Source: Nannocystis pusilla (GTDB lineage Bacteria; Myxococcota_A; Polyangia; Nannocystales; Nannocystaceae). Taken from it: a stretch of DNA of 64,000 nt. This document shows, piece by piece, positions 1 to 64,000 of this stretch. Below the pieces are notes generated by a model. That model did no database searches and was not told the origin of the DNA. It was given only the letters and a program-made list of their open reading frames with translations. The position numbers were made by a program, and so were the translations under genes. Within the stretch, counting starts at the first letter, position 1. Each line of letters starts with the position of its first letter. The stretch lies in the NCBI RefSeq assembly GCF_051105105.1, contig NZ_CP185339.1; one strand, written 5' to 3'.

Positions 1-936
1 GACGAGCTGCTCGGCAACATCGCCTACCGCTTCGGCGTGGTCCACGAGGAGGTCCTCGGCGACGTGCTGATCCGGGCCCGCAAGACCGGCGAGCGGTTCG
101 GCGTAGCCGCGGTGGCGATGGGGGCCCTCACCGAGGAGCAGGTGCTGAGCCTGCTCGGGCGCCAGGTCGAGGAGGTCGTGTTCTCGGTGCTGATGGCCGA
201 CGACGGCCTGTACGCGTTCCTCGACGGCTACGAGGACTCGCGCCTGCCGTTCCGCCAGGTCCACAGCGCGACGTCGTTGCTGATGCACCTGATCGTGCGC
301 CTAGACGGCATCCGCTACTTCCGCCCGTGGATCCCGTCGTCGCAGTACATCCCGAAGAAGCGGCCGGGCGCGCTGGCCCCGGGCAACGAGGTGATGCCGC
401 TGTGGAACGCGATCGACGGGACCCAGAGCGTCGAGGCGCTCGGCCGCTCGACCGGGCTCGGCGAGTTCCAGGTCACGGAGATGCTGTTCCAGCTGACCCA
501 GTCGCAGCACGTGATCATCCTGCCGCCGCGGCTGCGCGGCGGGGCGGCCGAGGCGGTCGAGCTGGCCAACACGGCGCTGCGGGCGATCCACCAGCGCGCC
601 GACATGGCCGGCCGCGGCACGGTGTTCCGCAACGCGATGGCCGGGTTCGCCCGCGGATCCTACGACGACCTGTTCCGCGGGGCAGGTCCGTTCGAACACG
701 GCGGCTTCAACGGGCAGATGATCGACCGCAACGCGATTCAGACCTGCCGCGCCCTTGGCGGCGAACCCGAGGTGCTGGTCCGCGAGATGATGTACGATTA
801 CGTGGCGTTCGCCCTGCTGTCGTGCGGGGCGTCGATCGGCAAGGCCGACGAGCAGGCCCTAAGCCGCGAGGTCGAGCCGCTGCTGGCCAAGCTGCGCCCC
901 GCGAGCCAGTCGGGGATGTTCCGCCTCAACAAGTGA
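1..936 (+). CDS. hypothetical protein, possibly DUF4388-like; 5' partial (reading frame is open from base 1, the track ORF starts at an internal GTG at 37)
   Basis: Frame 1 has no stop from the window edge and the translated composition is protein-like. Only weak motif resemblance. Confidence 0.5.
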   Translation, partial: DELLGNIAYRFGVVHEEVLGDVLIRARKTGERFGVAAVAMGALTEEQVLSLLGRQVEEVVFSVLMADDGLYAFLDGYEDSRLPFRQVHSATSLLMHLIVRLDGIRYFRPWIPSSQYIPKKRPGALAPGNEVMPLWNAIDGTQSVEALGRSTGLGEFQVTEMLFQLTQSQHVIILPPRLRGGAAEAVELANTALRAIHQRADMAGRGTVFRNAMAGFARGSYDDLFRGAGPFEHGGFNGQMIDRNAIQTCRALGGEPEVLVREMMYDYVAFALLSCGASIGKADEQALSREVEPLLAKLRPASQSGMFRLNK

Positions 937-1047
937 GCCGCGGCGTCAGGCCGGGGCGTAGAACGCTCGCAGGCCGAGATAGACGGCCACGGCGAGGAAA
1001 GAGTACGAGGAATCGAAGGCAGCGGCGAATGTGCGCATCCCGCTGGC

Positions 1048-2049
1048 TCACGGGATCGGCGAATCGTCGTCGTCGTAGACGTTGCCCTCGATGATCGGGT
1101 CCGGGTCGTCGAGGGTCCACGGGCCGTAGCCGTGGCCGCGGCCGAAGCGGTTGTGGAGGATCTTGGTGCCCATCGGCACGGTCTCGCCGGTGCCGCGGAT
1201 GTTGAGGGTCCAGCCGCCGCCGTCGAACCAGTTGCACTCGAGGGTGAGGTCGATCGTGGCGCCGCCCAGGTCGCCGGTCTGCACGGCGGCGTTGCTGGCC
1301 CCGGAGATGTCGTTGTGGCGCAGGGTGACGCCGGCGCCGCCGGTCGACTGCACGCCGTCGTTGTGCTCGTCTGGCCCGTTGGACAGGTCGTGGACCCAGC
1401 AGTCCTCGATGAGGACGTTGCTGTCGGCCTTGAAGCCGTCGGCCGTGCCGTGGACGTTCAGCCGACGCGCGGTGTAGTTGGCGAACGAGATCGCCGCGGT
1501 CGCGTTGCCGGACAGGCCCTCGATCTCGCTGTCCTCGACCACGAGGCCGACGTTGTCCTCGTCGAAGTAGCGGATCGGGTAGTAGTCGTCGGTGCGGATC
1601 CGTACGTGGCGGATCGTGACGTCGTCGGCCAGCACGGTGATCGTGCCTTCGATGTCGAGGCCCTCGACGACGGCGCCGTCCTCGTCGACGGTGACGGGGC
1701 CGCTCGGCACGAGGCGCACGCCGGGCGGCACGCCCGTGTTGTCGGGACCGGGACGAGGGCCGTCGCACGGGCCCAGCGGCTCGCCGGTGGTCGTGCTGGT
1801 GGGGCCGGCGGAGGTGTCCGTGGTGGGCTCGCCGGAGGTCGTGCCGGTGGGTTCGGCGGTGCTGGTGGTGGTGGGCTCGCCGGTCGTGATCGTGGCGGTC
1901 GAGGTGGTGGTGTCCGTGGTGCTCGAGGTCGTGTCGTCGGTGGTCCCGCTGCTCGTGGCGACCGTCGCTCCCTCGGTCTCGGCGGGCGCGGGCGCGCCTC
2001 CGCAAGCCGTCACCAGCGCCACGCTCGCGCACCACTTGAAGCTCCGCAT
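1048..2049 (-). CDS. secreted lipoprotein with Thr-rich linker and right-handed beta-helix (pectate-lyase-like) domain
   Basis: Signal peptide ending in the lipobox LVTAC, then a Thr/Ser-rich linker and repeated beta-helix-like segments. Confidence 0.6.
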   Translation of the reverse strand: MRSFKWCASVALVTACGGAPAPAETEGATVATSSGTTDDTTSSTTDTTTSTATITTGEPTTTSTAEPTGTTSGEPTTDTSAGPTSTTTGEPLGPCDGPRPGPDNTGVPPGVRLVPSGPVTVDEDGAVVEGLDIEGTITVLADDVTIRHVRIRTDDYYPIRYFDEDNVGLVVEDSEIEGLSGNATAAISFANYTARRLNVHGTADGFKADSNVLIEDCWVHDLSNGPDEHNDGVQSTGGAGVTLRHNDISGASNAAVQTGDLGGATIDLTLECNWFDGGGWTLNIRGTGETVPMGTKILHNRFGRGHGYGPWTLDDPDPIIEGNVYDDDDSPIP

Positions 2050-2226
2050 CGGTCCGACCTCCGCGCGGCATCTTCGACGCGGCGGCTCAGGCCGTCAACC
2101 CGCGGCCAGGCGGCGCGCGCTCGCCCGTGCCGCTGCCAGACCCCGGGCCGGCTCACCGCGCCGCTGTCGCGTCGAACATGTTCACGAGGACATGGCCGAA
2201 TAACCATGCGCCTAAGAGCATGTCCG

Positions 2227-2667
2227 CTAGGGCATGTTACCGGGGTGCAGGGCGACGACGGTGGCGTCGATGTCGAGCTCGAGGTCGACCGGCTGGTCGT
2301 GATCGAAGGTCTCGAGGTAGCGGTCCCAGTCGCAGCGGGTGGAGGCTGCCAGCCGCACGCCGCCGGGCGCGGCGGCGATGCGGAAGCCGAGCGCGCACAC
2401 GTCCTGGCCGCCGGGATAGAGGGTGACGTGGCGGCCGAGCAGGGCGCCGACGACCTCGTCGAGGGCGCGCAGGTCGACCGACACCTCGGCGCCGATCAGC
2501 GCCTCGGGCGAGCGCGGCCCGGGGACGACGGTGCCGGCCAGCCACAACGTCGCGCCGGCGTGGTCCAGCGCGAGGTTCCAGTCGGCCTCGGGGGCGAGGC
2601 AGTGGTAGAGCTCGAGCGAGGCGCTGCGGAAGGTCCAGGTCTGCTCGCCGATCCGGATCCGGCTCAT
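2227..2667 (-). CDS. hypothetical protein
   Basis: 146 aa ORF with non-repetitive composition on the same strand as its neighbours. Confidence 0.4.
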   Translation of the reverse strand: MSRIRIGEQTWTFRSASLELYHCLAPEADWNLALDHAGATLWLAGTVVPGPRSPEALIGAEVSVDLRALDEVVGALLGRHVTLYPGGQDVCALGFRIAAAPGGVRLAASTRCDWDRYLETFDHDQPVDLELDIDATVVALHPGNMP

Positions 2668-2739
2668 GCCGCCTCCATACCACGGGAGGCGGGCCGTAGG
2701 GCACCTGGCCGAACAGTCAGGTGCCGGGAGACGAGCCGC

Positions 2740-3759
2740 TCACTCCGGCTGGGAGCCGTCGCAGGCGCCCGGGTCGGACTGCCACTTGTCACAGTAGCGA
2801 TCGGCCAGGAGGCCGCCGCGGCCGCTGTCGAAGTCGCCGCAGGTGCTGATGTCGTCGATGGCGTCGAGGCAGGTCGGGAACTCGTAGGGGACGCCGGCGT
2901 CGTCGAGCATCTTGAGGCGCCGCTGGTCGCCGACACAGACGGCGCCGTCCGGGCCCCACTCGGCCTCGATGCCCCAGTTCTGCAGGGTCAGCGTGGCCGG
3001 ACCCTGGATCGCCGGGCTGAGGCCGTCGAACACGTCGATCGGCGTGCCGGTGAAGGTGTGCGGGGTGCCGTCGCCGCAGTAGTCGGCGCGGGCCAGCCGC
3101 GTGCACGCCTGGTGGTGGTCGGCGAGCGAGACGCCCCCGACGGTGGCCCACGGGCGATAACCCCACTCGACGCACTTGGCGAGCACGGCGTCGCGGCAGG
3201 CGAAGGTGACGACGCTGGCGTCGTCGTTGCGGTCGCCGGTGACGCTGTCCCACCAGTTGCCGATCGCAATCGCCTGAGTCGGCTGGCCGACGTGGTCGTA
3301 GCAGAGGCTGGACCAGGTGCCGGCCTCGACGTCCTGCACGGCGATGTCGTAGAACCACACGTCGCCGTCAGGGTCGGCCGGGTCGAGGAAGATGTCGTCG
3401 AAGCGCAGGACGTAGGTGTCGGTGCCGCTCTCGAGGGTGAGCAGCGAGCCGATGAGGTCGTCGCCGCTGACCTGAACCGGGGTGCCGTCGACGACCATGG
3501 TGGCGGAGAAGCTGCTGCCGTTGAGGTTGATGCCGTTGAGGTTGATCCCGTTGATGGTCCAATCGTTCATGCGCATGCCGTTGAGGTTGATGCCGTTCAT
3601 GCGCATGCCGTTGAACTGCGTCCCGTTCATCTGGGCGGAGTTCAACTCCAGTCCGTTGCCGACGTCGCTTCGCAGCGTGACCGCCGTTTGAACGTCGTTT
3701 TCGACGACATCACAGGCCACAACCGAACAGACCAGTGCCAGCCAAATCCCTCGAGTCAT
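2740..3759 (-). CDS. ADYC-domain lipoprotein with tandem NG(I/M)xL(N) pentapeptide-like repeats
   Basis: Lipoprotein signal (LVCSVVAC), the run MNGINLNGMRMN, and the motif ADYCGDGTPHT. Confidence 0.55.
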   Translation of the reverse strand: MTRGIWLALVCSVVACDVVENDVQTAVTLRSDVGNGLELNSAQMNGTQFNGMRMNGINLNGMRMNDWTINGINLNGINLNGSSFSATMVVDGTPVQVSGDDLIGSLLTLESGTDTYVLRFDDIFLDPADPDGDVWFYDIAVQDVEAGTWSSLCYDHVGQPTQAIAIGNWWDSVTGDRNDDASVVTFACRDAVLAKCVEWGYRPWATVGGVSLADHHQACTRLARADYCGDGTPHTFTGTPIDVFDGLSPAIQGPATLTLQNWGIEAEWGPDGAVCVGDQRRLKMLDDAGVPYEFPTCLDAIDDISTCGDFDSGRGGLLADRYCDKWQSDPGACDGSQPE

Positions 3760-3960
3760 GGTCCCATCTTCTCCTGACCTCTCGGCATGATCGAGGTCCT
3801 TCGGGCGCGCAAGGTGACCGAAATCTGTGCGCGCGGGCGGACCCAGCCGTCTCCGTGTGCGGCCCGTTCGAGGGCTCCACGGTTCGTAGGTCCGTCACAC
3901 TCACCCGGGAGCGGAACGAGCAATGCCACGCCGCGACATCGCGCGGGCGGCCGGAAACTC

Positions 3961-4000
3961 GAAAGGAAATCGCGGCAGTGTGACGCCGGCGATGGCCGTC
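3961..4000 (-). terminator. Rho-independent terminator candidate downstream of the plsC-like gene: 15-bp perfect stem cgcggcagtgtgacg / cgtcacactgccgcg, 10-nt loop, T-rich tail on the minus strand
   Basis: Perfect inverted repeat seen directly in the sequence, followed on the minus strand by tttcctttcgagttt. Confidence 0.45.
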
Positions 4001-4088
4001 ACACTGCCGCGATGACCCGGGTCCCACATCTCCGCCGTCGCGACTTGCAGACGGAGGATTCACCGACCCCGATCGCCGACTCGGGCGA

Positions 4089-4883
4089 TCAGGCGCCGGA
4101 GGCGATCGGCGTGGCGTCGGAGGGGATCGGCGCGGCGCGGCCGGGCACGATGCCGCGCTCGGCGAAGTCGGCGATGATCTTGTGGGCGCGCTCCATGACC
4201 TGCGCCAGCTCGGCGTCGGACAGGCCCTTCGTCTCGATCGGGGCGCCGACGTAGATCGTGATCTTGGTCGGCGTGAGCAGGTACGAGCCCTTGTGCATCA
4301 GATCGTACATGCCGTGCGTGGCCAGCGGAATGACGGGGAGGCCGGCGATGCGGGCCATCCAGAACACGCCGCGCTTGAACTCGGCGACCTTGCCGTCGAG
4401 CGTGCGGTGGGCCTCCGGGAAGGCGAGGATCGAGATGCCCTTCTTGGCCCGGTCGCGCGCGGCCTCGGCGATGGCGCGGTAGCGGTTCTTGCCGTCCGGC
4501 ACCGGGATGCCGTCGGCCAGCTTCATGATCCAGCCGTACATCGGGATCTTGAACTGCCAGGCGTTCATCAGGCCGCAGAAGGCGTGCGGGATCGAGGCGC
4601 AGGCGGCGTGCGCGTCGAGCAGGTTGACGTGATTCATCATGAACACGCCGCGCCGCTCGGGGTCGAAGTCGGGGTCGTAGATGATCTCGACCTTCGACAG
4701 GGTGATCTTGAGGACCGCGCCCATGCCGGGCCCGCCGATGTAGTTGTGGGTCTTGCGCGACGGGACGACCGTCGACACCGCGGCCCACGTGACGGCGACG
4801 GCGCCCATCCACGCGAACGAGACGGTCCACACCGCGGCCGAGTAGACGACCTGAGCTGCCTTCTTGAGGATCTTGAACACCAT
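4089..4883 (-). CDS. 1-acyl-sn-glycerol-3-phosphate acyltransferase (PlsC/AGPAT family)
   Basis: HX4D motif (NHVNLLD), an FPEG-like block and an N-terminal membrane helix. Confidence 0.75.
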   Translation of the reverse strand: MVFKILKKAAQVVYSAAVWTVSFAWMGAVAVTWAAVSTVVPSRKTHNYIGGPGMGAVLKITLSKVEIIYDPDFDPERRGVFMMNHVNLLDAHAACASIPHAFCGLMNAWQFKIPMYGWIMKLADGIPVPDGKNRYRAIAEAARDRAKKGISILAFPEAHRTLDGKVAEFKRGVFWMARIAGLPVIPLATHGMYDLMHKGSYLLTPTKITIYVGAPIETKGLSDAELAQVMERAHKIIADFAERGIVPGRAAPIPSDATPIASGA

Positions 4884-4887
4884 TACA

Positions 4888-5796
4888 TCACGTCCGGACG
4901 TCGAGCGCGCCGGGGACGACCTCCAGCCGGCGCGGGTTTATCTTGATCATCTCGCCGTCGACCATGACGTCGATGTCCTCGGCGAGGCGGAGGTCGAGGC
5001 CGGGGGCCTGGTAGCAGCGCACGGCCGGGTGCTGCACGTGCGTGCCGCTGAAGATCTTGGGGAAGGTGCGCAGCAGGCCGACCCGGCCGAGGCGACCGAC
5101 CCGGATGATGTCGAGCAGGCCGTCGCGCGTGTTGGCGTCGGGCGCCATCATCATCTTGCCGCCGGTGAAGCGGCTGTTGTTGAACGAGAGGAAGGTCAGC
5201 GGCTCGCGGTCCTCGGGGTGACCGTCGATCTGCATCGGGAAGGTGTAGGGCCGCAGCGCGGCGACCCGCAGCACGGTGCTCAGCGTGTAGCCGAACTCGC
5301 CCAGGGCCGAGAAGTTGCGGTTGCGGGTGGCGCCAACGTTGGCGACAAAGCCGATGCTGAAGATGTTGATGAAGTGCAGCGCGCCGCGGGTGTGCGTGCA
5401 ACGAACGAGGTCGCACGGCCGGGTCTTGCCGGCGATGATCGCCTCGATCGCGTACTCGGCCCCCTGATCGGTGAAGTCGCGCAGGAACGAGTTACCTGTC
5501 CCGAGGGGCAGCATGCCGAGCGACGGGCGCTCGCCCTCCGGCAGCGCCCCGGAGAAGATGCCGTTGATCAGCTCGTAGCTGGTGCCGTCGCCGCCGACGG
5601 CGATAAAGTGGCGCCGACCGGCCGCGACGGCCTCGCGCGCGAGCTCGGTGGCTTGACCTGCGGCCCGCGTCTCGACGACGTCGACCTTGATGCCCGACTG
5701 CCGCAGCCGGTCGACGACCGCGGGCGCCCGCTTGCCGCACACGCCGCCGCCGGCGGCTGGGTTGACGACTGCGAGGAGGGTGGCCGAATCGTGCAT
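4888..5796 (-). CDS. lipid kinase with diacylglycerol-kinase catalytic domain (YegS/BmrU family)
   Basis: GGDGT motif and the NPAAGGG N-terminus typical of DAGK_cat. Confidence 0.7.
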   Translation of the reverse strand: MHDSATLLAVVNPAAGGGVCGKRAPAVVDRLRQSGIKVDVVETRAAGQATELAREAVAAGRRHFIAVGGDGTSYELINGIFSGALPEGERPSLGMLPLGTGNSFLRDFTDQGAEYAIEAIIAGKTRPCDLVRCTHTRGALHFINIFSIGFVANVGATRNRNFSALGEFGYTLSTVLRVAALRPYTFPMQIDGHPEDREPLTFLSFNNSRFTGGKMMMAPDANTRDGLLDIIRVGRLGRVGLLRTFPKIFSGTHVQHPAVRCYQAPGLDLRLAEDIDVMVDGEMIKINPRRLEVVPGALDVRT

Positions 5797-5873
5797 GCGG
5801 GCATGCTATCAGGCCCCGGAGGGCCGTGGAGGGGCGGATGGCCGCGGGAACGGGGCGGCGCGGCCGCGGCGGT

Positions 5874-7589
5874 TCACAGGTCCCGCAGGGCGGCGTCGCG
5901 GCCGAGCGGCTTCAGCTCGCGGGCGAGCGGGTCGCGCTTGATCTTCTGCGAGGCGGTGCGCGGGAATTCGCGGTCCCACAGCACGTAGGCGGAGATCCGC
6001 TTGTAGTCGGCGAGCCGGAGGTTGCGCTTGCGGAAGGCGTCGATGAGGTCGGCGCGGCCGGCCTCGTCGAGGCCCGACTTGGGCCGCACGACGACGATGA
6101 GCTGCTCGTCGGTCATCTTGCCGGTCGGCCAGATGAAGTTGGCCGCGAACACGCAGAACTCCTCGCAGTCGTCGATGTCGCCGAAGGCGGCCTCGATGTC
6201 CTCGGGGTAGACGTTCTTGCCGCCCTCGGTGACGATCATGTTCTTGGTGCGGCCGAACAGCTTGAGGTGCCCGGCGGCGTCGATGCTGCCGAGGTCGCCA
6301 GTGCGCAGCCAGCCGTCGACGATCGCCTCGCGCGTCAGCTCGGGCGCGTCGAGGTAGCCGAGCATGACCGTGGGCCCGCGCACCCACACCTCGCCGACGC
6401 CGGCGTCGTTGACGTCGCGCAGCTCGATCTCGGTGCCCTCGACCGCCTTGCCGACGCTGTCGCCGCGGAACGGCTTGAGGTCGTTGACGGTGAGGACGGT
6501 GCCGGCCTCGGTGAGGCCGTAGCCGATGGCGACCGGCAGGCCGAGGCGGTTGAAGTACTCGGCGCTCGCGCGGTCGACGAAGGCGCCGCCGCAGAACATG
6601 AGCCGCAGCTTGCCGCCGAAGTACTCGTGGATCGGGGCGAGCAGGGTCTTGCTGAGCCGGTGGTCGGGCGCCTGGCGGGTCGCGTACTCGTTGAGGTCCA
6701 TCAGGCCGTCGAGCACGAGCCGCTGCCACTTGGGCAGCTCGGCGATCTTCTCTTTGATCTTCTTCTCGAGGGTCTTGAGGATCGTCGGCACCAGCGCCAT
6801 GTGGGTGACGCCGTAGCGCTTCATGGTGCTGGCCAGGTAGGCCGGCCGCAGGGTGCGCTGGTGGACCACCGCGCCCCCCATCATCAGCGCGAGCAGGAAG
6901 CCGCACATGAAGTCGATGGCGTGGTTGGTCGGGAGGATCGAGAAGTAGCGATCGCCCTCGCTCAGCGGGTAGAGGTTGCCGAGGGTCTCGGCCTGGGCGA
7001 GGTAGTTGCCGTGGCTGAGCTGGCAGCCCTTGGCGGTCCCGCCGGTGCCCGAGGAGTAGACGATGCAGGCGACGTCCTCGCGGGCGCGGGCGTGGTAGGT
7101 GAAACCTGCTCCTTGGGGCAGGTCCTCCCAGCGCACCGCGCGACCGATGCCGGCGCCCTCGGGGGCCTCGGTGACGATGACGAGGGTGCGCTCGAAGATC
7201 GAGGGGTCCTCGCGCTGCAGCTTGTCCCACGCCGGCCACTCGGCGAGGACGACGCGCGGGCGGCAGTGGGCGAGCAGGGCGTGCTGCTCGGGCGCGGTCA
7301 GCTTGTAGTCGATCGGGACCAGCACGGCGCCGGCCCACAGCGCCCCGGTGGCGCCGATCAGCCACTTCGACTGGTTCTGCATGACGATCGCGCAGCGATC
7401 GCCGGGGCCGAAGCCGTGGGCCTGGACGGCGCCGGCGAACCGCTCGGCCGCGGCCCGCAGCTCGGCGAAGGTGTGGCGCGAGTTCTCGCGGTGGCGATCG
7501 GCCTCGATCAGCGCGGTCCGGCTCTTGTACGTGATGGTGGCGTCACGCAGCGCCTCGCCGAGGCAGGACAGCTTTCCCAGGTCGAGCAT
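5874..7589 (-). CDS. AMP-dependent synthetase/ligase (long-chain acyl-CoA synthetase)
   Basis: YSSGTGGTAKG adenylation motif, 571 aa. Confidence 0.75.
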   Translation of the reverse strand: MLDLGKLSCLGEALRDATITYKSRTALIEADRHRENSRHTFAELRAAAERFAGAVQAHGFGPGDRCAIVMQNQSKWLIGATGALWAGAVLVPIDYKLTAPEQHALLAHCRPRVVLAEWPAWDKLQREDPSIFERTLVIVTEAPEGAGIGRAVRWEDLPQGAGFTYHARAREDVACIVYSSGTGGTAKGCQLSHGNYLAQAETLGNLYPLSEGDRYFSILPTNHAIDFMCGFLLALMMGGAVVHQRTLRPAYLASTMKRYGVTHMALVPTILKTLEKKIKEKIAELPKWQRLVLDGLMDLNEYATRQAPDHRLSKTLLAPIHEYFGGKLRLMFCGGAFVDRASAEYFNRLGLPVAIGYGLTEAGTVLTVNDLKPFRGDSVGKAVEGTEIELRDVNDAGVGEVWVRGPTVMLGYLDAPELTREAIVDGWLRTGDLGSIDAAGHLKLFGRTKNMIVTEGGKNVYPEDIEAAFGDIDDCEEFCVFAANFIWPTGKMTDEQLIVVVRPKSGLDEAGRADLIDAFRKRNLRLADYKRISAYVLWDREFPRTASQKIKRDPLARELKPLGRDAALRDL

Positions 7590-7823
7590 CTAGCGCCTCG
7601 CGTCGATCTTCTGCGCCAGGGCGGCGAAGGTCTTGATCCCCTGGAGCTCGTAGTCGGGCAGCTCGACGTCGAACTCGTCCTCGACGTCCGAGATGAGCTC
7701 GACGGCCTGGAAGCTGTCGATGCCGAGGCGCTCGAACAGGTCGTCCTCGGCGCGGAGCTGGGCCGGGTCGGCGCCGAAGCGCTTGGCGGCGAGACGGATG
7801 AGGGTGTCGAGGGAGGTGCTCAT
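7590..7823 (-). CDS. acyl carrier protein
   Basis: 77 aa acidic protein with a GIDSFQAVEL phosphopantetheine-attachment motif. Confidence 0.7.
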   Translation of the reverse strand: MSTSLDTLIRLAAKRFGADPAQLRAEDDLFERLGIDSFQAVELISDVEDEFDVELPDYELQGIKTFAALAQKIDARR

Positions 7824-8593
7824 GGCAGGTACGGTCTCAGGTCGGTGGACTCGACGAAGCGCTTGAGGGCGGCCAGCAGCGCCGGGCCCTCGGCGAGGCG
7901 GACGAACAGCTCGCGCTCGGCGAGCAGCTCGTCCTTCGGGAGCTTCTTGATGAAGGCCTTGGCGGCCTCGCGCGCGGTCTTGTCGAACTTGGCGGTCTGG
8001 GCCGCGAGCGCGCGCGCGGCGGTGATGCCCTCGCCGCTGGCGAGGACCTGGCTGACGAGGCCGGCCGCCAGCGCCTTCTTAGCGTTGATGCTGCGGCCGC
8101 TGAGCAGGAGGTCGCGGATGAGGCCGTTGCCGACGTCGCGGCGCAGCCGCGGGATGCCGCCGAAGCCGGGGATGATGCCGAGGCGCAGCTCGGGGAAGCA
8201 GAAGCGCGCGGTCTTCTCGGCGATCAGGACGTCGCAGGTGAGCGCGAGCTCGAAGCCGCCGCCGAAGCAGACGCCGTGGACGACGCCGACGGTGGTCAGC
8301 GGCAGCATGTCGAGGTCGTCCATGACGCCGTGGATGGCGTCGATGAACTGGCGGATCTGCGGCCCGTGCTGGTCCTTCGGCGCGTCGGACAGGCCCCGGT
8401 AGAGCTCGCGCAGGTCGGCGCCGGCGCAGAAGCCCTGGCGCAGGCCGCTGCGCAGGATCAGCGTGTGCGCGTCGCGATCGATCTGGTCGAGGAAGCGGCG
8501 CAGATCGGCGAGCATGGTCGTGCCGATCTCGTTGCACGGCGGCGTGGCGAGGGTCAGCTCGTACACGCCTTCGCTGTAGGTCCAGTCGATCAT
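7820..8593 (-). CDS. enoyl-CoA hydratase/isomerase (crotonase) family protein; true start MIDWTYSEG at 8593, the Arg-rich N-terminal extension in the track is spurious
   Basis: Crotonase fold motifs (GFCAGADL, CFGGGFELAL). The ATG at 8593 overlaps the stop of the upstream gene (ATGA). Confidence 0.7.
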   Translation of the reverse strand: MIDWTYSEGVYELTLATPPCNEIGTTMLADLRRFLDQIDRDAHTLILRSGLRQGFCAGADLRELYRGLSDAPKDQHGPQIRQFIDAIHGVMDDLDMLPLTTVGVVHGVCFGGGFELALTCDVLIAEKTARFCFPELRLGIIPGFGGIPRLRRDVGNGLIRDLLLSGRSINAKKALAAGLVSQVLASGEGITAARALAAQTAKFDKTAREAAKAFIKKLPKDELLAERELFVRLAEGPALLAALKRFVESTDLRPYLP

Positions 8594-10224
8594 GACGCGT
8601 AGGCCTTGTCGATCTCGGCGCGGTAGCGCTGCTCGACGGCGCGGCGGCGCAGCTTCTGGTTGGCGGTGAGGAGGCCGTTCTCGATCGTGAACGGCTCGGC
8701 GACGCGGATGAAGGCGCGGACCTTCTTGTAGTGCGGGACGCTGGCGTTGACGACCTCGAGCGCGGCGTCGATGGCGTCCTTGGGCACGTCGCCGGGGACG
8801 ATGATGCCGAGGAACGGCCGCGCGTGGCCGACCAGCATGCACTGCTCGGCCTTGGGGCAGGCGGCGAGGAACTTCTCCTCGATCGGCTCGGGGGCGATGT
8901 TGTGGCCCGACTCGGGGACCAGGATGTTCTTGACGCGGCCGATGATGCGGACGTTGCCGGTGGCGTCGAGGTCGCCCTGGTCGCCGGTGTGGAACCAGCC
9001 GTCCCTTATCGCCTCGGCGGTGGCCTGCTCGCGGCCCCAGTAGCCGGCGAAGATGCCCGGGCCGCGCACGAGCAGCTCACCCTCGTCGGAGATCTTGATC
9101 TCGCAGCCCTGGATGGCGTGGCCGACGTAGCCGGGGCGCACGCCGCCGGGGATGTCCATGGTGACGATCGCGGTGGTCTCGGTCAGGCCGTAGACCTGGT
9201 AGACCTGCACGCCGACCAGCTCGAACCACCACTGCGTCTCCTCGGCCAGCGCCGCCGAGCCGCAGATCAGGAACTCGAGGCTGGGACCGATCTGCTGCTT
9301 TACCTTGCTGAAGACCAGCTTCTTGGCGGCGGCCAGAGTGAGCCTGTCCAAAAGGCCAGCCTTGCCCTCGCGCTCGGCGCGAAAGGCGGCCTGGCCGCGG
9401 TTGTACAGCGCGAGGGCGAGGCCGCCGCGCTCCGCGATCTTCTTGCCGACGCCGTTCTTGATCCGCTCGAGCACCGCCGGCACGTTGAGGTAGTAGTGCG
9501 GGTCGGCGGCGCCCATCTCGGCGACGAGGTTCTGCAGGTCGGTCGACAGCAGCAGCGGGTTGCCGCGGTACAGCTGCGTCCACAGCATGACGCGCGAGCC
9601 GGCGAAGCAGAACGGCAGGAAGTGGAACACCTTGTCGGCCCGCTTGCCGCCGGTGATGCGGTCGACGCTGCCGCGGGTCTGCGGCAGCATGTAGTCGACG
9701 TTGGCGCGGGTGAGGACGACCCCCTTGGGCTCGCCGCTGGTGCCGGAGGTGTAGATGATGGTGACCGGGTCGGTCGGCGCGACCGGCCGCGGCGGCTCGT
9801 GCACGGGCTCGCCGGCGAGGACATCGCGCAGGTCCTCGATCGGGCAGTGCTCGGGCCAGGCGCCCTGCAGGCCGGCGGCGAGGTCGGGGCCGTCGGCGAT
9901 GACGAGCACCGGCGTGCAGTCCTTGACCATCACCGCGAGCTCTTTGGGATCCTGGCGGCTGTAGAGCGGGACGACGATCGCGCCCTCGAACAGGATGGCG
10001 AGGTCGGCGGCGACCCAGCGGGCCGAGTTGGGCGCGAGCAGGGCGACGCGGTCGCCCGGCTTGACGCCGCGGCCGCGCAAAAAGCCGCGCGCGTGGGCCA
10101 CGAGGTGCAGCAGCTGCGCGGCCGAGGTCGGCCGGCGCTCCTTGCCGTGCAGCTCGATGAGGAGCTGATCCTCGCGGGTCTTCTGGACCGCGCCGTGGAT
10201 GACTTCGAGGAAGTTGTCGCTCAT
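8590..10224 (-). CDS. fatty-acyl-AMP ligase / AMP-binding enzyme; true start MSDNFLEV at 10224
   Basis: TSGTSGEPKGV adenylation motif. The start codon overlaps the stop of the upstream gene. Confidence 0.75.
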   Translation of the reverse strand: MSDNFLEVIHGAVQKTREDQLLIELHGKERRPTSAAQLLHLVAHARGFLRGRGVKPGDRVALLAPNSARWVAADLAILFEGAIVVPLYSRQDPKELAVMVKDCTPVLVIADGPDLAAGLQGAWPEHCPIEDLRDVLAGEPVHEPPRPVAPTDPVTIIYTSGTSGEPKGVVLTRANVDYMLPQTRGSVDRITGGKRADKVFHFLPFCFAGSRVMLWTQLYRGNPLLLSTDLQNLVAEMGAADPHYYLNVPAVLERIKNGVGKKIAERGGLALALYNRGQAAFRAEREGKAGLLDRLTLAAAKKLVFSKVKQQIGPSLEFLICGSAALAEETQWWFELVGVQVYQVYGLTETTAIVTMDIPGGVRPGYVGHAIQGCEIKISDEGELLVRGPGIFAGYWGREQATAEAIRDGWFHTGDQGDLDATGNVRIIGRVKNILVPESGHNIAPEPIEEKFLAACPKAEQCMLVGHARPFLGIIVPGDVPKDAIDAALEVVNASVPHYKKVRAFIRVAEPFTIENGLLTANQKLRRRAVEQRYRAEIDKAYAS

Positions 10225-11703
10225 GCGTGGCGCTCCAGCAGGCGCTGCACGCCCGGCGGCAGCGGCGGCAGGTGGGCTTCCCAGGTGCGCGGGAGGTCGC
10301 GCCGCGGGAACTCGGGGTAGACGCGGACGACCTCGTCCATGAAGTCGATGCCCATCTGACCCATGAGCTTCAGCTGGGCCGGGACGGCGCGGGCGATGTC
10401 GGCGCTGATGCCCTCGGCGTCGCGCCACAGGCGGCGCAGGGTGTGCAGCAGCTTGTCGCCGAGGCCCTCCTCGTCGACCTCGAAGAACATGTCCGGGTGA
10501 CCGCGATCGTTCATGAGGTTGCGGATCCGCTCGTCCATGGTGACGCCGGCGGAGGGCACGAGGCCGGGCATCGAGGTGACGATCGCGTGGAAGCGGGAGC
10601 TCACCATCATGCTGCAGTTACGCAGCACGCTGACGAGGTCGTACATGTCGTGCTCGTCGCTGACGAACAGCGCGCCGCCGCGGTCGAGGCGCGGCTGCAG
10701 GTCCTCGCACGCGTGGCGGTCGAGCTGCTCCATGCCGACGAGGATGGTGAAGAACTCGCGCTCCGCGGCGAACGCGTTGACGCCGTCGGCCAGGGCCTGG
10801 ATGTACGCGTTGTACTTCTTGTCGGCCGCTTCGCTGTGGTGGTGGAAGTAGAAGGCGCTGTAGTGCTCGTGCTTGTACTGCCCGCCGAGCTTGTAGGCGG
10901 CGTACTTGAGCAGGTCGGGCTTGACCGGCCACCAGAACGGGTTGATCGGGCAGACGACGAGGACCTTCTGGCGGCCGTCCCAGCCGGCGTCGCGCAGCAG
11001 CTGGGCGCCGCGCGACAGCGGAGCCGGGTCGAAGGTCCAGGCGGTGTCGGCCCCGGAGGTGGTGCGGATGCCGAGCTCGCCGAGGACCTTGCGCGAGGGC
11101 TCGTTGCGGCAGATGACCAGCGACTTCTTGCAGGCGTCGCGCACGAAGTCGCGGAGCGCCGGGGTCATGTTGCCGGCCTCGGCGCCGTAGCCGACGCTGA
11201 CCTTGTTCTCGGCGTTGGCGAGGCCGAGCGCGCCGGCCATGAAGCAGGTCAGCGCGCTCGAAGAACTTCGACTTGAACATCGAGCCCTCGCAGGCGATGA
11301 CGCCGTGGTGCTTCGGGCACTCGGTGGCGATGAACTTGGGGAACACCGCCGGCAGCTCGATCTGGTGGACGGCGCGGAAGTAGCCGCGCGTCAACTTGGG
11401 ATCGACGGTCATGATCGTCAGCTCGAGCTGGTCGTCGCCGACGACGTGGCGCAGCTGGCGGATCATCTCCTCGACGCGGACGTCGGCGCCGGTGTTGCGC
11501 GTGCCGACGTAGCCGGCCAGCAGCAGCTTGAGCGGCTTGCCCGGCTTCCACGTCTCGGGCGCCATGCCGAGGACGTTGCGGACGGCGACGCCCTCGATGG
11601 CGGCGGCGACGGTGGCCTGGAGGGCGCGGTCGGGGTCGACAACGTCCTTGACCTTGTCCCAGATCTTGCTGGTGGTCTTCTTGACGGGTGCGCTCTTGGA
11701 CAT
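10221..11703 (-). pseudogene. polysaccharide pyruvyl-transferase family protein (CsaB-like), frameshifted near 11240
   Basis: N-terminal GYVGTRNTGAD motif in one frame (11703 down to about 11245) and an SSRFHAIV C-terminal motif in the other (11240 down to 10221). Join is FFERADLL / MAGALGLANAE. Confidence 0.45.
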
Positions 11704-11713
11704 GTTCGAAGGG

Positions 11714-12859
<1,146 letters not shown>

Positions 12860-12863
12860 GGTG

Positions 12864-14550
12864 TCAGACGACCTCGGCGTGGGGCGCGGGCGCGGCCTCG
12901 GGCGAGCGCAAGCGGAAGGGGTGGCGCGGGGCGTAGCTCTCGGGGGTCTTGTTCTCGAACAGCGGGAAGCACCACTTGCGAAGGCCGGGGATGTGGACGT
13001 CGATCCAGTAGTGGCGCCAGTCGATGCTGCGCGGGTCGCAGTCCCACTCGGGCTCGACGACGGGGTGCCGCAGCAGGTTGCGGGTGACGAACGCGAAGTA
13101 GTTGTCGTGGATGAACGGCAGGTAGAGCTCGCACATGCGCTCGATCTTGTCGATCGCCTCGAGCGCCTCCTCGGTGTGCTCGACGAGGTCGCCGAGCCGG
13201 CGGCGGATGAACTCCGGCCAGCCCTTCGGCGGGTCGCGCAGCCACTCGTCGACCGACTCGGTCATCTTGCGCACGTTCTCGATCCGCATCGGGTGGTCGG
13301 GCGTGACGGCGATCGCGTCCCAGCGCGACTTGACGACCCGGTCGAGGGTGGTGTCGCCGCGGGTGCGCAGGTGCTTGCGGTGGGCCAGCGCGACCAGCTC
13401 GACGGCGCGGTCGATGGTGAGGAGGTTGAGGTCCGAGCTGCCGCACTGGTAGACCGGCGCGTGCTCGCCCCGCATCAGCGCGGCGCCGGCGACGGTCATG
13501 CCGCGGCAGACGTAGTCGACCGGGATGATGTCGAACGGGTTGCCCCGCTTGCACGGCAGGTGGCGGAACCAGCTGCCGAGCGCGTAGCTCAGCGGGCCGC
13601 AGGTGTTGAAGCCCTGGTTCCACCCGGGGAACGGGTAGCTCATGGCGCTCTCGACGATCGCGGGGCGGAACATGCTCCACCGGCCGGGATCGAGGCGGCG
13701 GGCGATCCACGCCTCGGCCATGTTCTTGGTGTACGTGTAGATGTTGGTGAAGCCCCAGCGGCCGGCGCGGCGCTGGCCCTCGGCGACCATCGCGTCCTTC
13801 AAGAGGTTGCGCTTGATCCGGCGGGCGGTGTTGCGCACCAGCATCGCGTTGCTCTCGTCGCCGCCCTTGTCGCGGATCTGCTTGACCGCGTCGTCGTGGG
13901 CGCGCTTGTCCATCTCCGGCGACTCGTGCTCGGCGAGGATGGCGTCGATGCTGGCCTGGACCTCGGCGCACTCGACCTCAACGTCGAACGGGTCGCCGGC
14001 GGGCGAGAGGTCGGGGCGGATGTCCTCGGGGATGAGGCCGTTCTTCTTGCCGGTGACGTAGCAGGTCGAGATGTGCAGCAGCACCGCCTTGTCGCAGGCG
14101 GCGACGAAGTTGGCGGCGTTGCGGGCGCCCTCGACGTTGGTCGTCATGGCGTCGCGCAGGTCGGGGTCGAAGTCGACGAGGCCGGCGCAGTTGATCACGA
14201 GGTCGATGTCGCGGCGCAGGCGGGCCAGCACCGCCGGGTCCTCGACGCCCATGTCGGGCAGCGAGAACGTCGCCGGAGACGACCTCGATCCGCTCGCTGA
14301 TGAAGCGGCTCATGTCGGCGCCGTACTTCTCGTGCAGCGGGCGGAAGCACGGCGAGGTCTGGACCTGGCGCTCGAACCGGTCGGCGGCGGGGCGCAGCGC
14401 CTTCTTGCGCGTGAGCACGTAGATCTTGCCGACGTCCGGCACGTACTGCAGGACCATCGCCAGCCAGACCTTGCCGAGGAAGCCGGTGACCCCGGTGAGC
14501 AGGACGTGGCGGCCGGCGTAGCTGTGCTTGATCGAGATCGGCGTGTTCAC
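12864..14550 (-). pseudogene. second fatty acyl reductase (NAD_binding_4), frameshifted near 14265 by an extra A at a GACGTC site (read as GAACGTC)
   Basis: N-terminus LLTGVTGFLGK (14550 to about 14270) continues in another frame as MGVEDPAVLARLRRDIDLVINCAG. Removing one A from gagaacgtcgcc restores VSGDVSLPDMGVED. Confidence 0.65.
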
Positions 14551-14578
14551 GGGTGTCCTCCGGTTCCTGTCCCCAAGG

Positions 14579-15256
14579 TCAGTCGCGGTAGTCGATGATC
14601 GGCCAGTCGGCGTCCTTGGCGCTGCGGCGCAGGACGAAGTCGGGGTTGACGGCGCACGGCTTGCCGACGCGCGACAGCAGCAGCATGTCCGGACCGTGGG
14701 CGCCGTAGGCGGCGCAGCGCGCGAGCTGGAGGTCGTGCGCGGCGGCGTAGTCGTCGAGCCAGCGGCCGCCGACGTTCGAGCCGATGACCGGGTCGAGCAG
14801 CTTGCCGGTGGCCTCGCCGTCCTCGAACTCGATCTTGTTGTAGACGAGCTCGTCGTAGTGCTTGAGGTGACGCGCGAGCGGCTTCATGATCGGCTCGATG
14901 CTGTCCGACAGCAGCACGACCCGCCGCCCCTCGGCCTGCAGCCGCTTGAGCAGCTCGAGGCCCTGATCGAGGATCGTGTCCTTCAGGACATCCTCGGCGT
15001 ACTCCTCGCAGAGGACCTCGACGCGGTCCTGGCTCATGCCGCGGATGGCGAGGTGGGCGAGGCGGTGGGCCAGCGCGCGGTCGGTCTGCCCGAGCAGGCG
15101 GTGGACCGGGGCGGCGAGACCGACGAGGCCGAGGCGGACGGCCCGCTCACCGAACTTCTTGGCGTTGCCGGCCAGATAGGCCGCCGCGCTGAGCACGCCG
15201 CGGGCGAGCAGGATGCCTTCGACGCGGACGAATGCTGCCGTGTTGGTTTGTGTCAT
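14579..15256 (-). CDS. HAD-IB family hydrolase (phosphoserine-phosphatase-like)
   Basis: HAD motifs; probable start MTQTNTAAFVRVEG. Confidence 0.6.
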   Translation of the reverse strand: MTQTNTAAFVRVEGILLARGVLSAAAYLAGNAKKFGERAVRLGLVGLAAPVHRLLGQTDRALAHRLAHLAIRGMSQDRVEVLCEEYAEDVLKDTILDQGLELLKRLQAEGRRVVLLSDSIEPIMKPLARHLKHYDELVYNKIEFEDGEATGKLLDPVIGSNVGGRWLDDYAAAHDLQLARCAAYGAHGPDMLLLSRVGKPCAVNPDFVLRRSAKDADWPIIDYRD

Positions 15257-15449
15257 CGACCAGGCTCGCGGCCTAGTTAGCGCACCCGAGGCCGGCGTTA
15301 CAAGCATTCGCGTGGCGACTCGAATGCCTGCGAAGGCCGCTGCGCACGCCGTTTTACGCGTGCAGGGGGCTTCGCAGGAAGGGGCGTAGACGCGGTCTGG
15401 CGCCGGTCTGTGGGGCTTTGCCGGCGCCGGTCGCGAGCGGGCGAGATGT

Positions 15450-15465
15450 TTACTCGCGCGAGTAA
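15450..15465. promoter_or_regulatory. perfect 16-bp palindrome TTACTCGCGCGAGTAA in the divergent promoter region between the HAD gene and mqnB; candidate operator
   Basis: Seen directly in the sequence; about 100 bp upstream of the mqnB start. Confidence 0.3.
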
Positions 15466-15571
15466 CTAGTTGGCGCGGACGATTGCTCGTGTGTTTAGAA
15501 ATTCCTCCGGCGTGAGACCGGTCGGGGTGTCACCGGTGGGACGCGCGGCGAGGTGCGCTATCGTTGCGGCC

Positions 15572-16202
15572 ATGACCGCGCCGCTGCTCGTCTGCGCCGC
15601 CGAGGTCGAGGGCCGCGGGCTACCCTCGGCGCTGCGCCTCGGCGTCGGCAAGGTGGCGTCGGCGGTGAGCATGACGCAGGCGCTGATCGAGCGCCGGCCG
15701 GCGTGGGTGCTGCTGTTCGGGGTCTGCGGCGCCTATCCCGAAGGACATGGCCCGGGAGGCAGGCTCGAACGTCGGCGACGTGTGCCTGGTCGGCGAGGAC
15801 TGGCTGGGCGACGAGGGGGTCGCGGTCGACGACGGCTTTTTGCCGCTGGCCCAGCTGGGTCTCGGGTCGGTCGGGCCGTTTCAGGCCGACCCGGCGCGCA
15901 CGGCCGCGGCGGCGCGGGTGCTCGCGGCCCCGGTGGTGCGCGGGGCGACGGTCAGCACCTGCAGCGGGACGGACGCGCGCTCGCGTGCGCTGGCCAGCGG
16001 TACGGGGGCCACGGTCGAGACGATGGAGGGGGCGGCGGTGGCGTGGGCCTGCCGCGCGCTCGGGGTGCCGTGGGTGCAGCTGCGCTGCGTGAGCAATCGA
16101 ACCGGCCGACGCGCCGCGGGCGGGTGGGACCTGCCGCGCGCGGTGGCCGGAGTGCAGGCGGCGCTGCTGCGACTGCAGGCCGCGGACTGGGGGAGCGAAT
16201 GA
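15572..16202 (+). pseudogene. mqnB: futalosine hydrolase MqnB (PNP/MTA-nucleosidase family), frameshifted near 15768 (GAACGTC)
   Basis: LLVCAAEVEG...LLFGVCGAYP in one frame, DVCLVGED...TMEGAAVAWAC in the other. Removing A from ctcgaacgtcgg gives GRLDVGDVCLV. Confidence 0.6.
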
Positions 16203-17017
16203 GCGAGCCGCTGCCGATCGGGTTCTCGCCGTGTCCGAACGACACGTGGATGTTCGACGCGCTGGTGCGCGTGCCGGAGTTCGTGCCGGGGCTGCGGCCG
16301 CTGCCGTGGCTGGCCGACATCGAGGCGCTCAACGAGCGCGCGCTGGCCGGCGAGGCGCCGCTGCCGGTGACGAAGCTGAGCGCGCACGGGCTGTTCTGGG
16401 TCGAGCGCGACTACCTGGTCTTGCGGACAGGCGCGGCGCTGGGCCGCGGCTGCGGGCCCTTGGTGGTCGCGCGCGAGGCGACGGCGCTCGGGGCCCTGGC
16501 CGGGCGGAAGATCGCCATCCCGGGCGCGTACACGACGGCGCATTTGCTGCTCCGCTGCTTCGCGCCGGCGTCGGTGACGGTGGTGCCGATGCGCTTCGAT
16601 CGCATCATGCCGGCGGTGGCGGCCGGCGAGGTCGACGCGGGGCTGGTGATCCACGAGGCGCGGTTCGTGTTCCGCGACCACGGGCTGCAGCAGGTGGCGG
16701 ACCTCGGCCAGGTGTGGGAGGCGGCCACGGGGCTGCCGCTGCCGCTCGGGGTGATCGCGGCCCACCGCTCGCTGCCCGCGGGGCAGGTGCGGGCGGTCGA
16801 GGAGGGGATCGCCCGCTCGATCGCGGCGGCGGAGGCCGACCCGGCGGCGGCGTGGCCGTTCGTGAAGGCGCACTCGCAGGAGCTGAGCGACGAGGTGTGC
16901 CGGCAGCACATCGCGCTGTACGTCAACGAGTTCTCGCGCGACATGGGGGCGGAGGGGGCGGCGGCGCTGGCCGAGCTGCGCGCGCGCGGGCAGGCGGCGG
17001 GGCTGTTGCCGCGCTGA
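16199..17017 (+). CDS. mqnD: 1,4-dihydroxy-6-naphthoate synthase MqnD
   Basis: N-terminal GFSPCPNDTWMF motif. The ATG overlaps the mqnB stop (ATGA). Confidence 0.7.
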   Translation: MSEPLPIGFSPCPNDTWMFDALVRVPEFVPGLRPLPWLADIEALNERALAGEAPLPVTKLSAHGLFWVERDYLVLRTGAALGRGCGPLVVAREATALGALAGRKIAIPGAYTTAHLLLRCFAPASVTVVPMRFDRIMPAVAAGEVDAGLVIHEARFVFRDHGLQQVADLGQVWEAATGLPLPLGVIAAHRSLPAGQVRAVEEGIARSIAAAEADPAAAWPFVKAHSQELSDEVCRQHIALYVNEFSRDMGAEGAAALAELRARGQAAGLLPR

Positions 17018-17100
17018 GGACATGTCCGCGGTAGCATGCTTCTGGGGACATGCTCGCCAGGACATGTCCGAGAGAGCAGGATCTTGAGCGCCTGTCCGTG
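17008..17100. repeat. cluster of GGACATGTCC-family palindromes (two GGACATGTCCG, GGGGACATGCTCG, CCTGTCCGTGAAGACAG) in the convergent intergenic region
   Basis: Seen directly in the sequence. Confidence 0.4.
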
Positions 17101-17116
17101 AAGACAGCCGGCGGCG

Positions 17117-17891
17117 TCAGCCGGCGGGCAGGGCCTCGAAGAACAGGCGGCCGTCTCGCTCGTGGGCGACGACGCCGAAGGCCGCGCCGAGGTGCTGCGG
17201 GCTGAACACGTCGGGGCAGGCGCCGACGCGGGCGCGGCCGGCGGCGAGCAGGATCGCGTCGTCGGCGTGGCGGCGGGCGAGGTCGAGGTCGTGCTCGGCG
17301 ACCAGGACCGCCACGCCCTCGCGCGCGAGGGCCCGCAGGTGGCGGTAGAGGCCGAGGGCGTGGCCGATGTCGAGGCCGGCGGCCGGCTCGTCGAGGATGA
17401 CGACGGCGGCCTCGGCGGCGAGCATGCGCGCGAGCATGACGCGCTGGCGCTCGCCGCCGCTGAGCCGGCCGATCGGGCGTTCGGCGAAGGCGGCCAGGCC
17501 GAGGCGCGCGAGGGCGGCTTCGGCGGCGTCGGCGTCGGCGGCGCGCGGCGGACCGAAGCGCGGGAGGTTGGGCAGCCGGCCGAGGAGGACGACCTCCCGC
17601 ACGTGGAGGTCGGGCTCGACGGGGCAGTGCTGCGGCAAATAGGCCAGCCGGCGGGCGCGCGCGGCGGGCGAGAGGGCGGCGAGGCGGTCGCCGAGCAGCT
17701 CGATGTGGCCGGCCTGCGGACGGTCGAGCCCGGCGAGGGTGCGCAGGAGGGTCGACTTGCCGGCGCCGTTGGGGCCGGCGACGACGCAGAATCCGGCCGC
17801 GCCGGAGGTCGAGGTCGAGGGCCTCGTAGAGGACCCGCTCGGCGAGCCGACAGGTCAGGCCGCGAGCGGCGAGGGCGGGCGCCTCGGTCAT
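17117..17891 (-). pseudogene. ABC transporter ATP-binding protein, frameshifted near 17792 (GAATC where GATC restores the frame)
   Basis: MTEAPALAARGL...RRGRI in one frame; Walker A GPNGAGKSTLL, LSGGERQRV signature and Walker B ILDEP in the other. Removing one A gives RICVVAGPNGAGKST. Confidence 0.6.
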
Positions 17892-17997
17892 GCCCGGCAT
17901 TAATAGGAGAGAGGCGGGGGGGCGCCGCAAGCCCGCGGGCAAGAGGTGGCGCACGCGCAGGAACGGGCGCGCCGGCGCCGGATCGACTAGTGTTCGC

Positions 17998-19945
17998 CGC
18001 ATGTCGCTCGTCCAGCTCAGGGCCAGCAAGACGGCGCCGCCGCGGGACCTGCGGGCGTTCCTGCCGATGACCCGCGAGGAAATGGACGCGCGCGGGTGGG
18101 ATGAGCTCGACGTGCTCATCATCAACGGCGACGCCTACGTCGACCACCCGGCGTTCGGCGGGGCGCTGATCGGCCGGTTCCTCGAGGGCCGCGGGCTGCG
18201 GGTCGGGATGATCGCGCAGCCGCGCTGGGATGACCCAAAGGACATCTCGCGGCTGGGCCGGCCGCGGCTGTTCGTCGGCATCACCGCCGGCAACCTCGAC
18301 TCGATGCTCAACAAGCTGACGGCGCAGAAGAAGATCCGCGGCGAGGATCAATACTCGCCCGACGGCGCGCTCGAGCAGCGGCCGAACCGCGCCAGCATCG
18401 TCTACTCGAACCTGGCCCGGCAGGCGTTCCCGGGGCTGCCGGTGGTGCTCGGCGGCATCGAGGCGAGCCTGCGGCGGATCGCCCACTACGACTACTGGAG
18501 CGACCAGGTGCGCCGCAGCGTGCTGGTCGACAGCAAGGCCGACCTGCTGATCTTCGGCATGGGCGAGCGGCCGGTGTGGGAGGTCGCGCGGCGGCTCAAG
18601 GCCGGCGAAGACATCAGCACGATCCGCGACGTCCGCGGCACGGCGGTGATGCTGCCCAAGGGCCAGTGGGAGCACCTGCCGAAGAGCCGCTACGTGCGCG
18701 ACGGGCTGCCGCTGCACCTGCCCAGCTTCGAGGAGGTGAGCGCCGACAAGGACGCGTTCCTCGAGATGTCGCGGGCGTTCCAGCACGAGACGAACCCGGG
18801 CAACGGGCGGCCGCTGGTCCAGCCGCACGGCGACCGGGCGCTCTACTGCAACCCGCCGGCGCACCCGCTCGACATGCGCGACATGGACGCGCTGTACGAC
18901 CTGCCGTTCGTGCGCCGGCCGCACTGGACTTACGCGGGCAGCAAGATCCCGGCGTTCGAGACGGTCAAGCACTCGATCGTGACGATGCGCGGGTGCTTCG
19001 GCGGCTGCACGTTCTGCTCGATCACCGAGCACGAGGGCCGCATCATCCAGTCGCGCTCGGCCGAGAGCGTGCTGCGGGAGATCCGGGCGCTGCGCCGCAT
19101 GGACGACTTCCGCGGCGTGATCTCGGAACGTCGGCGGCCCGACGGCCAACATGTACCGCATGCGCTGCAAGAGCGAGCAGATCGAGAGCGCGTGCCGCAA
19201 GCTGTCGTGCGTCCACCCGGGCGTGTGCGAGAACCTCGACACCGATCACGGGCCGCTCGTCGACCTGCTGAAGAAGGTGCGCAAGTCCGAGGGCGTGCGG
19301 CGCGTGTTCATCGCCTCGGGCGTCCGTTACGACCTGGCAGAACGATCTCCGGCGTTCATCCGCGAGCTCGCTACGCACCACACCGGCGGACAATTGTCCG
19401 TGGCGCCCGAGCACGTGAAAGACGACGTGCTCGCCAAGATGAAGAAGCCCGGGGTCGCCAGCTACGAGCGCTTCGCCGAGCAGTTCACGTGCGCGAGCGA
19501 GGCCGCGGGCAAAGATCAGCATCTGGTGCCCTACTTCATTTCCGGGCATCCGGGCAGCACGCTCGATGACATGGTCGATCTCGCGCTATGGCTGAAGGCG
19601 CGAGGCGTGCGACCCAGGCAGGTGCAGGACTTCATCCCCACGCCGATGAGCATGGCGACCTGCATGTACTACACGGGTCGCGATCCGTTCACGCGCCAGC
19701 CGGTCTACACGGCGAAAGAGCTGCGCGAGAAGAAGCTGCAGAAGTCGCTCCTCCTTTATTGGGATCCGGCGCAGCACCACCTCGCTCGCGAGGCGCTGCG
19801 TCGAGCCGGGCGCGCTGCGCTGATCGGTCACGGGCCTTCGTGTCTGGTGCCGCCGGAGGGAGGAGGAGCGACGCGCACACATGGAGCGTCGCCTGTCCCG
19901 GGCGCCAGGCGGGCACGGCGCGGGCTCGGGGCCGCCGGGCCATGA
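17998..19945 (+). pseudogene. YgiQ-family radical SAM protein (UPF0313), frameshifted near 19127 (GAACGTC)
   Basis: N-terminal MTREEMDARGWDELDV, radical SAM CFGGCTFCSI. After the shift the frame gives GGPTANMYRMRCKSEQ. Confidence 0.7.
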
Positions 19946-20093
19946 ACCGGTAGACCGGTAGACCGGTAGCCGCGCCGACAGCCGCGCTCGCGTCGCCGGT
20001 GCAGGTTCGCCCTGCCACCACCCTAGCGCACGAGCACGGGCGCGGACGGTAGTTCCGCGTCACAGCCATCTATGGATAAGATGCCCCAGCTTT

Positions 20094-20867
20094 ATGACGA
20101 TGATGCGGAGCGCGACGCGAGTGTTGGCGGCTGTCACTGTGATGTCGAGCCTGGCGGCCTGTGAGGCGCTGCTCGACCCGAAGACGAAGCTCTCGCTGGC
20201 CATCTCGCACCACGGTACGCGCGACGAGAAGGGGGTCCTGCCCAACCTCGGCGAGCCAGACGCCGCCCGCGTGTTCGTCAACGACAAGGGCTGGCAGGTC
20301 AACCTGGCCGAGGGCGTGATCGTGATGACCGCGGCGCAGGTCGAGTCGTGCGCCGGCGAGAGCTTCGACTTCGAGCTGCCGTACGGCCCGTTCCCCGAGT
20401 ACCAGCTGGCGCAGGATCAGGACCTCGTCGACTTCGCCTCGGTCGAGCTGCCCGAAGGGACATATTGCAAGCTGCGCGTCGAGTACGGCCGCTACCAGTC
20501 GTCGCTGGCCGAGCAGGCGTTCGACACGCCGTACCAGGTCCACGGCCACGCGTCGGTCGAGGGGCTGACGGTCTACCTCGCCGGCACGGCGGTCGACCCG
20601 TCCGGCGCCCACGAGGGCGTCAACTGGAAGTTCCAGACCGATCAGACCAGCATCGTCGAGCTCGACCTCAGCACCGCCGAGGACGGACGCCCGCTCACGA
20701 TCACCGGCAAGGAGCCGGGCGGCAAGGCGCTGACGGTCGCCAAGACCTACGACGCGTTCTTCCGCGGGATCGACTTCGCGAGCTACGACGCCGAGGCGAT
20801 CAACGACCGCCTGCTCGAGGTCCTCAGCGCCGAGACGTACGTGCGGGTCGGCGCTCAGATCTTCTGA
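20094..20867 (+). CDS. lipoprotein, function unknown
   Basis: Signal peptide with lipobox LAAC. Confidence 0.5.
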   Translation: MTMMRSATRVLAAVTVMSSLAACEALLDPKTKLSLAISHHGTRDEKGVLPNLGEPDAARVFVNDKGWQVNLAEGVIVMTAAQVESCAGESFDFELPYGPFPEYQLAQDQDLVDFASVELPEGTYCKLRVEYGRYQSSLAEQAFDTPYQVHGHASVEGLTVYLAGTAVDPSGAHEGVNWKFQTDQTSIVELDLSTAEDGRPLTITGKEPGGKALTVAKTYDAFFRGIDFASYDAEAINDRLLEVLSAETYVRVGAQIF

Positions 20868-21741
20868 GCCCGGCCAGCGCCGTCAGGACGATCAGACCGA
20901 GCGGACCGCCGGCGTCGCCGCCGGCGTCGCAGCCGCAGCCGTCGTCGCGGTTCGGCTCGGTCACCAGGCAGTCGCACGCCTCGCACGCGTCGGTGCGCAG
21001 GTCGACACCTGTCTCTTGGTTCAGCCAGCACAGCGCGGCGTAGGGGATGGCGTAGAAGCCGCCCTTGCCGCACGTGTAGCCGCGCGAGGTGACGCCGGCG
21101 AGCACGACCTCGCCGGAAGAGAGGGTGACGAACGCAGGGCCGCCGGAGTCGCCCTGGCACGAGTCGTGGCCCTCGCCGCCGGCCTGGAACTCGAGGCCGC
21201 TCGGGCTGAAGCGGACGATCTCGACGTCGACCTCACGCTTGAAGCCGTTGAGGCTCTTCTCGTCGTCGCCGAAGCCGACCACGGTGATCGGGGCGCCGAT
21301 GTACATGGCGTCGTCCCACTCGGCCTGATCGCTGAGCGGCCTCGTCGGTTTGATACCGACGAGCGGCTCCTCGAGCACGACGTAGCCGTAGTCCCAGATG
21401 TCGACCTTGCACACCTCGGTGTCGGTGCCGCAAAAGTCGGGGTGCGAGCCGTGCGAGGCGACGGACACGAAGGTCTCGTAGTCGGTCCACACGTCGTCGC
21501 CGACGACGACGTGCATGAGCGCGGGCGAGGGGTTGTTGTCGAGGCAGTGCGCGGCGGTCAGCACGACGGTCGGGCTGACGAGCGTGCCCGTGCACATGGT
21601 GTCGCCCATGAGGATCGCCACGGCGGTCGGCCACGCGCCCGGCTCGACCAACTCGCCGCCGTAGATCGGCGCGGGCGCGGGCGCGGGCGCGGTCCACGGG
21701 AGCGGCGAGGCGAGGAGGGCGACGAGGCCGAGCTGCAACAT
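20824..21741 (-). CDS. trypsin-like (S1) serine protease with C-terminal MYXO-CTERM sorting signal
   Basis: TAAHC and GDSGGP catalytic motifs. The C-terminus CGCDAGGDAGG is followed by a hydrophobic helix and an Arg-rich tail. Confidence 0.7.
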   Translation of the reverse strand: MLQLGLVALLASPLPWTAPAPAPAPIYGGELVEPGAWPTAVAILMGDTMCTGTLVSPTVVLTAAHCLDNNPSPALMHVVVGDDVWTDYETFVSVASHGSHPDFCGTDTEVCKVDIWDYGYVVLEEPLVGIKPTRPLSDQAEWDDAMYIGAPITVVGFGDDEKSLNGFKREVDVEIVRFSPSGLEFQAGGEGHDSCQGDSGGPAFVTLSSGEVVLAGVTSRGYTCGKGGFYAIPYAALCWLNQETGVDLRTDACEACDCLVTEPNRDDGCGCDAGGDAGGPLGLIVLTALAGLRRSERRPARTSRR

Positions 21742-21902
21742 GCGACTAGAATAACCCCGATCGCCGGCGATCCACGGCGATCCGACCCGCGTCCTGCGCA
21801 CACGGGCCGCGGATCGAAAATGCCCGGGCGCGCGGGCGCAGACCCCGGGACAGCGCCTTTGCGATCTGGTACCGATCGCGTAGGTCCGACCCGGGGAGGC
21901 GC

Positions 21903-23177
21903 GTGCCGACGAATACCTTCGCCTATCCTAACCTGGTCTCGGAGCCAGGTCCGCTCCCGCTCCGCTCGCAGCTCGACCACGACTTCACCGACGCGCTGGC
22001 CCATATCGCCCGGATCCGCACCCGCCGCCGCCTGGAGCGAGACCCGGTGTTCCGCACGATCCGCCCGCAGCTGGAGCGGGTCCTCCGCGGCTTCGAGTGG
22101 GACCTCGAGCCGACGCTCGGCCACTCGCTGGCGCCGCAACGTCCGGGGATCGTCCGCGCGGTCGCCTGGAACGTCGAGCGCGGCAAGCGCTTCGAAGGCC
22201 TCCACACGCTGCTGACCTCCGACCCCGAGCTGTCGGCGGCCGACCTGCTGCTGCTGACCGAGGTCGACATCGGCATGGGCCGCTCGGGCAACCGCAACGT
22301 GCCGAAGGAGCTCGCCCACGCGCTCGGCATGGGCTACGTGTTCGCCAACTATCACCTCGTGCTGGTCGAGGGCGACCGCGGCGAGCGCGGCCACGGCGTG
22401 CCCAACACCAAGGCGATGCACGGCTGCGCCCTGCTGACCCGCTTCCCGGTGCTCCGCTTCGAGGCGGTCGAGCTGCAGGAGCGGCGCGACAAGTTCCACG
22501 CGACGGAGAAGCGGATCGGCAACAAGCGCGCGCTGCTGTGCGAGCTGCTGCTGCCCGACGGGCCGCTGACGGTCGCGCTGGTCCACCTCGATCCGTTCGC
22601 CGGACCCCGCGACCGCGCCCGCGACATCCGCGAGATCGTCGCCCGCCTGCGCGAGTTCGGCGGCGAACGCATGCTCCTCGGCGGCGACCTCAACACCAAC
22701 ACCTACGACCTCAGCAGCGGCCGCGGCCTGGCCTACAACTTCTTCTACAAGCTGACGCGCTTCGGCATCGAGGGCATGGCGGCCCAGTACATGAAGCCGG
22801 AGGAGCACTTCGAGCGGGCGGTGTTCGCGGCGATGCGCGACGGCGGGTTCGAGATCGACGGCTTCAACGACTTCACCCGCGGCACCATCTACTACGACAT
22901 CTACGACCCCGAGATCTTCCGCAAGGCGCTCGACTACATGCCCAAGGCGATGCGCCGGGTGATGTGGACGTACCTCGAGCGCCGCCTGGCGCCGTGGGGC
23001 GGGCGCGTGCCGCTGCGCGTCGACTGGTTCGCCGGCAAGGGCCTGCGCCCGCGCGAGCCGCAGGTGATCGAGCGCCCGGTCGCCGAGGGCAAGCTGGTGT
23101 CCGACCACAACCCGATCCTCGTCGACCTCGAGCTCGGGACCGAGGCGCCGGACCCGGGCGAAGAGACCGACGAGTGA
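21903..23177 (+). CDS. endonuclease/exonuclease/phosphatase (EEP) family protein
   Basis: EEP catalytic blocks (WNVERG, LLTEVD, SDHNPI). Confidence 0.65.
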   Translation: MPTNTFAYPNLVSEPGPLPLRSQLDHDFTDALAHIARIRTRRRLERDPVFRTIRPQLERVLRGFEWDLEPTLGHSLAPQRPGIVRAVAWNVERGKRFEGLHTLLTSDPELSAADLLLLTEVDIGMGRSGNRNVPKELAHALGMGYVFANYHLVLVEGDRGERGHGVPNTKAMHGCALLTRFPVLRFEAVELQERRDKFHATEKRIGNKRALLCELLLPDGPLTVALVHLDPFAGPRDRARDIREIVARLREFGGERMLLGGDLNTNTYDLSSGRGLAYNFFYKLTRFGIEGMAAQYMKPEEHFERAVFAAMRDGGFEIDGFNDFTRGTIYYDIYDPEIFRKALDYMPKAMRRVMWTYLERRLAPWGGRVPLRVDWFAGKGLRPREPQVIERPVAEGKLVSDHNPILVDLELGTEAPDPGEETDE

Positions 23178-23255
23178 GCGGGGCTCGCGTGCTCGATCGG
23201 GCATGCCTGTGAGAGCATGTTCGATCGGGCATGGCATTCGGGACATGTCTGAAGA

Positions 23256-24284
23256 TCACGGCGGGCGGTAGGCGCCGAGCCAGGCGCGGGCGTTGCCGCC
23301 GAGGACGCGGGAGACGGCGGGCTCGGGGAGCGCGAGGCCGTGGTAGACGCCGGGGGTGAGCGCGCCGATCCGGGCGGCGTGGCGCCAGAACTCGAACCGC
23401 TCGCGCTCGAGCAGGCCGAGGTTGGCGGCGAGCTGCAGGTCCCAGGCGCGCGGGGCGTCGAGGTCGCCGGGGCCCTCGCGCGCGGTGACGAGGTCGGAGC
23501 CGAACAAGAACCGCTCGGGCTGGATCTCGATGAGGGCGCGCAGCCGGTCCCGATCCTCCTCGATGGCGGTGAAGCCGTCGACGCCGGGCAGGCCGGCGCC
23601 GTGGCTGGTGTCGACGCGCAGCCGCGGGAACTCGCGCAGGAGGCCGGCGAGGCGATCGAGATCGGTCCGGCTGCCGCACAGGTGCGCGCAGACCAGCTCG
23701 AGGCGCGGGTGGGCCTGCAACACGCGGGCGAGCTCGTCGCGGTAGCGCACGGTGTTGACGTGGACGAGCACGGGCACCGAGCGCTGCTCGAGCCATTCGA
23801 ACAGGGAGGCGTGGGCCGGATCGTCGAGCGGGCGGGCGTGCAGCTTCTGGTGGCCGAAGTACAGCTTGACGCCGCGAGCCCCGCGCTGAAACCACCGCTC
23901 GAGCGCGGGGATGTCGACCTCGGCCGGCTCGACGGCGACGAACGGGAACAGGCGCGCGCGGTGGGCCGTGGTGGCGGCGAGCAGGGCGTCGTTGGCCTCG
24001 CGCCAGCCGTGCATGCGCGCGTCGGGGCCAGGAGCGAGGCCGAGCGCGGGATCGAGGTGCGGCGAGGCGATCACGACGGCGGCGGCGATGGCGTTGCGAT
24101 CGAGGGCGGCGAGCAGCTCGTCGACTGCGTCGCCGACGAGGTGGACGTGGACGTCGACGCGGTCGCGCGCGGGGGGGTCGTCGTCGACGCCGGTGGTCCC
24201 GGTCGGCGTCGGGACGCCGCAGGTGATCGCCAGGCCGGCGAGCAGCGCGATCGTGAGGCGTCCCGCGGAGGCTTCAGCACTCAC
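23256..24284 (-). CDS. amidohydrolase-2 family (TIM-barrel metal-dependent hydrolase) lipoprotein
   Basis: Lipobox LAITCG and a VHVHLVGD-type metal-binding N-terminus. Confidence 0.6.
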   Translation of the reverse strand: MSAEASAGRLTIALLAGLAITCGVPTPTGTTGVDDDPPARDRVDVHVHLVGDAVDELLAALDRNAIAAAVVIASPHLDPALGLAPGPDARMHGWREANDALLAATTAHRARLFPFVAVEPAEVDIPALERWFQRGARGVKLYFGHQKLHARPLDDPAHASLFEWLEQRSVPVLVHVNTVRYRDELARVLQAHPRLELVCAHLCGSRTDLDRLAGLLREFPRLRVDTSHGAGLPGVDGFTAIEEDRDRLRALIEIQPERFLFGSDLVTAREGPGDLDAPRAWDLQLAANLGLLERERFEFWRHAARIGALTPGVYHGLALPEPAVSRVLGGNARAWLGAYRPP

Positions 24285-24903
24285 ACTCGTCCTCGCCTTC
24301 GTAGCTGCGGATCTCGACGCTCAGGCGATACGGATACTCGGCGGTCGCGGTGTCGCTGTGGACGCGGACCAGCAGGGTGCCGGCGTAGTCGTCGCCGTAA
24401 CCACCGAGCGCGAGCACGCCGCCGTCGGCCGTCTGCGCGGTCAAGGGCTCGTGCGTGTCGGCGCGGTAGACCTCGACGGTCATGGCGTTGCCGGGGCCGG
24501 GCGGGATCACGGTCTCCCCGCACGCGGCTCCGCACAGGCCGGCGTCCCTCACCAAAGCGCGCACGTAGAGGTAGTGGAGGCCGTAACCGAGGCTGGCAAC
24601 GTCGAAGCGGTACCAGTCGTCCTCGCCGGGGCAGAGGTAGGCGTCGGTGACCTCGTGGTAGGCGGACCACTCGCTGACGCTGCCCCAGGCGACGTCGGTC
24701 GGATCGTCGGGCTCGTCGTTGGGCTCCCAGGCGTCGTTGAGCGGGCAGGCGGCGCCGCCGGTGGTCGAGGCGGCGGTGGTGGTGCCGGGTTCGTCGCCGT
24801 CCCGCGGCGCGAGGTCGCAGGCGGCGAGCGCGGAGAGGATGGCGACATGTCGCAAGAGACAGGTCGAGCGCGCGGCGGCCGAGGTCGGAGCTGGCGTGGT
24901 CAT
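24274..24903 (-). CDS. small lipoprotein with pre-peptidase C-terminal (PPC)-like domain
   Basis: Lipobox LSALAAC; motifs EPNDEPDDPTDV and DDWYRFDV. The upstream N-terminal extension in the track ORF is spurious. Confidence 0.5.
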   Translation of the reverse strand: MTTPAPTSAAARSTCLLRHVAILSALAACDLAPRDGDEPGTTTAASTTGGAACPLNDAWEPNDEPDDPTDVAWGSVSEWSAYHEVTDAYLCPGEDDWYRFDVASLGYGLHYLYVRALVRDAGLCGAACGETVIPPGPGNAMTVEVYRADTHEPLTAQTADGGVLALGGYGDDYAGTLLVRVHSDTATAEYPYRLSVEIRSYEGEDECEC

Positions 24904-24920
24904 CGGTGATCCAGGGTTCA

Positions 24921-24938
24921 GGCAAACGTGGACCCCGG
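24921..24938 (-). promoter_or_regulatory. candidate sigma-54 promoter (minus strand GGGGTCCACGTTTGC: GG and TTGC at -24/-12 spacing) about 18 nt upstream of the PPC-lipoprotein start
   Basis: Spacing and the -12 TTGC match the consensus; the -24 element is imperfect. Confidence 0.25.
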
Positions 24939-25058
24939 ACCACGCCCGGCAATCGAGGTCGGTCGCGCAGACCGAGGCGAGGGGACAGTCGTAGGTCCGG
25001 CGACGAAGGGACCGGGCGAGCCGCGAACGCAGGCGCAGGCGCCGCCCCGCGGGGGAGC

Positions 25059-25300
25059 GAGAATCGGATGTCCGAAGGGACAGATGGCGAGCTGGAGAGC
25101 GCCGCGCCTCGAGGATGTCCGAAGGGGCAGGCGATCCACCTGGACGATGACGGGTGGATCTGCGCGCTCGGGATGTCCGGAGAGACAGAGGGAGGCGACA
25201 GCGGCCGGAGCGCGAGATGTCCGAAGCGACATGTCGAGCGCGGCCGCGGCCGGAGCGCGTGCGAGATGTCCGAAGAGACATGCCGCGGGCGACCGCGAGG
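25059..25300. repeat. tandem array of five imperfect about 20-bp inverted-repeat units (consensus CGRGATGTCCGAAGRGACAG, i.e. TGTCC-N4-GGACA) at 44-58 bp periodicity; not CRISPR
   Basis: Units start near 25066, 25112, 25170, 25214 and 25262. The stretches between them share sequence (gcggccggagcg). Confidence 0.5.
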
Positions 25301-25330
25301 AACGGCGCGAGGGGCGTCGGCTCGCGCGAC
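25299..25330 (-). terminator. hairpin terminator candidate downstream of the flotillin gene (12-bp stem cgaggggcgtcg / cgacgcccctcg, 8-nt loop)
   Basis: Seen directly in the sequence. Confidence 0.4.
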
Positions 25331-25354
25331 GCCCCTCGTGGGCCGCTGCGGCGC

Positions 25355-26923
<1,569 letters not shown>

Positions 26924-26949
26924 CGTTCGACTCCTGCGCGAGAATCCCT

Positions 26950-26966
26950 AGCAGCCGGCGTGCCAG
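26950..26966 (-). promoter_or_regulatory. sigma-54 promoter (minus strand TGGCACGCCGGCTGCT; GG-N10-GC) driving the flotillin gene
   Basis: Near-consensus TGGCAC-N5-cTGCT; predicted start point about 16 nt upstream of the ATG, with an AGGAG RBS in between. Confidence 0.5.
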
Positions 26967-27107
26967 CCGCCGTGACGGGCCCGCGGCGGAGTCGTCGCGC
27001 GGATGAACGGGGAATGTAGCCGTCGCGACACGAGCGGGGGTGCATCAAAACGAGGCAGGTGGATCGTTACGATGCACCTGCAGCGAACGGCCGCCGCGGG
27101 CCCGCGG

Positions 27108-28658
27108 TCAGGCGCGGATCTTGAGGGTCTTGATCTTGCGCAGGAGGGTGGCGCGGCCGATGCCCATGGCCCGGGCGGCGCCGCTGCGGTTGCCGTCGTG
27201 GGCGGCCAGCACGGCCTCGATGTAGAGCTTCTCCATCTCGTTCCACGACAGGCGGGCGAGGTCTGCCCCGCCACGCCCGGCCTTGCGGCCCGCGGCCGGG
27301 AGCTCGCGCGGATCGGCGGGCAGAGGCAGGTCGGCGACCTCGATGGCGTCGCCGACGCTGAGGACGACCGCGCCCTCGATGCAGTTCTCGAGCTCGCGGA
27401 TGTTGCCGGGCCAGCTGTGCGCGTGCAGCCGCGCGAGCGCGGGCGGGGAGAAGCGCACGACCTGCTTGTTGTGGCGCTGGGCGAAGCCGGCCAGGAAGTG
27501 ATAGGCGAGCTGCTCGAGGTCCTCGGGCCCGCGCTCGCGCAGCGGCGGCATGGCCAGCGAGAGCACGCGCAGGCGGTAGTAGAGGTCCTCGCGGAAGCGC
27601 TGGCGGGCGACCATGTCCTCGAGGTTGCGGTTGGTGGCGGCGAGGATCCGGACGTCGACCTTGAGGGTCTTGCGCCCGCCGACCCGCTCGAACTCGCGGT
27701 CCTGCAGGACGCGCAGCAGCTTGCTCTGGAGCGTGAGCGGGACCTCGCCCAGCTCGTCGAGGAAGACGGTGCCGCCGTCGGCGGCCTCGAACTTGCCGAC
27801 GCTGCGCTGGTCGGCGCCGGTGTACGCGCCGCGCTCGTGGCCGAAGAGCTCGTTTTCGATCAAGGTGGCCGGCAGCGAGGCGCAGTCGACGGCGACGAAC
27901 GGCCGCCCGGCGCGCGGGCTGTTGTAGTGGATCGCCCGCGCGATCAGACCCTTGCCGGTGCCGGTCTCGCCGGTGATGAGGACGGTCGCGTCGGTGCCCG
28001 CCGCCCGTGTCACGAGATCGTAGACGCGTCTCATCCGCGCGCCGCCGCCGACCACGCCGTTGAAGCGGTAGCGCAGCGGTCCGCCGGTGGGGGCCCGCAG
28101 CTGGCCGTAAAGACTGGTGCTCTCGACCAGCATGGCGACCTGGCTGGCGAGCGCGCGCAGCAGGGCCTCGTCGTCGTCGTCGAAGGCGGCGCCCTTCTTG
28201 TTGAGGAGCTGGAGGACGCCGAGGATCTCGCCGGCGCGATCGAGGACCGGGACGCACAGCATCGAGCGCGTGGCGTAGTTGGTGGCGCGATCGATGGCGC
28301 CGTAAAACCGCGGGTCGCCCTCGGTGTGCGAGAGGTTGATGGCCTCGCCGGTGCGCGCGACGTGGCCGGCGATGCCCTGGCCGACCTTGAGACGGATCTC
28401 GCGCAGCTCCGGCAGGTGCGCGGCCTTGCTGAACAGCTCGCCCCGGGCCCGATCGACCAGGTAGAAGGTGCCGCGGTCGGCGTCCATGGCCCGGGTGACG
28501 GTGTCGATGACCTGCGCCAGCAAGGCGTCGAGGTCGACCTCGCGGCGCACGAGCTCGCCGAGCGCGAACAGCACGCTGTCGCGATCGACCCGCGTGCGCC
28601 GCGGCGGCGTCTCCCCGGTGCTCGGCTTCGCCGGTCTCTTGCGCGCTGCTGGCTCCAT
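27108..28658 (-). CDS. sigma-54-dependent transcriptional activator (GAF sensor + AAA+ sigma-54 interaction domain + Fis-type HTH)
   Basis: GAF domain, Walker A GETGTGKG, the GAFTGA-like block ERGAYTGA, ESELFGHE-like motif and a C-terminal HTH. Confidence 0.8.
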   Translation of the reverse strand: MEPAARKRPAKPSTGETPPRRTRVDRDSVLFALGELVRREVDLDALLAQVIDTVTRAMDADRGTFYLVDRARGELFSKAAHLPELREIRLKVGQGIAGHVARTGEAINLSHTEGDPRFYGAIDRATNYATRSMLCVPVLDRAGEILGVLQLLNKKGAAFDDDDEALLRALASQVAMLVESTSLYGQLRAPTGGPLRYRFNGVVGGGARMRRVYDLVTRAAGTDATVLITGETGTGKGLIARAIHYNSPRAGRPFVAVDCASLPATLIENELFGHERGAYTGADQRSVGKFEAADGGTVFLDELGEVPLTLQSKLLRVLQDREFERVGGRKTLKVDVRILAATNRNLEDMVARQRFREDLYYRLRVLSLAMPPLRERGPEDLEQLAYHFLAGFAQRHNKQVVRFSPPALARLHAHSWPGNIRELENCIEGAVVLSVGDAIEVADLPLPADPRELPAAGRKAGRGGADLARLSWNEMEKLYIEAVLAAHDGNRSGAARAMGIGRATLLRKIKTLKIRA

Positions 28659-28815
28659 CCGGCCAGTGTATCAGAATGAGACGGTGGCTCAAACCGAGGC
28701 GTGCGTTCCCGCGCTGCAGTGAAGACAGCGCTGGAGCCGCGCGCGCGGGCGACGGAGCGGCTGGGCGCGGATGCAGGCGTTGACGCCCGCGCGAGCCGTT
28801 CGCGATAAAATCGCC

Positions 28816-29691
28816 ATGATGAAGTCGGGACGCGCGAAGGTGCTGGGGAGGACTGCGCTCGTCGGCGCGCTGCTGATCGCAGGCTGCGGCGACGACGGGA
28901 TGGGGAAAGAGACCGAGACCGCTCCGACCACGGAGCCGACGACGAGCACCGGGACCGACAGCGAGACGAGCACCGGGACCGCCACCGAGACGAGCACCGA
29001 CACGCCGACCACGACCGAGGGCGGCGAGAGCATGTGCAACCCGAAGATCCAGGACTGTCCCGAAGGCCAGAAGTGCGTGGCCTACGACTCGATGGCGACG
29101 AACTACTGGGACGCCAACAAGTGCGTCGACGAGCCGATGAACGCCGGCGCGGTCGGGGACCCGTGCAACATCGACATGGGCGAGTCGGTGTTCTCGGGGC
29201 TCGACAACTGCTCGAAGGGGACGATCTGCCTGAACTTCGACTTCGCCACCGGGCAGGGCGGGACCTGCACGGCGTACTGCGGCGAGGGCAACACGTGCGG
29301 AGAAGGCGAGCTCTGCCTCGAGTCGGCGAACGAGGGCGTGCTGCCGGTGTGCCTGCAGTCGTGCGACCCCCTGCTGCAAGACTGCGAAGACATGCAGGGC
29401 TGCTACGGTGACGTGTCGTTCGGCGGCTTCATCTGCTTCACCCCCGACCCCGGGGCCAACGTCGGCGACGACAACTCGCCGTGCGAGTACACCAACGCGT
29501 GCCTGGCCGGCTTCAGCTGCCAGGCCGCCGAGACGGTCGAAGGCTGCATGGGCGCGATGGGCTGCTGCACGCCCTTCTGCTCGGTGTCCGGCGGCGACGC
29601 CGACTGCGCCCCGTCGGAAGACTGCGTGCCGTTCTTCGCCAACCCACTGCCGGGTACCGACAACGTCGGTGTGTGCGTGATCCCAGCCTGA
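28816..29691 (+). CDS. Cys-rich secreted lipoprotein with Thr-rich linker
   Basis: Lipobox LLIAGCG and about 36 Cys in regularly spaced EGF-like patterns. A possible sigma-70 promoter (TTGACG ... GATAAAAT) lies just upstream. Confidence 0.5.
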   Translation: MMKSGRAKVLGRTALVGALLIAGCGDDGMGKETETAPTTEPTTSTGTDSETSTGTATETSTDTPTTTEGGESMCNPKIQDCPEGQKCVAYDSMATNYWDANKCVDEPMNAGAVGDPCNIDMGESVFSGLDNCSKGTICLNFDFATGQGGTCTAYCGEGNTCGEGELCLESANEGVLPVCLQSCDPLLQDCEDMQGCYGDVSFGGFICFTPDPGANVGDDNSPCEYTNACLAGFSCQAAETVEGCMGAMGCCTPFCSVSGGDADCAPSEDCVPFFANPLPGTDNVGVCVIPA

Positions 29692-29888
29692 GGTCGAGAG
29701 GTCGCACGTTCGAGGAGCCGCGAGAGTTGCTCGCTGCCCGGAGGCGACGTGGGCTCGAGCGAGCGGGGCGCGAGAGGTCGCGGTCGCTCGCTCAAGCCCC
29801 GCGAGGTCGAGCAGGGGCGACCAACGCAAAGAGCCGCGACGAAGATCGTCGCGGCTCTCGGAGCGCGCGTCGTGACGCGATGACGATC

Positions 29889-30272
29889 TCAGTTCGAGAT
29901 GCGCGCGGCCGGACGAGCGAAGATCCGGTCGAAGGCGTGCTGGACCTCCTCGGACATGTCGGTGAGGGCGCCGAAGCCGATGAGGTAGAAGGGACGGTCG
30001 CGGACGGTGACGCGCCAGACCTGCATCGGCTGGCCGTCGGTCAGCTCGTCGATCAGACCGGCGCGCAGGGTCGCGGGCTCCTCGACAAAGAGGGGAGCGA
30101 CCGCGGCGACGCGGCTGCCGAGGTCCTCGTCACCGGTGCCGGAGAGGCGCAGGCCCTCGCGGGTGGCGAGCGTGAGGTGCTCGAGGCCGGTCCGCTGGGC
30201 AACGGCCCGAAGGTAGAGATCCCCGGCGGTCCAGGGGGTTTCGCTGCGATCTTGGCGTCGTTCGTGCGTCAT
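29889..30272 (-). CDS. hypothetical protein, roadblock/LC7-like fold suspected
   Basis: Weak pattern similarity only. Its start overlaps the stop of the upstream antitoxin-like gene. Confidence 0.3.
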   Translation of the reverse strand: MTHERRQDRSETPWTAGDLYLRAVAQRTGLEHLTLATREGLRLSGTGDEDLGSRVAAVAPLFVEEPATLRAGLIDELTDGQPMQVWRVTVRDRPFYLIGFGALTDMSEEVQHAFDRIFARPAARISN

Positions 30273-30349
30273 CCGACAAAAACTCCGGTGTGGGTGATGT
30301 AGGATAACCGCCGACTTCGACGGGGACAAAATTTCGGCGGATCGCCGGC

Positions 30350-30553
30350 TCAACGCCGGCGGCGCGCGGTAAGGCGCTTCTCTGCCTTCGGCGAAGGTCC
30401 GAAGATTTCGCGCAGCACCCGATCCGCCGGGATGAGCTCGACCTCTTCGCGGTCCAGCTCCGCCATTCGCCGCTTCAGCGCCTTGCCCAGGGTGACCTCA
30501 TCCGCGTCCGTGAGCATTCGCGGCGGGCGGTCTGCAAAAGAATCGCTCGTCAT
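30350..30553 (-). CDS. putative addiction-module antitoxin component (TIGR02574-like)
   Basis: RRMAELDREEVELIPADRVLREI matches the family's conserved C-terminal block. Confidence 0.45.
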   Translation of the reverse strand: MTSDSFADRPPRMLTDADEVTLGKALKRRMAELDREEVELIPADRVLREIFGPSPKAEKRLTARRRR

Positions 30554-30567
30554 TGCGAATTCGTAGC

Positions 30568-30880
30568 ATGACGCGCGATGATGAGCTGGGAAAAAGAGTC
30601 GGGCTTCACCCGGAAGCCAGACGAGAAATCGAGGAGGCGAGCGCCTTCGCCGCCCGACTCGGGCCCGTACACCTGCGACGGCTCGAGCTGGCCATCCGCC
30701 AGGGCCTCGAAGCCATGGCACGATTCCCCCGCGCCTGGCCGCCGTATCTGTTTGGCACCCGGCGGTGTTTCCTCGTCGGGCTGCCGTACTTCTTCGTGTA
30801 CCGCAAGCGGCGGCGGGTCGAGGTGGTGGCGCTTTGCCATCACCGGCAACGGCCGGGGCTGTGGCGGCGGCGACTGTCAG
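30568..30880 (+). pseudogene. ParE/RelE-family toxin-like ORF, divergent from the antitoxin-like gene; no in-frame stop for over 1 kb, so probably degraded or affected by an indel
   Basis: LPYFFVYRKRRRVEVVALCHHRQRP matches the ParE C-terminal motif (YRv..v.IlRVlHgrrd). Confidence 0.4.
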
Positions 30881-31563
30881 AAGATTTGCCAGTCGATCGC
30901 CGGGTAGCCGAGGTCCTCGAGGGCGGCGTTGATGGCCGAGAACGGCCGGCTGCCGAGGAACTTCGGGCCCTTGCCGAGGATCGGCGAGGGGTGGGGGGCG
31001 ACCAGGATGCGGTGGCGGCGCTCGTCGATGAGGGCGGCCTTCTTCTTGGCGAAGTCACCCCACAGCGCGAACACCACCGGCTCGCCGCGGCTGCTCAGGG
31101 CGCGGATGACGGCGTCGGTGAACTTCTCCCAGCCCTTGTTCTTGTGCGAGCCGGGGGTGTGGGCGCGGACGGTGAGGACCGTGTTGAGCAGCAGGACTCC
31201 CTGCTCGGCCCACGATTGCAGGTTGCCGTGCGGGGGAATGCCCGCCCCGAGGTCGGCCGCGAGCTCCTTGAAGATGTTGGCCAGCGAGGCGGGCGGCTTG
31301 ACCCCGGGCAGCACCGAGAAGCACAGGCCGTGGGCCTGACCCTCGTCGTGGTACGGGTCCTGGCCGAGGATCACGACCTTGACCTGCTCGAACGGGGTCA
31401 ATTCGAAGGCGCGAAACACGTCTTCTTCGGGCGGATAAACCGTATTATTTTCGCGCTCATAGCCGACGAAGTCGACGAGGTCCTTGAAGTATGGCTTGGC
31501 CATCTCTTCGGCCAGCGCCGCGTGCCAGCTGCCGGGCAGGGTCCAGTTGCCGTAGCCGTACAT
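30877..31563 (-). CDS. ung: uracil-DNA glycosylase
   Basis: GQDPYH catalytic motif and HPSPLS-like block. True start MYGYGNW at 31563. Confidence 0.8.
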   Translation of the reverse strand: MYGYGNWTLPGSWHAALAEEMAKPYFKDLVDFVGYERENNTVYPPEEDVFRAFELTPFEQVKVVILGQDPYHDEGQAHGLCFSVLPGVKPPASLANIFKELAADLGAGIPPHGNLQSWAEQGVLLLNTVLTVRAHTPGSHKNKGWEKFTDAVIRALSSRGEPVVFALWGDFAKKKAALIDERRHRILVAPHPSPILGKGPKFLGSRPFSAINAALEDLGYPAIDWQIF

Positions 31564-31574
31564 GCAGCACCTCC

Positions 31575-33048
<1,474 letters not shown>

Positions 33049-33179
33049 GCCACAAGCCGTCGACCGCGTCGTCCTGCGCCTCTACGCGCGCGCCATTGCG
33101 GCGACTGCCGCCGGGTTTTGCCGAAGACGCGCAACACCGGGGGAAGGTGTGTTAACGTCACAGGGTCCCCCGAGAAGCC

Positions 33180-35254
33180 ATGAGCAAACCGGAAGACCAA
33201 GCACAAGCAGACCCCCTGCTGGGGACGACTTTCGCTCGGCGCTACTTGATCGAGCGCCGGCTCGGACGCGGGGGGATGGGCGTCGTGTACCAGGCGACGC
33301 AGATCGACTTGAATCGCCCGGTGGTCCTCAAGGTGCTGGCGCCCGATTGGGTCGGCGACTCCGAGGCCCTGGCCCGGTTTGAACGCGAGGCCCGCGGGCT
33401 TTCCAGCCTGCAGCACCCAAACATCGTGACCATCCACGACTTCGGCAAGGTCGACGGCCGGGCGTTCATCGTCATGGAGTACGTCCAGGGCGAGACGCTC
33501 GACCGCTTCGTCCGCCGCCGCGGCCACCTCACGCTGGCCGACTTCGTGCCGATCGCGGCGCAGGTGCTCAAGGGCCTCGGCGAGGCCCATTCGCGTGGGA
33601 TCATCCACCGCGACATCAAGCCCGCCAACATCATGCTGTGCGAGCGGCAGGGGCGGGCCAACTACGTCAAGATCCTCGATTTCGGGCTCGCCAAGCTGGT
33701 CTCCGGCTCGTCCGACATCACCAAGCAGAACGTCCTCGGCACGCCCACCTGCCTGTCTCCCGAGCAGATCCTGGGCGAGAAGATCGACCAGCGCGTCGAT
33801 GTTTACGCGGTCGGCATCCTGTTCTACTTCATGCTGACCGGGGTGATGCCGTTCCAGGCCGACAACGACGCGTCGGTCCTGTACAAGCACGTCCACGAGA
33901 AGCCGCAGCCGATCCAGGAGCTGCTGCCGGCCGACAGCGGGGCCCCGGAGGGGGTGCTGGAGCTCATCAGCCGGTGCCTCGAGAAGAGCCGGGAGCGGCG
34001 CCCACGCGACGCCAACGAGGTCGTCGAGGGGCTCATCGATCAGGTGCCGTTCTCGATGTTCCGCTTGCCGCGGGCGCAGCCGCGGACCGAGCCGCTCGAG
34101 CCGGAGGAGCCGCAGAGCACCACCGAGCACAGCAAGCCGATCCCGTCGCCGGAGAATATCGTGGTCGGCACGTTCGGCCGGCCGCGGTCGGCACCGGCCG
34201 TTGCCGCCGCGCCGCTTGCGCAGGGGATGCCGGGCGCGCCGGGCGGGTCGCAGACGATGCCGTCGTCGGTGATGCCCATCACGGCTCAGTTCCCGCAGGC
34301 GACGCTCGACCAGCTCAAGGCGCAGGGCATCCCGCTGGAGGGCGGGAGCCTGGTGCAGAGCCAGGACGGGCGCACGCTCCTGGTGGTCGGCCCGCAGGCC
34401 CAGGAGGCCGCGGCCCGGCAACGCACGCTGAACCTGGTGTACGGCGGGGTCGCGGCGCTCACGGTGATCGCGCTGCTGTTCTACGCGCTGAGCGGCAGCG
34501 GTCCGGCCGAGGCGGAGACCGAGCGGCCCGAGGTGGCGACCCGCGAGGAGGGCGGGCGCGAGCAGCTCGAGGGCAACCTCGACAAGATCGCGCAGCTCAT
34601 CGACGAGGGCAAGCTGCCGCAGGCGGAGCGCAAGCTCGAGAGCGCCGAAGAGGAGTTCGCCCGCGACCCGGAGCTGTCCGACCGCGCCGACGAGCTGCGG
34701 TCCCGCCTCGAGGTCATGAAGGCGCTGGCCAGCGCGCGCAAGCACGAGCGCGACGGCGACCGCATCAGCGCGGTCAAGGGCTACCGCGACGTGCTGGCGC
34801 TCGACGCCGGCAACGAGGAGGCCAAGCAGCGCATCAAGGGGCTTTACCCCAATCTCAACCCGGACATGGGGTTTGCGATCATCACGATCCGCTCGGCCCC
34901 GGTGACCGCGGAGGTCACGCTGGACGGCGGACCGCTCGGCTCGACCCCGATCGACGTGCCGCTGCACGCCGGCAAATACAACATCTCGCTGACCGCGCCG
35001 GGCTACGGGCCCATGCAGACCGCGCTGAGCGTCAGCGCGGCCAAGGATCAGCCCTACGACTATCTGCTGACCCGGACGGGGGCGCCGGCGAACCCGCAGC
35101 CGCCGGTCGAGCAGCCGAAGACGCCGACGGGCGGGGGCACCAAGCGGCCGACCGGCGGCGGGACCAAAAACCGCCCGACGGGCAGGTCAAGCCGAAGCCC
35201 AACCCCGCGCCGGAAGACGATTTGTTGCCGGTCGGTCCGAGCAAAAAGCGTTAG
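33180..35254 (+). pseudogene. Ser/Thr protein kinase with TM segment and C-terminal PEGA domain, frameshifted near 35165 in an A homopolymer
   Basis: HRDIKPAN and DFG kinase motifs. The true C-terminus KPPDGQVKPKPNPAPEDDLLPVGPSKKR reads in the other frame. Confidence 0.7.
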
Positions 35255-35311
35255 TCTCTAGCTCTCGGTTCGTGCGGGTCGCGCGTGACGACCCCGCCCT
35301 GAAGGCCCCCC

Positions 35312-36175
35312 ATGAAGAAGCCGATCGTCACTCTCGTGGCCGCTGCGTTTATCGCCTCGAGCATGCCCGCCCGCTCGGCGGCGGCCGCGGTGTACGTCCC
35401 GATCGCCGTGCGCGCGGCGCTGGCCCAGCCGCCGCCCACCGACGCGAACGGCGAGACCTTCGAGAGCCTGGCCGAGCAGGCGCGCGCCAAGTACCGCGAG
35501 AAGGACTACGCGGGCGCGGTGGCGCTGTTCGAGCGGGCCTACGCGCTGCAGCCCGACCCGGCGATCTTGTTCAACATCGGCCGCATCCAAGAGCAGGCCA
35601 ACAACGTCGACGCGGCGATCGCCTACTACCAGAAGTTCATCGCCGACGAGTCGGTCGACATCGGCCTGCGCGACACGGCGCTGCAGCGGCTCGCCACGCT
35701 CGAGAAGATCGTCGAGATCCGCGAGAAGGAAGAGGCCAAGTCGAAGCCGAAGCAGCCCGAGCCGAGCAAGCAGCCGGAGGCGGGCCAGCAGGTCGGTCCG
35801 CAGCCGGGGCCGCAGCCGCCGCCCTCCGACGACAAGTCGCAGAACAAGGCCAAGATCATGAAGCCGATCGGCTACACGATGCTCGGCGTCGGTGCGGCGC
35901 TGCTGATCGGCGGCGGGATCACGGGCGGGCTGGCCAAGGGTCAGGAGAACAAGTTCGAGGCCGCGGAGACGCTCGACGACCAGCGCGAGGCCGGTCGGTC
36001 GGGCAAGTCGCTGGCGGCGACCGCCGACGGGCTGTTCGTCGCCGGCGGCGTGCTCGCCGTGGTCGGCCTGGTGCTGATGTTCGTGCCGAAGGCCCGCAAG
36101 TCCAAGGCCGTGCAGGCGATGCAGCCCAAGGTCTCGCCGAGCCAGCTCGGCCTCGGTTACGTCTATCGCTTCTGA
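35312..36175 (+). CDS. secreted TPR-like protein with C-terminal transmembrane anchor
   Basis: Signal peptide, TPR-like helices and a C-terminal hydrophobic segment. Confidence 0.5.
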   Translation: MKKPIVTLVAAAFIASSMPARSAAAAVYVPIAVRAALAQPPPTDANGETFESLAEQARAKYREKDYAGAVALFERAYALQPDPAILFNIGRIQEQANNVDAAIAYYQKFIADESVDIGLRDTALQRLATLEKIVEIREKEEAKSKPKQPEPSKQPEAGQQVGPQPGPQPPPSDDKSQNKAKIMKPIGYTMLGVGAALLIGGGITGGLAKGQENKFEAAETLDDQREAGRSGKSLAATADGLFVAGGVLAVVGLVLMFVPKARKSKAVQAMQPKVSPSQLGLGYVYRF

Positions 36176-36200
36176 GCCGCGAACGCTGGAGCTTTGCGAC

Positions 36201-37771
36201 CATGTCGTCAGTCTTCTCGCATCTGCTTGTCCGGTTCTCTGTGTGCGGCGCTCTCGGGGTGATCGCGGGCGCGTGCTCGGCGACCCTCGACTTCACCGAG
36301 TGCTACGAGGACGCCGACTGTTCGGCGTTCTTCGACGACAACAAGCCGATGTACTGCGCGGCCAACGTCTGCAAGATCCGCGAGAAGGGCTGTGACGCCA
36401 ACTCGCAGTGCGCGGGCCTCGGCGAGTCGTACATCTGCGCGACCTCGAGTGCGCCGCGCGAGTGCGCCTCGACCGAGTCCGACGAGTGCGGCGCGCCCAT
36501 CTACCCCGGCGGCGAAGTCAGCGACAACGTCGCGTTCATCGGCGTGATGCTGCCGAAGACCGGCGCCGACGCCGACCTCGGGCTCGAGATGGAGAAGGGC
36601 GTGCTGGCGGCCGTCGAGGAGTTCAACGCCAGCGGCGAGCTGCCGAACGGCGACAAGATCGCGCTGGTGGTGTGCGACACCAAGAGCGAGGTCGCGTCGG
36701 CAACGTCGGCCGCGCGCCACCTCGGCGACACGCTGACGATCCCGGTGCTCATCGGCCCGGCCGACGACGTCGAGTTCACGGCGGTGGTCGACCAGGTGAC
36801 GTTCGCCCAGGGCGTCAACGCGTTCACGATGGGGCCGATGATCACGGCCGACATGAGCGAGCTCGACACCTCGACCGGCAGCGGCTTGGTGTTCCAGGCG
36901 ATGGCCGGCGCGAAGTTCCAGGGCCCCGCCCTGGGCGAGCGGATCGGGGCCGACTTCGCCGGCGACCCGACGGCCAACGCGATCCTGCTGCTGTCGGAGG
37001 ACGCGTACGGGCTCAGCCTTTACAACGCGGTGGCGACCGAGGAGACGAGCGGGCCGAGCCAGAATCCCGCAGGTCCCGGGCAGCCAGTTCATCGCCTCGT
37101 ACCGCGGGCTCGACGACGCGACCAAGGGCGCCAAGGCGAAGCTCGACACGGCGCTCAAGACCTTCGCCGAGCCGCCGATGCTGATCTTGCTCGGGCGGTC
37201 CGAGGTCGCCGAGATCATCAAGCACTACAAGACCACCGGCGCTCCGCTGCCGCAGAAGATCTACGTGACCCGGCGGGCGATGCCGGCGGTCGCGGCGCTC
37301 GAAGACCCCGACCTCGCGGGCATCGTCGTCGCCGTCACGCCCGACCTCGAGACGCCGCAGCTGGCCAAGCTGCGCACGCGCCTCGGCGAGGCGAACCTCG
37401 CGCCCGAGGGCGCGCTCGCCTACGACGCGACGATGGCGTCGCTGTTCGGCATGGCCGCCGTGAAGTCGGGCGACATCGTGGTCGGCCTGCGCGTCGCCGA
37501 CGCGTTCAAGAAGCTGTCCGACAAGGCCGGCACGCCGGTCGACTTCGGCGTCGGCCCCAAGATGTTCGTGCCCGCCGCGCTCACCGCCTTCCAGTCGAGC
37601 AAGACCGTCGACCTCGTCGGCATCACCGGCTCGCTCGACTTCGACGCCAGCGGCGAGGTGTGCAGCCCGATCGCCGCCTACACGCTCGACGACAAGGGCG
37701 GGTGGACGAAGACCGCCGTGTATACGCCCGCCTGTCCGAGCGCCACCGGCGCCTGGGCGCCCGCGCCCTGA
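36201..37771 (+). pseudogene. ABC-type branched-chain amino acid binding protein (Leu/Ile/Val-binding family) lipoprotein with Cys-rich N-terminal extension, frameshifted near 37063 (GAATC)
   Basis: Periplasmic-binding-protein type-I blocks. Removing A from cagaatccc joins ...ETSGPSQIPQVPGSQFIASYRGL. Confidence 0.6.
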
Positions 37772-37796
37772 GCCGCGTCCGCGCGCGCGAGGCGTG

Positions 37797-37820
37797 ACCG
37801 CCAGGACATGTCCTGGCGGT
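37797..37820. repeat. 24-bp perfect palindrome ACCGCCAGGACATGTCCTGGCGGT (GGACATGTCC family)
   Basis: Seen directly in the sequence; three more family members lie at 37990-38045. Confidence 0.4.
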
Positions 37821-38055
37821 CATGCTGCTTTCGGGGCCCGACCTGGCGCGAGCGGCGGAGTCTCAGCGCACCGAGCGGCGAGCGCTTGAGAGGCGGGGCC
37901 GCCAGGCTGTCCGTGCTGCCTTCGGGGAGCGCGCCGTAGCCCGGCTCTCGTATGAAGCCGAGGCGAGCGCTGCAGCGGCGAGGCAACAGGGCCGTTCGGA
38001 CATGTCCGAACAGCCCTGCTTGAGAAAACATGTCCGTCCGGACATGCCGCGAAGT

Positions 38056-39864
38056 TCAGACGAACAGCGCGGGGTCGAGGGCGCTCTCGTCGTTCGACTG
38101 GATGCTCTTGCCGAGGGCGATCGCCTGCGGGAGGATCGCGGCGACGAAGAACTCGAGGTTGCGCTGCTTGCCGATCAACAGCGGCTCGTCGCCGCGGGTC
38201 TGGCGGAGGCGGGCGGCGACGATCGCCTGCTCGACGCACTCGATGGCGAGCAGGACCAGGCCGAACATGCGCGTGAAGGGGACGGCCTGGATCATCGCCG
38301 CCTCGACCTTGCGCGCCTTGCCGAGGCCCGCGAGGTGCATCGCGCTGGCGGCGAGCAGCTGCACGGCCTTGCCGATCGCCTCGGCGGGGCCGCCGAGCCC
38401 GGCCTCCGCGGCCGCGGCGAGCCGGCTCTGGGCCTCCTGCATCCACTCGATGAACAGCGCGCCGCCGCCGATCCGCAGCTTGCGGCCGACCAGGTCCATG
38501 GCCTGGATCCCGTTGGTGCCCTCGTAGATCGAGCAGATCTTGACGTCGCGGACGAGCTGCTCGACGGGGTACTCGCCGATGTAGCCGTAGCCGCCGTAGA
38601 CCTGGACCGCGCCGACGGCGACCTCGAAGCCGAGGTCGGTGCAGGTGGCCTTGAGGATCGGCGTGAGCAGGTCGACGCGGCCGCGCAGGCGCTCGCGCTC
38701 GGCCGGGTCCTCGGTGGCGTGCTCGCGGTCGACGACCAGCGCCATGCGCAGCAGCAGCGACCGCATCGCCTCGGCGTAGACCTTCTGCGTCATCAGCATG
38801 CGACGGACGTCGGGGTGCTGGACGATCGCCACGCTCGGCGCGTCCTGGCTGCGGGCCTCGCGGATCGACTGGCCCTGGATCCGCTCCTGCGCGTAGCCGC
38901 GGGCGTAGTTGTAGGCCGCGGCCGCCATCGCGTGGCCCTGCACGGCGACGCCAATCCGCGCCTCGTTCATCATCAGGAACATCAGCTCGATGCCCTGGTT
39001 CTCCTGGCCGATGAGGACGCCGCGACACGGGAGGTCGCCGCCGAGGCCGAGGACGCAGGTCGAGGAGCCGTGGATGCCCATCTTCTCCTCGATGCGCAGC
39101 ACCTTGGCGCCGTTGCGGGCCCCGAGCGCGCCGCCGGCGTCGAACTCGTACTTCGGGACCATGAACAGCGACAGGCCCTTGGTGCCCTTGCCGGCGTTCG
39201 GGGTGCGGGCGAGCACCAGGTGGACGATGTTGTCGGTCAGGTCCTGGTCGCCGCCGCTGATGAAGATCTTCTCGCCCTCGAGCAGATAAACGCCGGGCTC
39301 ATCCGTGGGGGTGGCGCGGCAGCGGTTGTCGCCGACCGAGCTGCCGGCCCCGGCCTCGGTGAGGCACATCGTCCCGCCCCACTCGCCGGTGAACATCTTG
39401 CGGGCGATCATCTCCCGCGTGCCCTCCGGGCCGTGGCCGAGGATCACGCGCGCGGCGCCGACGGTCAGGCCGGCGTACATCATGAACGCCATGCAGGCGC
39501 CGCACAGCATCTCGCTCAGGCTGACGTGGATCGTGAAGGGCAGGCCGCTGCCGCCGAGCTCGCTCGGCGCCGAGGGCGCGAGCCAGCCGCCCTCGCGCAG
39601 GACCTCCCATGCCTCGCGATAACCCTTCGGGGTCGTGACGTTGCCCTGCCCGTCGAAGCTGCAGCCCGCGAGATCGCCGGGCGCATTGATCGGGGCCAGG
39701 ACCTCCCGCGCCAGGCGCTCGCCCTCCGCGAGCGTGGCCTCGTAGACCTCGCGGTCGAGCTCGGCGAAGCGCGGGATCGCGGCGAGCTGCTCGTGCGCGG
39801 CGAGCTGGTCGAAGAGGACGAAGTGGAGATCGCGGAGGTCGACGGAGAAGCTGGTGGTGCTCAC
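38056..39864 (-). CDS. acyl-CoA dehydrogenase (long form with C-terminal extension)
   Basis: Acyl-CoA dehydrogenase N-terminal, middle and C-terminal domain motifs. Probable GTG start at 39864 with an AGGA RBS upstream. Confidence 0.7.
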   Translation of the reverse strand: MSTTSFSVDLRDLHFVLFDQLAAHEQLAAIPRFAELDREVYEATLAEGERLAREVLAPINAPGDLAGCSFDGQGNVTTPKGYREAWEVLREGGWLAPSAPSELGGSGLPFTIHVSLSEMLCGACMAFMMYAGLTVGAARVILGHGPEGTREMIARKMFTGEWGGTMCLTEAGAGSSVGDNRCRATPTDEPGVYLLEGEKIFISGGDQDLTDNIVHLVLARTPNAGKGTKGLSLFMVPKYEFDAGGALGARNGAKVLRIEEKMGIHGSSTCVLGLGGDLPCRGVLIGQENQGIELMFLMMNEARIGVAVQGHAMAAAAYNYARGYAQERIQGQSIREARSQDAPSVAIVQHPDVRRMLMTQKVYAEAMRSLLLRMALVVDREHATEDPAERERLRGRVDLLTPILKATCTDLGFEVAVGAVQVYGGYGYIGEYPVEQLVRDVKICSIYEGTNGIQAMDLVGRKLRIGGGALFIEWMQEAQSRLAAAAEAGLGGPAEAIGKAVQLLAASAMHLAGLGKARKVEAAMIQAVPFTRMFGLVLLAIECVEQAIVAARLRQTRGDEPLLIGKQRNLEFFVAAILPQAIALGKSIQSNDESALDPALFV

Positions 39865-40018
39865 GATTCCTCGCTTTGAGCCGCGGCGCGCAGGCGCCGT
39901 CGCACTGTGGTACTTCCTCGAACCGAGGGCGTCCAGGCCACAGGCACGGGCTCGCGCCGAAGTCCGGGGGATCGCGCCCCCAGCGGGCGTCATCGTCGCT
40001 TCTGCGCTGTTCGTGAGG

Positions 40019-40670
40019 ATGCAATCGTCGGCGACGCGCCCCCGCGAGCGAAGAGGCGGCCCACACTTGGCCCGCGTGGCGCAGGTGCTCCTGTTCAACA
40101 AGCCCTACGGGGTGCTGACGCAATTCACCGACCGGGAGGGCCGGCCGACGCTGGCGAACTTCATCGAACGTCCCCGGCGTGTACGCCGCCGGTCGCCTCG
40201 ACTTCGACAGCGAGGGCCTGGTGGTGCTGACCGACGATGGGGCCCTGCAGCACCAGCTCAGCGATCCGCGCCACAAGCTGGCGAAGACGTATTGGGTGCA
40301 AGTCGAGGGGACGGCCCAGGAAGCGGCGCTGGAGCGCCTGCGGGCCGGTTTGGTCCTCCGTGACGGCCCGACCGCCCCCGCCGAGGTGAGGCTCATCGAC
40401 CCGCCGTCGCTGTGGGAGCGAACGCCGCCGATTCGCACGCGCCTGTCGATCCCGACCTGCTGGTTGGAGCTCGTCCTGCGCGAGGGCCGAAACCGCCAGG
40501 TGCGGCGCATGACCGCGGCGGTCGGGTTGCCGACGCTGCGTCTGGTCCGCTGGGCGATCGGACCCTGGACCCTCGAGGGCCTCGCGCCCGGGCAATGGCG
40601 GGCGCTGACGGCCGACGAAGCGCGGCCCCGGGGTCAGCGCCAGCTTTTCCGCCCGCGGCGGCCGTGCTAG
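40019..40670 (+). pseudogene. RluE/RsuA-family pseudouridine synthase, frameshifted near 40168 (GAACGTC)
   Basis: N-terminal [13 protein letters not shown], then after the shift [25 protein letters not shown] (catalytic Asp region). Confidence 0.6.
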
Positions 40671-40685
40671 CGTCCAACGAGCGCG

Positions 40686-42747
40686 ATGGCGACGAACGAA
40701 GGGAGCCGCGACTCCGGCCAGGCTGGCGAGGATCGATCGGGGCCGCGGTTGACCGCGGTCATCGTGGATCCTCCGGACTCGCTCCCGCCGACGCCCGTCA
40801 TCTCGAACGAGGCGGGCGGCGACGACGACCTCGCAGAGGAGTATGAGGCAGCGCTCGAGGGCCAGGTCTCGGCGGCCCACTTCTCGAATCGAGCTCGGAC
40901 GGGCGTCCGGCGAGGTCGAGCTCGACGGGCAGCCGACCAGCGTGGACGGCGAGCCCCAGGCCGAGGACGAGGACACCGTCGAGCGCAGCGCCGCCAAGAG
41001 CTTGAAGGCCAAGGCGACGGCGGCCAAGCGCGACGCGCTGTTCGGCCAGGTGCTGGCCGACCGCTACCGGATCCTCGACCTCATCGGCAAGGGCGGGATG
41101 GGCAAGGTCTACCTCGCCGAGCACGTGGCGCTCGGCAAGAAGGTGGCCGTGAAGGTCCTGAACCCGGCCTACACCAACCGCCCCGACCAGGTGAAGCGGT
41201 TCCTCCGCGAGGCCCGGGCGGCGTCGACGATCGGCCACGAGAACGTCATCGACATCACCGACTTCGGGGCGATGCCCAACGGCCAGGTGTTCTTCGCCAT
41301 GGAGCACCTGCAGGGCGAGGACCTCGGCAAGATCCTCAAGAAGGGGCCGATGTCGTGGGCGCGGGCCCGCCGGGTGCTGCTGCAGATCTGCCGCGCGCTG
41401 CAGGCCGCCCACGCGCACGGGATCATCCACCGGGACATGAAGCCGGAGAACGTCTTCCTGATCCAGCGCAACGGCATCCGCGACTTCGTCAAGGTGCTCG
41501 ACTTCGGGATCGCCAAGTTCCTCGAGGAGAACCGCGACGGCGGCACGAACCCGCTGACGCAGGTCGGCGCGCTGATCGGCACGCCCGAATACATGGCGCC
41601 GGAGCAGATCCACGGCGACCCGGCCGACCAGCGCATGGACATCTACGCGGTCGGCTGCATCCTCTATCAGCTGCTCACCGGCAACCTCCCGTTCACCGAC
41701 AAGACGATGTACGGGGTGCTGTCGCAGCAGGTGAACGCCAAGCCGGTGCCGCCGCGGCAGCTGGCGCCCGAGGCCGACATCCCGGTCGAGGTCGAGGCGG
41801 TCATCCTGAAGGCGATGGAGAAGGACAAGACGCAGCGTTACCAGACGATGGGCGAGCTGATCGAAGCCATCGTCGCGACGCCGCGCGGGGCCGCCGGGGA
41901 CGCCGGGCGGACCACGACCAACCTCGAGGCGGCGGCCCACGCGGCGCGCCTGGCCGTCGGGGTCAGCATGCCGGCGGGCGTGGCCGTGCCCAACCCGGTG
42001 ACGCCGGACGATTCGTTGCTGACGCAAGGACTCAACAGCAGCGCGTCCGGGCTGCGGCCGACGTCGTTGTCGCTGCCGTGGCGCGGCGGGACGATGGACG
42101 CGCAGATGCTGTCGCGCCTGGTCATCGGCCTCGGCGCGGCGGTGCTGGTGCTGGTGGTCGGCCTGGTGTGCGCGCTCAGCCGCGGCGACGATCCGAAGCC
42201 GCAGCCGGTCGACAAGCCGAGCGAGGTCGCGGCCGTCACGGCGGGCACGCCCGAGGCGCCGAAGCCGGTCGAGGCGCCGCCGGAGACGAAGACCGAGGCG
42301 CCGCCGGAGACGAAGGTCGAGCCGACGCTGGAGCCCAAGAAGGCCGACGACGCGCCGATCGTGGTCGACGACGAGGCGAAGAAGGACCCGGGCAAGAAGG
42401 CCACCGAGCCCAAGAAGACGACCACGGTCAAGAAGAGCGAGCCGGCCGCGCCGAAGGGCGAGGAAGTGTCGGCCAACTGGCCCGAGGTGCTGGGGCCGAT
42501 GGAGCGCTCGCAGGCGCTGAAGAGCTACCGCGCCGAGTTCGAGACGTGCCGGACGATCAGCACGCCGAAGGGCAAGACCTACAAGCTGCGGCTCAAGGTC
42601 GACGGGCCCAAGGGGCGCGTGACCGAGGCAACGTCCGACGACACGAGCGCCGAGGCCAAGTGCCTGGCGCGGGCCTTCAAGACCAAGGTCCGGTTCGTCA
42701 ACACCCGCAAGACGCCGCAAGAGTTCACGATCGTCGTGCCGCTCTGA
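40686..42747 (+). pseudogene. Ser/Thr protein kinase with TM segment and Lys/Pro/Glu-rich C-terminal region, frameshifted near 40888 (GAATC)
   Basis: HRDMKPEN and DFG kinase motifs. Removing A from ttctcgaatcgag restores AHFSIELGRASGEVELDG. Confidence 0.7.
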
Positions 42748-44054
42748 TGCGCGTCGCGTTCAGCACGCTCGGCTGTCGCCTCAACCAGTTCGAGTCCGAC
42801 GCCCTCGAGCAGATGGCCCGCGCGGCCGGCCACACCGTGGTCGACGCCGAGGCCGCGCCCGAGGTCGTGATCGTCAACACCTGCACGATCACCCACGAGG
42901 CCGACGCCGACGCGCGCCAGCACGTGCGCCGGGCCGCGCGCGCCGGGGCCAAGGTGGTCGTCACCGGCTGCTGGGCGACGGCCGCCCCCGCGGAGGCGGC
43001 GGCGCTGCCCGGGGTGACGCTGGTGGTCGGCAACCGCGAGAAGGAGCGGCTGTTCGAGGTGCTCGGAGAGACATGTTCGGATGAACATGTCCCGGAGATC
43101 CACGTGGCCCCGGTCGACCTGCTGCGGCGCGTCCGTGCGGCCCGGTTGCGCCCGGCCGCCGACCCGCGACGCAGCCGGGCGTACCTGAAGATCCAGGACG
43201 GCTGCGACTACCGCTGCAGCTTCTGCATCGTGCCGCAGGTGCGCGGGCGCAGCGTGAGCGTGCCGCCGGCGGAGGTGCGGGCGCAGCTGGACGAGCTGGT
43301 CGCGGCGGGGGTGCCGGAGGTGGTGCTCACCGGGGTGCATCTCGGGATCTACGGCCGCGACCTGCGGCCGCGCAGCACGCTGTCGTCGCTGGTCGCGGAG
43401 CTGCTGCCGCAGCTGGGGCCGGCGCGGCTGCGCCTCGGCTCGGTCGATCCGCACGAGGTCGACGACGACCTGGTGACGCTGCTGGCGACGGATCCGCGGC
43501 TGTGTCCGTACCTCCACTTGCCGGTCCAGAGCGGCGACGACGACACGCTGCGGCGCATGCGGCGGGCGCACACGGCCGCCGACTTGCAGGCGCTGGTGCC
43601 CCGGCTGGCCGCGGCGGTGCCGGGGATCGGCGTCGGCACCGACGTGATCGTCGGCTTCCCCGGCGAGTCGGACGAGGCGTTCGCGGCCACGCACGCGCTG
43701 CTGGCCGCGCTGCCGCTGGCGTACCTGCACGTGTTCGCCTACTCGCCGCGCGCGGGCACCGATGCCGCCTGTCTCTCGGGGCAGGTCGACGCGGCGGTCA
43801 AGCAGCAGCGCGGGGCGGCGTTGCGGGCGCTGTCGGCGGCCAAGCAGCGGGCGTTCGCGGCGGCGCAGATCGGGCGTACGTTGCCGGTGGTGGTGCACCG
43901 GACGCGACATCGGCGGACGGGGCTGCTGGTCGGTCGGGCCGGCAACGGCTTGACGGTGCTGGCGACCGGCGACGACGCGCTGCTCGGCCGGGCGACCCAG
44001 ATCGAGGTCGAGCGCGCCGAGGGGCCGCTCGCGGTCGGTCGACTGGTCGCGTGA
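42746..44054 (+). CDS. MiaB-like tRNA methylthiotransferase (MtaB/RimO-type radical SAM with TRAM domain)
   Basis: UPF0004 N-terminal domain, CDYRCSFC radical SAM motif and a C-terminal TRAM-like region. The ATG overlaps the kinase stop. Confidence 0.7.
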
Positions 44055-44091
44055 GCGGGCGCGAAGGCATGAGGGCTCGTCACTTCGCGGG

Positions 44092-44877
44092 TCAGCCCCA
44101 GAACCAGGCTTCGGCCTCGGACCAGAGCTCGCGCGGCGGGCGGTAGTCGTAGTGGACCGGCGCGTGGACGGCGTCGACGCGGCGGGCCAGCTCGCGCAGC
44201 GCGACCGCGTCGGGGACGGCGGCGAGCTCGGCGATCGTCGGCTCGGTCGGGATGTCGCAGTCTTCGGGGGCGACGATCGCTTTGCCGGTGAACGGGTTCG
44301 TGGCCACCACCTCGCCCTGGCGCACGTGCCGGGTCTTCGGGAACAGCATCCGCGGGCCGAAGTTGATCCACATGGCGATCAGGTCGCGGTCGGCGATCTT
44401 CTCGGCCGCCCGCGTCACCTGCAGCGCGACGTTGCCGAGGGGCAGCGGCCGCGGCGGCTCGGCGTCGGCGCCTCGCAGCACCCCGGCGGCGACGAGCTCG
44501 TGCCACAGCGGCGTGCCGGCGTCGCAGTACAGGGCGCCCTCCAGGAGGTAACCGTTCTCGTGACCGACGGTGGGCCGGTCCTCGGGCGGCTCGCGGCCGA
44601 GGACCTCCGAGTCCACGAAGCGCCACTCCTTCGGCGGCGCCCCCTTGAAGGCGCGGTTGTTGGCCGCGAACTGCGGGTGCGCGGTGATCGGCAGGCGGTA
44701 GGTGAAGCGCCGCGCGATCAGGATGTCGAGCACCCGCCCGTGGGTGAAGCCGCAGTCGAAGCCGGCCTGGAAGGCGAAGAGCGCGAAGAACAGGTCGCGG
44801 TGGTCGTCGCCGCGGTGGTGCTCGTGGAGCGCGCGCACCGAGTCGGCGACGGTGTCCTCGATCTCGTGCTGCGACAT
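44092..44877 (-). CDS. hypothetical protein with HEHH metal-binding-like motif
   Basis: Protein-like composition; no family confidently recognised. Confidence 0.45.
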   Translation of the reverse strand: MSQHEIEDTVADSVRALHEHHRGDDHRDLFFALFAFQAGFDCGFTHGRVLDILIARRFTYRLPITAHPQFAANNRAFKGAPPKEWRFVDSEVLGREPPEDRPTVGHENGYLLEGALYCDAGTPLWHELVAAGVLRGADAEPPRPLPLGNVALQVTRAAEKIADRDLIAMWINFGPRMLFPKTRHVRQGEVVATNPFTGKAIVAPEDCDIPTEPTIAELAAVPDAVALRELARRVDAVHAPVHYDYRPPRELWSEAEAWFWG

Positions 44878-44944
44878 GCGAGCTCAGCCGGACGGACGTC
44901 GGCACCGAGCTGGCCGCGAGGACATGTCCTGGCGGCCAGTCGGC

Positions 44945-45751
44945 TCAGAGCTTCAGCTTCATGCCGTCGCGGGCGGCGACGGTGCCGGGGAAGGCTTCCT
45001 GGGCGGCCGCCTCGATCTTGCGCAGCATCTCGTCGTCGTGGGCCGGGTCGTGGCTGTAGAGGACGAGCTTGCCGACGTGGGCGGCGCGGGCCAGCTTGAC
45101 GGCCTCGGCGAAGGTGCTGTGACCCCAGCCCTGCTTGCCGGCGCTGTACTCCTCGGAGGTGTACTGGGCGTCGTAGATCAGGACATCTGCCCCTTCGGCC
45201 AGGTCCCGCAGGGTCTCGTTGATGTGGTCGGGCGCGTGCTCGGTGTCGGTGGCGAACACGACCGACTTGCCGCGCTCGTCGACGCGGAACGCGGTGCTCT
45301 CCTGCGGGTGCGGCAGCGGGATGTGCCGCAGCGTCGCCTCGGCGATGGCCGTGACCTCCTGCGGCAGCAGGTGATGGAAGAGCTTGGTGGAGCCCATCAC
45401 GTCGAGGCCGACCGGGAAGAACGGCGTCGACATCTGCCGGTCGAGGACCGCTCGCGCGTCCTTCGTGCAGTAGATGTGGAGCCGGAAGTCCGGCATGAAG
45501 GCCGGCGGGAAGAACGGGAAGCCCTGGATGTGATCCCAGTGAGCGTGGGTCAGAAACAGGTGAATGACCCGCGAGTGCGCGGCCCTCGTCTGCACGAGGC
45601 GGATGCCGAGCTCACGGATGCCCGAGCCCGAGTCGAGGATGACGGTGTCCGTCGTACTCTTCGAGCGAAATCTGAAGGCAGGGCGTGTTGCCGCCGAACT
45701 CTGCGTACCGCGGCCCGGAAACTGGAATGCTGCCCCGGGTGCCCCAGAAAG
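44945..45751 (-). pseudogene. MBL-fold metallo-hydrolase, frameshifted near 45660
   Basis: HAHWDH motif in the track ORF. The N-terminus MEVTFWGTRGSIPVSGPRYAEFGGNTPC lies in another frame. Confidence 0.6.
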
Positions 45752-46148
45752 TCACTTCCATGGGGCGCTATCCTTCGCTGGCTGCATGTTTCGCCGATGA
45801 TAGGGCAGAACAAATTCGGCTGGCAAGCACGGGCCCATGGCACCTCGGAGGTCGGACGGAGATGATATCGCAGTCCGGCCGCCGAGGGGCAGGCGCACCA
45901 GGCGGTCGCAACCAGGTTCGCGGGGCGCTGGGCGGCCGGCGGGGAGTCGGGAAACGCCGGGGTTTTCCGCCGCCAATCGCCCGGAAGCCGCGGCGGAGCG
46001 CCATAAGACCCGTCGCGAAGCCGACCCTGGCGGGGGCGACCCGGGCCCACATCGCGCGAGGCGCGTGAGGCGGCGCCGCCGAATTCGCGCGTGGCTGCCG
46101 GTTCATGGCGAGGCGCACGGGTTTATTTGCGGGGCCGATCCCGGCGAG

Positions 46149-47362
46149 TCAGCCGATGATCATGTCCTCGCGGCGGGCGACGCCCCCGGCGGCGAAGCGA
46201 CCCGGGGACCAGCGCGCCAGCATCGGGTGGGCCTCGCCGAGGGCGAGCCAGCGCGCGAGCAACCGACCCACCGCGGGCGCCATCATGAAGCCGTGCCCGG
46301 TGAAGCCGCACACCTGGATGAAGTCGGGGTGGCCGGGGCTCGGGCCGACGATCGCGTCGCCGTCGGGCGAGACGTTCGTAAGGACCGACCCACTGCCGCA
46401 GGACCTTCATCGCCGCGGTGATCGGCATCAGGCGCGTGAGCGTGGCGCTGAGGTGGGTGAGGAAGCGGAGGCTGGAGTGGAGGGTGAGGCTCTCGTCGCT
46501 GCCGTCGGGCGCGTCGGGCAGGCTGATGCCGGTGACGAGCTCGCCGCGGGTGCTCTGAGAGAAGTAGAGGCCGCTCGAGAGATCGACGACCAGCGGATCG
46601 AGGAACGGCTTGAGCGGCTCGCTCGAGAGGATCTCGTGGCGGTGCGGGCGGTTGGGCAGGTCGATGCCGAGCTGGCGGTTGAGCGCGCCCGACCACGCGC
46701 CGGTGGCGTTGACGACCCGGCGCGCGCGCACGACCTCGCCGGTGTGCAGGTGCAGCGCGAAGCCCTGGGCCAGCGGCTCGACGCGGACGACGCTGGTGTG
46801 CGTGCGCAGGACGACGCCGCGCTCGACGGCCTTGGCGGCGTAGCCCCACACGAAGGCCCACGGGAACACGACGCCGTCTTCGGGGTTGAAGGTGGCGAGC
46901 CGGACCTCGGCGACGTTCGAGCTGGGGGACGATCGCCTGCGCCTCGGCGGCGGTGAGCAGGCGGGTCGGCGCCCCGACCTCGCCGTGGAGCTGGACGTTG
47001 CGCTCGAGCCGACGCTCGCCGGCCTCGGTGCGGGCGAGGAACAGGTAGCCGCCCTGGCGGAACCACAAGTTGATGCCGAGCTGCTGCGCGAGGTCCTTGC
47101 ACAGCTCGATGCTGTCCATCATCAGGCGGACGTTGCCGGCGTCGCCCCACTGCATGCGCACGCCGCCGCCGTTGCGGCCGGAGGCGCCGCTGACGAGGTA
47201 GCTGCGCTCGATGACCGCGACCGACAGCGGCGGCTTGGCCTTGCCGCCGGGCAGCAGAGCCAGGTGGTAGGCGAGTCCCAGGCCCATGATGCCGCCGCCG
47301 ATCACCGCGACGTTGACGTCGGGCGGCAGCGGGGTGTCGGCGCGGCCCATGGCGACGGTCAT
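46149..47362 (-). pseudogene. FAD-dependent oxidoreductase (DAO family; HcnC / sarcosine-oxidase-beta-like), two frameshifts near 46374 and 46915 (both GAACGTC)
   Basis: VIGGGIMGLGLAYHL dinucleotide motif. Removing one A at each site gives a continuous 404 aa protein ending ...REDMIIG. Confidence 0.6.
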
Positions 47363-47652
47363 GGCGACGGATCCTCCGGGTGCTCGGTCGCGCCGGCCGC
47401 GAGGGCGCCGAAGGTCACCGGCTCGACCGGTGGGCGGGCGGTGAACGGGCGCAGGGCGGCGGGCGCGATCAGGTTGCGGGCGACGAGCAGCCGCCCCAGC
47501 GCCGACAGGCACTCCTTGCCCTGACACGGCCCGGTGCCGAGGCCGGTGTAGCGCTTGATCTCCTCGACGTCCGACAGACCGGCGGCGATGGCCCGCTCGA
47601 TCTCCGTCAGCGTGACGTCCTCGCAGCGACAGACGAAGGTGCGCGCGGTCAT
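47359..47652 (-). CDS. BFD-like [2Fe-2S]-binding domain protein
   Basis: CRCEDVT...GTGPCQGKEC cysteine pattern. Confidence 0.55.
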   Translation of the reverse strand: MTARTFVCRCEDVTLTEIERAIAAGLSDVEEIKRYTGLGTGPCQGKECLSALGRLLVARNLIAPAALRPFTARPPVEPVTFGALAAGATEHPEDPSP

Positions 47653-47703
47653 GGCAGGCCTCGCGGGGGCAGGGGGGAGGTCGGCGGCGATCGCCGGGAC
47701 AGG

Positions 47704-49042
47704 TCAGGCGCGGGCATGGCTGTCCTTCGGGGCAGGTGACTCGGCGAGCGCGCGCACCAGGGCGGCGGCGCAGCGGTCGACGGTGCCGCGGATCTCGGCG
47801 GGGGTGGTGGCGCCGGCCAGCTCGCCGACGGCCCACAGCGTCCACGGCGGGGGCGGGGCGGTCTGGGCGCCTTCGGCCTCGAGCGGGTGCGCGGCCGGGC
47901 CGGCGGCGATCCGGCCGTCGGCGTCGACGACGGGGGCGAAGCCGGCCCCGGTGAAGTGGATCGGCGCGCCGGCCTGGGCGGCGAGGCTCGAAGGCGGGCG
48001 CGGGGTCGGGGGCGAGGGCGACGAGGTCGCAGCGGAGGATCTTGCCGTCCTCGAGCTGCACGCCTTTGACCCGACGCGCGCCGATCAGCTTGCGCACGCG
48101 CGCCGGCGCGACCCGCTCGGCGGCGAGGGTGCTGGCGAGCAGCTCGGCGCGGGCGCCCTCGCCGATGACGACGACGCGCGCGCTCAGCTTGCGACCTGTC
48201 TGTTCGAGCATGTCCGCGAGGCCACGTGCAGACACGACCCCCGGGAGGTCGTTGTTGGCCAGCGGGATGGTCGGCTCGTGGGCGCCGACGGCCAGCACGA
48301 CGTGGCGCGGGCGCAGGCGGTGGAGCACCGCCGGCTGCTCGGAGGCGGCGGCCCACAGCCGCTCCTGCGGGTAGCAGGCGAACACGCCGACGCCGGCGAG
48401 GAGCCGGGCCGGAAGGTCGCTGCCGCCGAGGGCGGCGGCGGGGCGGCGCTCGACGACCAGCGGCGGGTGGCCGGCAGCGGCCAAAGAGGTAGCGAGCGCG
48501 CGGCCCGAGCGACCTGCCCCGATGACCAGGACCTCGGGGGCATGGTCGACGACGCCGGCGATGTCTTCGGGCGGCGCGTCGGGCAGCTCGCCGAAGCCGG
48601 CCAGCTCGCGGGCGACGCCCTGCATCATCTGGTTGGCGATCCGCGGGTAGACGACGAGGTGGTGGTGGTCGATGCCGCGGCGGAACACCTGGTCGACGAG
48701 GGCGGTCGGGTCGAGGCCGCCGTAGGTGTTCTGCGGCTCGACGCGCATGTCCTCGCGGACAGGTGTGAGGCAGGCCCGCTGGTTGGGCCGGCCGTCGACG
48801 CGCACGAGGCAGGTGCCGCAGCCGCCGTGCAGGCAGGCGGGGCCGCGCAGCCGGCGGTACTTGGCGCTGCGGCTGGTGGCGAGCTCACCGGCGGCGATCA
48901 GCGCGGAGGCGACGGTGTCGCCGGGGCAGGCGGCGACCGGGGCGCCGTCCCAGTGGAAGGAGAGCGTCGGGGGCCCGGGCGGTGCGAGCAGGGGTGCCTT
49001 GGGCACGCGCCTGCGATAGCACGCCGCGCCGCGCGGGGACAT
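47704..49042 (-). pseudogene. HcnA/HcnB-like fusion: N-terminal [2Fe-2S] (Fer2_4-type) domain plus pyridine-nucleotide-disulfide oxidoreductase, frameshifted near 47986 (GAGGCTC where GAGCTC restores the frame)
   Basis: CLHGGCGTC ferredoxin motif and VLVIGAGRSGRALA Rossmann motif. Removing one G restores DPAPAFELAAQAGAPIHFTGAG up to a TGA stop. Confidence 0.55.
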
Positions 49043-49291
49043 GGGCGCCCGCGGGCGCGCCGCTTGCCCTCGGTCACGAGCCCTGGCGGAGCGCGAGATT
49101 CCCGACGCGGTCGCACGTCATCGCGCTGACGCGGGCGAAGACGCAGGCGAGGGACGATGGCGGGCTGAACGGCGGCGGAAACTCGTCGTTCGACGCGAGC
49201 GACCGAGCCGGACGGCGGGCTGAACGGTCGAGCCGGCGGCGAGGAGCGTCGTGCGACGGCGCGAGGCGGGCCGAGGCTCTCGTCGCACGTC

Positions 49292-50023
49292 TCAGGCGCG
49301 CGGCGGCCGGGCGCCGAAGATGGCGGTGCCGACGCGGACCATGGTCGCGCCCTCTTCGATCGCGACCTCGAAGTCGGCGCTCATGCCCATGGAGAGGTGG
49401 ACCAGGTCGACGCCGGGGCGCGCGATCGCGGCTTCACGGCGCAGCAGCTCGCGCAGGCGGGCGAAGTACGGGCGAGTCTGCTCCGGTTCGCCTTCGGGAG
49501 GGATCGCCATGAGGCCGACGCAGCGCAGCTGGGGACGGGCGGCGATCTGGTCGAGCAGCGCCGGCAGGTCGGTCGTGGCGACGCCGGCCTTCTGCGCCTC
49601 GTCGCCGACGTTGACCTCGACGAGCAGCTCGAGCGGGGTGGTGGCGCCCCGGCCCGCGCGCAGGCGCTCGACCTCGCGGGCGAGCTCGTCGACGAGCCCC
49701 GGGCGATCGACGGTGTGGACGAGGGCGCCGACGGCGACGACCTTGCGCACCTTGTTGGTCTGCAGCGGGCCGATGAAGTGCCAGCGCGGCGGAGTGACGG
49801 CCGCAGCGACGAGCTCGGCCTTGGCGACCAGCTCCTGGGCGTAGTTCTCGCCGAGGTCGCCGAGGCCGGCCCGGCAGGCGGTGATCACGGCCTCGGCGGG
49901 CTGCTTCTTGCTGACGCCGATGAGGGTGGGCACGGGACCGGGGCCGCGTCGGGCGACGGCGGCGGCGATCCGGGCGCGGACGGCGGCGAGGTTGGCGGCG
50001 ATGTCGTCTGGCGTCAAGGACAT
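49292..50023 (-). CDS. YggS-family pyridoxal-phosphate homeostasis protein
   Basis: Ala_racemase_N / YggS blocks (LIGVSKKQ, HFIGPLQTNK). Confidence 0.75.
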   Translation of the reverse strand: MSLTPDDIAANLAAVRARIAAAVARRGPGPVPTLIGVSKKQPAEAVITACRAGLGDLGENYAQELVAKAELVAAAVTPPRWHFIGPLQTNKVRKVVAVGALVHTVDRPGLVDELAREVERLRAGRGATTPLELLVEVNVGDEAQKAGVATTDLPALLDQIAARPQLRCVGLMAIPPEGEPEQTRPYFARLRELLRREAAIARPGVDLVHLSMGMSADFEVAIEEGATMVRVGTAIFGARPPRA

Positions 50024-50075
50024 GTTTTAAAGGGCCTGTGCGAAGAGACAGGCAGATTCGGCTCGGGCGGCGGGG

Positions 50076-51122
50076 TCACTGCGGCAGGCAGGCGCTCGGG
50101 GCGACGGCGCCGGCGAAGGTCGGGCCCATGTCGCGGTAGGTGTGGGCGCGCCAGAAGTCGCGCGGGTCCTCGGCGAGCTGGAGGGTGCGGTCGTCGCCGC
50201 TGCCGCTGACGAGGATCGCGGTCTCGAGGCCGTCGTGGCGCAGCGGGAACGACAGGGCCAGGCGATCGCCGCGCTGGCGGTAGGTCAGGGTCTCGGTGGT
50301 CCACTCGTCGTAGTCGCCGCGGTGGTGCCAGCCGACGCCGCGGCCGTCGATCGCCTGCGGCTGCAGCTGGTAGATCGAGAAGCCCATGCCGCCGGTGGCG
50401 TAACGGACCTCCTCGCCCCACAGGCGCCCGCCAATCCGCTCGGCGGCGGCGCCCGGCGCTCGGGGCAGGCCGGCGGCGAGGAGCTCGGGGGCAGGGGTGC
50501 CTGGCGCTCGCGGCAGGTCGGCGGCGTGGAGACCGGGCGTGGACGCGCCTGGCTCTTGGGGCAGGTCCATGGCGGCGGCGAGGGCACCTGCGTCGCGCGG
50601 CGACTCGCCGGCGAGTGACGCGGGCGTGGAGGCGCCTGGCTTTTGGGGCAGGTCGCCCGCGGGGTCGAAGCAGGGCGCGCCGGTGGCGGCCGCGGGGGCC
50701 TTGAAGTAGCGGGCGCCGCCGGGCTCGCGCGGGTCGTCGTCGAGGACCAGCCAGGTGCGTCCGCCCTGCTCCTCGAGGCGGTAGGGGACGCGCCGGTGCT
50801 CGCCGGTCTTGCGGAAGGTGAGCACGAGGTGGCCGCCCTCGGCGCGGTAGTCGAAGCTGTGGGTGTTGGTGAGGCCGACCTTGCCGTAGCGGTAGAGGCC
50901 GAAGCCGCCCTCGTGGAAGAAGTAGAAGCGCATGCGGTCGCCCTCGGCGAGGGCGTCCCAGCGGTGCCAGACGCCCAGCAGGTCAGGATCGACGGCGTCG
51001 GCGTCGCAGGTGTCCTCGGGGACAGGTTCGCCGGCGTCGGGCGCCTCGACGGCGATGAACGGGGCCGACAGCGCGAGGACCGCGAGGAGGTAGACGCTCG
51101 AGAGGCAGAAGGGGCGCCGCAT
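50076..51122 (-). CDS. secreted hypothetical protein with internal tandem peptide repeats (DLPxxPGASTP)
   Basis: Signal peptide; repeated DNA units visible around 50450-50680. Confidence 0.5.
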   Translation of the reverse strand: MRRPFCLSSVYLLAVLALSAPFIAVEAPDAGEPVPEDTCDADAVDPDLLGVWHRWDALAEGDRMRFYFFHEGGFGLYRYGKVGLTNTHSFDYRAEGGHLVLTFRKTGEHRRVPYRLEEQGGRTWLVLDDDPREPGGARYFKAPAAATGAPCFDPAGDLPQKPGASTPASLAGESPRDAGALAAAMDLPQEPGASTPGLHAADLPRAPGTPAPELLAAGLPRAPGAAAERIGGRLWGEEVRYATGGMGFSIYQLQPQAIDGRGVGWHHRGDYDEWTTETLTYRQRGDRLALSFPLRHDGLETAILVSGSGDDRTLQLAEDPRDFWRAHTYRDMGPTFAGAVAPSACLPQ

Positions 51123-51449
51123 GCCGAGATGGTAGCACGCACCGCCGCCGGGCCCGCCGGGGCGCCGCTGGGCCGGTTGCAGGCTCGTCCGTCGCGGCCG
51201 CGGGTGCGTCGGAGCCGGGGGCCGGGCGTCTGGCGCGAGGACTGCGCGAGCGAGGTGAAGCGCACGAACTCTCGGCTCGCACGGGGTCCACCGCGACCAT
51301 GGCCATCGAGCTGGCGTTCGCGTCAGTGTCGAAGGAGCACCCGACGCGCAGGTTCACGATCCGGCTGCGGCGGGCAGAGCCTCGTCGCACGCGCGGGCGG
51401 GCGCCGCGGCGAGGTTGCGCGGGCGGCCGCTTTCCGGCAAAAGCCGGCC

Positions 51450-52049
51450 ATGACCGAGCCCGCCTCGCAGACCCCGCCTGTCCTCGTCCTCGCCTCGGCG
51501 TCGCCGCGGCGGGCCGAACTGCTGCGCTCGGCCGGGATCGCGTGTACGCGCGCGCCGGTCGACGCCGACGAGACCTGGCTGCCCGGCGAGCCGCCGCCGG
51601 TGTACGTCGAGCGGGTGGCGCGGGCCAAGGCCGACCTGGCCTTGCGGCCAGGTTCGGTGGTGCTGGCGGCCGACACGACGGTCTGGCTCGAAGGACAGGT
51701 CGAACCGCTGGCGAAGGCGGCCGACCGCGCGGAGGCGGCGGCGATGCTGACGCGACTGGCGGGCCGCTCCCACTTCACGACGACGGCCGTGGCGATCGCG
51801 GACCTCCGCGGACCCGAGGTCCGCTGGCACCCGTTCGCGGTGACGACGACGGTGTGGTTCCGGCCGCTGACCCCGGCGCAGATCGATCGCTACCTCGACA
51901 CGGAGGAGTGGCGCGACAAGGCCGGGGCCTACGGGATCCAGGGCGCCGCAGCCGGGCTGGTGCGCAAGATCGAGGGCAGCTACACGAACGTGGTCGGGCT
52001 GCCGCTCGCGGAGGTGGTGGAGCTGCTGGAGTCGCTCGGGGTCGCCTGA
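51450..52049 (+). CDS. maf: Maf-like nucleoside-triphosphate pyrophosphatase
   Basis: LVLASASPRRAELL N-terminal motif and YGIQG...VVGLP C-terminal motif. Confidence 0.75.
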   Translation: MTEPASQTPPVLVLASASPRRAELLRSAGIACTRAPVDADETWLPGEPPPVYVERVARAKADLALRPGSVVLAADTTVWLEGQVEPLAKAADRAEAAAMLTRLAGRSHFTTTAVAIADLRGPEVRWHPFAVTTTVWFRPLTPAQIDRYLDTEEWRDKAGAYGIQGAAAGLVRKIEGSYTNVVGLPLAEVVELLESLGVA

Positions 52050-52145
52050 GCGAGGCGTGCGCGGGGGCGTCTGAGAGGTCGGCCGGACGGACGTGGCGGA
52101 TGGCCTCGAGGACAGGCGCACAGGACCTGGCCGATGGGACAGCCG

Positions 52146-53392
52146 TCAGCCCTCGGGCGGGCCGAGCTTGTCGCCGACCTCGCACAGGAAGTGCGGGCTG
52201 GCCCAGCCCTTGCCGTTCAAGTTGATCGCTTCGTAGCCGGTGAGGACGGGAGGCTGGACGTCGAGGTTCCAGTTGAAGTAGAGCGAGCAGCCGGCGCAGT
52301 TGGTGGTGCCTGGCTCTTTCAAAAAGATCTTGTCGGTGACCCAGTAGGGCATCACGAAGTCGGGGTCCTGCGGATCGGGCTTCGCGGCCCACTGCGGGCA
52401 GTCCTCGCTGTTGAGCGGCTTGCTCTCGCAGCTGAGGCCCGGGGTGACGGGATAGATGCCCATGATCGACAGGTAGCCGGCGGCGTCGCTGTCGGCGGCG
52501 ACGCCCGGGGTGTAGTCGCCGGTGACGTTGACCGGGGCGAACTCGGCCGCGCTCGCGGCGGTGACTGCGGCTCGCAGGTGCTGCTGGGTGCGCGGGGAGA
52601 ACAGGCGCAGGCCCCACGAGGCGCACTTCTCCTCGGCCTGCGCCGCGGTGAGCGGCTCGCCGATGAACTTGTCCGGCTCGGGCGGGTTGGGGACCTGCGT
52701 GCCCGATGCGTATTTTAAAAGGTGTAGCCGCCGCCGTCGGCCTGCATGTCGCACCACACGGTGAGATACCGGTCCTCGCGACGGATCGAGTAGAGGCCGG
52801 TCTGGGCCGCGTCGCCCCAGCCGGTGCGGATCTCGAGGCACGAGGTCGCCTGCGTGCAGTCGGGGAGGCAGCCATACATCGGAGTGGTGTCGTCGCAGAC
52901 CTCGCCGTCGGCCGCCTGCAACATGCCGTCGCCGCAGTAAGGGGAGAAGTCCTTGCAGTACGTGCCGCAGTGGCCGTAGGTGCCGTTCTTGCCCTGGCCG
53001 TCGTCGCAGACCTCGTCGCCGGTCTCGATCAGGCCGTCGCCGCAGATGTTCCAGCGGCAGGAGGACGTGCACTCGCGGTCGTCGCCGTTGGCGTCGCCCT
53101 GATCGCACTGCTCGGGCACGTCGATCTTGCCGTTGCCGCACGGCGCGGGCGTCGGGTCGCCGGTCGAGCCGCTGTCGCCGTCGCTGCCGCCCGGATCGAC
53201 GGTGGTGGTCATGATGCCGGGGCCGCTGCCGCCGCTGCTGGTGCTGCTGTCGGTGGCGCTGCCGGTCGACGGCTCGACGGTGGTCGGATCGTCCTGTCCG
53301 CCGTTGCGATCGAGGCAGCCCGCCAGCATCAGAGCCGCCGCGACGCGCCAATCGACGCCGACCCGGATGCGAAGAGGGATGCGTGCGTGCAT
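52146..53392 (-). pseudogene. lipoprotein with Cys-rich region and fibrinogen-related (FReD-like) C-terminal domain, frameshifted near 52715 in an ttttaaaa run
   Basis: Lipobox LMLAGC; the motif WCDMQADGGGYT resembles the FReD CDM..DGGGWT block. The domain continues in a second frame to the stop at 52146. Confidence 0.45.
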
Positions 53393-53543
53393 GCGACTCG
53401 TTCCCGCTGCCGCTGAGAGAACAATGGGAGCGGGCAAATTGCAACGTTGCACACGCAACCACCTGGCGCCGGCCTAGGCCGTTGGCCGAAGTCGGGGGAG
53501 GTAACGAGTGACTAAATTGCGATCTGGCTTACAAAGCTTGCAG

Positions 53544-54743
53544 TCACTCGCTCGGCGCGGTGACCCGCTGCGGCTGCACGCGAGAGCTTCGCAGCATGTC
53601 CTGGAACGGGTTGTCGTCGCGCCAGACGTTGCCCGCGAGCATGCTGATGAGGCCGCGTCGCAGCCGGGGGTCGGGCGTGCGGGCGAAGAACAGGTGCGAC
53701 ACGAGGCGCGTGTGGTAAAAGCGGCGGATCAGCTGTTCGAAGCTGTCGTAGGCGACCTGCATGGTGGCGTGGACCGGGGCCATGAGATCGGCCGCGGCCT
53801 CGCGGCCCTCGGCGAGCGCCGGGACGAGGAGGTCGACGGTCCGTTCGGCCCCCAGCATCGCCAGCGAGACGCCCGAGGAGAACACGGGGTCGAGGAATGC
53901 GCAGGCGTCGCCGACGCAGGCCCAGCGCGGGCCGGAAGGGCGCGTGTTCTTGTAGCTCCAGTTGCGGATCGTCCGCGAGGCGCTGCGGGTGGCCCCGGCG
54001 GTGAGCCGGCGGCACAGCGGCGAGGCGGCCAGGGCGGCTTCGAAGGCGTCGTCGTCGAGCTTGCCGCGCCACTTCACGAGGCCGACGCTGAGCCGACCGC
54101 CGTGCATGGGGATGAGCCAGTGCCAGCCATCCTCGACGATCAGCACCTTGATGTTGCCCTGCTCGCCGAGCTCGGCGCGGACCTCGGGGGACAGATCGTC
54201 GAAGTGGCAGAAGACGGCGGCGCGCCCGAGCTCGTGCAGGGGGGCGATCGTGCGGGCGCCACGGCCGAGCATGGCGTCCTGGCCGGTGCAGTCGAGGAGG
54301 AAGCGGGCCCGGTGCTCCTCGCGGTCGGTGACGACGCGGACGTGATCGCCCATGAACTCGATGTCGCGCACGCGCTCGCCGAAGCGGATGTCGGCGCCGT
54401 GACCCCTGGCGACGTTGCACAGCATGGTGTCGAAGGCGGCGCGGTCGACCTGCCAGGCGTGCGAGGGCGTGCCCTCGAGGCCGTCGGCGAAGCTGAAGAA
54501 GGCGAACTCGCCGGTGCGCTCGTCGATGAACTCGGCGCCCTGCTTGAACTGCCAGCGCGTGCGATCCATGGCGACGCCGAGGCGGGTGAAGATCGGCAGG
54601 TCGATCGGCAGCAGCGACTCGCCGATGTGGAAGCGCGGGAACACGTCCTTGTCGAGCGTGACGGCCCGGACGCCCGCCTGCGCGAGCAAGTTGGCGGCGG
54701 TCGAGCCGGCCGGGCCGGCCCCGACGATCAGGACGTTGTGCAT
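53544..54743 (-). CDS. FAD-dependent oxidoreductase, flavin-halogenase-like (GxGxxG plus WxWxIP motif)
   Basis: N-terminal LIVGAGPAGSTAA and the motif GWHWLIPM. Confidence 0.55.
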   Translation of the reverse strand: MHNVLIVGAGPAGSTAANLLAQAGVRAVTLDKDVFPRFHIGESLLPIDLPIFTRLGVAMDRTRWQFKQGAEFIDERTGEFAFFSFADGLEGTPSHAWQVDRAAFDTMLCNVARGHGADIRFGERVRDIEFMGDHVRVVTDREEHRARFLLDCTGQDAMLGRGARTIAPLHELGRAAVFCHFDDLSPEVRAELGEQGNIKVLIVEDGWHWLIPMHGGRLSVGLVKWRGKLDDDAFEAALAASPLCRRLTAGATRSASRTIRNWSYKNTRPSGPRWACVGDACAFLDPVFSSGVSLAMLGAERTVDLLVPALAEGREAAADLMAPVHATMQVAYDSFEQLIRRFYHTRLVSHLFFARTPDPRLRRGLISMLAGNVWRDDNPFQDMLRSSRVQPQRVTAPSE

Positions 54744-54750
54744 GGCCGGG

Positions 54751-55473
54751 TCATACCATGCCGCCGTTGATGCCGATCACCTGACCGGTGATGTACGCGG
54801 CGGCGTCGCTGGCGAGGAACGCGACCAGCGCGGCGACCTCGGGGGCGGTGCCGAGCCGCTGCGCCGGGATCCGCGGCATCACGTGGTCGAGCGGGACGTC
54901 CTTGATCATGTCGGTGTCGACGAGGCCGGGGGAGACCGCGTTGACGGTGACGCCCTTGCGGGCGAGCTCGAGCGCCAGCGATTTGGTCGCGCCGATGACG
55001 CCGGCCTTGGCCGCGGCGTAGGCGACCTGCCCGCGGTTGCCGAGCTGGGCCGAGACGGAGCTCATGGTGATGATCCGGCCCCACTTGCGCCGCACCATCG
55101 GCATGATCACCGGGCGGGTCACGTTGTAAAAGCCGCCGAGGCTGGTCCGAAGGACAGCTTCCCAGTCGGCCCGCTCGAGCGCGGGGAACGGGGCGTCGCG
55201 GGCGATCCCGGCGTTGTTGACGAGGACCCCGAGCGGCCGCGGGTCGGCGAGGATGGCGTTCATCGCGGCGTCGGCGGCCGCGTCGTCGCCGACGTTGAAG
55301 CGGCTGAGGACGACCTCGCCGCCGGCGGCGCGGATCCGGGCGGCGACGGCCTCGGCGGCCGCGTCGTCGCTGCGGTAGTTGAGGATGATGGGGTGGCCGG
55401 CGGCCGCGAGGGCCTCGGCGATCGCGGCGCCGATCCCTCGACTGGCGCCGGTGACGAGCGCGCGTGGCTTCAT
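54751..55473 (-). CDS. fabG: 3-oxoacyl-ACP reductase (SDR family)
   Basis: TGASRGIG and the YAAAKAG catalytic Y-x3-K. Confidence 0.75.
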   Translation of the reverse strand: MKPRALVTGASRGIGAAIAEALAAAGHPIILNYRSDDAAAEAVAARIRAAGGEVVLSRFNVGDDAAADAAMNAILADPRPLGVLVNNAGIARDAPFPALERADWEAVLRTSLGGFYNVTRPVIMPMVRRKWGRIITMSSVSAQLGNRGQVAYAAAKAGVIGATKSLALELARKGVTVNAVSPGLVDTDMIKDVPLDHVMPRIPAQRLGTAPEVAALVAFLASDAAAYITGQVIGINGGMV

Positions 55474-55919
55474 GCGGGGCTCCCTGCGGAGGTGCTGGGT
55501 GGGGCGGTGGAGACGACGGAGAGCACGGCTTCGGCCAGCGGCTGGCCGCGGCGCGTGACCGCGGCGCGGTACTCGGCCATGGCGCCGGCGAACACGCGGG
55601 TGGCGACGATCTGCAGCGCGTCGCCGACGGCGAGGTGCTCGGCGTGCAGCTCGAAGTTGCGGCAGGCGGCGATGAGGCCGAGCGCGGGCGGCTGATGGTC
55701 GGCGCGCGCGCGCAGGCCGGCGAACGCGGCGATCGCCTGGGCCATGTACTCGAGCAGGGCCGAGGCGTGGACCCGGCCGTCGACGACGAACAGGTTGTCG
55801 GGGCGGACCTGCGCGGCGCAGGTGATGCCGTCCTCGCCGGCGGCCACGACCTCGTCGAGCAGCAGCATCGGCGGGCGCTGCGGGACCAGCTCGGCCACCG
55901 GCGGGAAGGCGGCGGTCAT
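55470..55919 (-). CDS. hot-dog fold 3-hydroxyacyl-ACP dehydratase-like protein
   Basis: About 150 aa FabZ/ApeP-like protein; the stop overlaps the fabG start. Confidence 0.5.
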   Translation of the reverse strand: MTAAFPPVAELVPQRPPMLLLDEVVAAGEDGITCAAQVRPDNLFVVDGRVHASALLEYMAQAIAAFAGLRARADHQPPALGLIAACRNFELHAEHLAVGDALQIVATRVFAGAMAEYRAAVTRRGQPLAEAVLSVVSTAPPSTSAGSPA

Positions 55920-56719
55920 GCCCCGGCTCCGAGCGTGCACTGCCAGCCGACCGCGAGGTGCGGCTCCAGGGCGACGCGCGCCGGGGCGCCGGCGGCCAGC
56001 GCCTCGACCAGGGCGAGCGCGGCGGCGCAGGGGTTCTGGGCCAGGGCGGCCGGGACCGGACGCGGCGCGGGGAGCATGTCGCTGGGGCCATGTTCGAGGC
56101 GACATGTCCTCGCCGGCATGTCGCCGGGGACAGGCGCCGACAGGGCGAAGGCGGCGGCGAACGGGTCCCAGCGGCGGCCGGCGGCCAGCGGCTCGGGCAG
56201 CGGCTCCTCGGCGATCACGAGCACGACGTCGCCCTCGCCGGCGGCGACGAGGGCGGCGCACTCGACGAGGCCCATGGCGAGGGTGCTGCGGCCGGCCGAC
56301 AGCGCGGCGTTGCCGGCCCGGTTGCCGGTGGCGATCGACACGTAGCCGGCGGCCGTGTTGTGGACGCTGTTGTGGAACTTGGTCGGCGACAGCGGCTCGC
56401 CGGCGACGAGCAGGGCGGCGAGGAGGTCGAGGGTGGTGCGGATCTCGCCGTAGACGGAGCCGTACACGAGGGTGGCCGCGGCCCGGTCGACGCCGCCGTC
56501 CTGCAGCGCCTGGGCCGCGACCTCGGCGGCCATGCGGGTGAGCAGGCTGGTGCGCCGGCGCATCATCGGCGGCAGCAGCTCGGCCTTCGGGGCGGCCGGC
56601 TCGGTCGGAGGCGCCTGTCCTTCGGGCCAGGTGTCGGGCCGGGCCCGCCAGGCGGCGAGGTCGGGGTAGCCGGGGGTCCAAAACCCGAGGCCGCGGACGG
56701 TGAAGGCGAGCGCGCTCAT
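55916..56719 (-). CDS. beta-ketoacyl synthase-like chain-length-factor-type protein (no active-site Cys)
   Basis: KS N-terminal-domain similarity without the C-H-H triad; overlaps the dehydratase start. Confidence 0.5.
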   Translation of the reverse strand: MSALAFTVRGLGFWTPGYPDLAAWRARPDTWPEGQAPPTEPAAPKAELLPPMMRRRTSLLTRMAAEVAAQALQDGGVDRAAATLVYGSVYGEIRTTLDLLAALLVAGEPLSPTKFHNSVHNTAAGYVSIATGNRAGNAALSAGRSTLAMGLVECAALVAAGEGDVVLVIAEEPLPEPLAAGRRWDPFAAAFALSAPVPGDMPARTCRLEHGPSDMLPAPRPVPAALAQNPCAAALALVEALAAGAPARVALEPHLAVGWQCTLGAGA

Positions 56720-56734
56720 GCCGGGCCCCCGACG

Positions 56735-56860
56735 AGGCGCGGTGCCAGGGCTGAACTTCGGGACATGGTCCGGAGGACCTGCCCGAAAGTGCGGTCGAGC
56801 AAACGCCTCCGGGGAGGTGTCGAAGAGGACATGTCCCGATGGCCCTGTCGGAAAGTGCGG
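56735..56860. repeat. GGACATGTCC-family palindromes and a duplicated CCTGYCSGAAAGTGCGG unit in the KAS/CLF intergenic region
   Basis: Seen directly in the sequence. Confidence 0.35.
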
Positions 56861-56864
56861 GCGA

Positions 56865-58046
56865 TCATGCCGGGCCTCCGACGAGGACGCTGCAGTTGCT
56901 GCCGCCGAACGCGAACGAGTTGCTGAGCGCGGCGCGGGTGGGGACGTCGCGGCGGGCGGTGACGACGTTGACCGCGAGGGTGTCGTCGAGCGGGTCGGCG
57001 CCGACGCTGGCGGGCAGGTAGCGGCCGGCGATGGCGTCGACGACGAAGGCGACCTCGGTGGCGCCGGCCGCCCCGAGCATGTGCCCGGTGTAGCCCTTGG
57101 TGGCGACGACGGCGGGCGCGGGTGCCCCGGCGAACACCGCCCGGATCGCCGCGCTCTCCATGCTGTCGTTCTGCTTGGTGCCGGTGCCGTGGGCGTTGAC
57201 GTGGTCGACGTTGGCGGCGATAAGGCCGGCGTGCCCGAGCGCGCGCTCCATCGCCAGGCGCGCGCCGAGGCCCTCGGGGTGCGGGCTCGTCATGTGGTAG
57301 GCGTCGGAGCTCTCGCCGACGCCGAGCAGGCGGGCCGGGCCGTCACCTGTCCGTTCGACCAGGAGCAGCGCGGCGCCCTCGCCGATGTTGATGCCGGCCC
57401 GCTCGCTCGAGAACGGACGACATGGCCGCGAGGACAGGACCTCGAGGCCCGCGAAGCCGCGCACGGTGAGGCGGCACAGGCTGTCGACGCCGCCGACCAG
57501 GACCGCGTCGCACAGGCCGGCGGCGAGCAGCCGCTGGGCCGAGGCGAACACCTTGGCGGACGAGGAGCAGGCGGTCGAGACGACGTAGGCCGGGCCGCCG
57601 AGGCCGCCGCCGAGGACGCGGGCGACGTGCAGGACGGCGTCGAGGGCGTGCGAGGTCTCGACGTTGTAGGCGGCCGGGAGGGCGCCGCCGTGGGCCTGCG
57701 CGTGGGCGTAGGCGGTCTCGCTGGCCTCGATGCCGCCGGTGCTGGTGCCGAGGACGACGGCGACGCGGTCCGAGCCCCAGCGGGCGCGCGCGCGGTCCAG
57801 CGGGGCCTGCAGCTCGGCCAGCGCGACGGCGGCGATCCGCGCCTGCCGGGTGTCGCGGACCGGGCCGAGGAAGCCGGGCAGCGGCGGCAGCGGGGTCGGG
57901 ATGGCGCCGACGACCGCGTCGAGCTCGAACTCGGCGGGGCACGGACCGAGCCCGGAGCGACCGGCGCGCAAGGCGGCGAGCACCGCGGCGGTGCTGTCGC
58001 CCATGCCGTTGCACAGGGCCATGGCAGTGATGGGGTACGGCTGCAT
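56865..58046 (-). CDS. beta-ketoacyl-ACP synthase (KAS II-like)
   Basis: Active-site block VSTACSSS, HGTGT and GHMLGAAG motifs. Confidence 0.75.
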   Translation of the reverse strand: MQPYPITAMALCNGMGDSTAAVLAALRAGRSGLGPCPAEFELDAVVGAIPTPLPPLPGFLGPVRDTRQARIAAVALAELQAPLDRARARWGSDRVAVVLGTSTGGIEASETAYAHAQAHGGALPAAYNVETSHALDAVLHVARVLGGGLGGPAYVVSTACSSSAKVFASAQRLLAAGLCDAVLVGGVDSLCRLTVRGFAGLEVLSSRPCRPFSSERAGINIGEGAALLLVERTGDGPARLLGVGESSDAYHMTSPHPEGLGARLAMERALGHAGLIAANVDHVNAHGTGTKQNDSMESAAIRAVFAGAPAPAVVATKGYTGHMLGAAGATEVAFVVDAIAGRYLPASVGADPLDDTLAVNVVTARRDVPTRAALSNSFAFGGSNCSVLVGGPA

Positions 58047-58070
58047 GAGGGCGAGGGCGGGCGCGGCCGA

Positions 58071-59330
58071 TCAGAGGCCGGGGGCCGGGAAGGCGCGCAG
58101 GAACTCGCGCACGCGGCCGCGGTGGACCTCGCAGCGCGCGTCGTCGGCGTTCTCGACGGCGAGGGCGATGCCGTCGGCGATCAGGTCGGCGACGATCGGC
58201 ATGTGATGGGTCTCGATGCCGCGCGAGGTGATCGCGGCCAGGCCGATCCGCAGGCCCGAGGGGTCGAACGGCTTGCGCGGGTCGAACGGGATGGCGTTGG
58301 CGTTGAGCTCGATGCCGCAGCGGTTGAGCACGCGGGCGACGTGGCGGCCGCCCTGGCCGGTGGGCGTGAGATCGAGGAGCAGCAGGTGGTCGTCGGTGCC
58401 GCCCGACACGAGGACGTGGCCGCGGGCGATCAGGGCCTCGGCGAGGGCCTGGGCGTTGGCGACGATCTGGCGGGCGTAGTCGCGGAAGCTCGGCTGCAGC
58501 GCCTCGCGGAAGGCGACGGCCTTGGCGGCGGTGGTGTGGCAGTGCGGGCCGCCTTGCAGGCCGGGGAACACCGCCTTGTCGATCGCGGCCGCGTGCTCGG
58601 CCTTGCTGAGGATCAGGCCGCCGCGCGGGCCGCGGAGCGTCTTGTGCGTGGTGGTGGTGACGACGTTGGCGTGCGGCACGGGGCTCGGGTGCGCGCCGCC
58701 GGCGACGAGGCCGGCGATGTGCGCGATGTCGGCCGCGAGGTAGGCCCCGACCTCGCGCGCGATCGCGGCGAAGCCGGCGAAGTCGAGCTGGCGCGGGTAG
58801 GCCGAGTGACCGACCCAGATCAGCTTGGGCCGGTTGGCGAGCGCGAGGCTGCGGACCTCGTCGAGGTCGATGCGGTGGTCGTCGCGGCGGACGCCGTACT
58901 GGACGGCCTTGTAGTAGATGCCGGTGGCGCTGACCTTCCAGCCGTGGGTGAGGTGACCGCCCGCGGGGAGAGCCAGCCCCATGATGGTGTCGCCGGTCTG
59001 GCACAGGGCGAGCAGCGCGGCCAGGTTGGCCGGCGACCCGCTGTAGGGCTGGACGTTGGCGTGATCGGCCCCGAACAGCTCGCGCGCGCGGGCGACGGCC
59101 AGCGACTCGATCGGGTCGACGAAGTCCATGCCCTCGTAGTAGCGCTTGCCCGGGTAGCCCTCGGCGTACTTGTTGGTGAGGCTGGTGCCGGTCGCGGCGA
59201 GCACGGCCTTCGACACGTAATTCTCGCTGGCGATGAGGCGCAGGCTGTCGCGCTGGCGCGCGTCCTCCTGCTCGATCAGCGCGAAAATCTCGGGGTCGGC
59301 GGCGGAGAGCTCGGGATCGCGGGCGTGCAC
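58071..59330 (-). CDS. glyA: serine hydroxymethyltransferase
   Basis: TTTTHKTLRGPRGG PLP-lysine motif, 419 aa. Confidence 0.85.
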   Translation of the reverse strand: MHARDPELSAADPEIFALIEQEDARQRDSLRLIASENYVSKAVLAATGTSLTNKYAEGYPGKRYYEGMDFVDPIESLAVARARELFGADHANVQPYSGSPANLAALLALCQTGDTIMGLALPAGGHLTHGWKVSATGIYYKAVQYGVRRDDHRIDLDEVRSLALANRPKLIWVGHSAYPRQLDFAGFAAIAREVGAYLAADIAHIAGLVAGGAHPSPVPHANVVTTTTHKTLRGPRGGLILSKAEHAAAIDKAVFPGLQGGPHCHTTAAKAVAFREALQPSFRDYARQIVANAQALAEALIARGHVLVSGGTDDHLLLLDLTPTGQGGRHVARVLNRCGIELNANAIPFDPRKPFDPSGLRIGLAAITSRGIETHHMPIVADLIADGIALAVENADDARCEVHRGRVREFLRAFPAPGL

Positions 59331-59540
59331 GCCCGAGGTTTTCCTGCTCGAAGGGCCGCGGAGTCAAGCCCGGCGCGCCGCGTCGGCCGGTCCCGACGAG
59401 GGCCCCGAGTTCGCCGCAGGCCCGGACGGCGAATGCCGTTTCGCGTCCCGCCGCGGCGGCGCTGCAGCCGCTCCCCTGCAAACAGGGGCGCCGCGCGCCT
59501 CCAGGCCCACAACGCCGCCGGGCCTTGATACCATGCAGGC

Positions 59541-62519
<2,979 letters not shown>

Positions 62520-62761
62520 GGCGGCGCGGCCGCGCCCGGGTCCTCCTGAGATGACTGTTTGGACATGTTCGGTCGGGCATGTCCGATAGATCTCCTTACA
62601 TCGTCGCAAGCAGGCGCACCCGCGCGAGCGATCCTGGCCGGCGCGCCGACGCGCGCGTGCGATGTAACGTGTTTGTATGTACCTGCGACTGATCCAGGAG
62701 GGGGTCGGGCTACGCTCATTCGGCCGGGGACCGGGCGTGATGGGCCCGGGGACAGAAGGCA

Positions 62762-63397
62762 ATGCCGACACCGAAGATGAAGCGAGATCTGGTCCTGAAG
62801 ACGGGGGTCGCGGCGGGGCCCGTGGCCAACCTCGACATCGACCTGAACGCGTCGTTCACGACCGAGCTGACCGGGACGACGATCGTCTGGGAGGACGAGA
62901 GCTCGAGCGATCCCGAGGAGCAGACCAAGTTCAAGATGTCCTTCCTCAACGTCGGCGGCGCGAACGTCGGCGCCCTCACCATCAAGCTGGTCGGCAACCC
63001 GAGCCCCGACGTGCCGGCGACGGTGACCAAGACGGCCCGCCAGGTCACCGATCCGACGGCCACCACCGGCACCGTGACCCTGCTCGACCCGGCCGACGAC
63101 ACCTTCGAGCGGGTGTGGCGGCAGGCGGTCAACAACTCGCGGGTCCAGGTGCTCGACAACGTGGCCAAGATCGACATCCGGGCCAAGGCCGAGGCCGGCT
63201 ACACCGTGAATCAGGCTGTCGGCACGGCGACCGACAACAGCCTGATCGTCAACTACGCCTTCGTCGATGCCACCGGCACCGCGGCGGTGTCGGGCAGCGT
63301 CCGCTTCGACACCTCGTCGACGGCGTCCGCGGGTTACACGCTCGGCAACGTCCGGGTCGTCGACACCGACTCGGGCGCGAGCCGCCGGCGCCGCTAG
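62762..63397 (+). CDS. hypothetical protein (Thr/Val-rich, no signal peptide), preceded by a lower-GC patch
   Basis: Non-repetitive ORF with protein-like composition. Confidence 0.4.
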   Translation: MPTPKMKRDLVLKTGVAAGPVANLDIDLNASFTTELTGTTIVWEDESSSDPEEQTKFKMSFLNVGGANVGALTIKLVGNPSPDVPATVTKTARQVTDPTATTGTVTLLDPADDTFERVWRQAVNNSRVQVLDNVAKIDIRAKAEAGYTVNQAVGTATDNSLIVNYAFVDATGTAAVSGSVRFDTSSTASAGYTLGNVRVVDTDSGASRRRR

Positions 63398-63547
63398 CGT
63401 CGGCGCGGGCGGACCTCGGCGGCTGCGCGATCGGACAGGCTCCGATGCGCGGCCGCGCGGCGCGTCCCCCGGGGCGGACGCGTGTCCTACCTCGGAGCTC
63501 GATCTACGCCGTCGATCGCGTCGGCCGACGCGGTGTATCCTTGACGG

Positions 63548-64000
63548 CATGATCGCGGGCCCGCCCTTGATTGAGCCGGCGTCGCCGCGGCTGGTGCCGG
63601 TGTGGCGCGAGCTGCTGTGCGACGGCATCACCCCCGTCGAGGTCTACGCCCGCTTGCGGGCCTACGCGCGCGGCGGCGGCTCGGGGCCGCCCGACCTGCC
63701 CGGCGTCAGCTTCCTGCTCGAGAGCGCGGGCGGGGCCGGCGAGCGGTGGGCCCGCTACAGCGTGGTCGGCGTCGGCGCGCGGGCCCACGTGCGCGGGGTG
63801 TGGAACGGCTACGACCTCGACGTGACGATCACGCCGGGGCCCGGCTTCTCGCTGCCGCCTGGGGTCGAGACGAAGAGCCGCGGCCTGGCCGGCATCGCCG
63901 CGCTGCAGCGGGCCTACGAGAGCCCGCCGCGGCCCGATCTGCCGCGCTTCTGGGGCGGCCTGGTCGGCGTGTGGGGCCACGACGCGGCGCGGGTGTTCGA
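63548..64000 (+). CDS. anthranilate synthase component I / aminodeoxychorismate synthase family, 3' partial
   Basis: N-terminal SFLLESA...RYS motif of chorismate-binding enzymes; the ORF runs off the window end. Confidence 0.6.

Follow-up and report, generated by a model that had tools for sequence, protein, structure and literature searches.

A ten-gene operon of Nannocystis pusilla that may build an ether-type glycerolipid with an elb-like but separate gene set

The analysed window comprises 64,000 nucleotides of Nannocystis pusilla DNA (contig NZ_CP185339.1), and its positions 4089–15256 carry ten co-directional genes, all on the minus strand and each with codon-position GC support (GC3 0.85–0.98). 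Read 5′ to 3′ along the operon, the gene order is HAD–FAR–TR–PT–ACS–ECH–ACP–AMP–DAGK–AGPAT. The junctions PT/ACS (10224/10221), ACS/ECH (8593/8590), and ECH/ACP (7823/7820) are 4-nt ATGA overlaps, and the remaining six measure 0, 4, 4, 10, 28, and 77 nt, the gap of 0 nt lying where the ACP stop abuts the AMP start. Pfam profile searches identified PF01553, PF00781 with PF19279, PF00501 (twice), PF00550, PF00378, PF04230, PF07993 (twice), and PF12710. An earlier sequence-only reading had described ten tightly packed minus-strand genes, which the coordinates and GC3 support bore out; the three overlaps it named are all present, and every domain it named, including PF07993, PF01553, PF00781, and PF04230, was recovered. 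A weak terminator-like hairpin (3973–3988, minus strand) lies about 100 nt 3′ of AGPAT, the last gene, and is only suggestive as a terminator because the region contains no more such hairpins than shuffled sequence would lead one to expect.

Two of the ten genes, FAR and PT, are not intact open reading frames in this window. The N-terminal 147 codons of PT lie in a different frame (ORF 10618–11703), which joins the remainder at an extra base at 11262, with the frame switch between GSMFKSKF and SSALTCFMAG. Similarly, the N-terminus of FAR, with its Rossmann motif GVTGFLG, lies in a different frame starting from the GTG at 14550 and joins at about 14265–14267, where a single-base insertion switches the frame between IEVVSGDV and SLPDMGV. 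Deletion of one base per gene gave a PT of 493 aa and a FAR of 561 aa, and the reconstructed proteins match full-length orthologues (P0001 with 99% identity, and genes of 493 and 561 aa at the related locus L001).

The first gene encodes a HAD-IB-fold protein (HAD; 14579–15256, 225 aa, PF12710 69.6 bits), whose start at 15256 is the same as that of the called orthologues at loci L001 and L002. Its earlier assignment as a HAD phosphatase failed the catalytic-motif test: motif I reads R-x-E-G in place of D-x-D, with the R in 61/62 and the E in 60/62 orthologues, and the first Asp of motif IV is missing. Judged from these motifs, the protein cannot play the canonical phosphatase role. The adjoining gene encodes an alcohol-forming fatty acyl-CoA reductase (FAR; 12864–14550, 561 aa after base removal, PF07993 165.7 bits). 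In the reconstructed protein, PF07993 matches across the entire domain together with a weak PF03015 match, and PF03015 is an unmarked match in the FAR orthologues of two further loci (L085 and L086). FAR matched the fatty acyl-CoA reductase 7eoz in the PDB (E 4e-33), and its GxxGxxG and YxxxK motifs are kept across orthologues. HAD and FAR are fused in frame at 35 of 64 loci, every one belonging to the Acidobacteriota type. This was the only recurrent fusion among 86 loci, and it links the HAD-like protein with the reductase step.

The stand-alone thioester reductase (TR; 11714–12859, 381 aa) scored 149.9 bits against PF07993 and 135 bits against TIGR01746, under the cut-off of 213, and keeps YxxxK across orthologues. 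Among PDB structures, it comes closest to MxaA, a PKS terminal reductase, Nrp, and the CAR R domain; by these relatives, TR is of the carrier-protein-dependent terminal-reductase type, which would free acyl groups from the carrier, giving aldehydes or alcohols. The crotonase-fold enoyl-thioester hydratase (ECH; 7820–8593, 257 aa, PF00378 128.7 bits) has two catalytic Glu motifs (GGGFELAL and FPELRLG), both kept in 60 orthologues, and its best PDB relatives are AUH, EchA8, PaaF, and 3-hydroxypropionyl-CoA dehydratase. The stand-alone acyl carrier protein (ACP; 7590–7823, 77 aa, PF00550 52 bits) keeps the D-S attachment motif across orthologues, as the adenylating enzyme (AMP; 5874–7589, 571 aa, PF00501 237 bits) keeps the P-loop and the A10 Lys. 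By NCBIfam and PDB searches, AMP is most closely related to CoA ligases (PRK06187, FadD3, MenE, malonyl-, oxalate-, and feruloyl-CoA ligases, and FadD13), the nearest being those for small and medium acids plus FadD13. None of its 39 PDB matches at E ≤ 1e-20 is a fatty-acyl-AMP ligase (FAAL); the enzyme resembles ordinary CoA ligases, and its earlier designation as a fatty-acyl-AMP ligase found no support. AMP probably loads the adjoining ACP.

PT (10221–11703, 493 aa after removal of base 11262) is a PS_pyruv_trans-like GT-B enzyme that scored above the Pfam gathering threshold for PF04230, with the match limited to its central part (profile positions 87–267). It is like the polysaccharide pyruvyl transferases of this family (CsaB, WcaK, and Pvg1p) in Pfam match and GT-B fold, and we take its motifs GYVGTRNTGAD, CEGSMF, and SSRFHA to resemble the family motifs. 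However, PT reached 54 bits against the CsaB equivalog (cut-off 213) and 18 bits against the WcaK equivalog (cut-off 399), and a sequence search of solved structures with PT recovered no solved pyruvyltransferase. By fold, it is equally close to lipid-acting GT-B glycosyltransferases (PimA, MGDG synthase, and HepE) and to Pvg1p. Moreover, PF04230 pyruvyl transferases are roughly 300–430 aa long, shorter than PT, and PT lies outside any polysaccharide context, with lipid enzymes as neighbours.

The long-chain acyl-CoA-synthetase-like adenylating enzyme (ACS; 8590–10224, 544 aa, PF00501 and PF23562) has FadD11 as its best NCBIfam match (200 bits) and keeps the P-loop YTSGTSGEPKG across orthologues. 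It is accessory, being missing from 8 loci, where PT is directly followed by ECH. The YegS/BmrU-family lipid kinase (DAGK; 4888–5796, 302 aa, PF00781 and PF19279) scored 152.5 bits against TIGR00147, over the cut-off of 118.65, with the GGDG and PLGTGN motifs kept across orthologues. The PlsC/AGPAT-family acyltransferase (AGPAT; 4089–4883, 264 aa, PF01553 56.2 bits) has a hydrophobic N-terminus and keeps HX4D (NHVNLLD) and FPE..RT across orthologues; it is likewise accessory, occurring in 22 of 49 well-covered loci and being replaced at locus L073 by a PF00756 esterase. The two genes that can be missing, ACS and AGPAT, are precisely those for which housekeeping substitutes exist. The kinase, phosphatase, and pyruvyl transferase had been read as additions suggesting a further head-group-modified or alkyl-glycerol lipid; the supposed phosphatase is a HAD-fold protein lacking the catalytic aspartates, and DAGK and AGPAT appear to carry out the final steps of the core pathway, not to decorate a head group.

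The gene order was colinear in 49/49 related loci having enough flanking DNA, from Myxococcota (class Polyangiia), Bdellovibrionota, and Acidobacteriota, which speaks strongly against a lack of conservation in other genomes and indicates that the arrangement is not due to chance. The genes flanking the operon vary from genome to genome, and conservation therefore attaches to the block itself. An eight-gene core (HAD, FAR, TR, PT, ECH, ACP, AMP, and DAGK) is complete in 37 of these 49 loci, and its carriers comprise Myxococcota, Bdellovibrionota, and about 39 Acidobacteriota metagenome-assembled genomes (MAGs). Every acidobacterial carrier recovered was a MAG, the operon being common in Terriglobia MAGs, and in Blastocatellia-type loci FabH is inserted between ECH and ACP. 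In addition, PT orthologues were recovered from at least 586 species genomes and number over 7,000 among database proteins, and the gene order is shared by hundreds of soil and water bacteria.

We tentatively favour a reading, held with somewhat less than even confidence, in which the ten genes form a single translationally coupled operon that works like elb by domain content, yet is a separate, widely distributed system, and assembles a glycerolipid derived from a fatty alcohol, most probably of the O-alkyl (ether) type. The product is probably an unusual, possibly ether-linked, membrane lipid made by an undescribed route. In the order of steps that we infer, ACS or, at loci lacking it, a housekeeping FadD would supply acyl-CoA, which FAR and its HAD-like partner would reduce to a fatty alcohol. 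On a second line, formed by AMP, ACP, the crotonase, and TR, a carboxylic acid would be activated on ACP, its enoyl intermediate hydrated, and the product reductively released as a free alcohol. PT would join both lines. No known ether-forming enzyme (AGPS or PlsA/Ger) is encoded in the operon, and the ether-bond step may fall to PT. As a specific route, we speculate that PT transfers the enolpyruvyl group of PEP onto the fatty alcohol; the 2-alkoxyacrylate so formed would be loaded on ACP and, after hydration, reduced to an alkylglycerol. DAGK would then phosphorylate the free lipid alcohol, and AGPAT or a housekeeping PlsC would acylate it, giving an ether analogue of phosphatidic acid. Mammalian alkylglycerol kinase salvage, an established route, follows the same two-step logic: a kinase and then a 1-acylglycerol-3-phosphate-type acyltransferase bring free alkylglycerol into ether phospholipids. 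The bacterial kinase differs in being of the YegS/BmrU family. The PEP route would yield 2-O-alkylglycerol. In contrast, the ether lipids reported from myxobacteria and Acidobacteria are 1-O-alkyl (PMC9131029). The FabH of Blastocatellia-type loci also counts against this route, since it suggests ordinary fatty-acyl-ACP chemistry on the second line rather than a C3 unit. To our knowledge, ether lipids are scarce or missing in the majority of cultured Terriglobia; this scarcity, set against the commonness of the operon in Terriglobia MAGs, was counted against the ether reading.

The two broken frames raise the possibility that the locus is decaying or inactive in this strain, with both frameshifts real mutations and the operon a pseudogene remnant. 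This seems very unlikely, because the insertions at 11262 and 14267 are specific to this window and missing from three relatives (L005, L024, and L001) that are about 97% identical, and the same kind of window-specific break, at 19128, occurs 5 kb away in a YgiQ radical-SAM gene unrelated to the operon. Furthermore, the related long-read assembly L005 has different indels of its own, in TR and ECH, and GC3 stays at 0.93–0.98 on either side of each break. The insertions are therefore probably assembly or sequencing errors, and the organism itself probably has a functional operon. A chance grouping of ordinary fatty-acid degradation and phospholipid-salvage genes would fit the acyl-CoA synthetases, the crotonase, the DAG-kinase-like enzyme, and PlsC, all of which have housekeeping counterparts. 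It is, however, strongly disfavoured and hardly credible: the operon contains no acyl-CoA dehydrogenase, 3-hydroxyacyl-CoA dehydrogenase, or thiolase, which upholds its description as lipid-biosynthetic rather than as a beta-oxidation set; it includes two reductases, ACP, and PT; the order is invariant over three phyla with variable flanks; and no operon protein reaches the NCBIfam equivalog cut-offs for housekeeping enzymes. More weight, though still placing it among the unlikely readings, can be given to a product that is no glycerol ether, namely a fatty-alcohol or long-chain 1,3-diol lipid with a pyruvate ketal or a sugar. Starting from a 2-enoyl- or 3-hydroxyacyl-ACP, the set of AMP, ACP, ECH, and TR would yield a 1,3-diol; PT would add a pyruvate ketal (the 1,3-diol mimicking a hexose O4/O6 pair) or glycosylate it, and the hydroxyl left over would be modified by the kinase and acyltransferase. 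The predicted true hydratase and reductive-release enzyme suit this chemistry, as do the FabH adjoining ACP and the nearness of PT to lipid-acting GT-B enzymes, and characterised PF04230 enzymes form cyclic ketals on diols. Nevertheless, FAR, the lipid kinase, and AGPAT are left with no clear role, no operon enzyme supplies the 2-enoyl substrate, and literature searches found no such lipid from these phyla, from which none is known.

The remaining alternative concerns the M. xanthus elbABCDE system (MIBiG BGC0000871), in which ElbD combines a FAR-like reductase, an adenylating domain, ACP, and AGPAT in one protein, ElbB is HAD-like, and ElbA and ElbE belong to the NAD-dependent epimerase family. 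By domain description, the operon has the same catalytic set (reductase, adenylating, ACP, AGPAT, HAD-like, and a second NAD-reductase), its HAD-like protein corresponding in domain type to ElbB and its epimerase-type reductase to ElbE/ElbA (PMC9131029). Both systems are present in Myxococcota and Acidobacteriota, and DAG-kinase and acyltransferase genes are reported adjoining elb-like clusters (bioRxiv 10.64898/2026.06.23.733905). In contrast to elb, every domain of the operon is a separate gene, the core adds the invariant PT, crotonase, and lipid kinase, AGPAT is dispensable, and the catalytic Asp residues are missing from the HAD-like protein. According to published work (PMC12766979, PMC10435759), Nannocystis, Sorangium, Polyangium, Enhygromyxa, Sandaracinus, and other Polyangiia lack the canonical elb cluster, and these lineages belong to the class in which the operon occurs. 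The sequence-only reading had regarded the genes as ElbD split apart. On that account, ElbD fissioned into FAR, ligase, ACP, and AGPAT, the genes are orthologous to elbB–elbE, the same 1-O-alkyl lipids arise by ElbD chemistry, and PT, ECH, ACS, and DAGK are add-ons. The shared domain set with ElbB- and ElbE-like genes, the split elbD variants (Re separate from A-ACP-AT) reported from Poribacteria and soil Acidobacteria, and the location of the operon in lineages reported without canonical elb are in its favour, and ElbC, to which the literature assigns no function, could be a distant PT relative. We nevertheless consider it quite unlikely. Among the 86 loci there is neither an ElbD-like fusion nor a partial one (A-ACP, ACP-AT, or FAR-A), and the 150 nearest 50%-cluster representatives of AGPAT are all 103–470 aa, none of ElbD-like length. 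An invariant PT, ECH, and DAGK with a dispensable AGPAT is the opposite of its prediction, AMP is closest to small-acid CoA ligases, and an antiSMASH/MIBiG-based survey recognises no elb cluster in Nannocystis. The domain set stood, and the splitting of ElbD found no support; taken as a whole, the earlier observation is partly confirmed and its interpretation partly supported.

The operon was also compared with other known systems. The eukaryote-type FAR/GNPAT/AGPS pathway (M. xanthus MXAN_1676–1674 and FARAT fusions) shares with it a PlsC-superfamily acyltransferase and, as the predicted source of a fatty alcohol, an alcohol-forming FAR carrying a FAR_C ("Sterile") domain, but the operon lacks the AGPS flavoenzyme and the FAR–acyltransferase fusion, its FAR fusing instead to the HAD-like domain. 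AMP, ACP, and TR form the same adenylation–thiolation–reduction triad as CAR and the NRPS/PKS A-T-R modules of MxaA and Nrp, whose R domains are the closest solved relatives of TR. In the operon, however, the triad is split over three genes, with the crotonase gene beside ACP, and is set in a glycerolipid-type context together with the kinase and AGPAT.

Ten consecutive genes occupy positions 4089-15256 on the minus strand, an arrangement that the sequence-only reading had described and that is backed by codon-position GC analysis (the G+C content of the window is about 70%). In transcription order, and with families assigned from Pfam and NCBIfam scans, they are predicted to encode a HAD-like protein (HAD, 14579-15256, 225 aa; PF12710, HAD-IB fold), a fatty acyl-CoA reductase (FAR, 12864-14550, 561 aa after frame correction; PF07993 and a weak PF03015), a reductase of the thioester-reductase type (TR, 11714-12859, 381 aa; PF07993), a PS_pyruv_trans-like protein (PT, 10221-11703, 493 aa after correction; PF04230), a FadD11-like acyl-CoA synthetase (ACS, 8590-10224, 544 aa; PF00501 and PF23562), a crotonase (ECH, 7820-8593, 257 aa; PF00378), a carrier protein (ACP, 7590-7823, 77 aa; PF00550), an adenylating enzyme (AMP, 5874-7589, 571 aa; PF00501), a lipid kinase (DAGK, 4888-5796, 302 aa; PF00781 and PF19279) and a PlsC-type acyltransferase (AGPAT, 4089-4883, 264 aa; PF01553). 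The three ATGA overlaps reported earlier are exact, and the remaining gaps measure 0-28 nt, with the exception of 77 nt ahead of DAGK. NCBIfam returned an equivalog for none of the ten proteins. The flanks are unrelated to lipid synthesis, with an ADYC-domain protein and a beta-helix protein downstream and a divergent menaquinone (futalosine-type) gene and an ABC ATPase upstream. The Rfam scan of the window gave zero matches, and the promoter scan found no sigma-70-like site, which is expected at such GC content and uninformative.

The Pfam matches of the uncorrected PT and FAR ORFs begin at profile positions 92 and 80, respectively, and the missing N-termini were found immediately upstream in another frame. 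With one base removed at 11262, PT reads through as 493 aa, and with one removed at approximately 14265-14267, FAR reads through as 561 aa. The full-length corrected PT shares 99% identity with a database orthologue (P0001), whose contig carries intact 561-aa and 493-aa genes. DNA-level alignment of the window to three relatives, namely Nannocystis pusilla Na p29 (L005), Nannocystis sp. RBIL2 (L024) and a metagenome contig (L001), gave 96.4-98.0% identity over aligned blocks, and in this comparison both extra bases are window-specific. Moreover, a third window-specific insertion, of a single base at 19128, breaks a YgiQ-type radical-SAM gene unrelated to the operon (Radical_SAM_N, Radical_SAM and DUF3362; plus strand, 17830-19569 and 19121-19945) into two frames that overlap. 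Three frame-breaking single-base insertions (11262, ~14266 and 19128) inside about 8 kb suggest an unpolished long-read assembly; L005 has its own, different indels. Because the breaks in PT and FAR are specific to the window relative to all three sequences and the same kind of break affects an unrelated gene, the alignments indicate that they are most likely assembly indels rather than operon decay. The gene divergent from the operon (15470-17017, plus strand; local G+C up to 0.76) matches VitK2_biosynth (MqnA/MqnD-type, futalosine pathway) in its C-terminal half and PNP_UDP_1, weakly, at its N-terminus; a fusion or a further frame artefact may account for this.

The distribution of the operon was evaluated using a PT alignment to scan one genome per species, which yielded relatives in at least 586 genomes, and by querying the 80 best loci, and four further ones, with the ten window proteins in tblastn. 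Conservation of gene order in other genomes, proposed earlier as a check, was confirmed, with colinearity in 49 of 49 loci that have enough DNA on both sides. Of these well-covered loci, 37 have the full eight-gene core HAD-FAR-TR-PT-ECH-ACP-AMP-DAGK, and 16 have all ten genes. Median identity to the window proteins ranges from 36% (AGPAT) to 58% (TR). The flanking genes vary from genome to genome; therefore, selection acts on the block itself. According to the taxa given in the sequence records, the Myxococcota carriers are Polyangiia-type (Nannocystaceae, Paraliomyxa, Sandaracinaceae and Polyangiales), and further carriers comprise Bradymonadia, two Bdellovibrionota MAGs and about 39 Acidobacteriota MAGs (Terriglobia, Blastocatellia and 'Acidiferrales'), many of which come from soil, peat and fen. 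Carriers available in culture are Nannocystis pusilla, Nannocystis sp. RBIL2 and Paraliomyxa miuraensis.

Several departures from the ten-gene layout were observed. ACS is absent from eight loci, in which PT is directly followed by ECH, and AGPAT is absent or replaced in many Terriglobia; in a complete Terriglobia chromosome (L073), a PF00756 'putative esterase' (16862-17719) follows the kinase in the AGPAT position. Blastocatellia-type loci carry FabH (KAS III) between ECH and ACP (L050, 15278-16279; L085, 14182-15183; L086, 14258-15298), together with a DUF4199 membrane protein between HAD-FAR and TR and a small ORF. The operon in L085 ends in a methyltransferase and a SnoaL-like protein in place of the kinase and AGPAT. 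In some Nannocystales MAGs, the block is split into HAD-FAR-TR-PT and ACS-ECH-ACP-AMP-DAGK-AGPAT; the 5-7 kb insertions that split it were considered as a functional clue and set aside as unrelated cargo (solute-binding protein, kinase, SIR2 and AAA).

The frame-corrected FAR matches PF07993 with 165.7 bits, conserves GVTGFLG (GxxGxxG) and YTYTK (YxxxK), and is homologous to the solved fatty acyl-CoA reductase PDB 7eoz (E 4e-33). Its C-terminal PF03015 match (FAR_C, 'Sterile') scores a weak 20 bits in the window protein against a cut-off of 35.4 and is clear in the orthologues of L085 and L086. These features identify FAR as a predicted alcohol-forming fatty acyl-CoA reductase. The HAD protein had been called a phosphatase; its HAD fold and family are confirmed (PF12710, 69.6 bits, cut-off 27), whereas the catalytic motifs are not, as both the D-x-D of motif I and the first Asp of motif IV are lost. 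R-x-E-G stands in place of D-x-D (nucleophile and general acid), with R in 61 and E in 60 of 62 orthologues, motif I having been located by its spacing to the Pfam match and not by direct alignment. In motif IV, YGAHGPD lies opposite the Y-S-D-S-x-N-D of PDB 3fvv, with SerB also aligned, and the Asp lost is the Mg-binding one. The score against TIGR01490 is 69.5 bits, below the 98.3 cut-off. Furthermore, HAD is fused in frame to the FAR N-terminus in all 35 Acidobacteriota-type loci, giving a product of about 790 aa, and this is the only recurrent fusion among 86 related loci. Such single proteins are found, for example, in L035, L039-L083, L085 (5656-8073) and L086 (5972-8314). Given the lost catalytic motifs and the recurrent fusion to FAR, the HAD-like protein, with its apparently conserved yet non-canonical active site, is better regarded as a remodelled domain with a putative accessory role in the reductase than as a phosphatase.

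The nearest solved relatives of TR, in which YxxxK is conserved, are MxaA, a PKS terminal reductase, Nrp and the R domains of CAR, which release carrier-bound thioesters as aldehydes or alcohols; TR scores 135 bits against TIGR01746, below the cut-off of 213. The gene for AMP abuts that for ACP. The earlier label of AMP as a fatty-acyl-AMP ligase is not supported: neither the top 25 NCBIfam families nor any of the 39 PDB matches at E<=1e-20 includes a FAAL (FadD32 or FadD28 type). These relatives are CoA ligases, luciferases or aryl-acid ligases, and AMP resembles oxalate-, malonyl-, feruloyl- and succinylbenzoate-CoA ligases and FadD13. ACS is FadD11/ACSL-like. In ECH, CAGADL, GGGFELAL and FPELRLG line up with catalytic motifs in AUH and EchA8, which together with PaaF and 3-hydroxypropionyl-CoA dehydratase are its best solved relatives. 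The oxyanion hole and both catalytic glutamates are kept in all 60 orthologues, and these features assign ECH to the crotonase-fold enoyl-CoA hydratases by prediction.

PT is, besides TR, the most conserved protein of the operon, with 51-75% identity across phyla. Its description as pyruvyl-transferase-like holds at the level of Pfam, with a partial PF04230 match that is nevertheless above the gathering threshold, and of the GT-B fold, which is predicted by the AlphaFold model (pLDDT 82, pTM 0.81). Equivalog identity to CsaB/WcaK does not hold, as the scores are 54 bits against TIGR03609 (cut-off 213) and 18 bits against NF007452 (cut-off 399). PF04230 and the CsaB model are the only sequence-level matches, and sequence and profile searches against solved structures detected no pyruvyltransferase.

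DAGK belongs to the YegS/Rv2252/BmrU lipid kinases, scoring 152.5 bits against TIGR00147 (cut-off 118.65) with GGDGT and PLGTGN conserved. AGPAT is a PlsC-type protein (PF01553, 56.2 bits) in which HX4D (NHVNLLD) and FPEAHRT are conserved in 30 orthologues; it falls below every NCBIfam equivalog cut-off. A kinase and acyltransferase pair is the classical entry of a free lipid alcohol, such as an alkylglycerol, into phospholipid synthesis. The operon combines two activation-and-reduction lines, ACS with FAR and AMP-ACP-(ECH)-TR, with a GT-B transferase of a PEP-using family (PT), and ends in that pair. On the basis of these three elements, we tentatively propose that the operon could direct the synthesis of a fatty-alcohol-derived glycerolipid, most likely an ether lipid, a reading to which we give somewhat less than even weight.

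The sequence-only reading had likened the operon to a disaggregated version of ElbD (Q1DC43 / ABF88003.1), the multidomain enzyme of ether-lipid synthesis in Myxococcus xanthus. In the M. xanthus operon, the products of elbA and elbE belong to the NAD-dependent epimerase family, that of elbB is HAD-like, that of elbC has no assigned function, and elbD encodes a multidomain enzyme with FAR-like, ACS, ACP and AGPAT parts (PMC9131029). The comparison stands in terms of domain content, as the operon contains the ElbD set (PF07993, PF00501, PF00550 and PF01553) as well as ElbB-like PF12710 and ElbE-like PF07993/PF01370 domains. In addition, split elbD variants are on record, as are lipid-kinase or acyltransferase genes adjoining elb-like clusters (bioRxiv 10.64898/2026.06.23.733905). 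A simple split of ElbD is a different matter. The domains that ElbD carries on one polypeptide are encoded separately both in the window and throughout the 86 related loci, among which no partial fusion of the ElbD type was found, and the 150 best matches of AGPAT (exhaustive HMMER search, 1.84 billion cluster representatives) are 103-470 aa long, with no protein of ElbD length among them. The invariant genes PT, ECH and DAGK do not correspond to ElbD domains, whereas the AGPAT of the operon is dispensable. Moreover, genome mining located the elb cluster (VEPE/AEPE/TG-1) in Myxococcia and reported it absent from Nannocystis, Polyangium and Sorangium (PMC12766979, PMC10435759), and one of these two studies reported Enhygromyxa and Sandaracinus to be without it as well. 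Because of the missing partial fusions, the short AGPAT relatives, the non-ElbD core genes and the absence of the elb cluster from Nannocystis, the genomic evidence does not favour a simple disaggregation of ElbD. PT protein searches seeded from Nannocystis, Blastocatellales and Polyangiales returned named matches that are all MAGs of Polyangiia-type Myxococcota or Acidobacteriota, plus one of Planctomycetes, and class Myxococcia is absent among the named matches in the 360 top PT relatives. This pattern hints that the distributions of elb and of the operon may be complementary.

Three other fusion candidates were set aside. An apparent FAR-TR-PT fusion in L043 is an artefact of long spurious high-GC ORFs, and an ECH-ACP fusion in L005 is a single case in an error-prone assembly and was not relied on. 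The same applies to an in-frame PT-ACS ORF of 1060 aa (9986-13168) in a deltaproteobacterial MAG (L020), a single case in an error-prone assembly that reflects either a genuine fusion joining the PT and ACS steps or an indel where the ATGA overlap normally lies.

How an ether bond might arise in a separate, elb-like operon of this kind can be framed around PT. We infer, as the specific scheme that we prefer though still an unlikely one, a route from PEP in which the ether bond and the glycerol backbone would be made simultaneously and by new means. PT would transfer the enolpyruvyl group of PEP to the fatty alcohol made by FAR through an addition-elimination like that of MurA and EPSP synthase, and the AMP ligase would load the resulting 2-alkoxyacrylate onto ACP. 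ECH would hydrate 2-alkoxyacryloyl-ACP to 2-O-alkylglyceroyl-ACP, TR would release 2-O-alkylglycerol, and DAGK and AGPAT would convert this to an ether analogue of phosphatidic acid. Such a route would give every invariant gene a role and leave only ACS and AGPAT dispensable, because both have housekeeping substitutes. However, the FabH insertion in Blastocatellia-type loci argues against it, as does the fact that known ether lipids are 1-O-alkyl. The broader reading of a fatty-alcohol-derived glycerolipid places the operon among the bacterial fatty-alcohol and ether-lipid clusters; only if the PEP route were correct would it be something categorically new.

The operon seems not to have been characterised so far. 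Full-text literature searches returned no paper in which a pyruvyl-transferase-family gene, along with a crotonase and these reductases, is connected with ether lipids or lipids of other kinds. Literature pairing either pyruvyl transferase or enolpyruvyl with ether lipid, with fatty alcohol or with Acidobacteria yielded no description of the cluster, and a search for alkylglycerol data from Nannocystis gave nothing useful. Ether-lipid-making Acidobacteria have been reported to lack the Ger enzyme found in other screened producers (PMC13159169). With its invariant eight-gene core common to Polyangiia myxobacteria and many Acidobacteriota MAGs from soil, peat and fen, the operon is a sharply defined and experimentally tractable candidate for alkyl ether formation in aerobic bacteria. 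If it does make ether lipids, this would bear on the source organisms of brGDGT palaeoclimate proxies and on the apparent lack of a canonical elb cluster in Polyangiia. The PEP route, if true, would be an oxygen-independent way to ether lipids, independent of AGPS and of PlsA/Ger, and its carriers would be Polyangiia, Bdellovibrionota and many Acidobacteriota of soil and peat, the last being a group suspected of brGDGT production in which no ether-forming enzyme is established. Whatever the product, biochemistry is warranted by the conservation of the block across at least 586 species, by the purely lipid setting of a pyruvyl-transferase-family enzyme and by the fusion of an apparently catalytically remodelled HAD domain to a fatty acyl reductase.

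Elsewhere in the window, a GAF-domain sigma-54 activator (27108-28670, minus strand), two Ser/Thr protein kinases, one with a PEGA domain (33156-35261 and 40753-42747, plus strand), and a large acyl-CoA dehydrogenase with an Acyl-CoA_dh_C extension (38056-40104, minus strand) are typical myxobacterial gene content, and their link to the operon is not evident. At 53544-59363 on the minus strand, a Trp_halogenase-like FAD enzyme, a KAS I/II-type ketosynthase and a serine hydroxymethyltransferase lie close together.
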